Source of the DNA: an uncultured Candidatus Saccharibacteria bacterium
Lineage (GTDB): Bacteria > Patescibacteriota > Minisyncoccia > Phycocordibacterales > PALSA-1337
Direction: 5' to 3'
Assembly: GCA_964441635.1 (NCBI GenBank)
Contig: CAYTUZ010000002.1
Span: 1 to 33,599, forward strand
Length of the DNA stretch: 33,599 bases
This document shows, piece by piece, positions 1 to 33,599 of the stretch. The position numbers and the translations under genes were made by a program. Numbering within the stretch: the first letter of the stretch is position 1; each line of letters opens with the position of its first letter. Under the pieces are notes generated by a model. It had not been told where the DNA came from. It did not search any database and saw nothing but the letters and a program-made list of their open reading frames with translations.

Positions 1-2
1 AT

Positions 3-902
3 CAAGTTGCCGCAGCCGCAGTTACAGGTATATCACAAAACACAGACAGCCCTTACATGATCGCAGAAAGTTTTGACCCGAACGATCAATGGGGCGGGAC
101 TGTAAGATTGTTGCAAGACGGTGAGATTCCCCCTGCAAATTCTTATCCTGTAGATTCTGTGTTAGGTCTTTCACCGACAATACTTCCATCTCCGCAACCG
201 ATAATTAAGACGACAAGCTTGCCAAAATTCCTCTCTGACTTCATTTCTGGCACGCAGTATGTTTTCACAAACGTAGTCACGGCAATTTCTTCTCTGATTC
301 AAAAACCCGCAACCCCGACATTCTCGCCGACACCGGCTTCCACATTTGTACCCACACAAACTTCGGTATCTACTATTTCTCCTTCTCCCACTAATTCTAT
401 AAAACCTACACCTACGATTACCAACACAACGCCTGCCGTGACACGCACCCCTTCGCCAAGTTATTCGCCGACGTCGACGATTTCTTCAACCCCAACATAC
501 TCTTACAGCCCAACACCGACTCCGACATATTCTGCTACGCCAACTTATAGTTATTCTCCAACCCCGAAAGTAACCAATACGCCGACCCCGATTCCTTCAC
601 AGACTCCAGTATCGACATATTCACCCGCGCCTACGACTTCAAGCACACCAGCACCAACAACATCTTCAACTCCAACGCCGACCAATACCGCAAGTCCGAC
701 GCCGACTGCCACGCCAACCACAACCAGCACACCAACACCTTCAAAGACACCTTCTCCAAGCCCAAGTCCCTCGCCAAAATCTTCGCCGAACGCATTCAAT
801 ACTTCCACAAGCCAATCAGTTCTTGGCCTTATGGCATCAACCCTGTTCAATCCTTGGCTGAATCTTGCAAATGTTCTTGCTGGTCAAAATTTCATAAAAT
901 AA
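3..902 (+). CDS. Pro/Thr/Ser-rich low-complexity secreted or surface protein, 5' end cut by window edge
   Basis: Frame 3 is open from base 3 with no stop before the ATG at 57, so the CDS probably begins upstream. About 200 aa of PT/PS repeats ([26 protein letters not shown]) followed by a short hydrophobic tail. Stop TAA at 900-902. Confidence 0.6.
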
Positions 903-922
903 CCCACTTACTAAAAGGCACT

Positions 923-950
923 TTGTTTTCCTACAAGCTTGCGTTATAGT
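923..950 (+). promoter_or_regulatory. Candidate sigma70-type promoter for rsmI (TTGTTT - 16 nt - TATAGT)
   Basis: TATAGT at 945-950 lies 6 nt upstream of the ATG at 957. No SD motif in between. The pattern recurs at other first-in-unit genes. Confidence 0.35.
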
Positions 951-956
951 CAAACT

Positions 957-1652
957 ATGTCAACGCTGTATATTGTAGCTACACCCATAGGCAATCTCGA
1001 AGACATTACCATTCGAGCCATAAAAACGCTAAATGCCGTGGATCTGGTGCTCTGCGAAGATACGCGGGTTACCAAAAAGCTTTTGGATCGGCACAATATC
1101 CACACGCCAACACTTTCTTATCATAACCGAAGCACGCCGGCGCGTGTTGAGCAGATAATGGCTATGATCAAAGAAGGTAAAACGCTGGCACTGGTCTCCG
1201 ACGCCGGTACGCCGGGAATTTCCGATCCCGGTTCGGAATTGGTGAGAAGGGCGAGGGTAGAATTTGCAGAGAGAATAGAGAATGGAGAATTGAGAATAGA
1301 AGCTATTCCCGGACCGTCGGCTTTGACGGCAGCAATTTCTATAGCGGGCATCCCAACAACAGATTTTACTTTTTTGGGATTTATGCCGCACAAAAAAGGC
1401 CGTGAGACTTTATTCAAGGAAATGGCTGCTTCGGAGTGCACGACTATTTTCTATGAATCGCCGCATCGTATCCTGAAGACGCTTGCAGCGCTCACAAAAT
1501 ATTTGGATAGTGAAAAAAGGGTAATCGTTTGCCGCGAATTGACCAAGGTTTTTGAAGAATTGGTTAGTGGAAAGCCTGAAGAAGTCAAAAACTATTTTGA
1601 GGCACATAAGGACAAAATCCGCGGCGAAATCGTTGTCATAGTGGCAAAATGA
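957..1652 (+). CDS. rsmI: 16S rRNA (cytidine1402-2'-O)-methyltransferase RsmI
   Basis: N-terminus MSTLYIVATPIGNLEDITIRAIKTLNAVDLVLCEDTRVTKKLL, plus SDAGTPGISDPG and YESPHR motifs typical of the tetrapyrrole-methylase-fold RsmI family. The track ORF starts at TTG 939; ATG 957 is preferred. Confidence 0.9.
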   Translation: MSTLYIVATPIGNLEDITIRAIKTLNAVDLVLCEDTRVTKKLLDRHNIHTPTLSYHNRSTPARVEQIMAMIKEGKTLALVSDAGTPGISDPGSELVRRARVEFAERIENGELRIEAIPGPSALTAAISIAGIPTTDFTFLGFMPHKKGRETLFKEMAASECTTIFYESPHRILKTLAALTKYLDSEKRVIVCRELTKVFEELVSGKPEEVKNYFEAHKDKIRGEIVVIVAK

Positions 1653-1677
1653 AAGCGCTTTGCGCTATACTGGATAC

Positions 1678-1971
1678 ATGTCAAAAAGACAATGGTTAAT
1701 GCTCTTCGGCCTCTTGGTGGCGGTCCTGCCATTCTTGGGCTTTCCGTCGAATTGGAATGAGATCTTTTATGTAGTTATAGGACTTCTGGTTGTGGTTGTG
1801 GCATACCGCCTCGCGCCAAAACCAAAAGCAGACAGCAAAACAAATTTACAGTCACTGCCTTTTACTGAACATCAAAACAACTCGTCGCTTGTGAAAAAAC
1901 CAATGGTAGATTCTGTCGCAGCGCCGGAAAATAAGATTAATAAAAATTCTTCATCCATTATTGGGCAATGA
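1678..1971 (+). CDS. Small membrane protein (two predicted TM helices), unknown function
   Basis: MSKRQWLMLFGLLVAVLPFLGFPSNWNEIFYVVIGLLVVVVAY is strongly hydrophobic. ATG 1678 is preferred to the track TTG 1660. Its stop overlaps the next start (ATGA at 1968-1971). Confidence 0.6.
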   Translation: MSKRQWLMLFGLLVAVLPFLGFPSNWNEIFYVVIGLLVVVVAYRLAPKPKADSKTNLQSLPFTEHQNNSSLVKKPMVDSVAAPENKINKNSSSIIGQ

Positions 1972-3224
1972 TCGGTTTTACAAAGAAGCTTGGCTCCACA
2001 AAGATCACCGTCCTGATCATTATCGCTTTTTTTATTGTTGCAACAGCTGTCGTGCTTTATATATTCTTGCCGGCGGCCAAAGTCTATTATGAGATTCCCG
2101 AAGTCGCGAGTGTGAATATGGCTACGACCACGAATGCGACTTCAACGCCGGTTTTTGTGGTCACTCATGTAAAAACGCCTGATGCGGTGAAAGCCATTTA
2201 CTTTACCAGCTGGGCCGCCGGCAATCAGAAATTTCGCAAGGAGCTTTTTGATATTATTGATTCCACGGAAATAAACGCGGTAGTAATCGACGTAAAGGAT
2301 TATACCGGACGGATCAGTTTTCCAGTCGATGATCCGGATTTGAAAGCGAGTGGAGCTGCACAAAACCGTATTCCGGACGTGAAGCAATTCATCGGCGAAT
2401 TGCACAAGCGCGGCGTCTATGTCATAGGCCGCATTTCGTCTTTTCAAGATTCATTTATGATCAACATTCATCCTGATTGGGCAGTCAAAACCAAAGAAGG
2501 CAATGTCTGGGCTGATTACAAAGGTGTGAAGTGGCTCGATCCCGGCGCGGTGCCAGTCTGGGATTATTTGGTGGCTATAGGCAATCAGGCTTACGCTGTT
2601 GGCTTCGACGAATTGAACTTCGACTACATCCGTTATCCTTCCGATGGCAATCTGAATGACATCGCTTATTCTTGGAGCAACGGCGAAAGCCGTGAGACGG
2701 TCATGCGGAACTTCTTTGTTTACTTGAATGGCCAGTTCGCCAGTTCTTCCATCCCAACCTCGGTCGACCTTTTTGGACTCACGACCAGCGCCGAGGATGA
2801 CCTCGGTATCGGTCAGAATATGGCCGACGCTTTGCCGTATTTCAACTTCGTTGATCCGATGGTTTATCCTTCGCATTTTGGCGCCGGCTTCATCGGTTAT
2901 GCCCATCCGGCGCAATATCCTTATGAGGTGGTGAAATATGCCATGGAGCATGGCGTGCAAAAAGCCGCCATCGCTTCTACTTCGCCCATGAAGCTCCGAC
3001 CTTGGCTCCAAGCTTTTGACCTTGGCGCGGTTTATACGCCGGCGATGATTCGCGCACAGATCCAAGCGACTTATGATACTGGCCTCACCAGCTGGCTACT
3101 TTGGGATGCAGGCAGTGTCTACAACAAAGAAGCGCTGGTGCCAAAAGTCGCAAGTGTGGCAGTTACCAGCACAAGAGTTGCGAGTACGACGGCAGTCTTG
3201 AATGCGACATCCACAGTTTATTAA
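1968..3224 (+). CDS. Membrane-anchored putative glycoside hydrolase (DUF4015 / GH-like TIM-barrel family)
   Basis: N-terminal TM helix, then VVIDVKDYTGRISF, HKRGVYVIGRISSFQD, WLDPG and GFDELNFDYIRYP, which match my recollection of the COG1306/DUF4015 family. Confidence 0.7.
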   Translation: MIGFTKKLGSTKITVLIIIAFFIVATAVVLYIFLPAAKVYYEIPEVASVNMATTTNATSTPVFVVTHVKTPDAVKAIYFTSWAAGNQKFRKELFDIIDSTEINAVVIDVKDYTGRISFPVDDPDLKASGAAQNRIPDVKQFIGELHKRGVYVIGRISSFQDSFMINIHPDWAVKTKEGNVWADYKGVKWLDPGAVPVWDYLVAIGNQAYAVGFDELNFDYIRYPSDGNLNDIAYSWSNGESRETVMRNFFVYLNGQFASSSIPTSVDLFGLTTSAEDDLGIGQNMADALPYFNFVDPMVYPSHFGAGFIGYAHPAQYPYEVVKYAMEHGVQKAAIASTSPMKLRPWLQAFDLGAVYTPAMIRAQIQATYDTGLTSWLLWDAGSVYNKEALVPKVASVAVTSTRVASTTAVLNATSTVY

Positions 3225-3333
3225 CCCTTGCTTTTTTCCGAAGAAGTAGTACAGTATATGGCGGACAAACGTATGCATAACTTGGGATTGGACACCTGAG
3301 AAAGCATACACAATCATAATTAATTCGTTAGTT

Positions 3334-3561
3334 ATGCCAGTAAAGTCAGTCAGAACAAATGGTGCCGTGCCAAACGGTAACGGCAAAGTTGGATGTGCTA
3401 ACACGGATATGATTATCGGAGTCTTTGGCCGGGCAAGCGCCCCCACAGACGAAGAGATCCGAGGATCCGTGCGCGATCGAGTAAGCGCCTTTGGTTCGGA
3501 TATCGACTCCGCCCAGAATTGCCGGATCGACGTTGAGCGCTTCAAAGCCTTCACCTACTGA
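3334..3561 (+). CDS. Hypothetical 75-aa protein (weak call; may instead be non-coding)
   Basis: The ORF ends 20 nt before a strong hairpin with a U-rich tail. However, the region is stop-free in four frames, has no recognisable protein motif and no RBS. Confidence 0.25.
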   Translation: MPVKSVRTNGAVPNGNGKVGCANTDMIIGVFGRASAPTDEEIRGSVRDRVSAFGSDIDSAQNCRIDVERFKAFTY

Positions 3562-3583
3562 CGTTCGCACACCCTATGTAAAC

Positions 3584-3620
3584 ACCCGACGCTTCCCCAA
3601 GCGCCGGGTTTACTGTTTAT
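3584..3620 (+). terminator. Candidate intrinsic terminator
   Basis: ACCCGaCGCTT-CCCC-AAGCGcCGGGT is a GC-rich stem with a CCCC loop, followed by TTTACTGTTTAT. Confidence 0.45.
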
Positions 3621-3628
3621 GGTATAAT
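3620..3628 (+). promoter_or_regulatory. Extended -10 element TGgTATAAT
   Basis: Perfect TATAAT at 3623-3628 with TG at 3620-3621, 17 nt upstream of the ATG at 3646. Confidence 0.4.
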
Positions 3629-3645
3629 TCGAGTAAAATAAGCTC

Positions 3646-5601
3646 ATGGATGAAGACCGCGTCACATACTTTGGCGAAACTGACGCCCGCAACAAACGGG
3701 TGAAATTTGGCATCAAAGCCAAAGATCGCACCAAGCACGTCTATGTCATCGGCAAAACTGGCATGGGCAAGTCCACGTTGCTCGAGAATATGGCCGTGCA
3801 GGATATCCAAAGCGGCGAAGGTATGTGCTTTATCGATCCTCACGGCAAGACCGCCGACCTGCTTCTAGAATACGTTCCCAAAGAGCGTATCAACGATGTT
3901 ATCTACATCGCGCCTTTTGATGTCGAACATCCTATTTCATTCAATGTCCTCGAAAGTGTTGACCCTGACAAAAAACATTTGGTGGTTTCTGGGTTGATGA
4001 GTACATTCAAGAAAATCTGGGTGGACGCTTGGTCGGCACGCATGGAATATATTTTGACCAATACCCTCCTCGCTCTTCTCGACTATCCCGGCTCGACCTT
4101 GCTTGGCGTGAATAGAATGCTTTCCGACAAAGAATATCGGAAGGAAGTTGTTTCCAAAATTTCCGATCCGTCGGTCAAGTCTTTCTGGACCAAAGAATTT
4201 GCCGGCTACACCGAGCGCATGGCGGCAGAGGCTGTGCCTGCCATACAAAACAAAGTCGGCCAATTCACTGCCAATCCTCTGATCAGGAATATGATCGGCC
4301 AGCCGGAATCATCTTTTGATTTCCGCAAAGCCATGGACAGCCGGAAGATCATCATCATCAACCTTTCCAAGGGCAGGATCGGTGACGAGAACATGAAGCT
4401 CTTGGGCGGCATGTTGGTCACCAAGATATATCTCTCGGCCATGTCACGCGCTGACCTCACTGACCGCACCATGAAGGTCATGCCGAACTTCTATCTCTAC
4501 GTCGACGAATTCCAGAACTTTGCCAATGCTTCCTTCGCGGATATTCTCTCCGAAGCGCGCAAATATAAGTTGAACCTAACCATCGCGCACCAATATATCG
4601 AGCAGATGGATGAACAAGTCCGTGCGGCGGTTTTCGGCAACGTCGGCACCATGATCATCTTCCGTGTGGGCGCAACCGACGCCGAAATTCTGGAAAAAGA
4701 AGTTTCGCCGACATTCACTATCGAAGACTTGGTCAATCTGGGCTTCGCGCAAATTTACTTGAAGTTGATGATCGACGGCCTGACTTCTTCACCATTTTCT
4801 GCTACGACTTTGGCGCCGATCATTCATCCGGACATTTCGCATATGGAAGAGATTATCGCCGCATCTCGCCGTCAATTTGCGCAATCGCGCGAGAGTGTCG
4901 AGAAACGTATCATAGAATTTCACGAGCCGATAAAGAAAATTATTCCTCCAGCTGTTCCGCCAACTGTTCCGCCGACAGCTTCTCCGACTGTATCTACCAA
5001 CATGCCATTCAAGGCCGCATTATCGACTCCTGTTGTCACTCAGGCTCCAATCCCAGCCCATGTGCCGCCACATGCGAAAATTCCCGACAACAAACCAACC
5101 TATATCAGAAAAACTCCATATCACGAGAAAATACCACAACCTCCAGCTTCCAAGGCCGACTTGAGCGCGGCCATTTCCGCGGCTGTTGCCAAAGGTCCGC
5201 CGGTCATTGCCAAAACTCCGGAAAAACCTGCAGAAAAGCCCATAGAAAAAACTGTGGAGAAAGCTCCTATAAATCTCATTTCTAAAACTCCAGAAAAAGA
5301 ACCGAAGCCGTTATCACTCGATGCTTTGAAAGTGGTTGAAAGGCCGGTTGATGTCAAAATGCAGACCGAAGAAAATTTAGGTCACCTAAAGAGCGCTCTG
5401 GCAGCCGCTTTGCGAAAGGGACAATTGAAAGAATTTCAGTTGGAGCCGCAAGAAGGAATGAAAACAAGCGAACCTGACACTGAAGAATTTGCACCAGCTA
5501 CCCCTGTCACAGCTACGAGTACACCTATCGCCGAGACGAGAAAAGAGTTACCAAGGGAAGTGCCCGAAGCAGTCTTGAAAAACGTGCTCAAAGTAGACTA
5601 G
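3646..5601 (+). CDS. VirD4/TraD/TrwB-like (type IV coupling protein-like) P-loop ATPase with a ~230-aa Pro-rich C-terminal extension
   Basis: Walker A GKTGMGKST. Walker B-like FYLYVDEFQNF. LNLTIAHQYIEQM motif. Overall HerA/FtsK-superfamily layout. The C-terminus is PPAVPPTVPPTASP... KTPEKPAEKPIEK low complexity. Confidence 0.7.
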   Translation: MDEDRVTYFGETDARNKRVKFGIKAKDRTKHVYVIGKTGMGKSTLLENMAVQDIQSGEGMCFIDPHGKTADLLLEYVPKERINDVIYIAPFDVEHPISFNVLESVDPDKKHLVVSGLMSTFKKIWVDAWSARMEYILTNTLLALLDYPGSTLLGVNRMLSDKEYRKEVVSKISDPSVKSFWTKEFAGYTERMAAEAVPAIQNKVGQFTANPLIRNMIGQPESSFDFRKAMDSRKIIIINLSKGRIGDENMKLLGGMLVTKIYLSAMSRADLTDRTMKVMPNFYLYVDEFQNFANASFADILSEARKYKLNLTIAHQYIEQMDEQVRAAVFGNVGTMIIFRVGATDAEILEKEVSPTFTIEDLVNLGFAQIYLKLMIDGLTSSPFSATTLAPIIHPDISHMEEIIAASRRQFAQSRESVEKRIIEFHEPIKKIIPPAVPPTVPPTASPTVSTNMPFKAALSTPVVTQAPIPAHVPPHAKIPDNKPTYIRKTPYHEKIPQPPASKADLSAAISAAVAKGPPVIAKTPEKPAEKPIEKTVEKAPINLISKTPEKEPKPLSLDALKVVERPVDVKMQTEENLGHLKSALAAALRKGQLKEFQLEPQEGMKTSEPDTEEFAPATPVTATSTPIAETRKELPREVPEAVLKNVLKVD

Positions 5602-5610
5602 TATACAGAA

Positions 5611-6765
5611 ATGCGCCGCATACTCATCTTTTCCCTAGTCTATTACCCGCGCTTTGTCGGCGGTGCCGAAGTGGCTGTAAAAGAAATAACTGATAGGATT
5701 CCGACCGAAGAAGTTCAATTTGACATGATAACTCTGCGCAAGCATGGAGCCGCTTTCGAACGGATCGGCAATGTGAATATTTATCGAGTCGGCTTGCCGT
5801 GGTTTGGTGGGAATACCAAAAGTTCCAGAATATTTCCGCTTTCCAAAATCCTTTATCCATACTTGGCATTCAGAAAAGCGGTCTCGCTCCACAGAAAAAG
5901 TGGTTATGATGCAGTTTGGCCGATTATGGCGAGTTACGCCGGTTTTGCCGCGGTCTTATTCAAGAGAAAATTTCCCAAGGTGCCTGTGATTCTTACTATC
6001 CAAGAAGGCGATAACTTCGAAAAGCGCGACGGCATATTCAAGCCCTTTTTCAAAAAGATATTCAAGGTTGCGGACAAAATCCAAGTGATCTCAAACTTTT
6101 TGGAAGTTTGGTCCCGGAAAATGGGTGCAACAGCTCCGATAACCGTCGTGCCAAACGCAGTTGATTATTCTTTATTTTCAAAGCCAATATCCGCTGAAAC
6201 TTCACGAATGTTAAGAGATAAGCTTGGCAAAAAAGAAGGTGACATATTTCTCATTACCACCTCACGTTTGGTGCCAAAGAATGGGATATCTGACATTATT
6301 GAATCGTTAAAATATTTGTCTCTGAACGTAAAACTTTTAATTCTTGGCACTGGTTATCTCGATTCTTATCTCCAATCTCGAGTCTCCAATCTCGGTTTGG
6401 TTGATCGTGTGCAATTCCTCGGCTTCATTCCTCACTCGGAAATGCCCGCATATTTGGATATGTCGGACATCTTCATTCGTCCATCGCTCTCTGAAGGCTT
6501 TGGCAACTCTTTCATCGAAGCTATGGCGGCAGGAATTCCAGTCATAGCGACACCGGTCGGCGGCATTGTGGACTTCTTGCGAGATGGCGAAACCGGACTT
6601 TTCTGTGAAGTGAAAAATCCCAAGAGCATCGCGCAGAAAGTAGAAAAGCTGATCAAAGACAGGGAATCCCGAGAATACATCGTGCGGCAGGCAAAAAAGA
6701 TGGTGGAAGAAAAGTATCAGTGGACAAGGATAGCGGGGGAGATGAAAGATATTTTCCTAGAATAA
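5611..6765 (+). CDS. Glycosyltransferase family 4 (GT-B, Glycos_transf_1 domain)
   Basis: MRRILIFSLVYYPRFVGGAEV N-terminus and C-terminal EGFGNSFIEAMAAGIPVIATPVGGIVDFLRDGETGLF signature. Confidence 0.85.
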   Translation: MRRILIFSLVYYPRFVGGAEVAVKEITDRIPTEEVQFDMITLRKHGAAFERIGNVNIYRVGLPWFGGNTKSSRIFPLSKILYPYLAFRKAVSLHRKSGYDAVWPIMASYAGFAAVLFKRKFPKVPVILTIQEGDNFEKRDGIFKPFFKKIFKVADKIQVISNFLEVWSRKMGATAPITVVPNAVDYSLFSKPISAETSRMLRDKLGKKEGDIFLITTSRLVPKNGISDIIESLKYLSLNVKLLILGTGYLDSYLQSRVSNLGLVDRVQFLGFIPHSEMPAYLDMSDIFIRPSLSEGFGNSFIEAMAAGIPVIATPVGGIVDFLRDGETGLFCEVKNPKSIAQKVEKLIKDRESREYIVRQAKKMVEEKYQWTRIAGEMKDIFLE

Positions 6766-6790
6766 AAAAAGCCTCGCAAGTGAGCGAGGC
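6764..6790 (-). terminator. Intrinsic terminator between convergent genes (canonical on the minus strand)
   Basis: GCCTCGC-AAGTGA-GCGAGGC hairpin at 6771-6790 preceded by A7 on the + strand. On the minus strand this reads as hairpin followed by T7, 36 nt after the stop of the 6826..7248 gene. Confidence 0.65.
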
Positions 6791-6825
6791 GTGAATGGAC
6801 TAGAGAACTGTGTCACGCACCCTTT

Positions 6826-7248
6826 TCATTTGAGTGCTGATGAGACAGTGTAGAGATCATTGATGCCAAAGGGATTTCTGGGCGGATCCACGCCTTTGCG
6901 GTAGATCTTGTGACCGGAGCTGGGGTCCGAAAGATTGCCCAAGAACCAAACTATCTCACCAGAGTCGAGTTGCATTGGCCCGCTGTAATATTCCTCGCAT
7001 GCTCTGTTGTAGAAGGCGTCATAGAATTTTGTGTCACTCGCTAAGTCCCATCTGTCGGCCATGGCATTATAGGCGAGCAAGCCCAAGCTTTCTGCTTGCA
7101 GATAGTTGGCGGTGATTTTGATAGATCTGATCAAATAACGGTGGTTCCCTAGAAAGAGTTTTTTCCCTCTCAACAACCACAATTCTGCCCAGCAGCCGAC
7201 CAAATCCATTCCCTTGAGGTCTTCGAAAGTGATTGGTTTGTATTTCAT
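6826..7248 (-). CDS. Hypothetical protein, 140 aa
   Basis: Long ORF followed by a canonical terminator. Starts 15 nt downstream of the preceding minus-strand ORF. No motif I recognise. Confidence 0.55.
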   Translation of the reverse strand: MKYKPITFEDLKGMDLVGCWAELWLLRGKKLFLGNHRYLIRSIKITANYLQAESLGLLAYNAMADRWDLASDTKFYDAFYNRACEEYYSGPMQLDSGEIVWFLGNLSDPSSGHKIYRKGVDPPRNPFGINDLYTVSSALK

Positions 7249-7263
7249 AAATCCTTTCGTTGT

Positions 7264-7560
7264 TTATACTCCCCACCACGAAGGCATAGATCTTGCCTCA
7301 TTTTCCGCGAAGACTTGTATTGCCCTTTTTCGCAGTCGCGGAGTAATGTAAACCGTTCCAGCGAGAATTTGGAAGAGTTCGTGTTCTCGCCTGAAGTCGT
7401 CACTGTCCATTTCCGACACATTCGGTTTACCTCTTTTGCGATGAAGCGCGAGAAGCGCTTTTTGAGTCTTCTTGAGATGGCGAGTGCGTGCGGCATAGTC
7501 GACCAAACTCTGCGTGGTCGAATCCGTTCGGTGCCGAAGTCGAGTATTTAGTTTTTTCAT
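7264..7560 (-). CDS. Hypothetical basic protein, ~98 aa (MKKLNTRLRHR...)
   Basis: ORF 7264..7614 in the track; the internal ATG at 7560 is preferred. Arg/Lys-rich. Forms a two-gene minus-strand unit with 6826..7248. Confidence 0.45.
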   Translation of the reverse strand: MKKLNTRLRHRTDSTTQSLVDYAARTRHLKKTQKALLALHRKRGKPNVSEMDSDDFRREHELFQILAGTVYITPRLRKRAIQVFAENEARSMPSWWGV

Positions 7561-7621
7561 AACATCTGGAATAGATATTACAAGCATTGCGAGGGTTGTC
7601 AAATAGAATCGCAAGAATTTC

Positions 7622-7650
7622 TTGAATATCCTAGTATCAAGTTGTAGAAT
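7622..7650 (+). promoter_or_regulatory. Candidate promoter TTGAAT - 17 nt - TAGAAT
   Basis: The -10 ends 8 nt before the ATG at 7659. Lies in the divergent intergenic region between the 7560(-) and 7659(+) genes. Confidence 0.4.
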
Positions 7651-7658
7651 GCAGCTTT

Positions 7659-8204
7659 ATGGCCGATAAAAAGACAATAGACCAACGTGTTGCAGATTAC
7701 GATCAGATAAAGCATGAAGCTTCTGATCTTTACAACACCTTTGTCTCTGTTGATTGTGCAGCTCTTGGTCAAAAAGTCGATTTTACTTCAGAGGGATTCA
7801 ATCATCTTGTTTATTCTGCACCCAAGAAGATGAGAGATAAAAGAGCTCAAATACTTCGTTTTGACATGCTCTCAAAAGCAAAATTTATTCTCGAAACATC
7901 GACTACGTTTCAAGAATATGAGGAAGAAATTATCAACAAAAGAGTTAACCGAAATGGCCATTGGGTTCCGAAAAGTGTTTTAGTTTGTCGCTGGGGATTT
8001 GTGGCAATAATACAAAAGTTTCGCGTAAAAGTCGTAGTTACCAAAGAAAGCAATGGGGCTGTAAAATTTCTTAGTGTTGCACCGGCTTGGCTAACAAAAT
8101 GGTACAGGAATATCAAGATTATAGAGACATCTGTGGGAAAAGGTTTAAATAATTCTGATGATGAGGAGGTACTAAAAAACGCCACAATAAGTGACGCCTT
8201 TTAG
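7659..8204 (+). CDS. Hypothetical protein, 181 aa
   Basis: Clean ORF with a plausible promoter. The VDFTSEGFNHLVY segment is only faintly reminiscent of small phage-associated nuclease-like domains, so no function is assigned. Confidence 0.6.
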   Translation: MADKKTIDQRVADYDQIKHEASDLYNTFVSVDCAALGQKVDFTSEGFNHLVYSAPKKMRDKRAQILRFDMLSKAKFILETSTTFQEYEEEIINKRVNRNGHWVPKSVLVCRWGFVAIIQKFRVKVVVTKESNGAVKFLSVAPAWLTKWYRNIKIIETSVGKGLNNSDDEEVLKNATISDAF

Positions 8205-8335
8205 TGTGCCTGTCTCCGGCTTGGAAATAACCAGATAGGTCTGACGACCCGCAGACACACATATAATATACACAGGTATAAAGATTAAGTCAATGAATTT
8301 GTTTTCGAAAACAATCCATCATCAGGTGTTATTTT

Positions 8336-8363
8336 TTGCATTCAAATCCTTCAGGCGTATACT
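8336..8363 (+). promoter_or_regulatory. Candidate promoter TTGCAT - 16 nt - TATACT for rarA
   Basis: The -10 at 8358-8363 ends 6 nt before the ATG at 8370, and there is no SD. Confidence 0.45.
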
Positions 8364-8369
8364 ACCGCC

Positions 8370-9572
8370 ATGGAACCCCTCGCCTCTAAAATCCGCCCGC
8401 AGTCACTTGCCGAATTCGTCGGGCAAGAGCATTTGGTGGGCGAGGACAACCCCTCGACAGGTCTCGGGGCAGGACCTCTCCGTAAAGCCATAGAAGACAA
8501 GCACCTTTTCTCCTTCATTCTCTGGGGTCCGCCGGGAACTGGCAAGACTACGATTGCGAGAATTTATGGGAAGGCTGTGAATGCTCGCATATATGAATTG
8601 TCAGCGGTATCGGCTGGCAAGGATGATATCAGGAAGATCTTGGAAGACCCTGATACATTGCTGGATATACAGGCCGCCTCCGCCAAAGGCTACGGCGAGC
8701 CGAAGCCCAAGGTTTTATTCTTGGACGAAATTCATAGGTTCAACAAAGCGCAACAAGATTTTCTCTTGCCTTATGTTGAGAGTGGCAAGCTCACTCTTAT
8801 TGGCGCAACGACGGAGAATCCCAGCTTTGAAGTCATTCCTGCTCTGCTTTCACGCTGTAGGATATTTGTCTTGAATCCTTTGAGCGAAGACGAACTTAGG
8901 ACTATTGTGAAGCGAACCAAGGTGAAAGTACCCAAAGATGCGATTGACTGGCTGGTAGGATTGGCGAATGGCGATGCGCGCATAGCGATAACCGCTATTG
9001 AGAATTGCAAAAAGCTTTATGGCGGCATCAATCTGGAAAATCTCAAGAATACCTTCGAGCATGCATTTATCCGTTTCGACAAAAAAGGCGAGGAACACTA
9101 TGACACCATTTCGGCATTTATAAAAAGTATGCGTGCCGGTGATGCCGATGCTGCACTCTACTATTTGGCCAGAATGATTGCTGGCGGCGAAGATCCCAAA
9201 TTTATAGCCAGAAGAATGGTAGTGTTCGCTTCCGAAGATATCGGCTTGGCGCAGCCCACTGCACTGGTCGTCGCTAATGAAGTTTTTCGCGCGGTCGAAA
9301 CTATCGGCCTGCCAGAAGCGCAGATCAATTTGGCTCATGGTACTGCATATCTGGCACTGGCTGCAAAAGATCGCAGCGCATACGATGCCTATTTCGAAGC
9401 ATTGGAAGATGTGAGAAGTACGGGGAATTTGCCTGTACCACTCAAAATCAGGAATGCACCTACGAAGCTTATGAAAGAATTGGGCTACCATAAAGGTTAT
9501 CAAAAATATGATAAAGAGAGTTATTTGCCGGAGAAACTCAAGGGCAAGAGGTATTTGAAACGGAAGAAATAG
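8370..9572 (+). CDS. rarA: Replication-associated recombination protein A (MgsA/RarA, AAA+ ATPase)
   Basis: LASKIRPQSLAEFVGQEHL, Walker A GPPGTGKTT, Walker B LFLDEIHRFNK, TLIGATTENPSF, and C-terminal MgsA domain motifs (HYDTISAFIKSMRAGDADAALYYLARM, EDIGLA). Confidence 0.9.
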   Translation: MEPLASKIRPQSLAEFVGQEHLVGEDNPSTGLGAGPLRKAIEDKHLFSFILWGPPGTGKTTIARIYGKAVNARIYELSAVSAGKDDIRKILEDPDTLLDIQAASAKGYGEPKPKVLFLDEIHRFNKAQQDFLLPYVESGKLTLIGATTENPSFEVIPALLSRCRIFVLNPLSEDELRTIVKRTKVKVPKDAIDWLVGLANGDARIAITAIENCKKLYGGINLENLKNTFEHAFIRFDKKGEEHYDTISAFIKSMRAGDADAALYYLARMIAGGEDPKFIARRMVVFASEDIGLAQPTALVVANEVFRAVETIGLPEAQINLAHGTAYLALAAKDRSAYDAYFEALEDVRSTGNLPVPLKIRNAPTKLMKELGYHKGYQKYDKESYLPEKLKGKRYLKRKK

Positions 9573-9605
9573 GGTGTAAGATAATCATGGAAGGAGAATC
9601 CTCTT

Positions 9606-9890
9606 ATGCGCTTAAAGGTCCTGCTCGAACATATCGACTGTTGGCTCTGTGTTCACTTGAAGCCGTGGCGGTTGAGATTGTGGTGGCACTGCTTGTGGAT
9701 CCGCAGTGACGAATTCCACCCCTCCCTCGACCACCAGACTTCTATTGTTCATGCCATTAAGAAAAGCCACAATCTGAAATGGTTTGAAGAATGCAGTGCA
9801 GCCGAAGAATACGATAAAGACTTAAATAGACGTCGCTGCCTTGCTCATGAGCGGTCGCTGCGAGAATCAGATGCGATGTTGGCTCGCTAG
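9606..9890 (+). CDS. Doubtful hypothetical ORF (Trp/Cys/His-rich, 94 aa)
   Basis: Preceded by GGAAGGAG 9 nt upstream, the only strong SD in the window. However, the composition is unprotein-like and the N-terminal half coincides with a GC-rich imperfect hairpin at 9665-9737. Confidence 0.25.
   Translation: MRLKVLLEHIDCWLCVHLKPWRLRLWWHCLWIRSDEFHPSLDHQTSIVHAIKKSHNLKWFEECSAAEEYDKDLNRRRCLAHERSLRESDAMLAR
9665..9737. repeat. Imperfect GC-rich hairpin element
   Basis: GGTGG-CACTGC-(10 nt loop)-GCAGTG-ACGAATT-CCACC, extended by a G-rich left arm (GTGGCGGTTGAGATTG) against a C-rich right arm (CCTCCCTCGACCACCAG). Confidence 0.3.
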
Positions 9891-9997
9891 ATCCGTGTTT
9901 CCATGAAAGCGTGTCGTTTGCCGCGGCACGCTTATTTAATGAGAGCCACTCATTTTTTAGTTTGGAAATCCCTCATTTTCTGCTACACTTCATAGTT

Positions 9998-11023
9998 ATG
10001 AAGATACTGATAGCATCAGGCATTTACCCGCCCGACATAGGCGGTCCGGCGCAATACGCGCGCAATCTTTATGAGACCTGGAAAAAGGCCGGTTACGATG
10101 TGAAAGTTGCGGCATATAGGTGGGAGCGCGCTCTGCCACCGGGTTTTCGGCATATCCTTTACTTCTTGAAAATCATCCGCAAAGGCTGGAATGCTGACCT
10201 CATCTTGGTTCTCGACACTTGGTCTGCCGCTGTGCCAACCATGTACGCTTGTCGGCTGATGGGCAAGAAATATGTCTTGCGCACCGGCGGCGACTTCTTG
10301 TGGGAATCGTACGTCGAAAGAACTGGCGACATGGTCTTGTTCAAAGATTTTTACCAAGCTCGCACAAATCTATTAAATCGCAAAGAAAAACTCGTTTTCA
10401 AACTCGGCCGAAGAGTACTACGTCACGCCAAGGTTTTAATCTTCAGCACGGATTGGCAGAGAAAAATATTTGAGAAAGCCTATAAGCTCGATCCCAAACA
10501 AAGTGTCATTATCGAAAACTTTTGCGGAGCTCGAGCCGAAGCTATCGAACCAGAAAATCGCACATTTATTGGTGGTACGCGAATCCTAAAATGGAAAAAT
10601 ATCGATTTGCTCAAACATGCTTTTGATACAGCACAGATACAGGTAAAAGCAAAAGGTTTGCCGGAAATAGAACTTGATCTCGGAAAAGCTGTCTATGACA
10701 GTTTCTTTGAGAAAATTCATAATGCATATGCTGTCATCTTGGTTTCGCTAGGCGACATTAGTCCAAACATGATCTTTGACGCTATTCGCGCTGGCACGCC
10801 GTTCATAGTCACAAAAGAAACTGGTATTGCCGATAGGATCAAAGATTGCGCCATTTTTGTCGATCCACAGAATGAAAAAGAAATCGTCGAGAAGATTGTC
10901 TGGCTATCTGATCCGAAGAATCGCGCCACGCAAGCCGAAAAAGTCAGGAATTTCAAATTTACCCATACTTGGGAGGATATTGGGAAAGAGATTGTCGAAG
11001 TCTCGAAAAAGAAAAGCAAATAG
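9998..11023 (+). CDS. Glycosyltransferase, GT4-like (GT-B fold)
   Basis: MKILIASGIYPPDIGGPAQYARNL N-terminus is typical of the WbuB-like GT4 N-domain. The track start at 9911 adds an implausible leader; ATG 9998 is preferred. Confidence 0.75.
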   Translation: MKILIASGIYPPDIGGPAQYARNLYETWKKAGYDVKVAAYRWERALPPGFRHILYFLKIIRKGWNADLILVLDTWSAAVPTMYACRLMGKKYVLRTGGDFLWESYVERTGDMVLFKDFYQARTNLLNRKEKLVFKLGRRVLRHAKVLIFSTDWQRKIFEKAYKLDPKQSVIIENFCGARAEAIEPENRTFIGGTRILKWKNIDLLKHAFDTAQIQVKAKGLPEIELDLGKAVYDSFFEKIHNAYAVILVSLGDISPNMIFDAIRAGTPFIVTKETGIADRIKDCAIFVDPQNEKEIVEKIVWLSDPKNRATQAEKVRNFKFTHTWEDIGKEIVEVSKKKSK

Positions 11024-11024
11024 C

Positions 11025-12038
11025 ATGGCCAAGAATTTGCTCATGATATCTATAGATCGCAAAATCTTCGAAGCAGGAAGCAACGTGCGCGCGCGCCAGA
11101 TCGAATATGCCAAAAGTTGGGATGAGGTTCACATTATCGTTGCAACTGATAGAAGTTATAAAGAGGTACACATTGCGCCCAATATCTGGGTTTATCCTAC
11201 ACGGTCATTGTTCAAGGTACTGTATCCTTTTGATGCTATTCGCCTCGGCAAATTCATCGCCAAAAGAAAAAATATTCAGCAAATTACTTGCCAAGATCCA
11301 TTCCTCACTGCAATGGCTGGCGTGACTTTGAAAAAGGAATTAAAAATTCCATTAGAAATTCAAATTCACACTGACATTGGCAGTCCAAATTATACTTATA
11401 CGCTTCTAAATAAAGTCAGAAAATATCTGGCACTTTCATACCTGCCAAGAGCTGACCACATTCGAGTTGTATCTCAAAGGGTGAAGGATTATTTGATGAC
11501 TGTCATTCCCGCGAAGGCGGGAATCCAGGATTTCATTACCGTACGTCCTATTGCTGTTGATACCGAATGGATAGTGAATACACCTATTATGATTGATTTG
11601 CACCATAAATATCCGCAGTTTGAAAAAATCGTGCTCATGGCTTCACGGCTGGAAAAAGAGAAAAATATCGAGCTGGCAATAAATTCATGGCCAAAAATAC
11701 TGGAAAAAATTCCAAAAGCAGGGCTTATTATTGTCGGTGCAGGATCAGAGGAAGCATCGCTTCGTAAACAAATCGCGAGGTGCGACCTCGAGAAGTCAGT
11801 CATAATCGAACCTTGGGCTCCAAAACAAATCCTCGCTTCTTATTACAAAACCGCGGATGCATTCTTGAACACTTCATTATTCGAAGGTTACGGTATGGCC
11901 TTGGTAGAAGCCAAAGCAGCGGGATGTCTCGTCATTTCAACCGACGTAGGCATTGCCAATGAAGTTGGCGCGACGATTATTAATTTTGATGAGAGTGATG
12001 TGGCGGAGAAGATTATTAAAATACTAAAAAGTGTCTAA
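11025..12038 (+). CDS. Glycosyltransferase family 4
   Basis: C-terminal FEGYGMALVEAKAAGCLVISTDVGIANEV motif. ATG 11025 lies 1 nt after the upstream stop. The track start at 10827 overlaps the previous gene. Confidence 0.8.
   Translation: MAKNLLMISIDRKIFEAGSNVRARQIEYAKSWDEVHIIVATDRSYKEVHIAPNIWVYPTRSLFKVLYPFDAIRLGKFIAKRKNIQQITCQDPFLTAMAGVTLKKELKIPLEIQIHTDIGSPNYTYTLLNKVRKYLALSYLPRADHIRVVSQRVKDYLMTVIPAKAGIQDFITVRPIAVDTEWIVNTPIMIDLHHKYPQFEKIVLMASRLEKEKNIELAINSWPKILEKIPKAGLIIVGAGSEEASLRKQIARCDLEKSVIIEPWAPKQILASYYKTADAFLNTSLFEGYGMALVEAKAAGCLVISTDVGIANEVGATIINFDESDVAEKIIKILKSV
11505..11524. repeat. GC-rich hairpin ATTCCCGC-GAAG-GCGGGAAT inside the CDS (encodes VIPAKAGIQ)
   Basis: Perfect 8-bp stem with a 4-nt loop, read directly. 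The host frame stays open. Confidence 0.6.
11776..11790. repeat. Short palindrome CGAGGT-GCG-ACCTCG (possible member of the GAGGT/ACCTC palindrome family)
   Basis: Shares the CGAGGT...ACCTCG arms with 21511-21546 and 24476-24490. A stem this short could be chance on its own. Confidence 0.3.
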
Positions 12039-12055
12039 TTGCAGATGTCCGACAT

Positions 12056-12544
12056 ATGATTAACTGGACCAAAAACAAATATAAGGAATTGGATCAGAAA
12101 TACGCTACACACATGAAGGTTGTGCGTTATATGATTTCTGGTAGCACGGCGGCAGCTGTAGATTTGATTGTTCTATATATTCTCACGGGCGTCTTCGGAA
12201 TGTGGTATGTGATATCAACGCCAATCGCCTTCATCGTTGCTTTTGGCGTGAGTTTTTCGATGCAAAAATACTGGACTTTCAGGGACCATTCGACCGATGA
12301 CGTTGCCAAGCAGGGTACATTATATTTTGTTATTAGCGCGATAAATATGGCAATCAACTCCTTTCTAGTGTTCATTTTCACTGAATTTACACGAGCTCAC
12401 TTTAGTAATCTTCCAACTCTGGTCGAGAAACATGACTATCTTATTTCGCAGATTGTCGCGGCACTTTTGATTGCCATCGCAAGTTTCTTTGTTTATCAGA
12501 AGTTTGTCTTCAATCGTAAGCCGCAAATAGCACCAAAAGCATGA
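12056..12544 (+). CDS. GtrA-family membrane protein (polyprenyl-phosphate-sugar translocation family)
   Basis: VVRYMISGSTAAAVDLIVLYILTGVFGMWYVISTPIAFIVAFGVSFSMQKYWTFRD matches the GtrA-like signature. Four TM helices. Confidence 0.8.
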   Translation: MINWTKNKYKELDQKYATHMKVVRYMISGSTAAAVDLIVLYILTGVFGMWYVISTPIAFIVAFGVSFSMQKYWTFRDHSTDDVAKQGTLYFVISAINMAINSFLVFIFTEFTRAHFSNLPTLVEKHDYLISQIVAALLIAIASFFVYQKFVFNRKPQIAPKA

Positions 12545-13776
12545 AATTATTAGTTGTTACACAAGCAGTAGATGAGGACAATTCCGTATTGGCTTTTTTC
12601 CATGAATGGATCAAGGAATTTGCCAAGAATTGCGAACAGGTCACGGTTATTTGTCTCCAAAAAGGAAGGTATGAATTACCAAGCAATGTTAAAGTCGTGT
12701 CGCTTGGCAAGGGACGTGACTTTCTCGACCACGGAAAATTTCCTGCAGGAAATTTTCCTAGTCCTCGGAAATTTTCTGGTGAAAATTTCCTGCGTATGGT
12801 CTCGAAAATCACGTCCTTTGCCAAGCTCTGTTATGTAATCAATTTCTACAGATTTATTTTTCGTGAGCGAAAAAACTACGATGCGGTTTTTGTACACATG
12901 AATCCGATTTATGTGGTCCTAGGAGGCATCCTGTGGAAAAGCTGGGGAAAACCTGTGGGTATGTGGTATACGCATCGGAATGTTGACTTGAAGTTGAAGG
13001 TTGCCGAAAAACTGTCAAACGCCGTATTTACGGCCTCAAAAGAGAGTTTTTCACTACCAAGTAAGAAGGTAGTTATTGTGGGTCATGGCATTGATGTCGC
13101 TCGATTTGCAAATGTTAAAAGAGCCAAAGAATTGGGCATAGAACCGATCCGAATAATTTCTGTTGGCCGAATTACAGCTATAAAGAATTGCGATGTTTTG
13201 GTTGAGGCAGCTAGAATTCTGAAGGATAAGTGGCAGAAACAATTTGAAGTTTTCCTGATCGGTGCAGCTGTCACAACCGAAGACCAGTCGTATGAGCATA
13301 AGATCAAGAATCTGATTGACGCTTATGATTTGGAGAATATTGTGAAGTTGACTGGTAATATTTCGGCCGAAGAAATGCCTTTGCATTATTCGATGGCGGA
13401 CGCTTCGGTAAATTTGACCCCGACTGGCGGAGTTGATAAAGCGGTTTTGGAATCGATGGCTGCGGGTGTGCCGGTATTTTCGTCAAATAAGACTTTTACA
13501 GATTATTTTGGTTCGTACGCTGAAGATCTTATTTTCCAAGAAAAAAATGCGGTAGATTTGGCAGACAAAATCATGAAATTATTCTCGGGCAATCAGCTGG
13601 CAGAGCTTAGCGAATCTGAAAAGAAAACCGCGCGCGAACGAGCGGACGTTTCAGCTTTAATCTTGATGGTCGTGACGCAGATGTCCCTACTTCGCTCCTC
13701 GCAGACTCCTTCTTCGCCAAGGCTTCGAAGGACAAGTCGGAGCTACGCAGGGCAAGCTGACGTTGTTAAAAAGTAA
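12541..13776 (+). CDS. Glycosyltransferase family 4 carrying an in-frame palindromic insert and a repeat-derived C-terminal tail
   Basis: MKLLVVTQAVDEDNSVLAFFHEWIKEFA N-terminus and GGVDKAVLESMAAGVPVFSS C-domain. ATGA overlap with the GtrA gene. Confidence 0.8.
   Translation: MKLLVVTQAVDEDNSVLAFFHEWIKEFAKNCEQVTVICLQKGRYELPSNVKVVSLGKGRDFLDHGKFPAGNFPSPRKFSGENFLRMVSKITSFAKLCYVINFYRFIFRERKNYDAVFVHMNPIYVVLGGILWKSWGKPVGMWYTHRNVDLKLKVAEKLSNAVFTASKESFSLPSKKVVIVGHGIDVARFANVKRAKELGIEPIRIISVGRITAIKNCDVLVEAARILKDKWQKQFEVFLIGAAVTTEDQSYEHKIKNLIDAYDLENIVKLTGNISAEEMPLHYSMADASVNLTPTGGVDKAVLESMAAGVPVFSSNKTFTDYFGSYAEDLIFQEKNAVDLADKIMKLFSGNQLAELSESEKKTARERADVSALILMVVTQMSLLRSSQTPSSPRLRRTSRSYAGQADVVKK
12702..12826. 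repeat. Compound palindromic element, copy 1 (MITE/RPE-like)
   Basis: Inverted outer arms plus two internal perfect hairpins at 12733-12758 and 12767-12790. The core is repeated at 19298-19396. Confidence 0.85.
13685..13752. repeat. Imperfect GC-rich hairpin forming the last ~25 codons of the GT4 gene
   Basis: Paired segments CCCT/AGGG, GCTCC/GGAGC, TCCTTC/GAAGGA and GCC/GGC, separated by near-symmetric internal loops. Encodes LLRSSQTPSSPRLRRTSRSYAGQA. Confidence 0.45.
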
Positions 13777-13777
13777 G

Positions 13778-14926
13778 ATGAAATTATCTCATACAAAGAT
13801 TTGTTTTTTTGGTTGTGATTTCCCACCAACCAGCGGAGGTATTGCGACATATAGCTATGAATGGATTTTAACAACCGCGGAAAATCTGGAAGTTGCTTCG
13901 GTTCGCGCTGTCATCTTTGGTAACAAAAACCCTAGGCGAGAGCAGATTGGCAAACTGGGTCTGATCACATTCAAGTCACGAGGCTTTGTTGTTACCGGCA
14001 TTTTGACGCTCATATACATTTTGAAAAATTTTAATTCTGACCTTTTCCATTCTCTGAATCTTTTTCCGGTCGGTTTTTGGGTCGTTTTTTGGTCAAAAAT
14101 TCTAAAGAGGAAAAGTGCTGTAACTTTTTATGGCACCGATGCTTGCTCATCGCAGGCGAGCATACTTACTTTAAAACTAAAAAAATGGACGATAGAGAAT
14201 GCTTCTCGCGCTTTTACAATTAGCGAATTTACAAAAAGAGAGACCTTGCAAATACTCAAAATTCAGAGGGAAATCGAAGTTGTTTATGCTTTAGTTCCAG
14301 AGAAAACGATAAAAGAACAGCAAAAAAATTCACATTTATTAGCAAATCATTCAGACTCAGAGAGAATCGATGAACGTATTCATGATGAAGATTTTATCGT
14401 TTTGAGCGTTTGCAGAATGGTGAAGAGGAAAGGCCTTGATTTACTATTAAAAGCGATTTCATTACTTGGTGATGACAAAATCAAGGCGGTTTTGGTTGGC
14501 GATGGTCCAGAAAGAAAAGTGCTTGAAGATATGGCAAGCGAGCTTAAAATTCAAGACAGGGTAATTTTCGTTGGTAAAGTAAATAGTCTGGAACCTTATT
14601 ACAAAAGAGCGAATGTCGCTGTACTGCTTTCCAATTATTTGAGAGCTGAAGGAGATTTTGAAGGTTTGGGTTTGGTTTTGATCGAAGCACAATATTACGG
14701 CGTGCCGGTTATCGGTTCGGAGAGTGGCGGCATTCCCGAAGCATTTGAAAATGGCAGAACCGGCCTGCTTGTTCCGGAAAGTAATAGCGAAGCGATCCGC
14801 GACGCAATTCTCGAAATATATAATAATAAGGATCTTCGAAACAAAATGAGCCAAGAGTCGAAGAAGTTTATTTATGAGAAGTTTGATCCCAAAATGATTA
14901 TTGATAATTATATCAAAAGCATTTAA
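13778..14926 (+). CDS. Glycosyltransferase family 4
   Basis: GLGLVLIEAQYYGVPVIGSESGGIPEAFENGRTGLLV signature. ATG 13778 is 1 nt after the upstream stop. Confidence 0.85.
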   Translation: MKLSHTKICFFGCDFPPTSGGIATYSYEWILTTAENLEVASVRAVIFGNKNPRREQIGKLGLITFKSRGFVVTGILTLIYILKNFNSDLFHSLNLFPVGFWVVFWSKILKRKSAVTFYGTDACSSQASILTLKLKKWTIENASRAFTISEFTKRETLQILKIQREIEVVYALVPEKTIKEQQKNSHLLANHSDSERIDERIHDEDFIVLSVCRMVKRKGLDLLLKAISLLGDDKIKAVLVGDGPERKVLEDMASELKIQDRVIFVGKVNSLEPYYKRANVAVLLSNYLRAEGDFEGLGLVLIEAQYYGVPVIGSESGGIPEAFENGRTGLLVPESNSEAIRDAILEIYNNKDLRNKMSQESKKFIYEKFDPKMIIDNYIKSI

Positions 14927-14955
14927 GGACAATTTAGGATTATTTACGAATTCTC

Positions 14956-15963
14956 ATGAAAATAGCATTTATACCTCCAATTAACAAAAGCGATTATCTG
15001 GCCAATACGGTTATTGATGGCATTTTGTGGCAAAAAAAGGAAGGTTCAGATTTTGAATTCAAGATTCCGGATTATTTGTATCCTTGTCCGTATGATTTGA
15101 AACTTTATAAATTGGCAGAAAATGAATTTGCAGACTTCGCGCAATCAGCAGATTTGGTCGTTCTCGCTTGGGGCAAAAACGCGACCAACTATGATTTGGC
15201 AGGAAAAATCAATAAGTGGAACAAAACAATTTTCATCGATGGCAGTGAACTCGGCAAAAATAATCGTTTTGACGCCAATATTGCAAATGCCGTAAAAGAT
15301 TTAAGCTATAAAGGTATTGGCGCGATCGATCAGGAAATGCTTTCGAAATGCTCACTTTATTTTCGCCGTGAACAGCCTTACATTCAAGGTATTTTGCCAC
15401 TGCCTTTTGGCATTGAATCGAGATATGTTGCACATTTTAATTCGAGAGTAAAAAAAGATATAGATTTTGCTTGCGTGTTTGGCCAAGAAGACTATCCGAT
15501 CTTGCGAAAAGAAGCGCGGGAATATTTGGAACTATTTTGCAAGAAGAATGGCTTTTCCTGCTTCACCAAGCGAACCAAGGGATTTAACTTTGATGATAAC
15601 AATAAATTGGCAGGACGTGATCAGTTCTACGATGTTTTGGCACGCTCCAAGGTTGGTATTTCCATCGGTGGTGGCGGCTTCGACACTGCACGATTCTGGG
15701 AAACACTTGGCAACAATTGTATTTTGCTAACGGAAAAGATCGGCATTTATGAAGCTCCTAGTAAAGCATTGGATTATAAGAGAATTTGGCAGTTCAAGGA
15801 TATCGAGGAATTCAAGGTACAGCTTGCCAAACTCGCTTCTTATCTCCAAAACGAATACAATCAAGAAGCGATGAAAGAGGAATATGAAAAGATTTTGGCG
15901 GAACATTCCACCAAAGCGCGGGTACATACGATCTTGGATGAAGTGAAAAAAAGGGAATTGTGA
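14956..15963 (+). CDS. Putative glycosyltransferase (CgeB/exostosin-like C-terminal motif), otherwise hypothetical
   Basis: GISIGGGGFDTARFWETLGNNCILLTE resembles the S-R-(F/L)-x-E-x-L-x-x-G motif of exostosin/CgeB-type enzymes. No other recognisable motifs. Confidence 0.45.
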   Translation: MKIAFIPPINKSDYLANTVIDGILWQKKEGSDFEFKIPDYLYPCPYDLKLYKLAENEFADFAQSADLVVLAWGKNATNYDLAGKINKWNKTIFIDGSELGKNNRFDANIANAVKDLSYKGIGAIDQEMLSKCSLYFRREQPYIQGILPLPFGIESRYVAHFNSRVKKDIDFACVFGQEDYPILRKEAREYLELFCKKNGFSCFTKRTKGFNFDDNNKLAGRDQFYDVLARSKVGISIGGGGFDTARFWETLGNNCILLTEKIGIYEAPSKALDYKRIWQFKDIEEFKVQLAKLASYLQNEYNQEAMKEEYEKILAEHSTKARVHTILDEVKKREL

Positions 15964-16000
15964 ATTGACCTAATTACCTAATTTCTAATTGACCTAAAAA

Positions 16001-16969
16001 ATGAACAAGTTCCTGTCCGTTCAGAATAAAACAAAAGTAAATTGCATTATCTGTGGAAATGTTGCGAATTTTTTGATGGAAAAAGACGGCTATTTTATCT
16101 ATGAATGTCCGAAGTGCCGTTTGTCATTTGTTCATCCTCAACCCGCGGTGTCATTTCTAGAAGAAGAAGTTTATTCCGAAAAATCTGGTTATCAAGGAAA
16201 TAAACTAAAGGATCTTTCGAGAGTCGCGCCGACCAAAAAGCAAGCAAAAGTCTTGAATTATTTGAGAAGCCAAAACAAAGGCAAATTCTTGGACGTGGGT
16301 TGTTCCAGTGGCGAGTTTATGTATTTTGCAAAAAAGCTTGGCTTTGAAGTAGTTGGCGTGGAAATAAATCCGCGCACAGCTGCTATTGCCAAAGCGAATC
16401 GCTTGAATGTAATTCTTGGCACATTGGAACAAGCGCGTTTTCCAGATCATTCATTCGACTACGTCCATATGGGCGATTTGATTGAACATGTTACGGATCC
16501 ACGAGCTCTGATCAAAGAGACACATAGGATTTTGAAACCAAATGGTAGCCTGATAATTGTCACTCCTAATATGGATTGTTTTTGGGCAAAAGCGACATTC
16601 TTCTTATTCCGACTTTTCAAACTCCCTTGGAGTTCGGCAACACCTCCACATCACCTATTTCAATTTTCTATAAGTAATTTGAGGACTCTTTTGGAACAAG
16701 AAGGTTTTAGTTTTGGAAAAGTTTGGTTTACCGGCACACCAAGCTTGAAATACGAATTGGGTTCGCTTCACCTCCTCAAAAAGTGGAAAAATCAACACAG
16801 TCTTCCCAATTTATTCTGCATGATTTTTGGTTTTGGTTTGTACTCAATCGTATTTGGAATTAATCGGATCGTCGAATTGTTTCCAGTTAAAAGATTTAGT
16901 ATGGCGGTGGTGTTTGTGTTTTCCTCCTCCGAAGCCGAGGATGTCTCTCGCGCCGTAGAAAATGCTTAA
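16001..16969 (+). CDS. Class I SAM-dependent methyltransferase with an N-terminal Cys4 zinc ribbon
   Basis: CIICGN...CPKCRLSF ribbon. SAM motif I FLDVGCSSGEF. Motifs DYVHMGDLIEHV and LKPNGSLIIVTPN. The last ~22 codons lie in the left arm of the 16904-17185 inverted repeat. Confidence 0.8.
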   Translation: MNKFLSVQNKTKVNCIICGNVANFLMEKDGYFIYECPKCRLSFVHPQPAVSFLEEEVYSEKSGYQGNKLKDLSRVAPTKKQAKVLNYLRSQNKGKFLDVGCSSGEFMYFAKKLGFEVVGVEINPRTAAIAKANRLNVILGTLEQARFPDHSFDYVHMGDLIEHVTDPRALIKETHRILKPNGSLIIVTPNMDCFWAKATFFLFRLFKLPWSSATPPHHLFQFSISNLRTLLEQEGFSFGKVWFTGTPSLKYELGSLHLLKKWKNQHSLPNLFCMIFGFGLYSIVFGINRIVELFPVKRFSMAVVFVFSSSEAEDVSRAVENA

Positions 16970-17185
16970 CAAAATGCGAGTCTCGCTAGGAATTGTTGAG
17001 ATCGCGGCACTTTTTTATTTCATTGAAAAAATATTAAAGAAGTGCTTTGCAACATTCCGAGATGACAGGGATTTTTTCAATGAAATAAAAAAGTGCCGCG
17101 ATCTCAACAATTCCCGAGCATTTTGTTTAGCATATTTCCGGCGCGAGTTACGCAGACGAGGAAGACGAGACACAAACACCACCGC
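16904..17185. mobile_element. 282-nt inverted-repeat element (MITE-like)
   Basis: Identical 16-nt termini: GCGGTGGTGTTTGTGT at 16904-16919 and its reverse complement at 17170-17185. 44-bp perfect inner arms at 16989-17032 and 17071-17114 around a 38-nt loop. The middle parts of the arms are diverged but alignable. Confidence 0.6.
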
Positions 17186-17202
17186 TGTGCAATAATACTC
17201 GT

Positions 17203-18255
17203 ATGTTAAAAGTCTTCATCGGCCAACCCATTCCCAATTTGCCGATAGCTGACGTTATTCGGCCCAATTTTGGCGCGGTTGGACTGGATCGTTGGACGGA
17301 GCGTCATGTGCAGTTGAATACGCCGGTTCTTGAATTGGTAAAAACTCCAGAGGAAGCTGATTTCCTATTAATTACGCACAATTACAATGCCGTGTGTGGC
17401 AATGCGGAATATTTGCGCTCTTTCAAAACTCTTTCAAGGAAGTTAAATAAAAAAGTTATAGTTTTCTTTCCGGGCGATTCCAGTCAAGAAGTACCCATTG
17501 AAAATGCTATAGTCTTCCGGAATTCCCAGTATCGTTCCACTTTGAAAAAGAATGAGATTATTCTTCCCGGCTTTGTGGAAGATCTGGGTGCGAATCTTGA
17601 ATTGAAACCAAGAATGAAATCCAATGACAAAGCAACAGTCGGTTTTTGTGGCTGGGCAGACTTTCATTCAACAGCAGACTATCTCAAATTTTGGGCCAAA
17701 TCCTTGCCAACCACTTTGGCTTCATTATTCAATCGGAAGGTTTTGATTAAGCAAAAGGGCCTGTGGTGGCGCCGGAAAGTGATAAAAAACCTCTCGAATT
17801 CAAAGAAAATCAATACCAACTTTATTATTCGCAAAAGTTATTCTGGTAACGAAAAAACTATTGAACTCGATCCTAGAATAGCGAGACAAGAATACATTGA
17901 CAACATTCTTGGATGTGATTTCACACTCTGCATAAAAGGCGATGGTAATTTTTCCACCAGATTTTTTGAGACCTTGTCGCTTGGTAGGATTCCACTTCTC
18001 GTCGACACAGAATGTGTTTTGCCACTGGAGGAAGTCATCGATTATTCACAGATCATTTTAAGAGTGAATTGGAAAGATCTAAGTAAACTCGATTCCATAG
18101 TCGCGGATTTCTACGCCAAAGTGACTCCTGACCAATTCTCGGAAATGCAAAAGAAAGCGAGGGAAACTTTTGAAAAATATTTGAGGCTGGATGCTTATTT
18201 CAAAACTATCAGTAAAAAAGAATATTATGAAAAAGGCAATGCAATGGCTCATTAA
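17203..18255 (+). CDS. Exostosin-family (GT47-like) glycosyltransferase
   Basis: KGDGNFSTRFFETLSLGRIPLLVDTECVLPLEEVIDY matches the exostosin C-terminal signature. Confidence 0.65.
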   Translation: MLKVFIGQPIPNLPIADVIRPNFGAVGLDRWTERHVQLNTPVLELVKTPEEADFLLITHNYNAVCGNAEYLRSFKTLSRKLNKKVIVFFPGDSSQEVPIENAIVFRNSQYRSTLKKNEIILPGFVEDLGANLELKPRMKSNDKATVGFCGWADFHSTADYLKFWAKSLPTTLASLFNRKVLIKQKGLWWRRKVIKNLSNSKKINTNFIIRKSYSGNEKTIELDPRIARQEYIDNILGCDFTLCIKGDGNFSTRFFETLSLGRIPLLVDTECVLPLEEVIDYSQIILRVNWKDLSKLDSIVADFYAKVTPDQFSEMQKKARETFEKYLRLDAYFKTISKKEYYEKGNAMAH

Positions 18256-19795
18256 AAACAAAAAAGAGCTGATCGTGACGTCGCTTTTTTGCGCCGCCTT
18301 ATTTTTCAGTACCTACAAACTCAGTGAAAGTCCGCCAACATGGCTCGATGAAGGCATGATCGTGCAAACATCAAAGACTCTGGTTGAAGAAGGAGTCTAT
18401 TCCGTAAAAGTTGCGCCTGACACGTATATTTCTCCGGGTTTCATTTCCACAAGTTACCCTGTGACATTTCCAATCGCATTATCTTTCAAACTCTTTGGCG
18501 TTGGTTTGCTTCAAGCCAGAAGTGTAATGGTTATTTATATTTTAGCATTTCTTTTATCGATTTATTTTCTAGCAAAAAGACTTTTCAAGAATGAATGGCT
18601 AATGATCGCCGGTTTGGCGCTATTGGTCAGTTTTCCGCCACTTTATGGCAATGGCAAAAACGTGCTTGGCGAAGTCCCCGGGCTTTTCTTCTTGACGGTG
18701 TTTTTGATATTCATCGACCGGATTTGGAAAGGCGACCGGCGCATTTCACAATTCATTCTTGCCGGCTTGACACTGGGCCTTTGTATTGCCACCAAGCCGA
18801 TTTTTATTTTACTGCTTCCTGTTGTGGCAATGTGGCTCTTATACGTCTGGTTAAAAAAGCCTGAAGTTTTTGGTCGTGGCATAATCAAAAACAGCTTATA
18901 TTTTATTGTTTGCGCATTGTTACCGCTCGTCGCATGGATAATGATCCAGTTTCGTGGTGATTCGTTTGTCGCAACTCTTTCTTATTACGCGAATCCGCAC
19001 AGTGTAAATTTGGCGACATCTTTGCTCTCGAATATAAAAGCTTTTTTGACGGCGCCGGAATCGTTGTATTTCTTTGCTCTTTATTTGGTTTGGTTGACGG
19101 CGGTCACATTCAGAGTTTGGTCCAAAAAGAATATCGAAGTCGCGGAATTGGTCGCTTTTGGTTTTTCCACCCTAGTTTTACTGGCATATTTTAGAAATCC
19201 GGCTTATTATCGCTATTTTTTCTTGGCGGAGGTTTATTGCTTGTTATTCTTTGTGCAAACACTTAACTTTATTATTGGGACGCGCCCGAAGGCGGCCGAT
19301 GTGACTTCCTCGACCACGGAAAATTTCCTGCAGGAAATTTTCCTACGGAATTTTCTGGTGAAAATTTCCTGCGTATGGTCTCGGAAATCACATCGGCCGC
19401 TTTCGGGCGCTGGCATCTCAATATTTGTTATTGTGTTTGCACTTATTATTTTCCAATCCTACCAACTCCTTTTTCATTCTTGGGTTTCGCAATATTATGG
19501 CAGTACCAAAACTCGCGATTGTGTCGCGGCTATCGGAAAAATTCCGCAAGCAAAATCCATTTTCTTTTATCAAGATCCGGAACTGGTTATTTTCCGCGCT
19601 GGCGGCAATTATTACCAATATATGGATAGCATCGAAACCGATCAGAGCCGCACTGAAAAGAAGCGCTTGATCAAACAAGGGGTTCCGGATATTGTGGCGG
19701 TTTCGAGTGAAATAATGCCGCAAATACAGGATATTTTGGAGAAATACGTCTCATCGAGTTCTTGTGACCGATATCAGATATTGAATAAGAAATAG
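18227..19795 (+). CDS. GT-C fold membrane glycosyltransferase (ArnT/PMT-like, GT39/GT83-type)
   Basis: More than 10 TM helices. First-loop acidic motif PPTWLDEGM, typical of polyprenyl-phosphate-sugar-dependent GT-C enzymes. The start is ambiguous (18191, 18227 or 18239) and overlaps the upstream gene. Confidence 0.7.
   Translation: MKKAMQWLIKNKKELIVTSLFCAALFFSTYKLSESPPTWLDEGMIVQTSKTLVEEGVYSVKVAPDTYISPGFISTSYPVTFPIALSFKLFGVGLLQARSVMVIYILAFLLSIYFLAKRLFKNEWLMIAGLALLVSFPPLYGNGKNVLGEVPGLFFLTVFLIFIDRIWKGDRRISQFILAGLTLGLCIATKPIFILLLPVVAMWLLYVWLKKPEVFGRGIIKNSLYFIVCALLPLVAWIMIQFRGDSFVATLSYYANPHSVNLATSLLSNIKAFLTAPESLYFFALYLVWLTAVTFRVWSKKNIEVAELVAFGFSTLVLLAYFRNPAYYRYFFLAEVYCLLFFVQTLNFIIGTRPKAADVTSSTTENFLQEIFLRNFLVKISCVWSRKSHRPLSGAGISIFVIVFALIIFQSYQLLFHSWVSQYYGSTKTRDCVAAIGKIPQAKSIFFYQDPELVIFRAGGNYYQYMDSIETDQSRTEKKRLIKQGVPDIVAVSSEIMPQIQDILEKYVSSSSCDRYQILNKK
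19282..19410. repeat. Compound palindromic element, copy 2
   Basis: Same core as 12716-12814 with 2 substitutions and 5-nt plus 1-nt indels. The outer arms are GCGCCCGAAGGCGGCCGATGTGA / TCACATCGGCCGCTTTCGGGCGC. Confidence 0.85.
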
Positions 19796-19833
19796 TGCGA
19801 TAAATCAATTTACGTGTTAGTTTATTGGTAAAT

Positions 19834-20787
19834 ATGAAAAAACTTTCCATAGTCATTCCGGTTTACTGGAATGAACCTAATATTCCACATACTGTTCCAA
19901 GACTGCAGAAATTTTTGGATTCTTTGAAAGGCTTTGAAAGCGAATTGATCTTCGTCGACGACGGTTCTGGTGACCGATCTTTGGAGTTGTTAATCGCCGA
20001 ACAAAAGAAAGATCCGAGGATTAAAATCATAAAACTTAGCCGGAATTTTGGCTCGATGCAAGCTATCACTGCTGGCATCTCTCGCGCCACGGGCGATTGC
20101 GTGGGTATGATCACATCTGACCTCCAAGATCCGCCAGAATTGTTTGGCGAAATGATCGCCAAATGGCAAGCGGGGAATAAAGTCGTCATTGCCGTTCGTT
20201 CCGATCGTGAAGAATCTTTTTCGCAGAAATTATTTGCCAAGATTTTTTATAAGCTGATGGCGCGTTTTGCTTTGGCCGGATATCCCGCTGGCGGCTTCGA
20301 TTTTTTCCTCATTGACAGACAGGTTGCAAAGGAAGTTGTCGCTATTCAAGAAAAGAATACCAATGTCATGAGCCTGATCTTTTGGCTGGGCCATCGGCGT
20401 GCCAGTATTAGCTACGTTCGCCAGAGGCGGCAACATGGCAAATCACGCTGGACCTTTATGAAGAAGATCAAGTTTTTCATTGATTCTTTTGTAGCTTTTT
20501 CCTATATGCCGGTGCGTTTTATTTCAACGATTGGTTTATTTACAGCGTTGGTCAGTTTTGCTTTTGGTATTTATGTCATTATTTCCGCGATTTTTGGCAA
20601 AATTCCTGTGCAAGGCTACGCACCATTAATGGCGGTTATCACCTTTCTTCTGGGGCTAATTATGATCATGTTGGGCATTATCGGCGAATATTTGTGGCGA
20701 ACACTCGATGAGAGCCGCAAACGGCCGCCTTTTATTATTGACGAGATCTACGGTTTCAAATCAGAAGTCGGACTTCTGCATAAGTAG
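19834..20787 (+). CDS. GT2 polyprenyl-phosphate glycosyltransferase (GtrB/ArnC/CsbB-like) with two C-terminal TM helices
   Basis: LSIVIPVYWNE, FVDDGSGDRS and SDLQDPPEL motifs, plus two C-terminal TM helices. Confidence 0.85.
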   Translation: MKKLSIVIPVYWNEPNIPHTVPRLQKFLDSLKGFESELIFVDDGSGDRSLELLIAEQKKDPRIKIIKLSRNFGSMQAITAGISRATGDCVGMITSDLQDPPELFGEMIAKWQAGNKVVIAVRSDREESFSQKLFAKIFYKLMARFALAGYPAGGFDFFLIDRQVAKEVVAIQEKNTNVMSLIFWLGHRRASISYVRQRRQHGKSRWTFMKKIKFFIDSFVAFSYMPVRFISTIGLFTALVSFAFGIYVIISAIFGKIPVQGYAPLMAVITFLLGLIMIMLGIIGEYLWRTLDESRKRPPFIIDEIYGFKSEVGLLHK

Positions 20788-20788
20788 T

Positions 20789-21928
20789 ATGAAGATAATT
20801 TATTTAGCTGACATACGCCTACCCACGGAAAAAGCTCACGGTTTTCAAATCATGAAGACCTGCGAGGCTTTGGTGCGAGTGGGGAACGAGATCACGCTTA
20901 TGATTCCTTCTTGGAACAAAGCGACTCCGGAGGAAATATTCAAATATTATGGTTTGACGCAAAGCTTCTCAATTGAGAAAATTCCTCAGACAAAATTCAA
21001 TCTCATAAAATTTGGATCAATTGGTTTTGCTTTGCGATCATATTTTTTTGCCAAAAAAGCAGCTGGCAAATTGGGGGGTCGTGAGTTTGACGCTGTTTAC
21101 ACCAGAGATGAAGCAGTTGCGGTATACAGAGGTCCGACCTCTGTATTTTATGAGATGCATGACGTGAGAAAGGGTCTTCTTCAAAAGAAGGCGATGACTC
21201 GCGCATCTGGAATCATTGCTATTTCTAATGGGCTAAAAGATTATTGTGTTGCGCAGGGAATTGATCAATCGAAAATAACGGTTGTGCCTGATGCGGTTGA
21301 TCTGGAAGAATTTGATATCGAACAAAACAAGGACGATGTCCGACATCGCCTAGGTTTACCAAAAGATAAGAAAATTGTTCTTTATTCCGGGCATTTGTAT
21401 TCTTGGAAAGGCGCTGACACTCTGGCGGAAGCCGCACATTATTTGGATGCCGATACCGTCGTCGTATTTGTCGGCGGTACACCTTGGGATATTGAATCTT
21501 TCAAAAATAAATATCGAGGTGCCACCTCGAGGTGCCACCTCGATATTATTGGCCAGAAACCCCACTCAGAGATTCCTTTGTATCTGAAAGCCGCTGATGT
21601 TCTAGTATTGCCAAATAGCGCCAAAGAAGACATTTCGCGGCTTTACACTTCACCGGTGAAGCTCTTCGAATACATGGCATCCGGCGTGCCGATCGTGGCT
21701 TCGGACTTGCCCTCGATCCGAGAAATCTTGAACGAGGAATGTGCGGTTTTTGCCAAACCTGACGATGCTCTGTCGCTCGCCGAGAAAATCAAATATTCTT
21801 TGGCTAATGTTTCCAAAGCTGTTATACTCTCTAATCGAGCGCTTGAAGAGGTCAAAAAATATTCTTGGGGCATGCGTGCCAAGCATATCCTCACGTTTAT
21901 GAAGATGCGGTTGAATGCAAAGCAATAA
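20789..21928 (+). CDS. Glycosyltransferase family 4
   Basis: MKIIYLADIRLPTEKAHGFQIMKTCEAL N-domain and TSPVKLFEYMASGVPIVASDLPSIREIL C-domain. ATG is 1 nt after the upstream stop. Confidence 0.85.
   Translation: MKIIYLADIRLPTEKAHGFQIMKTCEALVRVGNEITLMIPSWNKATPEEIFKYYGLTQSFSIEKIPQTKFNLIKFGSIGFALRSYFFAKKAAGKLGGREFDAVYTRDEAVAVYRGPTSVFYEMHDVRKGLLQKKAMTRASGIIAISNGLKDYCVAQGIDQSKITVVPDAVDLEEFDIEQNKDDVRHRLGLPKDKKIVLYSGHLYSWKGADTLAEAAHYLDADTVVVFVGGTPWDIESFKNKYRGATSRCHLDIIGQKPHSEIPLYLKAADVLVLPNSAKEDISRLYTSPVKLFEYMASGVPIVASDLPSIREILNEECAVFAKPDDALSLAEKIKYSLANVSKAVILSNRALEEVKKYSWGMRAKHILTFMKMRLNAKQ
21124..21146. repeat. 23-nt palindrome ATACAGAGGTC-C-GACCTCTGTAT inside the CDS
   Basis: 11-bp arms. Bases 21126-21146 are identical to the reverse complement of 33398-33418. 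Confidence 0.8.
21511..21546. repeat. 36-nt palindrome and tandem duplication ATAT(CGAGGTGCCACCT)x2CGATAT inside the CDS
   Basis: The 13-nt unit is duplicated in tandem. The whole block is self-complementary except for the two unit centres. Encodes RGATSRCHL. Confidence 0.75.
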
Positions 21929-21932
21929 ATTC

Positions 21933-22634
21933 ATGAAAAAGGTCATTGTTCTGCCGACATATAACGAACGCAAGAATGTTCAAGAATTGATCCCACTACT
22001 TTTCCGGCACGTGCCTGACGCGGTTGTGATCGTCGTCGATGATAATTCGCCTGATGACACGGCGAAAGCAGTCGAGCTTTTGCAAACCAAATATCAAAAA
22101 CTGCTCTTGCTTCGCCGCAAAGGCAAGGAAGGACTTGGCAAGGCATATACCCACGCCTTCAAGGTAATCCTCAAAGACGCTTCAGTCGATGTAGTTATCA
22201 TGATGGACGCGGATTTTTCGCATAATCCGGAATATTTGCCGCTGATGTTAGAAAAATTGAATGAGAGCGATGTGGTTATCGGTTCGCGCTACATCGCAGG
22301 CGGCGCAACTAGCGGCTGGGAATTGTGGCGCAGATTTCTGTCGCGCAGCGCAAACTTTTATTGCCGCCTGATCACCGGCATGCCGATCAATGATTGCACT
22401 GGCGGCTTCAATGTCATGCGCGCGGAAACTATGCGCAAGCTCGATTTGGACAAGCTCGACCTCTCGGGTTACGCTTTTATTATGGAACTCAAATATGCTT
22501 TTCATAGGGTTGGCGCGCGTTTTGCCGAACATCCTATAGTTTTTGCCAACCGCAAGGAAGGCGAATCGAAAATGTCGAGCCATATTATCCGCGAAGGCGT
22601 ACTCGCGCCTTGGAAAATGAGGCTAAAAAAATGA
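21933..22634 (+). CDS. Polyprenol-phosphate mannose synthase-like GT2 (Ppm1/DPM1-type, no TM segment)
   Basis: VIVLPTYNERKNV, VVDDNSPDDT, MDADFSHNPEYLP and GSRY motifs. An alternative ATG at 21915 overlaps the upstream gene. Confidence 0.8.
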   Translation: MKKVIVLPTYNERKNVQELIPLLFRHVPDAVVIVVDDNSPDDTAKAVELLQTKYQKLLLLRRKGKEGLGKAYTHAFKVILKDASVDVVIMMDADFSHNPEYLPLMLEKLNESDVVIGSRYIAGGATSGWELWRRFLSRSANFYCRLITGMPINDCTGGFNVMRAETMRKLDLDKLDLSGYAFIMELKYAFHRVGARFAEHPIVFANRKEGESKMSSHIIREGVLAPWKMRLKK

Positions 22635-23497
22635 ATTCTGCCTGCATTGTCTGTGCGAACAAAAAACATTCTCCGTATGCCACCAAAAGCGGTTACGAAG
22701 TCTGGAAGTGCGCGCAGTGCGGAACACTTTTTTTGTATCCACTTCCAAAAGCCGAAGAAGCGGCGGCTGTGTACAGTCAAGACTATTTTGGCGGCGCTCT
22801 CGATGGCCACGGCTATGTGAACTATGACGCTGACAAAGAAGCGATGCGAACGATTTTCATTCGGCATCTTATTCACTTCGAAAAGTTATTGGGCAAGCCC
22901 GGGAAAATACTGGACGTAGGTGCAGCCACAGGTTTTTTTATGAAGATAGCAAAAACGCGCGGTTGGCAGGTTCATGGTGTTGAAATCTCTGCTTACGCGG
23001 CAGAGCAGGGCAGAAAAGACGGCCTAGATATTGTTACCGGAACTCTCCAAAATGTTAAGCAAACGGATAATACTTTCGATCTCATAACGATGTGGGACGT
23101 GATCGAGCATATGCCGGATCCGGTTTCAGATTTGAATCGCGTTCGTTCTTTGCTAAAGCCGGGCGGACTAGTTGCTGTGAATACCCCTGATTCCGGTTCT
23201 TTTTATTCGAAGCTGATGGGCTCGCGCTGGCATCTCTTCGTGCCGCCAGAGCACATTTGGTATTTCAACCGAAAAAGCATTGCCACACTTTTGAATAACA
23301 GTGGCTTTGAAGTCCTTGAGATCGGCTGCGTCGGTAAGAAATTCACTGTGGAATATGTAATCAATTTTCTGTATAGGTGGCAAGGATTGGTCATTTGGCG
23401 CAAGCTGTCCGACCGCTTAAAAAATACGCGCATAGGGAAACTTTATTTTTCCATTAATTTGCGCGACAACATGTATGTTTTGGCAAAGAAAAAATAA
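22631..23497 (+). CDS. Class I SAM-dependent methyltransferase with an N-terminal Cys4 zinc ribbon (paralog of 16001..16969)
   Basis: CIVCAN...CAQCGTLF ribbon. ILDVGAATGFF SAM motif. DLITMWDVIEHMPDP and LKPGGLVAVNTPD motifs. ATGA overlap with the upstream stop. Confidence 0.8.
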   Translation: MNSACIVCANKKHSPYATKSGYEVWKCAQCGTLFLYPLPKAEEAAAVYSQDYFGGALDGHGYVNYDADKEAMRTIFIRHLIHFEKLLGKPGKILDVGAATGFFMKIAKTRGWQVHGVEISAYAAEQGRKDGLDIVTGTLQNVKQTDNTFDLITMWDVIEHMPDPVSDLNRVRSLLKPGGLVAVNTPDSGSFYSKLMGSRWHLFVPPEHIWYFNRKSIATLLNNSGFEVLEIGCVGKKFTVEYVINFLYRWQGLVIWRKLSDRLKNTRIGKLYFSINLRDNMYVLAKKK

Positions 23498-25352
23498 AAT
23501 TACTCTCGAAGAATACACTCCCTCCTCGCCACGACGAAGTGTCTTCGTTCGGCTCGTCCCTCGCGGACTCGGGACTCGACCGAAGTCGACACTTGTCGCT
23601 GGCTGCGACGGTCGTGCATTCTTCGGAATAATCTTAATTCTTGTAACAATTTTTCTTTGCCTAGTGTCAGTCATGCTAATAACGCACAAAATCGGCAATA
23701 ATTGGCAAGGCATACCGCCGCAAGTTATTGATGACGATCTCTATTACTATGCGCGTATCACCGATGTCGCCAAAGGCCACCCATTCTTGGGAAATCCTTA
23801 TTTCCTCGAATACAGTGGCGCGATGGCTCCGGCTTTTTTCCTGCCAGACTGGATCAATGCCGCGCCGCTTTTACTCGGCCTGCCGCTCATCCCGACCATC
23901 ATCCTAAATTTCCTCTTGTGGTCGGTTATCTTCACGATCCTTATCTATCTGATCGCGCGCCAGTTCGACCTATCGCCGCCGGCTTCGGCTATTGCCGCTA
24001 TCGTTTCTTTTTTGGAAACTTATTGGCTCATGATGCGTCCAGTTGCCATGCAAGTCATTTTTCCATCATTTTTGTTATTTTTGCTAGCACTCATTCTTTG
24101 GCTAAAACAAAAAGACAATCGAAGCCGCCAAATATTCCTGATCATAGCAAGCGCTCTCACTTTTTATCTTTACGCTTACTTGTGGCAGATCGTCTGCATA
24201 ATTCTCGGCCTTTTATTCATTTATTTTCTCTTCCAGAAGCAAATCAAAACCGCGCGACAACTCTTCGTTATTTTTATCGGAACGATCGTCCTATCAATTC
24301 CAGCTATTATTTACACTGTGAAGCAAATTCAAGCACCCTTTTATTGGCAGACTATTGCTAGAATCGGACTCATTTCGACACATTTGCCAGCTTACTACGC
24401 TTACCAATATGGCCGCTGGGTGATAATCGTTTTGGCGGCGTATTTCTTGGTTTGGTGGGTCGAAGTCCGACATCACGAGGTCCGACCTCGGCCAGAAATT
24501 ATCGCCCTTATTTTTTCCGGTTTGGGATTATTGATAATGTCGGTTAGTAATCTCTTGACTGGCAAAGAATTGGAAACAGCTTTGCATACTGGCAGATTCA
24601 TCACTTTGTGGGTGCCAATGTTCTTTACGATCTTGATTTTCAGGTGGTGGAAAGAAAAAACATTATTTAGCAGATCAAATTGGCAAGGTTCAGCTTTGTT
24701 TATAAAGGTTTGTATATGTATTTTAATATTACTGACAGCAGGTTTTCTCGTTTCAAACCTCAATCGTTCTTTACCTTGGAGCCAAATCAGCCGTACGGAT
24801 TTCAAACCATACCAAGAATATGCCGCGCCATTTGACTGGTTAAATCAAAATGCTTCTTCCTCGAACGTCATTTGGGCAAACGAGAACATTAGCACTTATC
24901 TTCCAGTCATGACCCGAGATTACGTATTCTGGGATCATCTCGGCACTTTACATTTGATGCCGAGCCGAGAAGTCGAAGACAGATTCCTTCTTTCTTGGAT
25001 TGGGACGTCGACTTCCGCGGCGGATCTCATTGGCGATTACAGATCATATGACGGTGCTGGTCCGGTCTGGAAATACACCGACCTATATTACAAGAATAGG
25101 TTAGGTTGCGATTTCAAACTATCCTGTGCACCTGACAAAACTTTGGCGCAATGGATTGGCATAGGGTTTATCAAGGATTTGGAAGCTCGGCAAGCGATAC
25201 TGAAGAGTAACTTAAAAGAAAATCTCAAGAAATATTCGGTCAGCTATGCGGTTGCAGACAAGTCGCTCGATGAAGATAAATATTTTGACACGCTGCCATT
25301 CCTCAAACAGGTCTGGCACAATCAGCGATTTGTCATTTACAAAGTTAAATAA
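23475..25352 (+). CDS. Large polytopic membrane protein with a C-terminal soluble domain; possible GT-C-like glycosyltransferase
   Basis: About 12 hydrophobic helices. Acidic first-loop motif VIDDDLYYYARI. Sits next to a Ppm1-like GT2. The family assignment is inference. Confidence 0.6.
   Translation: MFWQRKNKITLEEYTPSSPRRSVFVRLVPRGLGTRPKSTLVAGCDGRAFFGIILILVTIFLCLVSVMLITHKIGNNWQGIPPQVIDDDLYYYARITDVAKGHPFLGNPYFLEYSGAMAPAFFLPDWINAAPLLLGLPLIPTIILNFLLWSVIFTILIYLIARQFDLSPPASAIAAIVSFLETYWLMMRPVAMQVIFPSFLLFLLALILWLKQKDNRSRQIFLIIASALTFYLYAYLWQIVCIILGLLFIYFLFQKQIKTARQLFVIFIGTIVLSIPAIIYTVKQIQAPFYWQTIARIGLISTHLPAYYAYQYGRWVIIVLAAYFLVWWVEVRHHEVRPRPEIIALIFSGLGLLIMSVSNLLTGKELETALHTGRFITLWVPMFFTILIFRWWKEKTLFSRSNWQGSALFIKVCICILILLTAGFLVSNLNRSLPWSQISRTDFKPYQEYAAPFDWLNQNASSSNVIWANENISTYLPVMTRDYVFWDHLGTLHLMPSREVEDRFLLSWIGTSTSAADLIGDYRSYDGAGPVWKYTDLYYKNRLGCDFKLSCAPDKTLAQWIGIGFIKDLEARQAILKSNLKENLKKYSVSYAVADKSLDEDKYFDTLPFLKQVWHNQRFVIYKVK
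23529..23604. repeat. GC-rich imperfect hairpin within codons ~19-44 of the membrane-protein ORF
   Basis: Paired blocks GCCA/TGGC, CGAC/GTCG, AAGTGTC/GACACTT, TTCGG/CCGAA and GTCCC/GGGAC around the loop TCGCGGACTC. Confidence 0.55.
24476..24490. repeat. Palindrome CGAGGTC-C-GACCTCG inside the CDS
   Basis: Shares the 13-mer GAGGTCCGACCTC with 21129-21141. Preceded by a direct repeat of GTCCGAC. Confidence 0.45.
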
Positions 25353-25397
25353 GCTGAATTCTTTGCTTTGTAAAAAAAACATGATACCCTTGAATTT

Positions 25398-25538
25398 ATG
25401 AGCAAGGTAAATATTCACGAAGACACACGCGTAGCCGAGCCAAAAAATATTGGCGAGGGCACCAGCGTTTGGCAGTTTTCCATTCTCAAAAAAGGCTGCT
25501 CAATCGGCGAGGCGGCCGTGAAAGTACTTGGGCAATAA
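25398..25538 (+). pseudogene. N-terminal stub of a left-handed beta-helix (hexapeptide) sugar N-acetyltransferase
   Basis: The 46-codon ORF MSKVNIHEDTRVAEPKNIGEGTSVWQFSILKKGCSIGEAAVKVLGQ* resembles the first ~40 aa of FdtC/QdtC/WbbJ-type acetyltransferases (xIHxxAxIxxxxxIGEGTxIWxFxHI), then terminates. Confidence 0.5.
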
Positions 25539-25543
25539 CTACC

Positions 25544-26329
25544 ATGAATACCACGAAAGATCTGTCAAACAACAAAAACAGGTTGGCTATAGTCGCAGGT
25601 GGGATGGGGTATGTAGGTTCGGCGATGGTTCGGCGACTGGCCAAGAGTGGCATGAAGGTTGCCGTTCTCTATCACATTGCTACGCCAAAAGAAGTTTCGG
25701 GTCTACTTTCGGAACTTTCCGGTCACGGAAGCGCGTACTCGTGCGATCTCAAGGACGCCGCTCTCGTAGAACGCACGATGGAGAAGATCGTCAAAGAACA
25801 GGGTATGCCATACGTCTGCATAGATGCCGCCGGGTCCATGCCGCAGCAAAAGCAGTTGAACCTCTCTACTGTCGAAGAAGTTCGCGCCGAGCTCGAAGGG
25901 TCTGTTATCAGAGATTTTATATTCCTGAAATCATGCGCTTTTCAACTGAAGAAAAATAGAGAAGGTATTATCATAGGTATAACCACGGCCGGAGTAGTAA
26001 CTCCCGTAAATACAAAAGCCCGCGGAGCTTATAGTATGCAAAAATTCGCGCTTCAGGGCATGTTGGTCGCTCTCAAGGAAGAACTCGCACCTTACGGTAT
26101 CAATGTTTATTCCATTGCGCCGGGGGTATTGCCGGGCGGGCTAAACCGCGACACGCCAAAAGCTTTTTTGGACATAGTGCGTGCCAAGAGCGCGAGTGGC
26201 AAAATTGCCGAAGCTTCGGATATTGCTGACATAGTCGCATCCTTGTGTACTGGTAGCGATCGGTCGGAAGTACCTTTTACGATCCTGATAGCTCCCGAAT
26301 CAGAAAATCCAAAATCCGATGTTCTTTAA
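25544..26329 (+). CDS. Short-chain dehydrogenase/reductase (SDR) family oxidoreductase
   Basis: Gly-rich NAD(P) motif AIVAGGMGYVGSAMV and catalytic YSMQK (YxxxK). ATG 25544 is preferred to the track start 25469. Confidence 0.75.
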   Translation: MNTTKDLSNNKNRLAIVAGGMGYVGSAMVRRLAKSGMKVAVLYHIATPKEVSGLLSELSGHGSAYSCDLKDAALVERTMEKIVKEQGMPYVCIDAAGSMPQQKQLNLSTVEEVRAELEGSVIRDFIFLKSCAFQLKKNREGIIIGITTAGVVTPVNTKARGAYSMQKFALQGMLVALKEELAPYGINVYSIAPGVLPGGLNRDTPKAFLDIVRAKSASGKIAEASDIADIVASLCTGSDRSEVPFTILIAPESENPKSDVL

Positions 26330-27800
26330 TTCTCTGCAGTTTCTGATCTTCTTTGCGGTCATATTTCTCCTATATTATGGAGTTGTACCTGATCGCCATC
26401 GCTGGCTATTGCTTCTAGTCGGAAGTTGTTATTTTTATATGGCATATATCCCCAAATTTATATTGGTCTTGTTTGCATTGATAACTGTTGATTATTTTCT
26501 GGGACTCAAGGTGTCAAAAACTTCCGGCAAAACACGTAAATTCCTTCTTGTTCTTAGCATCGTCGTCAATATCGGTACTCTATTTTTCTTTAGGTACTTC
26601 AATTTTTTTAATGAAAATATCTCCTATATCGCGCAACTGATTCATTGGAATTATCCGTTGGTTTTGTTGCAAATTGCTTTGCCCTTAGGTCTTTCTTTTC
26701 ATGTATTTCAGAGCTTGAGCTACGTGATAGAGGTCTATAGGGGGAAACAGATGCCAGAAAGGAATTATGGTATATACGCTCTTTATGTGATGTTTTTCCC
26801 CCAGCTCGTGGCTGGTCCCATAGAAAGACCGATGCATATGTTGCATCAATTTTACGAGCCGCACAGTTTCGATGCCACGAAGGTCAGAAGAGGCTTGGAA
26901 ATGATGCTTTGGGGTTTTTTCAAAAAATTGATAATTGCCGACAGAGCAGGACAGATCGTGGATCATGTCTACGGAAATATCGCGGGATCCAACGGTTTTG
27001 TGGTAGGCGTCGCCGCAGTGCTGTTCGCCTACCAGCTTTATTGTGATTTTTCCGGATACTCGGATATTGCCGTCGGTTCCGCCTTGGTATTTGGTTACGA
27101 CTTAACCCGAAACTTTGACCGTCCATTCTCGGCTCGCTCGATAGCGGAGTTGTGGCGGCGATGGCATATCTCCTTGTCGAGCTGGCTTAGGGACTACTTC
27201 TACTACCCACTCACATTTACTGGCAAGAAAGTTACCAAGTTGCGCGTCTATACCAGCCTGTTTGTCACCTTCACTCTGATCGGTCTATGGCATGGGCCAA
27301 ATTGGACATATGTGATATTTGGAGCTTTACAGGGTATATATACAGTTTTTTCTTCTGCTTCTGCGGCGTGGAGGAAACGATTTCTTGCAATGATCACTCT
27401 CGATCAGCACAATATAGTCCATCATTTTATACAAACTGTAACCACCTTGATCCTGTTCGGAGCCAGCCTCGTCTTTTTTCGGGCCGCAAGTGTGCGTGAG
27501 GCGGGGCAGATCTTCGCCAGAATGGGAAACGCCATAGCTCATCCACTCCAGGGATTTACAGGCTGGGGCAGTTTTTTTAGTTATGAAAATTTTGGTGTGC
27601 AGACGCAGGTTATCATTATGCTAGTCGTTACCATAGCTTTTCTCGAATGGGTCCAATATCTACAGGCCAAAAAAGGAAATATATTTATACTGGAAACCAG
27701 TCGACGTTACTTGCGGTGGGGCGTGTATTACGGATTGGTCTTTGCCACTCTGCTTTTGGGATATTTTGGCGCGGAACCGTTTATTTATTTCAAATTCTGA
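26319..27800 (+). CDS. MBOAT-family membrane O-acyltransferase (AlgI/DltB/PatA-like)
   Basis: MFFNSLQFLIFFAVIF N-terminus, FWRRWHISLSSWLRDYFYYPL motif and conserved-His region IGLWHGPNW. Confidence 0.9.
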   Translation: MFFNSLQFLIFFAVIFLLYYGVVPDRHRWLLLLVGSCYFYMAYIPKFILVLFALITVDYFLGLKVSKTSGKTRKFLLVLSIVVNIGTLFFFRYFNFFNENISYIAQLIHWNYPLVLLQIALPLGLSFHVFQSLSYVIEVYRGKQMPERNYGIYALYVMFFPQLVAGPIERPMHMLHQFYEPHSFDATKVRRGLEMMLWGFFKKLIIADRAGQIVDHVYGNIAGSNGFVVGVAAVLFAYQLYCDFSGYSDIAVGSALVFGYDLTRNFDRPFSARSIAELWRRWHISLSSWLRDYFYYPLTFTGKKVTKLRVYTSLFVTFTLIGLWHGPNWTYVIFGALQGIYTVFSSASAAWRKRFLAMITLDQHNIVHHFIQTVTTLILFGASLVFFRAASVREAGQIFARMGNAIAHPLQGFTGWGSFFSYENFGVQTQVIIMLVVTIAFLEWVQYLQAKKGNIFILETSRRYLRWGVYYGLVFATLLLGYFGAEPFIYFKF

Positions 27801-27801
27801 T

Positions 27802-28908
27802 ATGAAAGCTTTTATATTCAAAGTTATACTGTTTACTATTCCTGTGTGCGTGATGTTTGCGCCGCCCTTGGCGGTATTTATCATAAGTGGAGAATACCTG
27901 CCGATATCTGCCGTCATAGAGAGACAGCGGATGGATCCGAGCGTCTTGTATATGTCCAGATTCACTTCGGATACCGACCGACCGCTCAAGTTACTCGCGA
28001 CCATCACAAAGAATCCCGATATATTGGTGCTCGGCTCATCGAAGACTTTGACCATCAAGTCGGATTTTTTTGACAATCACAGTTTTTATAACGCTGGCTA
28101 TCCAGCCAATGCCGCGATCAATGTCGAAGACCTTTCCGATTATATGTTAAACTTGCCCGTCGAAAGTAATCTCAAAGTCATACTGATCGATCTCTCGGGT
28201 TTTTTGACGGATTCTCCGGGCAGCCCGCCAGTATCAACAATGAAATATGAACCGCTCAAGCTTTTTCTAGCCACGGGATGGCGTGATATATACAAGGATT
28301 ATTTTGCCGGGCGATTGCCAGTCGACGAATTTATTTCCGCATCAAAGCAAAATAATAATATTGGTCTTAGGGCAATGTTGCTTACTTCCGGTTACCGTTC
28401 TGACGGCAGCTGGCAGAGAGGGCCAGCTGAAATAAAAAAAGGAATACAAAATATGCCAGCTGATATATCCCGAGTCGTTTCGTCGATAAATGGAGACCAG
28501 ATATCTGTGCCATTTTATACACCTTCTTTGTCGAGCGAAAATATCGCCAGTCTCGAAAGGTTCCTGGCGATTTGCAAGTCCAGGAATATATATGTCATCG
28601 GTTATTTTTCTCCTTATCCTTCGGAAATATATCAGGCTATGGAATCTCTTCAAAACGCGTCCGGAACAGCCTTCCGTAAATCACCAGCTATCTTGCGTGA
28701 TATCTTCCAAAAGCAAAACTATGATTTCTACGATTTGCGCGATGTATCGACCATAAAGTCATCAGACAAAGAATTCTATGATTTTGGTCATCCTTCCGAG
28801 AAGGGTTCTGTCCGCATTCTTACTTTTCTAGCAAACAAAGAGCCGAAATTGATGAGTTATCTGGACGTTACTACGCTAAAAAACAAACTGGCTACGGAGC
28901 CTTTGTAA
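27802..28908 (+). CDS. DltD/SGNH-like partner protein of the MBOAT (putative extracytoplasmic O-acyltransferase or esterase)
   Basis: N-terminal TM anchor. ILVLGSSKT (GSS nucleophile-like block) and a C-terminal FYDFGHPSEKG (DxxH-like block). Immediately follows the MBOAT gene, as DltD/PatB/AlgJ-type partners do. Confidence 0.5.
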   Translation: MKAFIFKVILFTIPVCVMFAPPLAVFIISGEYLPISAVIERQRMDPSVLYMSRFTSDTDRPLKLLATITKNPDILVLGSSKTLTIKSDFFDNHSFYNAGYPANAAINVEDLSDYMLNLPVESNLKVILIDLSGFLTDSPGSPPVSTMKYEPLKLFLATGWRDIYKDYFAGRLPVDEFISASKQNNNIGLRAMLLTSGYRSDGSWQRGPAEIKKGIQNMPADISRVVSSINGDQISVPFYTPSLSSENIASLERFLAICKSRNIYVIGYFSPYPSEIYQAMESLQNASGTAFRKSPAILRDIFQKQNYDFYDLRDVSTIKSSDKEFYDFGHPSEKGSVRILTFLANKEPKLMSYLDVTTLKNKLATEPL

Positions 28909-28946
28909 TCTGCGTCGAGTAGAAGTTAAAAGTCTTTTTTAATTTT

Positions 28947-29217
28947 TTAAAAATTGAGCGCATAACGGAAATCATGTCCCGGCCGATCTTTCACATATAT
29001 CCAGTAGCGCACATTCGAGCCTTTTCCATAAATCGGCACTTTCATATTCGAAAGAAGATTTGCTATGAACCGTGCCTCTATCATCTAGCACTGCAACACC
29101 AAATCTTTTGGGATCCTTTACTTCCTTCAGGAATATAGTGGCGCCGCCGCGAAAGCTTTTTAGATAGTCGTCGATCCACGTAGTCTTTGGCGATATAGAG
29201 ACCTTTTGTGTCGGCAG
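28947..29217 (-). pseudogene. Fused relics of rmlA-like (glucose-1-phosphate nucleotidyltransferase) and rmlB-like (dTDP-glucose 4,6-dehydratase) genes
   Basis: Minus-strand frame 1 reads KSFRGGATIFLKEVKDPKRFGVAVLDDRGTV (compare RmlA [25 protein letters not shown]). Shifted frame 29066..28947 reads IANLLSNMKVPIYGKGSNVRYWIYVKDRPGHDFRYALNF* (compare RmlB LPIYGKGDQIRDWLYVEDH and DRPGHDRRYAID, which are normally ~60 aa apart). No start codon, a frameshift and an internal deletion. Confidence 0.7.
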
Positions 29218-29267
29218 TTACCAACAGTATAGTCTTTTATAATCTTGAATGTTATCCTCTTTGTATC

Positions 29268-30884
29268 GTGAATCGCACTGAAAAGTTTGTTTTAATCCTC
29301 ATCGCATTATCTTTGGCTATCGGCCTCTGGCACGGTTTTCCTTTCACCAATGTTGTTGCTGACGAATCCTATTTTAGCGGCGCGGTCCTGCGTGCCATAG
29401 ATCATCATTCGATTTTACCTTTATCTCTGGATGTGCCTTACGGAACAGTTACTTACTATGTGAATTATGTTTTCATCAGCATTGAACTCATCATTCTTTG
29501 GGTCTTCAAAGGTTTCAGTCTTGCTTCATTGAAACTTTTTGTTATCCAATATCCCTTCGTTATTTATCTTGTCTCCAGAATTGTTAGCTTTCTCTTTGCT
29601 CTAGTTGCGCTCTTTGGCGTCAATAACGCTTTGCGCGCTTATATTTCCGATTATCGTAGTCGGCTGGCTTTGATCGCCATTCTATTCACAAATATTCTGG
29701 TCAATGTCATCTTTCATACCAGCAAGGTTTGGATCCTATCAACGCTCCTAATGCTGGCTTCATTTTATTTCTTATTGAAAGTCATTGAAACAGAAGAATA
29801 TTTAAAAGTAAGAAAATATATCTGGCTTTCAGTAATAACCGCTTTTCTAGCCTTCGCCAATTTTCCTTTGATGGGTGTAACTCTTTTGTGTGTGCCGGTG
29901 ATTTGGTATTACAAATATTATCGATCATCAAATAAAGAAGGCATAATGCGATCTATTTGTTCCTCTGTAATTGTTGGCGCAATAGTCGCATTGCTAATCG
30001 TGCTTAGCAATTTTTCTGGCATACGCGATCAAGTCCACAGCATTATTTTCGACTACACCTTATCTCCAAACGCCATCAAAACAAATGCGTCGCTCTTTTT
30101 TTCCACTTTTATACACTTGAAAAAGGTTGTCATGATGTTTCCCTTACTCGTAGCTCTGATCGCCTACTCGCTTATAAATTTCAAGATACGCCACCAGAAA
30201 CTCTTCAAACTGTCTTTGCTCTATGCTGCACTCTACATTCTTGTTTTAATATTCATCGATCGTTGGTCAGTGGGTGATCGGGCGTCATTACGGTATTTCT
30301 TCCCGTTGCCTTTTTTCTTGGCATTTATCATCGCGAGCTTCGATCTGCCTTGGAAAAAGCTTTTATGGATTCCAGTAGCTATTTCAGTCTTATACCTCAT
30401 ACCGACTCTGTATTATCTTTCGGTTGAACCAACCAACTACAAAGCAGTTCAGTTTGTGAGAACAGACTTGTCCGATGCAACTAACACTATTATCTGGAAT
30501 GACGTCGGTGCCGACACGGAATTGCCACAAAACAAGTCCGCGTACCTTCTCACTGATAAAAACGAGTGTGCTAGTAAATGCGAAGCTACGATCCAATACA
30601 ACTTGGAAAAAGATTTCAAGCCTCTGGTCTTGGATGCTCACAGTGATCCCGCGAAAATAATCGCGATTACTAAGAACGCACAAGTTTATTTTGTAGAACG
30701 CGCGGCAAGCTCAGCAAGCGCAGCTAGTACTAGTCCAAATCTACAATTAATTGCCGCCTTCACCAACCCGACCGCCGATCTGGAATATTATTCCGCCGAC
30801 GATTCCGGTAATTATTTTGACCTAAAATATTTTGAATTATCGCGTTATGGCCCAAATATTTACATCTACAAAGCAGTAAGATGA
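29268..30884 (+). CDS. Large polytopic membrane protein; possible GT-C-like glycosyltransferase
   Basis: More than 10 TM helices. First-loop acidic motif VVADESYFSG. C-terminal soluble domain. Sits next to a GtrB-like GT2. The start is uncertain: GTG 29268 follows TATAAT at 29238-29243, while the track uses GTG 29208. Confidence 0.6.
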   Translation: MNRTEKFVLILIALSLAIGLWHGFPFTNVVADESYFSGAVLRAIDHHSILPLSLDVPYGTVTYYVNYVFISIELIILWVFKGFSLASLKLFVIQYPFVIYLVSRIVSFLFALVALFGVNNALRAYISDYRSRLALIAILFTNILVNVIFHTSKVWILSTLLMLASFYFLLKVIETEEYLKVRKYIWLSVITAFLAFANFPLMGVTLLCVPVIWYYKYYRSSNKEGIMRSICSSVIVGAIVALLIVLSNFSGIRDQVHSIIFDYTLSPNAIKTNASLFFSTFIHLKKVVMMFPLLVALIAYSLINFKIRHQKLFKLSLLYAALYILVLIFIDRWSVGDRASLRYFFPLPFFLAFIIASFDLPWKKLLWIPVAISVLYLIPTLYYLSVEPTNYKAVQFVRTDLSDATNTIIWNDVGADTELPQNKSAYLLTDKNECASKCEATIQYNLEKDFKPLVLDAHSDPAKIIAITKNAQVYFVERAASSASAASTSPNLQLIAAFTNPTADLEYYSADDSGNYFDLKYFELSRYGPNIYIYKAVR

Positions 30885-30907
30885 CCACAAACTGTATATG
30901 AGCACGA

Positions 30908-31001
30908 GCCCACCTCGCACCGGCAAGGGAGGTGAGCTCGGCGAAGCGTTTAACAGCGTGTAGCGAGCCGAGCGAATCCCCCTTGCCGGTGCGAGGCGGG
31001 C
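30908..31001. repeat. Intergenic 94-nt GC-rich hairpin element
   Basis: 17-bp perfect stem (30913-29 with 30980-96), plus GCTCGGC/GCCGAGC (7 bp) and GCCC/GGGC (4 bp). No U-tract follows. Confidence 0.7.
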
Positions 31002-31046
31002 CTCGGCGTGATGTGTTGCGCGGGCGTGCTTATAAAACACTAAATG

Positions 31047-31055
31047 TGCTAGTAT
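31047..31055 (+). promoter_or_regulatory. Extended -10 element TGcTAGTAT
   Basis: Ends 7 nt upstream of the ATG at 31063. No SD. Confidence 0.4.
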
Positions 31056-31062
31056 TTTTCCC

Positions 31063-32016
31063 ATGAAGCTATCTATCGTTATCCCCGTCTACAACGAAGA
31101 AAAAAACCTGCCGTTATTGTTCGGCAGTTTCCAAGAGGTCTTGGCTAAAATTGGCGGAGAATATGAGATTATTGCCGTTAATGACGCTTCAAAAGACAAA
31201 AGTCTGCAAATTTTACGGAATTACGCTGCGAAAAATAAGAGCATAAAGGTTATTTCTTTTGAGCTAAATCGTGGCCAGACCGCCGCTTTACAAGCTGGCA
31301 TTTCCAATGCAACCGGCGACGTGATCATCCCCATGGATAGCGACATGGAAAATGATCCCGCGGAGATCCCAAAGCTTTTGGCAAAACTAAATGAAGGTTA
31401 TGATGTTGTGTCCGGCTGGCGCGTCGATCGATGGAAGGGCGGCCCCATGGTTTGGCTCCGCCGGCGCTTGCCTTCGGCTTGCGCGAACTGGCTCATATCC
31501 CGCATTACCAAAGTCCATTTGCATGATTACGGATGCATCATGAAGGCTTACAAAAGGAGTGTGCTAACTGGCGTGGCACTTTACGGCGAAATGCATCGTT
31601 TTATTCCAGCTTATGCTTCTTGGCATGGCGCCAGAGTGACGGAGATCCCAGTCAGGTACCAAGCGCGCAAATTTGGCAAGAGCAATTATGGCATTGGCAG
31701 GACATTCAAGGTGCTGTTGGACTTGGTGGTGATAGTATTCTTGGATAAATATATGAATCGTCCCATGCACTTTTTCGGCGGCATCGGTTTTGTATCGCTC
31801 GGCATTGGAATACTTTCCGGGCTGGTCGCAGTCTATTTGAAGATCGTGCACCTCCGTGATTTTGTTTCGACGCCCTTGCCGGTATTTTCTGCGCTATTTA
31901 CGATTGTTGGCGTGCAACTCATTGCCATGGGCATCATTGCGGAGATTCTGATGCGCACTTACTATGAATCGCAAAAGAAGACGCCGTATAATGTCGCAGA
32001 GCGGATCAATATTTAA
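31063..32016 (+). CDS. GT2 polyprenyl-phosphate glycosyltransferase (GtrB/ArnC-like) with two C-terminal TM helices
   Basis: LSIVIPVYNEEKNL, AVNDASKDKS and MDSDMENDPAEI motifs, plus two C-terminal TM helices. Confidence 0.85.
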   Translation: MKLSIVIPVYNEEKNLPLLFGSFQEVLAKIGGEYEIIAVNDASKDKSLQILRNYAAKNKSIKVISFELNRGQTAALQAGISNATGDVIIPMDSDMENDPAEIPKLLAKLNEGYDVVSGWRVDRWKGGPMVWLRRRLPSACANWLISRITKVHLHDYGCIMKAYKRSVLTGVALYGEMHRFIPAYASWHGARVTEIPVRYQARKFGKSNYGIGRTFKVLLDLVVIVFLDKYMNRPMHFFGGIGFVSLGIGILSGLVAVYLKIVHLRDFVSTPLPVFSALFTIVGVQLIAMGIIAEILMRTYYESQKKTPYNVAERINI

Positions 32017-33599
32017 ATGTGCGGCATAACCGGATTTATAGGCAAGGGCAACGAAGATACGCTTCAGAAAATGACGGCGGCAGTCAAACACCGCGGACCG
32101 GACGATACCGGTATATTTTTTGATGAACAAAAGGGAATCGGCCTCGGCCATGCACGGCTTTCGATCCTTGATGTTAGCGCTGCCGGTCACCAGCCGATGT
32201 GGAGCAGTGATAAGCAGATTGCTATTGTATTTAACGGCGAGATATACAATTTCCAAGAACTAAAAACAGAATTGAAAGCACACCATGGTTGCCGATTTGA
32301 AAGCACGTCCGATACCGAAGTCATAATTTACGCCTATAAAGTTTTTGGCGAGAAGTGCTTCGAGAAAATGGAAGGCATGTTCGCCATCGCGATTTACGAT
32401 TTTCCAAAGAATCGGCTGATTTTGGCTCGCGATCGCGCGGGCAAAAAACCGCTTTACTGGACGCTTACGAATGGCACGTTTATTTTTGGCTCGGAATTGA
32501 AATCGTTGGTATTGCATCCTGCTTTCAAAAAAGAGCTTGACCTAGAATCAGTCAACAAGTATTTGCAATTTGACTACGTGCCAACACCACATACCATCTG
32601 GAAAAACGTGCACAAACTCGAACCGGCATCTTACATGGTTTTTGAAGCGGGTAAGATCAGAAAAGCAGAATATTGGTTGCCGAAGTTCGAGGAAACGAAG
32701 CTATCATTTGCTGAAGCAAAAAAGCGGTTAGGTGCGATGATCGCAGAATCGGTCAGTAACCGTCTAGTTGCCGATGTGCCCGTGGGCGTATTTCTTTCTG
32801 GCGGCCTAGACAGCTCGACGATTGCTTATTACGCGAAGCAGCAAAGCAAAAGTAAAGTCAAAACGTTTTCTATTGGTTTTCAGGAAAAAAGCTTTGATGA
32901 ATCGAACTATGCCCGCGAAGTCGCTACATTTTTGGGCACAGAACATTATGAGAAAATATTTACCAGTGCGGATTGTATCAGTGTTATTCCCGAAGTCCTG
33001 AATGCGCTCGATGAACCCATGGCGGATGCTTCGATAATTCCCACGTACTTGCTTTCGCAATTTGCCAGAGAATATGTGACCGTTGCTTTGGGTGGCGACG
33101 GCGGTGACGAACTATTTGCTGGCTATCCAACATTCCAAGCGGAAAAACTGCTCACAATATACAAAAAAGTACCGGCAATGTTGAGGAGTAGAGTCATTGA
33201 ACCCTTGATAAGAGCGTTGCCTTCGTCGGCCAATAACTTTAGTCTCGATTTTAAGTTGAAGAAATTCCTTGAAGGTGTCAATGCTTCTAATTCACACAGG
33301 CATCAGGTTTGGCTCGGCTCCTTCAACAGAGAAGAACGTTCACAACTCTTCAAACCCGAAGTGTGGAATAGGCTCGAAAACAATAATGAGTTTGAAGATA
33401 CAGAGGTCGGACCTCTGTTGTACCAATATGAGAGGACTTATTTGATGGATGAAGTCTTGGTCAAGGTCGATCGCGCGACTATGCTCGCATCACTCGAAGC
33501 GAGGTCGCCTTTTTTGGATTATAGGATTGCGGATTTCGCCCATTCATTGCCTTATGATTTCAAAATCAAAGGTTTCAAAACCAAATACATATTGAAAAA
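32017..33599 (+). CDS. asnB: Asparagine synthase (glutamine-hydrolysing) family amidotransferase, 3' end cut by window edge
   Basis: Not in the ORF track because there is no stop in the window. I read the frame as open from ATG 32017, directly after the upstream TAA. MCGITGFIG Ntn nucleophile, SGGLDSST PP-loop and VALGGDGGDELFAGY motifs. Confidence 0.85.
   Translation, partial: MCGITGFIGKGNEDTLQKMTAAVKHRGPDDTGIFFDEQKGIGLGHARLSILDVSAAGHQPMWSSDKQIAIVFNGEIYNFQELKTELKAHHGCRFESTSDTEVIIYAYKVFGEKCFEKMEGMFAIAIYDFPKNRLILARDRAGKKPLYWTLTNGTFIFGSELKSLVLHPAFKKELDLESVNKYLQFDYVPTPHTIWKNVHKLEPASYMVFEAGKIRKAEYWLPKFEETKLSFAEAKKRLGAMIAESVSNRLVADVPVGVFLSGGLDSSTIAYYAKQQSKSKVKTFSIGFQEKSFDESNYAREVATFLGTEHYEKIFTSADCISVIPEVLNALDEPMADASIIPTYLLSQFAREYVTVALGGDGGDELFAGYPTFQAEKLLTIYKKVPAMLRSRVIEPLIRALPSSANNFSLDFKLKKFLEGVNASNSHRHQVWLGSFNREERSQLFKPEVWNRLENNNEFEDTEVGPLLYQYERTYLMDEVLVKVDRATMLASLEARSPFLDYRIADFAHSLPYDFKIKGFKTKYILK
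33398..33418. repeat. Palindrome ACAGAGGTC-G-GACCTCTGT inside asnB (reverse-orientation copy of 21126-21146)
   Basis: Exact 21-nt reverse-complement match to the GT4-gene copy. Confidence 0.8.

Follow-up and report, generated by a model that had tools for sequence, protein, structure and literature searches.

Among the closest described systems are the Rickettsia palindromic elements (RPEs), palindromic repeats that are fused in-frame with genes and translated (Ogata et al. 2000; summaries in PMC2229807 and PMC10969869). The 33,599-nt stretch of DNA analysed here, hereafter the window, carries two copies of a comparable element. Like RPEs, it is a palindromic repeat of the ~100–150-nt class (125 and 129 nt) predicted to fold into a long stem-loop (z = −11 to −12), occurs both between genes and in-frame within conserved genes of a small-genome bacterium, and is tolerated, here by prediction, as an extra surface peptide. 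Neither has an associated transposase, and the scan of 28 window ORFs detected no transposase, recombinase or other mobilising gene. The two differ in their hosts, RPEs being restricted to Rickettsia whereas this element is found in Patescibacteria, a distinction drawn on host lineage rather than on alignment to a consensus. RPE families are, moreover, conserved over their full length, including 12-bp terminal inverted repeats, whereas here it is the tip that is conserved, on an outer stem that differs from locus to locus; RPEs have dozens of in-gene copies compared with the two known here; and short hairpins remain here at the orthologous empty sites. The element is analogous to RPEs and lies outside the RPE family.

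This architecture, with a conserved tip and a locus-specific outer stem, is the inverse of that of MITEs and RPEs. Terminal inverted repeats conserved across the family, which characterize MITEs, do not occur, the outer stems of the four known members being unrelated, and neither window copy shows the flanking direct target-site duplication. MITEs also have a cognate autonomous IS with matching ends in the same genome; on this 33.6-kb contig, the 28 ORFs scanned gave no transposase domain. ERIC/RU-1 and YPAL/RU-2, MITE-like repeats of enterobacteria and Yersinia (PMC2229807, PMC2759123), resemble the element in being palindromic, small and non-autonomous and in having open frames that occur fused to ORFs, but they make direct duplications (3–26 bp for YPAL), which flank neither copy here, and are conserved in sequence family-wide. 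YPAL targets lie on or adjoin dyad symmetry (PMC2229807, PMC10969869), the nearest precedent for the hairpin stubs described below, and dyad symmetry is present at both orthologous empty sites here. The REP/REPIN sequences mobilised by RAYT (PMC3733652) are also hairpin-forming, with doublets that give long hairpins, and are likewise structure-dependent, single-strand-oriented and devoid of classical terminal inverted repeats. However, REPs consist of a GTAG/CGTC tag on a 20–40-bp palindrome and are extragenic, whereas the window copies are tagless at their arm ends and intragenic; no RAYT-like gene was detected among the window ORFs scanned. The IS200/IS605-derived elements have subterminal hairpins at both ends and no inverted termini, and insert 3′ of a fixed tetra- or pentanucleotide; in the present element, two internal hairpins, P2 and P3, lie enclosed by a long stem.

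Template switching creates, homogenises and expands inverted repeats (PMC8794818, PMC13100816). Template switching of the kind described for such hairpins (PMC8794818, PMC13100816, PMC5453318) would here account for the compensated substitutions, the symmetric indel and the outward growth of the arms into host sequence, and for the inverted copy at 16904–17185 of the window. Template switching is, however, a mutational mechanism and not an element, and alone it cannot explain why one asymmetric 70-nt tip is found at loci that are unrelated and in further genomes. Extended stem-loops on the tips of existing hairpins are found in the intervening sequences of 23S rRNA, which are excised without religation, and the GC-cluster or double-hairpin elements of fungal mitochondria are small mobile modules of two hairpins, able to reside within genes. 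Both differ from the element in hosts and sequences, and nothing here points to excision. Retrons, 6S RNA, bridge/omega RNA, attC and dif-like sites were set aside on architecture alone, since their partner gene or defining features are missing.

We estimate at about 60% the probability that the element is a non-autonomous selfish palindromic DNA repeat of Patescibacteria, functionally analogous to RPEs. Its heritable unit would be a ~70-nt asymmetric tip made of the junction, P2, the linker TARTCCTCG, P3 and CTGYGKA, always placed on the end of a long locus-specific stem (25–35 bp), and in the contig it is present as two near-identical copies, each in a variable loop of a different glycosyltransferase gene. 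During replication, template switching within the palindrome probably keeps the arms paired and may extend them outward into host codons; substitutions and indels would then appear jointly on both arms. On this reading the element would be mobile.

Two compound hairpins in glycosyltransferase genes

The first copy (12702–12826, 125 nt; all features given here are on the + strand) lies in-frame in a gene for a family 4 glycosyltransferase (GT4; 12541–13776, 411 aa, PF00534 at 8.9e-24), of which it covers codons 54–96. Its 30-nt arms (12702–12731 with 12797–12826) are 87% complementary. The earlier note on this DNA had located outer arms at 12702–12719 and 12809–12826, and these are present, but the pairing continues beyond the 18 nt then attributed to it. 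The predicted minimum free energy is −67.7 kcal/mol (z = −11.0), and none of 200 shuffles folded as well.

The outermost part of this hairpin is locus-specific and consists of a left arm (GCTTGGCAAGG, 12702–12712), which codes for the host motif (S)LGK, and a right arm (CTTTGCCAAGC, 12816–12826), which encodes FAKL; they pair with one G.T pair, and SLGK is invariant in 16 homologs. Beneath them, the inner stem common to both copies joins a 19-nt left arm (12713–12731) to its partner at 12797–12815. Watson-Crick pairs account for 16 of its 19 positions, and the three mismatches persist in both copies, which indicates that arm homogenisation is incomplete. This stem encloses the perfect 26-nt palindrome and the second hairpin that had been recognised at the outset. 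The palindrome, P2 (GGAAAATTTCC-TGCA-GGAAATTTTCC, 12733–12758), is invariant in all four family members, with 11 of 11 pairs without variation, and its 11-mer GGAAAATTTCC, with at most one mismatch, occurs 13 times against 2.05 expected. The linker (TAGTCCTC, 12759–12766; family consensus TARTCCTCG), which bears a 5-nt deletion in copy 2, leads to P3 (GGAAATTTTC-TGGT-GAAAATTTCC, 12767–12790), a covarying hairpin in which 3 of 10 pairs show both-sided changes across the four members. It is followed by the conserved 3′ junction motif (C)TGCGTA (12791–12796), whose family consensus CTGYGKA starts at the last P3 base, 12790. Across the family, the three-way-junction fold proposed earlier is supported only by the three covarying P3 pairs, drawn from four sequences, and in the window copies it faces competition from another way of pairing the four near-identical half-sites.

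The second copy (19282–19410, 129 nt) is in-frame in a PMT_2/GT39-like membrane glycosyltransferase gene (18191–19795, PF13231 at 3.8e-10), where it occupies codons 364–407. The existence of a second copy had been reported, though as a shorter recurrence; in fact it forms a full hairpin whose 35-nt arms are 89% complementary, with a minimum free energy of −86.0 kcal/mol (z = −12.4) and no equally good fold in 200 shuffles. Its outer left arm, GC-rich and locus-specific (GCGCCCGAAGGCGGCC, 19282–19297), is matched in the pair table with the outer right arm (GGCCGCTTTCGGGCGC, 19395–19410), and between them lies the core common to copy 1 (19298–19394), comprising the inner stem, P2 at 19318–19343, the shortened linker, P3 and the junction. 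Comparison of the shared core (~100 nt; 12713–12815 and 19298–19394) confirmed the indels of 5 nt (GTCCT) and 1 nt but revealed four substitutions instead of the two first counted. These four correspond to two doubly compensated base pairs (C:G to T:A and T:A to C:G), and copy 2 has a symmetric extra 5-bp layer on both arms. The two cores are much closer to each other than the host genes are to their orthologs. The reading frame of the element differs between the copies, as expected of DNA that is merely tolerated.

Strand asymmetry, sought in folding and in wobble pairs as a sign of an RNA role, was not detected in the window copies. The reverse strands of both copies fold equally well, which fits a DNA-level element, and G.T and A.C mismatches are balanced between strands.

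A family with a conserved tip

The search for copies elsewhere, which the earlier note had proposed partly to see whether coding regions are preferred, identified members in metagenome-assembled genomes of other Patescibacteria, namely Saccharibacteria (L018/L035) and Paceibacterota (L005/L034). They share the architecture of the window copies, with unrelated outer stems, but both are intergenic and no coding preference is apparent: only two of the four distinct members lie within genes, and one of the four is antisense to both adjacent genes. Conserved across all four is an asymmetric tip of ~70 nt in which P2, linker, P3 and CTGYGKA follow one another in fixed order. The outer stem (25–35 bp) is locus-specific in sequence yet paired, and only the window copies share the 19-bp inner stem. 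The covariance model built over the family, a step that the earlier note had proposed, gave 84–103 bits in sense versus 34–43 in antisense (+ strand, 100.1 bits for copy 1 and 84 for copy 2; − strand, 42.7 for copy 1).

Between distant CPR lineages P2 and the linker are 100% identical, which exceeds what is expected of junk and hints at a function or a recognition site. A related family in Taylorbacteria/Parcubacteria likewise carries the P2 hairpin at its tip, directly after stop codons, and an invariant 26-nt palindrome in two element families points to a putative trans-acting factor in CPR bacteria. Among the genome matches to the P2 pattern, 10 of 31 came from Patescibacteria.

No member beyond the four was retrieved by the tip covariance model in 288 kb of collected sequence, in which the remaining matches were P2-only hairpins, the very basis on which these loci had been chosen. 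The 36-aa frame-A peptide, compared with 1.84 billion cluster representatives, matched no other protein with the element, a weak negative, as proteins with the insert may be masked by representatives clustered at 50% identity. Neither the element nor its motifs had a match among phages, plasmids and viral contigs, and Rfam 15 at gathering threshold gave none for the window and related loci, group I/II introns and small ribozymes included; at E ≤ 10, Rfam returned only generic miRNA-precursor-like hairpins of at most 24 bits, against cut-offs of at least 44 bits. Literature searches yielded no report describing the element, in agreement with the initial impression that the sequence family was not previously described.

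A conserved tip on variable stems could also belong to a functional structured nucleic acid, either a three-way-junction RNA or a DNA array in which a CPR-specific protein binds four GGAAAWTTTCC half-sites. The outer stem would then be needed for pairing only, as in many non-coding RNAs, and the in-gene copies would be embedded regulators (mRNA stability, RNase III entry) or DNA-binding platforms. Such a role is consistent with a P2 and linker that are invariant in Saccharibacteria, Paceibacterota and the window organism on stems that differ wholly yet pair, with the covariation of P3, with the use of the P2 tip by the second family after stop codons and with the well-defined asymmetric orientation. 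We nevertheless judge it unlikely, given the equal folding of both strands with balanced G.T and A.C mismatches, the lack of an Rfam match and the copy lying antisense to both its neighbours. A regulatory RNA would also be unexpected in two unrelated ORFs, in two frames and in disordered loops, and the covariation statistics are weak at four sequences, 93 of 500 shuffles reaching the observed count of pairs changed on both sides.

Hairpin stubs at the empty sites

Examination of the two orthologous empty sites revealed, in both, a short hairpin stub precisely at the position of the core. The GT4 ortholog (L037), which lacks the core, has the same 10-nt outer arm, and the stub of the PMT_2 ortholog (L038) keeps the outermost 9 bp, among which one pair shows a compensated change from G:C to C:G. 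In more distant orthologs, both sites are devoid of hairpins. From hairpin densities, the joint chance of stubs at both empty sites is ~1.6e-4; short hairpins in the window number 8 against 2.0 expected. Next to the shared part, both copies have AAGG/CTTT, maybe by chance; two filled/empty pairs are too few to establish a common target oligonucleotide.

Direct target-site duplications are absent from the boundaries of both copies, where the flanking repeats are inverted. Together with the lack of family-wide conserved termini, this leaves classical transposition unsupported. Two histories fit about equally well. In one, the core recently entered the loops of short pre-existing hairpins; in the other, both insertions are ancestral, a deletion of the centre reduced them to stubs in the relatives, and gene conversion made the two window cores alike.

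A more specific mechanism can be put forward tentatively, because stubs occur at both empty sites and not in distant orthologs and because the cores are more alike than their hosts. The tip could possibly be a hairpin-seeking mobile module that integrates into the loops of DNA hairpins or cruciforms already present, or is exchanged from one such loop to another. Nested "onion" palindromes would result, even inside genes, with inner layers from the donor and outer layers from the recipient, and P2 would be the recognition site of a putative CPR enzyme. To our knowledge, no sub-150-nt element with locus-specific stems has been described that integrates into hairpin loops in a structure-directed manner. 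The inverse architecture and the stubs offer a tractable case for studying how long bacterial palindromes arise, grow and are tolerated, and whether small elements target DNA secondary structure over sequence.

Stubs that evolve as hairpins also agree with an immobile by-product, in which template-switch errors would build and enlarge hairpins on the spot, with the second copy stemming from ectopic gene conversion or a single duplication and the likeness in other genomes reflecting horizontal transfer of one palindrome or convergence on an A/T-tract hairpin. The genome is indeed rich in unrelated palindromes. In the one at 16904–17185, the right arm is an exact copy, in inverted orientation, of the conserved codons (MAVVF) that end a methyltransferase gene, which documents palindrome growth by inverted copying near the element; several small in-ORF hairpins of the window have no counterpart in orthologs, and the window ORFs scanned contain no mobilising gene. 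This origin is improbable, however, since a ~70-nt asymmetric, non-palindromic arrangement recurs in fixed order at four unrelated loci in three lineages, which makes independent creation by local template switching impossible, and since the window copies lie 6.6 kb apart in unrelated genes with no flanking homology that would permit conversion.

Reading frames and predicted loops of the host proteins

The nearest homologs of the host genes are named Paceibacterota, Parcubacteria, Minisyncoccia or Patescibacteria. Alignment of the GT4 homologs (347–375 aa) revealed that all lack the segment of ~35 aa suspected of being an insertion: the closest ortholog in synteny has SLGK-EKTKR-LAKL in place of the 36 residues of the window gene, which thus shows a net gain of 30 codons. 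The PMT_2 gene has a net gain of 34 codons compared with its orthologs. The earlier note had described the host ORF as open through the element, and this applies to both copies, with host frames intact on either side. Each insertion adds a multiple of three (+90 and +102 nt net) and is free of stops in the frame used, so that the host genes stay intact and the element would be read through.

In the AlphaFold2 model of the GT4 protein (mean pLDDT 86.5), insert residues 60–79 are below 50, as are insert residues 366–403 in the PMT_2 model, between helices 337–363 and 406–428. These models suggest a disordered surface loop in GT4 and an inter-helix loop in PMT_2, each within a fold that is otherwise predicted with confidence. 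The comparison with a tolerated, RPE-like in-ORF palindrome is borne out by the insertions of 30 and 34 codons relative to orthologs and by their low-pLDDT loops. We infer from the sequence that the element would be translated within the host proteins, with near-neutral effects on them.

The additional stop-free frames noticed earlier were also recovered, four of six being open across the element. Because the element is palindromic, this amounts to only two of three per strand, a level reached by 2–6% of shuffles and by 23% of real 125-nt tiles of the contig. Stop-codon depletion was considered as a strong sign of selection for ORF compatibility and rejected once palindromy and a coding-like background were taken into account; since open frames are common in real tiles, the stop-free pattern constitutes only weak evidence.

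Removal of the insert after transcription or translation, whether intron-like, by RNase III excision and religation, by translational bypass or intein-like, is very improbable. The long outer stem does join the host flanks, as in the rRNA intervening sequences that replace hairpin loops, and a 30–35-bp stem is a plausible RNase III substrate. Both inserts are, however, multiples of three and stop-free in differing frames (joint chance ~0.05 for the two copies), which would be needless if they were removed. Moreover, no intron or ribozyme family matched, the translated sequence gives a low-confidence peptide without an intein-like domain, and the remaining members are intergenic.

If the reading as a selfish palindromic repeat is confirmed, selfish DNA inside protein genes, so far essentially a Rickettsia curiosity, would extend to the Candidate Phyla Radiation, whose genomes are so tiny and gene-dense that almost any surviving insertion must be ORF-compatible. 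Through the element, cell-envelope glycosyltransferases would then acquire disordered loops specific to the lineage.

Presence in independent assemblies

Both in-frame insertions are present in five independent assemblies from different samples, produced by JGI (L036), ENA (L039 and P0242), NCBI and Logan (P0243). An assembly or chimera artefact can be dismissed: the Logan contig P0243 is chimeric, with copy 2 running into the right flank of copy 1, but the same insertions recur across NCBI, JGI, ENA and Logan, with one SNP inside the palindrome in the ENA assembly L039, and the host frames are intact on both sides. As homologs lack the segment, further members exist and independent assemblies agree, the insertion is neither a peptide shared by unrelated orthologs without palindromic DNA nor a pair of copies created by assembly, the two outcomes that the earlier note had opposed to its reading. 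The chimera shows that the repeat is able to confuse assemblers, and the element is a trap for gene callers and protein clustering as well, with one public contig already chimeric across it. The 25-aa C-terminal tail of the GT4 protein (13695–13768), considered as a third copy and rejected, is a separate insertion whose DNA is unfolded (z = 0.03).

Structure of the two copies

Copy 1 (12702-12826) lies within a GT4 glycosyltransferase gene (12541-13776, PF00534) and copy 2 (19282-19410) within a gene for a PMT_2/GT39-like membrane glycosyltransferase (18191-19795, PF13231), both in an envelope-glycosylation gene cluster. The outer arms of copy 1, to which an earlier note on this sequence had given 18 nt, are present, and their pairing reaches 30 nt (12702-12731 with 12797-12826, 87% complementary). 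Between them lie a perfect 26-nt palindrome, P2 (GGAAAATTTCC-TGCA-GGAAATTTTCC, 12733-12758), and a second hairpin, P3 (GGAAATTTTC-TGGT-GAAAATTTCC, 12767-12790), both where that note had placed them. The second copy, described there as a ~95-nt core, exists as a complete hairpin by itself, with 35-nt arms that are 89% complementary. Folding is much more stable than in shuffles, at -67.7 kcal/mol (z = -11.0) for copy 1 and -86.0 kcal/mol (z = -12.4) for copy 2, and either strand of both folds equally well. Each of the four half-sites can pair with the others, so that in the window copies the three-way junction has a competitor, the pairing of 12745-12757 with 12781-12793; matches to the 11-mer half-site are more numerous in the window than expected (13 versus 2.05).

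The part common to both copies, hereafter the core (12713-12815 and 19298-19394), includes a 19-bp inner stem. The indels reported earlier, of 5 nt in the linker and 1 nt in P3, are deletions in copy 2. The substitutions, given earlier as two, number four and form two doubly compensated pairs (C:G to T:A at 12715/12813; T:A to C:G at 12723/12805), the only pairs at which the inner stems differ. Three mismatches (C.A, T.C and C.T) are kept in both. Beyond the core, the outer stems are unrelated in sequence (GCTTGGCAAGG / CTTTGCCAAGC in copy 1; GC-rich GCGCCCGAAGGCGGCC / GGCCGCTTTCGGGCGC in copy 2) with pairing still intact, a single G.T forming the tenth pair of each.

In-frame insertion into the host genes

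The GT4 protein has 411 aa versus 347-375 aa in aligned homologs, which bears out the suggestion that its ~35-aa segment is an insertion: between the invariant SLGK and the xKLxYxxxFY helix, where homologs have a short linker of variable sequence, it carries the insert instead and is 30 codons longer on balance. Similarly, PMT_2 orthologs are devoid of 34 codons found here between two transmembrane helices. Both inserts appear as low-confidence loops in AlphaFold2 models, at residues 60-79 (pLDDT <50) of an otherwise confident GT4 model (mean pLDDT 86.5) and at residues 366-403 (pLDDT <50) of PMT_2, between helices 337-363 and 406-428. The frame in which the element is read differs between copies (DFLDHGKFPAGNFP... 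versus TTENFLQEIFL...). Four of its six frames are stop-free, equivalent, given palindromy, to two of three per strand; since this occurs in 23% of real tiles of the contig, versus 2-6% of shuffles, the open frames are weak evidence of selection for ORF compatibility. Relative to the ortholog in L037, the GT4 gene also bears a separate ~75-nt insertion at its 3′ end (13695-13768), GC-rich and non-palindromic (z = 0.03), which gives the protein a 25-aa disordered tail (…SSQTPSSPRLRRTSRSYAGQADVVKK, pLDDT <50) that runs into the beginning of the following gene.

We read copies 1 and 2, with a probability of roughly 0.6, as a non-autonomous selfish palindromic repeat through which the ribosome would read.

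Family members in other genomes

Scanning 185,579 species genomes for the exact P2 hairpin pattern returned 31 loci, 10 of them from Patescibacteria; five metagenome loci also matched. The full architecture recurs beyond the window at two distinct loci, further copies of the kind that the earlier note had proposed to look for: in a Saccharibacteria MAG between convergent RRM and LOG-family genes (L018, identical to L035), and in a Paceibacterota MAG between PLD and infC, antisense to both (L005, identical to L034). The intergenic position of both speaks against the preference for coding regions also considered there. Alignment of the four members defines a conserved tip of ~70 nt, in the order (A/C)C(A/G)C, invariant P2, TARTCCTCG, P3 and CTGYGKA, with both sides of P3 changed in 3 of 10 pairs. 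The outer stems (25-35 bp) are entirely different at each of the four loci. With a covariance model of the tip, the sense strands of these members scored 84-103 bits and the antisense strands 34-43 bits, and no further copy was detected in 288 kb of retrieved sequence. Searches of Rfam and of phage, plasmid and viral contigs gave no match to the element.

A related family in Taylorbacteria and Parcubacteria (L012 5780-5975; L013 ~5155-5300; L007 ~725-955; L020 ~1212-1400) lies immediately 3′ of stop codons and combines the P2 arms GGAAAATTTCC / GGAAATTTTCC around a 7-nt loop with a linker of much the same kind (TTATCC..TCG) and a nested third hairpin, P3, that is hypervariable. Its junctions are conserved and CGCTCG-rich, and one arm in L012 is itself broken by a 19-nt hairpin.

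P2 would probably be the recognition site of a putative factor. The full conservation of P2 and linker across distant CPR lineages argues against a pure "junk" view. That the element is instead a functional RNA or DNA-binding module seems unlikely to us.

Empty sites and possible histories

At the GT4 site, an ortholog in a syntenic position (L037/L042), 65% identical in amino acids, carries GCTTGGCAAG-GAAAAGACTAAACGC-CTTGCCAAGC, a hairpin stub with a perfect 10-bp stem and a 15-nt loop exactly at the position of the core. The PMT_2 ortholog (L038, 74% aa identity) has a GC-rich stub, GCCCCCGAAC-GCCTCG-GTTTCGGGGGC, whose stem shows, relative to the outer stem in the window, a compensated change from G:C to C:G. 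No hairpin occurs at either site in the more distant orthologs L040 and L041. Comparable short hairpins number 3 in 7.1 kb of L037 and 2 in 4.8 kb of L038, counts from which the chance of both insertion points coinciding with a hairpin is estimated at ~1.6e-4.

Identity between the window cores is ~96%, and this includes the 19-bp stem, which the other family members do not conserve; the host proteins are 26-35% diverged from their stub-bearing orthologs. This suggests that the cores recently arrived in the loops of pre-existing hairpins. Alternatively, and with about equal likelihood, the insertion would be ancestral, with the centre lost in the relatives and the window cores homogenised by conversion. 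The stub arms support this second history in that they overlay host codons without added length (LAKL aligns with xSKL of other homologs); they look like arm extension by template-switch conversion, more likely with a large palindrome already present.

For a selfish repeat of this kind, arms would stay paired and lengthen by intra-palindrome template switching, which has precedents on palindromes (PMC8794818, PMC13100816). A 282-nt layered palindrome (16904-17185) overlaps the 3′ end of a methyltransferase gene (16001-16969). Its inner layer has 44-bp perfect arms (16989-17032 / 17071-17114, z = -13.5), its 19-nt middle layer includes the stop codon, and its outer layer is 16 nt and perfect. 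The outer left arm encodes the conserved C-terminus MAVVF, so the right arm (17170-17185), a perfect inverted copy of these codons, repeats part of the host gene in inverted form; in the ortholog L042 this place is taken by no more than a ~80-nt spacer. This shows that palindromes in this contig do enlarge through inverted copies of the host's own sequence. An origin of copies 1 and 2 purely by local palindrome genesis plus conversion is as doubtful as a functional module.

Post-transcriptional removal of the inserts as intervening sequences is very improbable. An assembly artefact, part of one refutation the earlier note had envisaged, can practically be dismissed, given that the same insertions recur in several independent assemblies: the JGI contig L036, the ENA contig L039 with one SNP within P2, and additional NCBI and ENA contigs. 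The 1353-nt Logan contig P0243 counts among these assemblies but is chimeric across the repeat: copy 2 in the PMT_2 gene is followed after its left half by the GT4 sequence that flanks copy 1 on the right, which gives a truncated chimeric protein, by assembler error or possibly recombination.

Relation to known repeats

The proposed analogy with Rickettsia palindromic elements (PMC2229807, PMC10969869) holds with corrections, the in-frame insertions being absent from orthologs and family members occurring elsewhere. The element works alike but is not a member, belonging to another phylum and having no conserved termini. It has neither terminal inverted repeats shared by the whole family nor a direct target-site duplication, both of which define MITEs, and it also lacks the REP tag. 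For the target context of the element, the nearest precedent is YPAL, with insertion at dyad symmetries (PMC2229807). What distinguishes the element within a known kind of repeat is its inverse architecture, with the tip conserved and the stem locus-specific, together with the hairpin stubs; we found no description of such an element in CPR bacteria in the literature searched. Seen in four members and in two comparisons of filled with empty sites, it is a real phenomenon, so far undescribed and suggestive as to mechanism.

Other features of the window

Hairpins with arms ≥9 nt and loops ≤20 nt number 8 in the window versus 2.0 in shuffles. A GC-rich 94-nt hairpin (30908-31001; 35-nt arms, 86% complementary, z = -8.9), unrelated in sequence to copies 1 and 2, occupies the spacer that separates ORF 29208-30884 from ORF 31063-32016, and a 34-nt hairpin (27001-27034, TGGTAGGCG-N16-CGCCTACCA) lies within an MBOAT gene (26319-27800). 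The 19-nt palindrome ACAGAGGTC[C/G]GACCTCTGT is present as two oppositely oriented copies (21124-21146 and 33400-33418), the former in-frame in a variable segment of another GT4 gene (20708-21928), and the pair may represent a second mini-palindrome family. The same gene contains, in-frame, a 38-nt palindrome (21510-21547) with a tandem 13-mer (CGAGGTGCCACCT, twice), which makes it 3 aa longer than its L038 ortholog (RGATSRCHLD versus GNDEK..I); a similar CGAGGTTTAACCTCGAGGTTAAACCTCG is found in a GT4 gene of L037 (2194-2221). In comparison with the syntenic contig L042 (6661-6733), the window has ~2.7 kb of extra genes (6826-9572), comprising two small reverse-strand ORFs, a 181-aa ORF and an MgsA-type AAA+ ATPase. 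L042 shares with the window a conserved TraG/VirD4-like coupling ATPase (3646-5601 of the window).

Follow-up and report, generated by a model that had tools for sequence, protein, structure and literature searches.

What kind of event has placed a palindrome of almost three hundred nucleotides at the junction between two glycosylation genes, and is the result a mobile element, a structured RNA or a rearrangement of the host sequence itself? The palindrome occupies positions 16904..17185 of the stretch of DNA analysed here (33,599 nt; hereafter, the window); it is a quasi-palindrome of 282 nt, the equivalent of 94 codons, flanked by two sugar-modification genes of a co-directional operon, namely a class I SAM-dependent methyltransferase (MT; 16001..16969, + strand, 322 aa) and, downstream, a GT47/exostosin-like glycosyltransferase (17203..18255, + strand), whose start, MLKVFIG, is conserved in orthologues. 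The original prediction, the coordinates and sequences of which match exactly on recheck, saw in this architecture either a MITE or a very long structured transcript; the latter is, on the predicted fold, physically plausible.

The arms of the palindrome are of unequal quality. The termini (GCGGTGGTGTTTGTGT, 16904..16919, and ACACAAACACCACCGC, 17170..17185, both on the + strand) are 100% complementary over 16 nt, and so are the inner arms (16989-17032 and 17071-17114) over 44 nt, around a 38-nt spacer; the pair at 16959-16977 and 17118-17136 is 89% complementary. The middle of the arms, previously described as diverged but alignable, is indeed so, common blocks, indels and one diverged block being aligned left versus right: the left middle arm (16920..16988, + strand), which carries the new MT tail FSSSEAEDVSRAVENA and its stop TAA (16967-16969), is distinguished from the right one by local mini-palindromes and indels (CCTCC..GAGG, GCGAGTCTCGC), and shares with it (17115..17169, + strand) the blocks CTCGCGCCG and AACAAAATG, interrupted by four small indels, one substitution and the diverged block of 22-28 nt. 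In the predicted fold 114 of the 141 possible pairs are formed; the RNA fold of 16890-17200 has an energy of -158.1 kcal/mol, compared to -75 +/- 4.8 for dinucleotide shuffles (z = -17.3), none out of 100 of which reaches it, and the DNA fold of the palindrome amounts to -104 kcal/mol (z = -18.4). The 77-aa ORF at 16962..17195 (+ strand) is judged spurious, in agreement with the original prediction, but does not lie wholly inside the element, since its last 10 nt extend past the palindrome; neither 5.8 billion proteins nor Pfam offered a match, 1.84 billion representatives yielded a single compositional one (a K-rich repeat protein, E = 2.7e-4), and the ORF is absent from the public ENA annotation calls.

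The palindrome is real and not an artefact of assembly. It is found in five assemblies, the one that holds the window and four more at ENA, drawn from as many samples (L001, L002, L003 and L018), and the sole difference among them within the palindrome is G17006T in L001, a SNP which breaks a pair and is uncompensated.

The nature of the termini is clarified by the MT family. The whole 16-nt left terminus GCGGTGGTGTTTGTGT consists, according to both protein alignment and orthologue DNA, of native MT codons: in the MT frame it reads A V V F V, the last conserved beta-strand of the family, and fits the C-terminal motif F-x-M-[ATV]-[LVI]-[VI]-[AFY]-x-K derived from a survey of 70 homologues. The equivalent strand is seen in the C-termini of homologues (FSMALVFVKRK* in P0005, FGMAMVFVKS* in P0015 and FSMALVFHSRA* in P0001), and the orthologue DNA at the position of the left arm is GCATTGGTGTTTCAT in L004 and GCGCTGGTGTTCGTA in L008. 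The proposal that this 16-mer is a terminal inverted repeat (TIR) borne by the element is thus not supported; since the left terminus is made of conserved MT codons, the right terminus is an inverted duplicate of host coding sequence, namely an exact inverted copy of the last conserved codons of the MT, separated by 17 nt from the GT47 start. That the 3' end of the MT gene received an addition, as initially suggested, is borne out by the homologues, mostly 297-305 aa long: among the matches listed, 120 out of 120 have a shorter C-terminus and stop 2-4 residues past the conserved hydrophobic stretch, and five orthologous loci lack the element. Of the 22 codons formerly ascribed to the left arm, the stop and about 16 residues (FSSSEAEDVSRAVENA) are new, whereas the first five, AVVFV, are conserved MT codons; in place of the usual 2-4 basic terminal residues, the MT now ends in about 16 residues that form an acidic tail, its stop lying within the left arm. 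The paralog (22610..23497), which had been taken to end where the element begins, ends about three codons past the position equivalent to AVVFV.

By comparison with the orthologous loci, the palindrome is a young, lineage-specific gain, recently added. It is missing from all five, where the distance between the MT and the next gene is 79, -4, 35, 35 and -1 nt, compared to 233 nt here; indeed, in relatives the GT47 start overlaps the MT stop or comes shortly after it. A single-copy hairpin conserved in position with the MT C-terminus would have pointed, according to the original prediction, to a locus-specific regulatory structure: the palindrome is single-copy as far as seen, but its position is not conserved in relatives, and it therefore counts neither as a proven mobile element nor as a regulatory hairpin that has been conserved.

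Apparently, the palindrome is a composite of two nested hairpins. The outer quasi-palindrome (X, 156 nt) has degenerate arms, and its apical loop is occupied by an inner palindrome (Y, 16989..17114, 126 nt) with 44-bp perfect arms and a 38-nt loop; the GC content is 34.9% in Y versus 51.9% in X, and X alone, once Y is removed, still folds with -80.9 kcal/mol (z = -9.7). When arm differences are scored as mutational events (about six in the 88-nt middle versus none in the 60 perfect nt; p ~0.04), the contrast between perfect and degenerate arms is marginal, and compatible with a single old palindrome.

The explanation that we tentatively prefer, and to which we assign somewhat less than an even chance, is that of a composite, nested hairpin insertion at the MT/GT47 junction, the arms of which were extended and homogenised by template switching. 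The base of X would be formed by the last conserved MT codons paired with their own inverted copy; the AT-rich and perfect-armed Y would be younger than X and would have settled in its apical loop, the inner sequences having either been inserted into a hairpin loop already in place or grown out of it; and the arms would most likely owe both their formation and their symmetry to intra-strand template switching, in which one arm serves as the template of the other, the putative agent here being the same process by which quasi-palindromes are corrected and enlarged. Inverted-repeat arms are made uniform and lengthened, up to 48 bp, by template switching (PMC13100816, PMC8604942), and quasi-palindrome correction is credited to Ripley 1982 and Lovett (both cited in PMC13100816). 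In such a correction one arm is kept and the other is changed to match it, so that tens of bp come to pair perfectly; template switching would account here for a left arm made of host codons and for the exact inverted copy of them on the non-coding side. Unlike the documented expansions, which involve tens of bp drawn from local sequence, the locus holds about 250 nt between the host-derived arms, with no recognisable source.

The palindrome is not the only long hairpin on this contig. Three more are present besides it, two of which, B1 and B2, are related copies; four inverted repeats with arms of at least 30 nt are found in the window, compared to none in about 60 kb of syntenic clusters of relatives. 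B1 and B2 are inserted in frame in two glycosylation genes, with four of the six frames open, and the four arm substitutions that distinguish them make exactly two compensatory pairs, for which template switching would likewise account. Their outer arms are locus-specific, and both outer arms of B1 are conserved codons (SLGK, AKL). At the site of B1 the L004 orthologue has no insert, yet a 10-bp inverted repeat around a 15-nt loop is present there, which could alternatively be the remnant of an element that was lost. The six-frame query of family B matched two proteins only, both of the window, and the family is therefore not widespread. The 282-nt element itself is known in one sequence state and one SNP only, the structure being too young and too lineage-restricted for covariation to be visible; the pattern of the arms, the compensation between B1 and B2 and the precedents would fit template switching as the most likely process at this locus, a transposase acting on element-borne terminal repeats appearing less likely.

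The alternative that survives best dispenses with foreign DNA: during replication or repair, a single-step fold-back would have occurred at a small hairpin between the ancestral MT and GT47 genes, yielding an inverted copy of the upstream spacer and of the last MT codons, and the middle of the arms would have been degraded afterwards by indels. We consider this scenario unlikely, although some observations suit it: the right terminus is indeed made of native codons inverted, the element is single-copy wherever searched and, if the diverged block is left out, the reading in either arm is AVVFV-SRA..., which recalls the ALVFHSRA* of the closest orthologue. For the fold-back, however, the ancestral spacer must have measured about 130-150 nt, and those of the five orthologues do not exceed 79 nt; it also leaves unexplained both the sharp difference in GC (35% versus 52%) and why the arms are perfect in Y but degenerate in X. 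Similarity between the arms and the orthologue is, moreover, non-significant: the local alignments with the MT tail and spacer of L004 are no better than shuffles (p = 0.04-0.26), and for this reason the TCTCGCGC/SRA match between arms and L004 is a lead only; X and Y have no significant similarity to the orthologous spacer or to anything else searched. The SRA codons in L004 resemble half of a REP-like repeat, a further point against the fold-back.

The insertion of a classical MITE, that is a non-autonomous element bounded by its own 16-bp TIRs (or Y, bounded by 44-bp TIRs), mobilised in trans by an IS from another part of the genome and landed at the 3' end of the MT, appears rather improbable. 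The element (282 nt) and Y (126 nt) are of appropriate size (50-500 bp; PMC10969869) and devoid of coding capacity, the internal 77-aa and 55-aa ORFs having no credible homologue; Y is AT-rich, the transcript would form a stable hairpin and the 3' end of a gene is a typical site (PMC10969869, PMC5896051). When exactly 282 nt are deleted, in addition, the frame stays open (...FSM-CAIILVC*) up to a stop that overlaps the ATG of GT47, and other repeated hairpin families occur in the same genome. TIRs of its own are found in Y alone, in the form of perfect 44-bp inverted ends, those of the whole element being host coding sequence; no direct repeat indicative of a target-site duplication (TSD) is present at the outer flanks (..TTTAGTATG and TGTGCAATA.., respectively) or at those of Y (..TCTCGCTA and CGAGCATT..), TSDs being nonetheless liable to decay with age (PMC10969869). 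The single direct similarity at the flank, noticed post hoc, is a 16-nt stretch of identical purine/pyrimidine pattern at 17189-17204. As already reported, no transposase is encoded in the 33.6-kb window, and recombinases are likewise absent from it.

Other copies, which the original prediction had proposed to look for, were found in none of the collections searched. Short-word blastn of the window and of 18 fetched loci returned only chance matches of at most 15 nt, and no copy lies in an extension of about 3 kb past one edge of the window, reached via the edge protein. Exact 20- to 23-mers of the Y arms and the X arm disclosed no second copy in one genome per GTDB species (one chance match in these representatives, on one strand only of a Gemmatimonadales contig) and nothing in JGI metagenomes or IMG/VR; blastn of the element against plasmids and phages gave nothing, nor did its chimeric six-frame translation at E <= 10 among 5.8 billion predicted proteins. 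Within the genome of the organism itself the search covered about 34-37 kb, perhaps 4% of a CPR genome, a scope with which a low-copy family elsewhere is compatible. Outer repeats of host codons and flanks devoid of direct repeats argue against the MITE originally predicted, as do, within this scope, the single copy found and the absence of a transposase from the window.

Several families of bacterial palindromes nevertheless offer instructive comparisons. In Coxiella burnetii, QMITE1 and QMITE2 are hairpin inserts of 100-300 nt, with transcripts predicted to reach -193 kcal/mol; they are present in 45-78 copies per genome, have their own TIRs and 7-9-bp direct repeats, and strike every affected functional gene at its 3' end, one insert supplying the last 33 residues and the stop, while the insertion of IS1111 into QMITE2 hairpins gives rise to nested structures (PMC5896051). 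The palindrome resembles them in being a stable hairpin, nested, inserted at the 3' end of a gene and supplying its tail and stop; unlike them, it has one copy seen, no direct repeats and an outer 'TIR' of host codons. The Rickettsia palindromic elements (RPEs) are palindromic inserts translated within host proteins (reviewed in PMC10969869), which form multi-copy families inside ORFs, with 44 insertions in R. conorii (PMC10969869). B1 and B2, in frame and with four of six frames open, are RPE-like; unlike RPEs, the 282-nt element lies at the end of an ORF, terminates it and has no family found, and an RPE-type in-frame element was rejected, the MT frame stopping 66 nt in. The loops of REP/BIME sequences serve as insertion targets for IS1397 and ISKpn1, which are full IS elements with transposases. 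In a similar manner, Y sits in the apex of X and B1 in the loop of the 10-bp inverted repeat that is uninterrupted in the orthologue; unlike the present case, what enters the REP loops is a full IS. REPs are palindromes of 20-40 bp, high in copy number and often tagged by GTAG or CGTC (PMC3733652). Assignment to REP/BIME was rejected for an element of 282 nt, single-copy among the sequences searched.

A site of the integron type was also considered and rejected. Integron attC sites span 57-141 bp between the cores R'' (RYYYAAC) and R' (GTTRRRY), within a cassette array and with IntI nearby. GCTTAAC at 16963-16969, which contains the MT stop, fits R'', but its symmetric counterpart, GTTTAGC at 17125-17131, departs from R' at position 4; the two together span 169 nt, or 43 nt once Y is taken out, the operon order of the glycosylation genes is conserved, and the window has no integrase. 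A retron-like reading was rejected as well, the window having no reverse transcriptase. ERIC and Correia elements are imperfect palindromes of 100-150 nt, co-transcribed in operons, which affect the stability of the mRNA and, in some cases, the ends of genes; they exist in many copies that follow family consensus sequences, and they duplicate a TA target. Unlike these elements, of which ERIC is mentioned in PMC10969869, the 282-nt palindrome has no multi-copy state, TA duplication or family consensus that could be found. On the whole, it behaves like known hairpin "junk" insertions, as a variant of a known phenomenon, yet does not qualify as a classical mobile element.

Whatever its origin, a palindrome of this size would have consequences for the operon. 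The translational coupling of MT and GT47 has probably been lost; the polycistronic transcript would bear a hairpin of about -150 kcal/mol, a probable substrate of RNase III and a barrier to exonucleases and ribosomes, which would decouple the two halves of the operon, and at the DNA level the palindrome may extrude as a hairpin or cruciform. Whether such a structure has been selected as a cis-regulatory element between MT and GT47, for processing or stability, as a terminator or attenuator, or as promoter context, concerns its present function and is compatible with any origin; we regard selection as doubtful. The extreme fold, the location within a co-directional operon, the compensated arm changes of the sister hairpins B1 and B2 and the RNase III processing proposed for the QMITE2-extended enhC mRNA (PMC5896051) speak in its favour, as does a weak sigma-70-like match at the right end (GAGACA-18-AATAAT with an upstream TG, a consensus match only; 17167..17196, + strand), spanning the right outer arm and its flank. 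The palindrome is absent, however, from all orthologous loci, and is thus no conserved regulator; one population SNP breaks a pair without compensation, and the MT is nonsense-mutated in one sample. A consensus scan of 16904-17185, confined to loops of 3-8 nt and hence weak evidence, reported no GC-rich stem followed by a T-run on either strand, and an intrinsic terminator was rejected. Rfam gives no match at gathering thresholds, and those obtained at an E-value threshold are generic long hairpins of plant miRNA, far below the gathering scores (e.g., MIR2646, 62.6 bits versus 245).

An inverton, with the 16-bp repeats as recombinase sites flipping a 250-bp segment for phase variation, is very improbable and was rejected: perfect 16-bp repeats around 250 bp that directly precede a glycosyltransferase gene of a polysaccharide locus, the promoter-like match at the right end and a reverse reading from that end open for 55+ codons would suit it, but the orientation is the same in five of five assemblies, where the asymmetric middle arms would make flips easy to spot, the window has no invertase or other recombinase, and flipping a palindromic interior changes little. 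A fold-back chimera of assembly or library origin, conceivable in that one project and one assembler (k141 contig names) lie behind all assemblies, has a negligible probability in view of five independent assemblies identical to the base, bar one SNP, of imperfect arms with indels, unlike those of chimeric fold-backs, and of neighbour genes with intact reading frames.

If nested insertion with template switching is the right reading, nature provides at this locus a clean case of a long palindrome that recruited its base from the codons of the host gene itself; it would imply that template switching, besides transposition, builds MITE-like hairpins of hundreds of bases in bacteria, and would exemplify a structure able to rewrite a protein C-terminus and to break the translational coupling of an operon. 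As regards annotation, caution is advisable, a MITE not being established by inverted ends alone. Together with B1 and B2, the palindrome suggests that hairpin DNA remodels the surface-glycosylation genes of an uncultured, ultra-small symbiotic bacterium of the CPR/Paceibacteria type; the literature, searched for palindromes or MITEs in CPR/Patescibacteria, yielded nothing of relevance and no report of such hairpin remodelling in CPR. The practical impact is modest, given one locus, one lineage and a function that is not demonstrated.

A broader proposal, which we advance as speculative and of low probability, is that this lineage may seed and grow long palindromes independently of transposases, using hairpin loops, and short inverted repeats inside coding sequence as well, as entry points, copying inserts between nearby hairpins, extending the arms into host sequence and keeping them symmetric by template switching. 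If this were true, it would have given rise, in about 19 kb of an operon for cell-surface glycosylation, to the four long hairpins, which rewrite the loops and termini of proteins, a hairpin-driven diversification of proteins and operons in CPR bacteria of which the doubly nested 282-nt element would be the most developed case. Variation in the MT gene itself includes a nonsense allele, G16346T, present in one sample.

The 282-nt quasi-palindrome at 16904-17185, which lies between a class I SAM-dependent methyltransferase gene (MT, 16001..16969, 322 aa) and a downstream exostosin-like glycosyltransferase gene (GT47, 17203..18255), is real and far beyond chance, as indicated both by its folding and by identical copies in further assemblies. 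Its original description proved exact: the two 44-nt inner arms (16989-17032 and 17071-17114) pair with 100% complementarity around a 38-nt spacer, the outermost pair (16904-16919 and 17170-17185) is an exact 16-nt inverted repeat, and between them an additional 19-nt pair, 89% complementary, can be recognized. The region 16890-17200 folds as RNA at -158.1 kcal/mol, against -75 +/- 4.8 kcal/mol for dinucleotide shuffles (z = -17.3), and as DNA at -104 kcal/mol (z = -18.4). Four more ENA metagenome assemblies, each representing a different sample (L001, L002, L003 and L018), contain the element, the sole difference at this site being a SNP in L001, G17006T, which falls in the left inner arm and is uncompensated.

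Aligned to the reverse-complemented right arm, the left arm shows identical blocks of 16 nt, CTCGCGCCG, AACAAAATG and then 44 nt; between these blocks lie four small indels, a single substitution and a diverged stretch of 22-28 nt. The inner palindrome Y (16989-17114, 126 nt) has perfect arms and a GC content of 34.9%; the rest of the element, the outer hairpin X (156 nt), has a GC content of 51.9%, the window mean being 44%, and when folded alone gives an extended hairpin at -80.9 kcal/mol (z = -9.7), with Y placed in its apical loop. The architecture is nested, as seen from how perfect the arms are, from base composition and from position, and is most simply described as a young AT-rich palindrome seated in the apex of an older palindrome of higher GC content. 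The rival view, that of one single old palindrome, draws on the arm differences counted as events: these amount to about 6 in 88 nt vs 0 in 60 nt (p ~0.04 by our own calculation), an unevenness between perfect and degenerate stretches that is only marginal, so that a single old palindrome may still account for the element.

The outer arms bear directly on what kind of element this is. Translated in frame with MT, the left 16-mer (GCG GTG GTG TTT GTG (T)) gives AVVFV, in agreement with the ends of the homologues P0005 (..FSMALVFVKRK*), P0015 (..FGMAMVFVKS*) and P0001 (..FSMALVFHSRA*), the orthologous DNA being GCA TTG GTG TTT CAT in the related locus L004 and GCG CTG GTG TTC GTA in L008; since these are conserved MT codons, the right terminus, which begins the approach to GT47 and lies 17 nt upstream of its start, is MT's own coding sequence copied in inverted orientation. 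The proposal that the element is a MITE is therefore not supported as stated: an element-borne terminal inverted repeat for the 282-nt unit is rejected, the left terminus being host codons, and a flanking direct repeat (target-site duplication) is absent both at the outer boundary and at the inner 126-nt unit. Y alone does have element-borne inverted ends, and the size range and lack of coding capacity are those of MITEs; in its workings the element resembles 3'-end hairpin MITEs such as the Coxiella QMITEs, ERIC and Correia elements (PMC10969869, PMC5896051). Membership of the REP, attC, inverton, terminator and Rfam classes was in each case rejected on the features tested.

That the element was inserted at the end of the gene is supported, inasmuch as it was gained in this lineage, where the MT-GT47 spacer was widened and the MT tail replaced. 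In five orthologous loci (L004, GCA_964555555.1, 71% amino acid identity; L008, L010, L011 and L013) the distance from the MT stop to the next gene is 79, -4, 35, 35 and -1 nt, hence at most 79 nt, whereas the gap in the window is 233 nt. The 120 listed MT homologues (about 90% query coverage, mostly 297-305 aa) end 2-4 residues past a hydrophobic strand that is conserved, their motif being F-x-M-[ATV]-[LVI]-[VI]-[AFY]-x-K-[KRS]*; in the window the MT stop codon sits within the left arm, and only FSSSEAEDVSRAVENA and the stop are new, an acidic tail in place of a short basic terminus. As a post hoc observation, the right flank 17189-17204 (GCAATAATACTCGTAT) shares the purine/pyrimidine pattern of the left terminus 16904-16919 (GCGGTGGTGTTTGTGT), with 8 transitions and 0 transversions, against a background of 2.3e-5 per position pair; translated, this flank would give AIILV, and exact deletion of the 282 nt leaves ..FSM-CAIILVC*, with a stop overlapping the GT47 ATG. 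In sample ERZ27245399 (L018 8848-8850; window G16346T) MT carries a nonsense change, GAA to TAA, that splits it into ORFs of 115 and 203 aa, the hairpin being unaltered; this allele hints at relaxed constraint on MT in this population, where the gene may be dispensable or decaying.

Other hairpin inserts lie on this contig and bear on the mechanism; two of them, B1 and B2 (family B), are related to each other and keep their arms complementary. B1 (12702-12826) lies within the GT4 gene 12541..13776 and B2 (19282-19410) within the PMT_2 gene; both are about 125 nt long, sharing a core of some 100 nt that is 91-96% identical, and fold at -69 and -87 kcal/mol, respectively (z ~ -11). The inserts are translated in frame, in differing reading frames (4 of 6 frames are open), B1 lengthening the GT4 protein by 30 aa relative to its L004 orthologue; in this they behave like the Rickettsia palindromic elements (PMC10969869, PMC5896051). 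The arms of B1 and B2 differ by four substitutions, all of them compensatory and forming exactly two pairs (C-G to T-A and T-A to C-G), and thus the arms co-evolve, via homogenisation or selection for pairing. Outside the common core the arms run on as locus-specific inverted repeats of host codons, the outer arms of B1 being the conserved codons SLGK and (F/L)AKL. L004, without a B insert, carries at 2960-3010, exactly at the B1 site, a 10-bp inverted repeat (GCTTGGCAAG-15 nt-CTTGCCAAGC), absent in the more distant orthologues L010, L011 and L013, which suggests hairpin-loop targeting or a leftover of element loss. Either hairpin loops serve as entry points or arms spread into their flanks; under either model host sequence forms the hairpin base, exactly as in the focal element. 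A six-frame B query of 5.8 billion proteins matched the two window proteins only, so that B is a low-copy local family, not a genome-wide one. The GT4 gene that carries B1 is also extended at its C-terminus by some 25 aa (13690-13776, ..SLLRSSQTPSSPRLRRTSRSYAGQADVVKK), a stretch missing in the L004 orthologue and with no significant hairpin (z = -0.5).

Inverted repeats with arms of at least 30 nt number four in the window vs none in about 60 kb of syntenic clusters of relatives. The fourth hairpin, D (30908-31001), is intergenic and precedes the GT2 gene 31063..32016; this GC-rich, 94-nt imperfect palindrome has 35-nt arms 86% complementary (-78 kcal/mol, z = -8.9) and is unchanged in the ENA assemblies as well as in a single JGI assembly (L014-L016). 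A short REP-like hairpin, family C (ATTCCCGC-N4-GCGGGAAT), occurs at window 11498-11530, where it takes the place of a protein loop in a GT4 gene (..MTVIPAKAGIQD..), at L004 2262-2291 and 6920-6956, and in L005-L007; in L004 it occupies the MT-GT47 spacer and also forms the C-terminus of another glycosyltransferase (..SRLRGNDTK*), so that gene ends in this clade are recurrent landing sites of hairpins. The L004 MT tail HSRA* (TTTCATTCTCGCGCG) looks like half a family C copy. A small hairpin, ACAGAGGTC(C/G)GACCTCTGT, has two copies (21126-21149 and 33395-33418), one within a GT4 gene and encoding ..YRGPTSV..; the same gene carries at 21510-21547 a spacerless palindrome of 38 nt whose halves are 95% complementary (ATCGAGGTGCCACCTC/GAGGTGCCACCTCGAT), encoding ..YRGATSRCHLD.., and both sites are variable loops relative to orthologues.

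Further copies of the focal element were sought widely. Y and X k-mers gave, in one genome per GTDB species, a single match, on one strand and attributable to chance; the element was not found in JGI metagenomes or IMG/VR, blastn against plasmids and phages returned no relative, and blastn run at high sensitivity over the window and every fetched locus gave no second copy, the count for this organism covering about 34-37 kb of its sequence only. A six-frame translated query of 5.8 billion proteins, blind to copies that overlap called genes by less than about 30 residues, returned nothing, and the 77-aa ORF (16962..17195) had no relative among 1.84 billion representatives.

Our best, tentative reading is that of a young hairpin of composite structure whose base arms derive from the host and which was made and is kept by arm-copying. 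Its arms would have been made or extended, and then homogenised, by intra-strand template switching, an established route of quasi-palindrome correction and expansion (Ripley, Lovett, as cited in PMC13100816; PMC8604942), and Y would have entered the apical loop of X or grown from there. Translational coupling of MT and GT47 would have been lost, and the operon mRNA is predicted to carry a hairpin structure, at about -150 kcal/mol and with a perfect duplex of 44 bp within it, that would act as RNase III substrate and barrier, as likewise proposed for QMITE2-extended enhC (PMC5896051). A weak promoter-like match to consensus spans the right end of the element.

The window is a co-directional glycosylation cluster (GT4, GT2 and GT47 glycosyltransferases, PMT_2 mannosyltransferase, GtrA, MBOAT and two class I methyltransferases), encoding within it no transposase, integrase or invertase; the host is a CPR/Patescibacteria bacterium, because the named MT homologues belong to Paceibacterota, Zambryskibacteria, Parcubacteria and Minisyncoccia. 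What interest remains lies mostly in the way long hairpins, some of them in frame, are spread across the glycosylation operon of a CPR bacterium. Upstream of the cluster, a VirD4/TraG-like type IV coupling ATPase (3646-5601, weak Pfam matches) and a protein weakly matching the LPD3 domain (7659-8204) are encoded, and this region may be a mobile-element or DNA-uptake neighbourhood.

What the first reader, a model, noticed from the sequence alone, without database searches (positions are those of the whole stretch)
19282..19410. Second copy of the compound palindrome, in a different gene and reading frame, with compensatory outer-stem changes
- The copy lies in a loop between TM helices of the GT-C membrane glycosyltransferase.
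- It is translated in a frame shifted by one relative to copy 1 (ADVTSSTTENFLQEIFLRNFLVKISCVWSRKSHRPLSGAG). That peptide is what the alternative + frame of copy 1 would encode.
- The outer arms differ in sequence from copy 1 but are still self-complementary: GCGCCCGAAGGCGGCCGATGTGA / TCACATCGGCCGCTTTCGGGCGC, with 1 mismatch.
- The ACGTGA/TCACGT pair of copy 1 is ATGTGA/TCACAT here, which is a paired double substitution.

Maintenance of pairing with changed sequence argues that the hairpin (as RNA, or as DNA cruciform or single strand) is what is generated or selected, not the peptide.
Basis: seen in the sequence. Interest (0 to 1): 0.72.

Follow-up and report, generated by a model that had tools for sequence, protein, structure and literature searches.

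The report
Structured repeat nested in gene hairpin
A ~100-base Y-shaped folding element of an undescribed Patescibacteria family sits in frame inside a membrane glycosyltransferase gene, at the tip of a small hairpin the gene already had, so the "outer arms" are host sequence and not part of the element.

Summary
19282-19410 is a 129-nt compound palindrome (RNA fold z = -11.7) and a second copy of the one at 12702-12826. It is read in a different frame of another gene.

The interpretation needs correcting. Only the inner 97-103 nt (closing stem, two hairpins) is shared. The outermost 16+16 nt (11+11 in copy 1) are host gene sequence. In both genes the closest element-free ortholog already carries the same arms as a short hairpin. 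The core therefore sits at the apex of pre-existing host hairpins.

The two cores differ by one 6-nt in-frame deletion and four substitutions. All four form two compensatory pairs (chance about 1.6e-4).

Five compound copies and five tRNA-linked relatives share the architecture, with covarying stems and a conserved CGAG/CGAG tandem G.A motif. All ten fold better on one strand, which in this window is antisense to the host genes.

There is no Rfam, phage or plasmid match, no target-site duplication, no transposase and a low copy number.

Best reading: a new structured single-strand element, probably RNA-derived, duplicated into hairpin loops and tolerated as an in-frame loop insertion. It resembles Rickettsia palindromic elements without being one. 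The mechanism is inferred, not shown.

The parts
19282..19297 (+). Left outer arm of copy 2 (GCGCCCGAAGGCGGCC). It is host GT-C coding sequence (T-RPKAA), not part of the repeated element.
   Evidence: It is not shared with copy 1. The first 9 nt are homologous to the L015 ortholog arm GCCCCCGAA, which is already an inverted repeat there.
19298..19394 (-). Core of copy 2 (97 nt): closing stem P1, hairpin A and hairpin B. The sense strand is inferred to be the window minus strand. Relative to copy 1 it lacks 6 nt, including the conserved CGAGGA junction.
   Evidence: The covariance model scores it 91.1 bits on the minus strand and 30.6 on the plus strand. The minus strand folds at -46.8 and the plus strand at -43.6 kcal/mol.
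19298..19316 (-). P1, 3' half on the minus strand (GATGTGACTTCCTCGACCA on the plus strand). It contains one CTCG (= CGAG on minus) of the tandem G.A motif and both left-hand partners of the two compensatory substitutions.
19318..19343 (.). Hairpin A, GGAAAATTTCC-TGCA-GGAAATTTTCC, a perfect 26-nt palindrome identical in both copies.
   Evidence: (I4).
19347..19369 (-). Hairpin B, GGAATTTTC-TGGT-GAAAATTTCC. It has a 1-nt deletion in one arm relative to copy 1. The loop is ACCA on the minus strand (AGCA in relatives).
19376..19394 (-). P1, 5' half on the minus strand (TGGTCTCGGAAATCACATC on the plus strand).
19395..19410 (+). Right outer arm of copy 2 (GGCCGCTTTCGGGCGC). It is host coding sequence (RP-LSGA).
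   Evidence: The last 9 nt are homologous to the L015 arm TTCGGGGGC. The C/G difference compensates the G/C difference in the left arm.
12702..12826 (-). Copy 1 (125 nt), the more intact copy. Host arms are 12702-12712 and 12816-12826. The core is 12713-12815 (103 nt), with hairpin A at 12733-12758 and hairpin B at 12767-12790.
   Evidence: It scores 107.8 bits on the minus strand. An independent metagenome contig, L087, is 100% identical. The L016 ortholog has the same arms around a 13-nt loop.
18191..19795 (+). Host gene of copy 2: GT-C / PMT_2 membrane glycosyltransferase, carrying a 34-codon in-frame insertion in the loop before the last transmembrane segment.
12541..13776 (+). Host gene of copy 1: GT4 glycosyltransferase, carrying a 30-codon in-frame insertion after the conserved SLGK motif.

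Best explanation
**What it is**
- Copy 2 is a slightly decayed duplicate of copy 1.
- Both are members of an undescribed Patescibacteria family of ~100-nt three-way-junction elements. Each has a closing stem P1 with a tandem G.A motif and two hairpins with conserved loops and junctions.
- The conserved, better-folding strand is the window minus strand, which is antisense to the glycosyltransferase genes.
- The family also includes single-copy, tRNA-linked, RNA-like members in Saccharibacteria and Uhrbacteria. The compound copies are therefore most likely dispersed copies of a small structured RNA gene, or of its single-stranded DNA form.

**How it got there (inferred)**
- Each gene already had a short hairpin. 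Such hairpins look like a product of inverted-duplication or template-switch mutation, which appears common in these genomes.
- The core was placed exactly at the apex. It replaced the loop, so its closing stem stacks directly on the host stem.
- Only frame-preserving outcomes survived (+90 and +102 nt). The host now translates the element as a 30- or 34-residue loop insertion.

**Why pairing persists**
- In the core, pairing is kept by constraint on the single-strand fold.
- In the outer arms, and possibly the core too, it is kept by arm-to-arm templated correction during replication.

**Shown**: repeat, boundaries, host origin of the arms, covariation, strand asymmetry.
**Inferred**: RNA nature, apex-insertion mechanism, absence of function for the host gene.
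For: **Boundaries and host hairpins**
- The shared core is 103 nt in copy 1 and 97 nt in copy 2.
- The element-free orthologs L015 and L016 keep the arms as 9-bp and 11-bp hairpins.
- The L016 loop encodes EKTKR, matching the family consensus SLGKEK. The empty state therefore looks ancestral.
- A more distant ortholog, L095, has no hairpin at this site.
- The arms are 21/22 identical between the window and L016, against about 74% background identity (P about 0.01).

**Chance of landing in hairpin loops**
- My rough estimate from the hairpin list is that under about 1% of the window lies in loops of >=9-bp hairpins.
- Two independent hits would then be about 1e-4 by chance.

**Core evolution**
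- The four substitutions form two compensated pairs (P = 1.6e-4).
- There is also a 6-nt in-frame deletion that removes the conserved CGAGGA junction.

**Family**
- L004, L011 and L012 share the hairpin A, junction and hairpin B order. Hairpin B and P2 covary: 7/25 pairs change on both sides and 0-1 of 500 shuffles reach the observed values.
- In the tRNA-linked relatives, 12/33 pairs are compensatory and G.U pairs are conserved. Four lie directly downstream of a tRNA on the same strand: L001, L003, L009 and L010.

**Strand asymmetry**
- CGAG opposite CGAG gives tandem G.A pairs only on one strand, in W1, W2, L011 and L012.
- All 10 members fold 2-12 kcal/mol better on that strand.
- The model scores 108 and 91 bits on the minus strand against 39 and 31 on the plus strand.

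**Host genes**
- Both stay open and alignable to their ends.
- The insertion lies between hydrophobic segments.
Against: - There are no expression data. No sigma-70-like promoter was found on the minus strand near either copy.
- The outer-arm G/T mismatches are wobbles on the plus strand, not the minus strand.
- The sample is small: 5 compound and 5 tRNA-linked copies. All were found through an exact 18-20-mer of hairpin A, so hairpin A conservation is by construction.
- The very long perfect outer stems of L004 (19 bp) and L011 (25 bp) look more like DNA palindromes than RNA helices.
- Tandem G.A and G.T pairs are also stable in single-stranded DNA, so RNA and ssDNA cannot be separated here.
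- The order of events rests on one ortholog per site and on treating copy 2 as a young copy.
- Nothing identifies an enzyme.
Confidence: 0.5

Rival explanations
1. A purely DNA-level selfish palindromic element (MITE / RPE-like). It would be mobilised in trans by a transposase that works on single-stranded hairpin DNA, for example an HUH/Y1 enzyme, and would insert into single-stranded hairpin loops. There would be no RNA function. The tRNA-linked relatives would simply be older insertions.
For: - There is a terminal inverted repeat GAYGTGA/TCACRTC, and 4 of 6 frames are open.
- Insertion is in frame in two unrelated genes.
- Outer stems of intergenic copies are long and perfect.
- Hairpin A is a perfect DNA palindrome.
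- Strand-specific features are also typical of top-strand-specific ssDNA transposition.
- Other compound palindromes with a GCGAAGC DNA mini-hairpin, in flip and flop arrangements, occur in orthologous GT4 genes.
Against: - There is no consistent target-site duplication. Flanks are AAGG/CTTT at copy 1 and GGCC/GGCC at copy 2.
- Only two copies occur in 33.6 kb, and no more were found with filters off.
- At most one exact hairpin A occurs per other genome.
- No transposase is present in the window.
- No protein in 1.84 billion representatives carries the peptide.
- The tRNA-linked relatives have short, covarying stems containing G.U pairs, as an RNA gene would.
Confidence: 0.27
2. No dedicated mobility or function. 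Replication template switching in these genomes creates and extends palindromes. Copy 2 arose from copy 1, 6.6 kb away in the same orientation, by an ectopic template switch or gene conversion at a hairpin-stalled fork. All pairing, including the compensatory changes, is a by-product of arm-to-arm templated copying.
For: - Six of eight lineage-specific in-frame insertions examined in these two gene families are hairpins. One arm is made of conserved host codons.
- Host hairpins persist in element-free orthologs with a G-C to C-G double change that has no wobble intermediate.
- The two copies are close together and co-oriented.
- Template switching is documented to create perfect stems and multi-base compensatory changes (PMC8794818).
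- A small GAGGT-NNN-ACCTC hairpin is strongly enriched inside ORFs.
Against: - It does not explain homologous cores in different phyla-level lineages (L004, L011, L012 and the tRNA-linked set) with conserved non-palindromic loops and junctions.
- It does not explain the conserved CGAG/CGAG non-Watson-Crick motif, which templated copying would erase.
- It does not explain the consistent strand asymmetry.
Confidence: 0.15
3. The whole 129-nt palindrome including the outermost arms is the element, and its outer stem covaries between copies under selection for a hairpin.
For: Both copies are fully self-complementary to their outer ends, with different outer sequences.
Against: The outer arms align to host codons of element-free orthologs and are already inverted repeats there. 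They are not homologous between the two copies, so they cannot covary.
Confidence: 0.05
4. An assembly or chimera artefact at palindromic sequence.
For: Palindromes can be mis-assembled. Several unrelated metagenome contigs end in palindromes centred on the search word.
Against: - Both copies are in frame, with conserved ortholog sequence on both sides.
- Copy 1 recurs 100% identical on a separate contig.
- Diverged homologues occur in independent MAGs.
Confidence: 0.03

Closest known systems
Rickettsia palindromic elements (RPE)
   Same: Both are ~100-150-bp palindromic repeats inserted in frame into unrelated protein-coding genes. Several frames are open, and the element is translated as an extra peptide that the protein tolerates (PMC10969869).
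   Different: - The host is a Patescibacterium, not Rickettsia.
- Copy number is low: 2 in the window and at most 1 exact hairpin A per other genome.
- The element is a three-way junction, not a simple palindrome.
- It is nested at the apex of a pre-existing host hairpin.
- It is related to tRNA-linked, RNA-like single-copy elements.
- Sequence similarity to the RPE families was not tested here.
Bacterial MITEs that occur inside genes or fold in RNA (ERIC/IRU, Correia/NEMIS, BOX, RUP)
   Same: Both are small and non-coding, have terminal inverted repeats, fold as strong hairpins, and are occasionally intragenic and in frame.
   Different: There is no target-site duplication, no AT-rich target, no high copy number and no related insertion sequence in view. 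The conserved part is internal and strand-asymmetric rather than terminal.
Template-switch-generated hairpins (Monttinen and Loytynoja 2022, PMC8794818)
   Same: An inverted copy of adjacent sequence creates a perfect stem in one event, and multi-base compensatory changes arise. This fits the host arms and the other hairpin insertions found in orthologs.
   Different: It is a mutation process, not an element. It does not explain a shared 100-nt core with conserved non-palindromic motifs across lineages.
Elements that target hairpins (IS1397/ISKpn1 in REP loops, group IIC introns at terminator or attC stem-loops, integron attC recombination); named from my own knowledge
   Same: The target is chosen by DNA secondary structure.
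   Different: Those elements are autonomous or enzyme-defined and recognise specific repeat families. Here the two host hairpins are unrelated in sequence, lie inside coding regions, and no enzyme is known. attC sites conserve the outermost bases and vary in the centre, which is the opposite of this element.
REP / BIME / REPIN with RAYT transposases
   Same: Both have short hairpins preceded by a conserved tetranucleotide. Here that is GCAG before hairpin B and YTAG before hairpin A, compared with GTAG or CGTC tags (PMC3733652).
   Different: REPs are extragenic, 20-40 nt and high copy, and REPINs conserve the ends. None of these hold here.
T-shaped terminal hairpins of parvoviruses (AAV ITR); analogy from my own knowledge
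   Same: The architecture is the same: a long outer stem enclosing two small hairpins. A flip/flop arrangement is seen in the unrelated L098/L099 insertions.
   Different: There is no evidence of rolling-hairpin replication. The element is chromosomal and intragenic.

Membership tests
MITE | Terminal inverted repeats | tested here: met
   GAYGTGA / TCACRTC is perfect for 7 bp. It extends to a 19-bp stem with a CGAG/CGAG internal mismatch.
MITE | Target-site duplication (direct repeat) flanking the element | tested here: not met
   Copy 1 flanks are AAGG and CTTT, which are inverted, not direct. Copy 2 flanks are GGCC and GGCC, a word that is itself palindromic. There is no consistent direct repeat.
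MITE | Many copies per genome | tested here: inconclusive
   There are two copies in 33.6 kb and none further with filters off. One exact hairpin A occurs per genome in the 185,579-species collection. Whole genomes of the window organism were not available.
MITE | Related autonomous element or transposase | tested here: inconclusive
   No transposase domain was found among the window ORFs scanned. The rest of the genome could not be searched.
Rickettsia palindromic elements | Palindromic ~100-150-bp repeat inserted in frame in ORFs | tested here: met
   The copies are 125 and 129 nt. They add +30 and +34 codons, and the orthologs align on both sides.
Rickettsia palindromic elements | Membership of one of the RPE sequence families of Rickettsia | not tested
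   No RPE sequences were compared. The host is a Patescibacterium, judged by the source names of the closest homologues. No similar DNA was found in the phage or plasmid collections.
Rickettsia palindromic elements | Recurrent insertion of the same peptide in many proteins | tested here: not met
   Zero hits at E <= 0.001 for the copy 1 peptide among 1.84 billion representatives. The limits are one frame only and 50% clustering.
REP / BIME | Extragenic, 20-40 nt, high copy | tested here: not met
   The copies are intragenic, have a ~100-nt core, and number two.
Any Rfam 15 family (including ribozymes and riboswitches) | Score at or above the gathering threshold | tested here: not met
   There were no hits in the window. 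Only sub-threshold generic hairpin (miRNA) matches appeared at E up to 10. Nothing was found over the tRNA-linked relative.
Structured non-coding RNA (generic) | Covarying helices with conserved loops and junctions | tested here: met
   In the compound copies, 7/25 pairs change on both sides, 96% of cells are paired, and 0/500 shuffles reach the observed score. In the tRNA-linked set, 12/33 pairs are compensatory. The samples are small.
Structured non-coding RNA (generic) | Strand-specific signals (G.U and G.A pairs only on the sense strand) | tested here: met
   All 10 members are more stable on the CGAGG-sense strand. The model scores 108 and 91 bits against 39 and 31 bits. This is equally compatible with single-stranded DNA.
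Structured non-coding RNA (generic) | Transcription of the sense strand | not testable with these tools
   No RNA-seq data were available. The consensus promoter scan found nothing on the minus strand.

The most novel reading that the evidence does not exclude
A new kind of structure-targeting mobile element. A ~100-nt three-way-junction RNA or ssDNA, derived from a conserved tRNA-linked small RNA of Patescibacteria, integrates at the apex of any sufficiently stable hairpin. It would do so by joining its own closing stem to the host stem (stem-end joining, with loop replacement and no target duplication). This would seed in-frame peptide insertions in surface-glycosylation genes. In this reading it is part of a wider process in which most in-frame insertions in these proteins are hairpins.
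Probability: 0.2. Interest if true: 0.85.

Novelty: new variant of a known kind. Interest (0 to 1): 0.64.

Why it matters
- In-frame palindromic repeats in genes are textbook only for Rickettsia. Finding the same phenomenon in the Candidate Phyla Radiation would show it is a recurrent way for small-genome bacteria to gain protein loops.
- Here the element has a three-way-junction core related to an apparent small RNA, and it sits on pre-existing gene hairpins.
- The nesting gives a concrete, testable case of secondary structure rather than sequence choosing an insertion site.
- It is also a warning for covariation analysis. Outer "compensatory" stems can be host sequence kept palindromic by replication-templated copying, not by selection.
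- The tRNA-linked relatives are a candidate new small RNA family of Saccharibacteria and Uhrbacteria.

Tried and rejected
**Searches that found nothing relevant**
- Rfam at gathering and permissive thresholds on the window, copy 1 and the related loci: nothing relevant.
- tRNA/tmRNA scan of the window: none.
- Phage and plasmid BLAST: no match.
- Viral contig scan with the hairpin A 20-mer: no match.

**Peptide searches**
- A search with the four open frames concatenated returned nothing. It is unreliable, because local phmmer scores the window's own proteins at E 3e-12 and 5e-6.
- An exhaustive search of 1.84 billion representatives with the copy 1 peptide gave 0 hits.

**Metagenome scan**
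- It returned 77 loci. Most are chance occurrences of the 18-mer inside ordinary genes.
- Several simple long palindromes are centred on the word (L038, L061, L065, and L014). I rejected these as relatives. The search word is itself a palindrome, so it is expected at the centre of some unrelated hairpins.
- L005 and L063 score weakly with the model and were left undecided.

**Models and links considered**
- Centre deletion (orthologs lost the core but kept the arms). I disfavoured it because the L016 loop encodes the family-consensus EK residues. Also, copy 2 has lost a conserved motif yet differs from copy 1 by only four paired substitutions. It is not excluded.
- Splicing of the element out of the mRNA. 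I judged this unlikely because both net insertions are multiples of three and the frames in use are open.
- A link between the element and the window segment absent from L016 (6767-9536). No transposase is there.
- L098 and L099 compound palindromes as family members. They are not matched by the model.
- The C-terminal extension of the GT4 ORF as a further copy. It is not significantly structured.
Full report
**1.

- The repeat finder reports arms 19282-19316 and 19376-19410, 35 nt and 89% complementary. It also reports two direct blocks shared with 12713-12815 at 96% and 91% identity.
- As RNA, the 143-nt stretch around copy 2 folds at -87.4 kcal/mol. Shuffles give -42.8 +/- 3.8, so z = -11.7. 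Copy 1 gives z = -9.3.
- The 26-nt hairpin GGAAAATTTCCTGCAGGAAATTTTCC occurs exactly twice in the window, with none expected.
- Copy 2 lies in ORF 18191-19795, which has a PMT_2/GT-C domain. It sits between hydrophobic segments 343-363 and about 408-425.
- Its peptide is the +1-frame reading of copy 1, while copy 1 (ORF 12541-13776, GT4) is read in frame 0.
- Four of the six frames of the element are open.

**2. Where the element ends**

Only the inner part is repeated: 12713-12815 (103 nt) and 19298-19394 (97 nt). Both begin GAYGTGA and end TCACRTC. The outermost arms, 11+11 nt in copy 1 and 16+16 nt in copy 2, are unrelated between the copies.

I compared each host gene with its closest element-free ortholog.

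GT-C gene:
- The ortholog is P0002 at 69% identity.
- It aligns on both sides of a 34-residue gap.
- Its DNA at the site is GCCCCCGAA-cgcctcggt-TTCGGGGGC, which is already a 9-bp hairpin.

GT4 gene:
- The ortholog is P0122 at 65% identity. It lies on contig L016, which is syntenic with window 661-17657 at about 69-83% nucleotide identity.
- Its DNA at the site is GCTTGGCAAGG-aaaagactaaacg-CCTTGCCAAGC, an 11-bp hairpin with the very arms that flank copy 1.

The outer arms are therefore host sequence (SLGK.../...AKL and RPKAA/...LSGA), and they are palindromic without the element. The core replaces the loop, and its closing stem continues the host stem with no unpaired base. The net changes are +90 and +102 nt, both multiples of three.

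**3. Order of events**

Evidence that the hairpin came first:
- The L016 loop encodes EKTKR. The family consensus after SLGK is EK, so the empty hairpin looks ancestral.
- A more distant ortholog, L095, has no hairpin at the site.
- The arms are 21/22 identical between the window and L016, against about 74% background identity (P about 0.01).

Evidence that copy 2 is a young copy:
- It has lost the CGAGGA junction that every other family member keeps.
- Apart from that 6-nt deletion, it differs from copy 1 by only four substitutions.

I therefore favour hairpin first and core later. The alternative, that the orthologs lost the centre of an older palindrome, is not excluded.

By my rough estimate from the hairpin list, under about 1% of the window lies in loops of hairpins of 9 bp or more. 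Two independent landings would then be about 1e-4 by chance.

**4. Substitution pattern**

The four substitutions between the cores are C/T with G/A, and T/C with A/G. They form two Watson-Crick-preserving pairs in the closing stem. Four random transitions do this with P = 1.6e-4.

In the host arms, the window and L015 differ by G-C against C-G at one pair. That double transversion has no wobble intermediate. It changes a residue on one side (R/P) and is silent on the other.

**5. A family**

Scans:
- One scan of 185,579 species genomes with the central 20-mer gave 14 loci, mostly Patescibacteria.
- One metagenome scan gave 77 loci. These were mostly chance hits inside ordinary genes. It did recover L074 (= L004), L077 (= L011), L078, and L087. 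L087 is 100% identical to the window around copy 1.

Compound copies:
- L004, L011 and L012 are all intergenic.
- They share the order: stem, CCNCAG, hairpin B (AGCA loop), CGAGGAYTRG, hairpin A, GCG, stem.
- The stems of hairpin B and P2 differ between them but still pair.
- On the five compound copies, 96% of cells pair and 7 of 25 pairs change on both sides. Between 0 and 1 of 500 shuffles reach these values, and slid registers collapse.

tRNA-linked relatives:
- There are five further loci: L001, L003, L009, L010 and L078, from Saccharibacteria and Uhrbacteria MAGs plus one metagenome contig.
- Each carries a shorter relative with a 7-8-bp closing stem.
- Four of them lie 50-130 nt downstream of a tRNA on the same strand. 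The tRNAs are Ser-GCT twice, Gln and Ile.
- Twelve of 33 pairs are compensatory, and two G.U pairs are conserved.

None of these is in Rfam. A covariance model of the compound copies finds no further copy in the window, even with filters off, and none in L015 or L016.

**6. Strand**

- In W1, W2, L011 and L012, both arms of the closing stem carry CGAG in the same 5'-3' sense.
- On one strand this gives C-G, G.A, A.G, G-C, a tandem sheared G.A motif. On the other strand it gives pyrimidine mismatches.
- All ten members fold 2-12 kcal/mol better on that strand.
- The model scores 108 and 91 bits on that strand against 39 and 31 on the other.
- In the window, this strand is the minus strand, antisense to both glycosyltransferase genes.
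- What is conserved is therefore a single-stranded fold, not a duplex site and not the peptide.
- Whether that single strand is RNA or DNA cannot be decided here. The tRNA-linked set looks like an RNA gene. The long perfect outer stems of L004 and L011 look like DNA palindromes. No promoter-like site was found on the minus strand.

**7. Context: hairpins are the usual in-frame insertion here**

I fetched DNA for other lineage-specific insertions in the same two protein families.
- In the same GT-C loop, P0073 (+16 aa) and P0075 (+12 aa) carry unrelated hairpins. One arm is made of conserved host codons.
- In GT4, P0231 and P0232 carry a homologous compound palindrome: an outer stem plus two inner hairpins, one of them the GCGAAGC mini-hairpin. 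The inner part is in opposite order in the two.
- Two insertions are not hairpins. L094 is a tandem repeat and L100 has no structure.
- In total, six of eight insertions are palindromic.
- A small hairpin, GAGGT-NNN-ACCTC, occurs six times in the window and three to four times in L016. It lies inside ORFs in all frames, against about 0.2 expected by my estimate.
- Replication template switching is documented to create perfect stems and multi-base compensatory changes in one step (PMC8794818). It is the simplest source of the host hairpins and of their G-C/C-G change.

**8. Comparison with known kinds**

- The closest analogy is the Rickettsia palindromic elements, which are ~150-bp repeats inserted in frame in many genes (PMC10969869). 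This element works like one in that it is an in-frame, translated, tolerated insertion.
- It differs from RPEs in several ways:
  - The host is a different phylum.
  - It is low copy.
  - It has a three-way junction.
  - It is nested in host hairpins.
  - The same peptide does not recur elsewhere.
- Sequence similarity to RPE families was not tested.
- As a MITE, it has terminal inverted repeats. It lacks a target-site duplication and has no visible transposase or high copy number.
- REP/BIME, attC sites and hairpin-targeting insertion sequences or introns each share one trait only.
- No similar DNA occurs in the phage, plasmid or viral collections.

**9. Verdict**

- The finding is real and more interesting than a simple repeat, but its central inference is reassigned.
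- The changed outer stem is host DNA that was already a hairpin.
- The evidence for a conserved fold comes from the inner stem (two compensatory pairs) and from the family-level covariation and strand asymmetry.
- Best explanation, with confidence about 0.5: a new structured single-strand element, probably RNA-derived, copied into the apex of pre-existing gene hairpins and carried as an in-frame loop insertion.
- Main rival: a DNA-only MITE/RPE-like element.
- Limits:
  - There are only ten family members, all found through one exact word.
  - There is only one ortholog per empty site.
  - There are no expression data.
  - No enzyme has been identified.

Noticed in passing
window 16964-17133: An intergenic palindrome with 44-nt arms that are 100% complementary around a 38-nt loop. 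A further imperfect outer pair (GCTTAACAAAATGC / GCATTTTGTTTAGC) overlaps the stop codon of ORF 16001-16969. The whole structure is absent from the syntenic contig L016.
   Followed up: partly
window 30908-31001: Another large intergenic hairpin with 35-nt arms that are 86% complementary. RNA fold z is -8.9 on the plus strand and -10.2 on the minus strand. No Rfam match.
   Followed up: partly
window 11777, 21129, 21516, 21529, 24477, 33403; L016 8881, 8894, 12442: A family of small hairpins, (C/A)GAGGT-NNN-ACCTC(G/T). Most lie inside ORFs, in all three reading frames (the context of 33403 was not checked), and they replace non-homologous residues of the orthologs. There are six in the window against about 0.2 expected by my estimate. 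Two occurrences are back-to-back double units forming 28-38-nt perfect palindromes.
   Followed up: partly
L001 ~2960-3060, L003 ~3268-3370, L009 ~4240-4340, L010 ~3340-3440, L078 ~4665-4770: Candidate new small RNA of Saccharibacteria and Uhrbacteria, a ~100-nt three-way junction. Twelve of 33 pairs are compensatory and G.U pairs are conserved. In L001, L003, L009 and L010 it lies just downstream of, and co-oriented with, a tRNA of varying identity. No Rfam hit. It shares hairpin A, the AGCA-loop hairpin and the CCGCAG/CGAGG junctions with the window element.
   Followed up: partly
L096 ~1570-1620; L097 ~1447-1490: Two other GT-C orthologs carry unrelated hairpin insertions (+16 and +12 residues) in the same inter-helix loop as copy 2. 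One arm is formed by conserved host codons.
   Followed up: yes
L098 ~427-475; L099 ~427-476: Two GT4 orthologs share a compound palindrome inserted in frame about 13 residues upstream of the copy 1 site. It has an outer stem with compensatory changes plus two inner hairpins, one being the GCGAAGC mini-hairpin. The inner part is in opposite order in the two genes (flip/flop). The window-element model does not match them.
   Followed up: partly
window 6767-9536: A segment of about 2.8 kb, containing an MgsA-type AAA+ ATPase and three ORFs without Pfam matches, is present in the window but absent from the otherwise syntenic L016. No transposase was detected.
   Followed up: partly
window 13687-13776: The GT4 ORF has a 29-residue C-terminal extension (LLRSSQTPSSPRLRRTSRSYAGQADVVKK) that all aligned orthologs lack. 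It contains CCTCGCAG but is not significantly structured, with z -0.5 and -2.3.
   Followed up: partly
tool behaviour: The word-indexed protein search with concatenated element peptides returned no hit. It missed even the window's own proteins, which local phmmer scores at E 3e-12 and 5e-6. That negative result should not be used.
   Followed up: yes

Follow-up and report, generated by a model that had tools for sequence, protein, structure and literature searches.

What is known of REP/RAYT systems comes mainly from Proteobacteria, in which the repeats are located between genes. These systems, also called REPtrons, combine short dispersed hairpin repeats (REPs, or REPINs as in Pseudomonas) with a RAYT, a single Y1/HUH gene (TnpA-REP in Escherichia coli, structure 4ER8) flanked by its own hairpins, whose type is specific to that gene (PMC2817692, PMC3116915, PMC3479197). 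The hairpin repeats described here, which were analyzed starting from a stretch of CPR (Patescibacteria) DNA of 33,599 nt, referred to in its entirety as the window, resemble these systems in each of those respects, and the best fold match of the associated Y1 protein is 4ER8. They differ from them in several ways. The CPR palindromes are perfect, 13–23 nt in length, and have a 1-nt center; the nuclease gene itself contains an in-frame copy; intragenic copies are numerous (6 of 6 in the window) and replace codons; the Y1 protein scores below the NCBIfam cut-off for RAYTs; and the hosts are CPR bacteria. The GTAG/CGTC tag at the hairpin foot that defines classical REPs is absent from the 174 gene-linked hairpins, which are near-random in sequence beyond about ±10, and was also sought without success in 30 copies of the GAGGTC type. 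Literature searches on hairpin repeats of CPR found no description of them.

[quoted passage not shown] 2013, PMC3733652). These, like the CPR copies, are translated inside functional genes, often DNA-repair genes (uvrA and uvrB in their case, uvrB in locus L001 and mutY in locus L010 in the present one), but they are GTAG/CGTC-tagged inserts that add 20–30 residues, whereas the focal CPR copies add none. The Rickettsia palindromic elements (RPEs) are similar in that palindromic repeats are tolerated in frame in coding genes of a reduced genome; however, RPEs are about 100–150 bp long, add a peptide segment, and are without a known partner enzyme, whereas the CPR hairpin has 13–23 nt, is accompanied by changes of −2 and about −14 aa at the focal sites, and is linked to a Y1 gene. 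The DNA uptake sequences of Neisseria (DUS) and Pasteurellaceae (USS) are also short over-represented words that are read in several frames, occupy poorly conserved segments, and replace sequence, but their words are oriented, do not vary in type, and occur about once per kb, whereas the type of the CPR hairpin varies with the neighboring nuclease gene.

Palindromic Repeats in the Window

The sequence-only reading of this DNA had reported a 23-nt perfect palindrome lying in frame in a GT4 glycosyltransferase gene, together with an exact 21-nt twin in inverted orientation within asnB, and re-reading of the sequence confirms both. Positions 21124–21146 are ATACAGAGGTC-C-GACCTCTGTAT, with arms of 11 nt, and positions 33398–33418, ATACAGAGGTCGGACCTCTGT, are the reverse complement of 21126–21146, which is the same word with G at its center; the similarity between the two focal copies runs to 24 nt at 96%. 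Among the shorter palindromes that had been listed as related, those at 24476–24490 and in the region 21511–21546 belong with them, and the one at 11776–11790 has 6-nt arms and a non-symmetric center of 3 nt. The members in the window are the following.

21124–21146: focal copy 1, perfect 23-nt palindrome, in a GT4 gene with a called start at 20789; in frame as V-YRGPTSV-FY
33398–33418: focal copy 2, inverted 21-mer with center G, in an AsnB-family gene; translated as DTEVGPL, in a frame unlike that of copy 1
21510–21547: tandem pair of 13-nt units GAGGTG-C-CACCTC, which together make a near-palindrome of 38 nt; host gene as for focal copy 1; translated as YRGATSRCHLD
24476–24490: shorter family member CGAGGTC-C-GACCTCG, in the gene for a polytopic membrane protein (23475–25352); translated as HEVRPR
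11776–11790: CGAGGT-GCG-ACCTCG, a member of degenerate or hybrid form, in a second GT4 gene (10827–12038); 6-bp stem and 3-nt loop

The 19-mer ACAGAGGTCSGACCTCTGT is present twice in the window compared with an expectation of 0.02, a count that was reached in 0 of 100 shuffles. The more general pattern GAGGT-N3-ACCTC occurs six times (at 11777, 21129, 21516, 21529, 24477, and 33403), which is a local density of about 1 per 5.6 kb, and did not occur in 100 dinucleotide-preserving shuffles of the window. All six copies are inside long ORFs that stay open, and all three codon phases are represented; the host genes encode two GT4 glycosyltransferases, a 625-aa polytopic membrane protein, and an AsnB-family amidotransferase. 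An apparent clustering of the hairpins in glycan genes is not significant, because such genes make up most of the window. Folded as single-stranded DNA, the copies in the window form hairpins with energies from −5.6 to −14.5 kcal/mol (z from −2.8 to −8.2 relative to shuffled controls), the values being −8.4 kcal/mol (z −5.9) for focal copy 1 and −14.5 kcal/mol (z −8.2) for the tandem units at 21510–21547. As a single-stranded DNA oligonucleotide, the hairpin word has the form TTACAGAGGTC(C/G)GACCTCTGTAA.

The window also contains palindromic sequences of other kinds. The GT4 gene at 10827–12038 includes, in frame at 11497–11533, the sequence TGTCATTCCCGCGAAGGCGGGAATCCAGGA with the hairpin ATTCCCGC-GAAG-GCGGGAAT. 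This stretch of ∼35 nt is the sole match of the window to hundreds of unrelated Logan contigs from four rhizosphere runs, and the depth over it in rhizosphere runs is 290–870 compared with about 5 elsewhere; it looks like a different, extremely widespread hairpin repeat. A compound palindromic element at 19293–19451 is present also at 12713–12815, and ∼100 nt are missing at the corresponding place (1416–1472) in L024, a syntenic contig with 73% identity to the window.

Distribution of the Family

Both the palindrome and its twin are members of a dispersed hairpin repeat family of CPR/Patescibacteria. In a public genome collection of 596 Gb, the exact 19-mer is found at 22 loci, compared with roughly 4 expected under uniform composition. 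The flanks of these loci are unrelated to each other, and nearly all of the records are Patescibacteria/CPR metagenome-assembled genomes, the labels “Gammaproteobacteria” and “Saccharibacteria” that some third-party bins bear being unverified. Five assemblies have 2–3 copies each, and the identical 19-mer recurs across assemblies of 32–52% GC; a search of viral contigs did not find it. The dispersed family that had been proposed from the window is real, as these 22 loci indicate, but its proposed confinement to coding sequence is true of the window only, since about 60% of the copies in other genomes are outside ORFs of at least 80 aa.

The coding copies in other genomes are in uvrB (L001), mutY-like (L010), valS (L021), leucyl aminopeptidase (L020), and MurL-like genes. 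Their phases are distributed 10:6:5, so that all three are used, and the peptides YRG(P/R)TSV, TEV(G/R)PL, and QRSDLC recur among their products. None of the six frames of the hairpin word contains a stop codon, and the word can therefore occupy any frame or orientation. Chance coincidence, or convergence on a peptide motif, has a negligible probability as an explanation: YRG(P/R)TSV does resemble a KY-x-G-R-S/T segment of Y1 proteins, but the copies are read in three different frames, the counts observed in the window were not attained by any of the 100 shuffles, and 22 further exact copies exist elsewhere. The sequence GAGGTSNSACCTC, which is present 6 times in the 33.6-kb window, compared with a single occurrence in 395 kb of CPR loci whose hairpins are of other types, points to lineage-specific amplification.

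When 30 GAGGTC-type copies were oriented by their center base, the only extension was the symmetric TTACA...TGTAA, and neither an asymmetric tail nor a consistent T-tract was found in their flanks. These flanks bear on a role at the RNA level, in which the hairpins would be terminators, attenuators, or mRNA stabilizers selected for that function. T-runs follow several of the intergenic copies (L002, L004, and L009), and the tandem unit at 21514–21543 is weakly terminator-like in a terminator scan. However, a T-tract is not a consistent feature, the six window copies are all inside open ORFs, with the focal copies differing from intrinsic terminators in being internal to genes as opposed to at their ends, the same scan did not flag 21124–21146, and an Rfam scan of the window matched no family. 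Such a role is very improbable.

One assembly (L015) has four family hairpins in intergenic spacers ∼1.5 kb apart, at 2609, 4218, 5758, and 7319. Two of the four have a longer palindrome of 29 nt, AGTTGGCAGAGGTCAGACCTCTGCCAACT, and therefore the outer stems differ around a constant GAGGTC-N-GACCTC apex. The record L009 is labeled Candidatus Pacearchaeota archaeon, and its ORF at 6460–7998 encodes a bacterial-type DnaG primase (TIGR01391, 442 bits). Spread of the hairpin across domains, which this record would have indicated, was rejected because the presence of a bacterial-type dnaG makes the archaeal label doubtful.

Comparison of Coding Sites with Orthologs

It had been suggested in the sequence-only reading that orthologs might lack 7–8 inserted codons. 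Instead, the orthologs have other sequence at these positions, and the window proteins are shorter, by 2 aa in the GT4 and by ∼14 aa in AsnB. The coding sites compare with their homologs as follows.

GT4, focal copy 1: net −2 aa; unrelated sequence at the same place in 26 orthologs
GT4, tandem units at 21510–21547: net +9 nt (+3 aa); the unrelated stretch found here in L024 is shorter by 9 nt
AsnB, twin at 33398–33418: net about −14 aa; in a segment of variable length in orthologs
Membrane protein, copy at 24477: length within the range of orthologs; in a hydrophilic loop that is length-variable among 25 orthologs
MutY (L010): net 0; LYRGRTSVSD aligns with LFADREKVSD
UvrB (L001): net +2 aa; hairpin over the EFFG-E-I segment
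PepA (L020), two units: net +8 aa, versus a distant homolog
ValRS (L021): net +18 aa, versus a distant homolog only

The net change in length is thus mixed across the coding sites and includes losses, zero, and gains. In L024, the GT4 flanks are conserved up to the edge of the palindrome, and the contig has no family member. Judged from these alignments, the coding copies occupy tolerant loops, which in the window are variable in sequence and length, and they commonly replace codons; the two focal copies are not accounted for by simple insertion.

A search for an empty-site allele in contig L023, which is 96% identical to the window, found the same palindromes, and a search of Logan contigs from eight rhizosphere runs, which either carried the palindromes or were uninformative, revealed no empty allele. 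No recent gain or loss, and no mobility event, was seen in L023 or in the eight runs. A palindrome-free form in run X4 was considered as an empty allele and rejected, as it belongs to a 73%-identical organism of the L024 type. The form in question, at window positions 21145–21165 (loose end CTCCAGGATATCTTCATTGAAGCAAAAGGC), is in a 3.4-kb Logan contig with an L024-type, palindrome-free GT4 site, and a hairpin-free related species therefore co-occurs in that rhizosphere sample.

Y1/HUH Genes Carrying the Hairpin

A motif scan of the fetched loci for HUH-Tyr ORFs gave a single one, L005 5547–6221 on the minus strand, which matches Pfam Y1_Tnp (PF01797) with 32.4 bits (cut-off 23 bits). Just upstream of this gene is a nested palindrome of 42 nt, built around the core ACAAAGGTCCGACCTTTGT, its interior contains ACAAAGGTCGGACCTTTG in frame, and downstream are two hairpin copies, one of which is the exact 19-mer of the window, 44 nt past the stop codon. 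A homolog in locus L105 contains the exact 21-mer TACAGAGGTCGGACCTCTGTA in frame at +168. The L005 protein has 425 homologs at E ≤ 1e-10, and in 69 of 83 homolog loci, a set that includes 80 further loci fetched from metagenomes, perfect and mutually matching AGG-N5-CCT hairpins are near the gene, with median positions of −40, +172, and +47; the hairpin at the +172 median is in frame and falls on the conserved segment K-Y-x-G-R-S/T. The hairpin type (AGGTT, AGGAC, AGGTC, and others) is the same within a locus and different between loci. The AGG-N5-CCT apex is universal among the gene-linked hairpins, in which the A at −5 and the T at +5, neither of them imposed by the search, are 98–100% conserved. 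The GAGG subtype found in the window is a minority class among the Y1-linked hairpins.

The best NCBIfam match of the Y1 protein is NF047646, REP-associated tyrosine transposase, with 40.2 bits, which is below the 80-bit cut-off. In a Foldseek search with its AlphaFold model (pLDDT 86), the top match was 4ER8, the complex of Escherichia coli TnpA-REP with a REP hairpin (E 3e-7; TM 0.63 on the target), followed by the TnpA proteins of IS608 and ISDra2; at the level of sequence, the match of the protein to the Protein Data Bank is weak (E about 0.2). No Y1 gene was found in the 33,599 nt of the window, and the source runs yielded no close relative of the gene in L005.

Within the Y1 genes, the hairpin (6035–6052 in L005 and 5169–5189 in L105) coincides with the conserved K-Y-x-G-R-S/T segment, in which the Gly is invariant and which corresponds to columns ∼70–80 of the protein alignment. 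Read in the frame of this segment, the window palindrome encodes the look-alike peptide YRGPTSV. A single 151-nt Logan contig from run X5 matches only the AAAGGTC-type hairpins of L005, at 6035–6054 and 6248–6266, which it contains back to back; it looks like a tandem hairpin doublet of another organism in the sample.

Discussion

The family is best interpreted, with a probability of roughly 0.7, as a REP/RAYT-type system of CPR, in which the hairpins are the cognate sites of RAYT-like Y1/HUH nucleases and the copies in the window are orphans. Among the options raised by the sequence-only reading, the one that fits best is the propagation of a site recognized by a nuclease, as the hairpin is located on, and in frame in, RAYT-like Y1/HUH genes; no evidence for a role in restriction-modification or methylation was found in sequence analysis. 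The conserved apex of the family is AGG-N5-CCT, and the subtype in the window is (T)ACAGAGGTC-S-GACCTCTGT(A). The hairpins are predicted to be the DNA sites of RAYT-like Y1/HUH single-strand nucleases that form a large clade, the genes of which typically have a matching hairpin at three places, ahead of the gene, in frame within it, and after it. The copies in the window, which would be orphans, are scattered over a glycan-synthesis cluster. By analogy with TnpA-REP in 4ER8, the nuclease may bind the folded hairpin on single-stranded DNA and cut and rejoin the DNA beside it. New copies would then probably arise through this nuclease activity followed by short-patch templated repair, rather than by simple insertion.

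A different possibility is that the hairpin is a recognition site selected by the host, such as a DNA-uptake signal, a site for a nucleoid or repair protein, or an operator, which accumulates in place through mutation and recombination and which the Y1 genes carry by chance. Reliance on DNA uptake, which is generally presumed for CPR bacteria, would suit such a role, as would the replacement of sequence without insertion, which is the behavior of uptake sequences, and the identity of the 19-mer across assemblies that differ widely in GC content (32–52%). What weakens this explanation most is that the hairpin type tracks the adjacent nuclease gene, differing by locus but matching the copies of the neighboring Y1 gene in 69 of 83 loci. 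The GAGGTC type is, moreover, almost absent from CPR DNA that has other types and, as regards uptake in particular, one copy per ∼5.6 kb is less than typical densities of uptake signals and the repeat is a full hairpin rather than an oriented word. A host-selected site is consequently quite improbable.

Few copies of the hairpin in the Y1 loci are far from the gene (7 in 293 kb), and given this rarity most Y1 hairpin systems do not look highly amplified. The scarcity of dispersed copies near most Y1 genes would be expected if the hairpins arose and spread independently of the nuclease, for example through replication template switching at quasi-palindromes or gene conversion between copies, and if the Y1 protein were domesticated and bound the hairpins without generating new ones. 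Replacement without net insertion, the perfect arms, and the tandem and back-to-back units are in keeping with such a process, as is the view that RAYTs are domesticated single-copy genes (PMC5581495). Template switching would explain the perfection of the arms but not the presence of the same 19–23-nt word in unrelated genes and distant genomes, and it provides no account of the fixed three-site layout on the Y1 genes. Spread of this kind is considered unlikely.

How a cognate site of this type might enter a gene can be proposed only tentatively, and the odds are against the proposal as a whole: the CPR Y1/HUH nuclease might write its hairpin of ∼20 nt over the existing sequence, a site of loose similarity being nicked or broken and then repaired by short-patch copying from another copy, with no insertion of DNA, and the hairpins in surface-glycan genes could also diversify those genes by acting as break or recombination points. 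If this copying-over of codons were true, it would be an undescribed route for the persistence of selfish DNA where intergenic space is scarce, allowing spread without a gain in length and the colonization of essential genes in very compact genomes, and it would be a recurrent source of variation in protein loops.

As interpreted here, the family extends the REP/RAYT principle to the very compact genomes of CPR, in the form of a hairpin that is smaller, perfect, and untagged, and that lives largely inside genes, including repair genes, a tRNA-synthetase gene, and the gene of the nuclease itself. The 13–23-nt words are markers for annotation, and they explain the odd, non-homologous loop peptides YRGPTSV, TEVGPL, and QRSDLC in CPR proteins.
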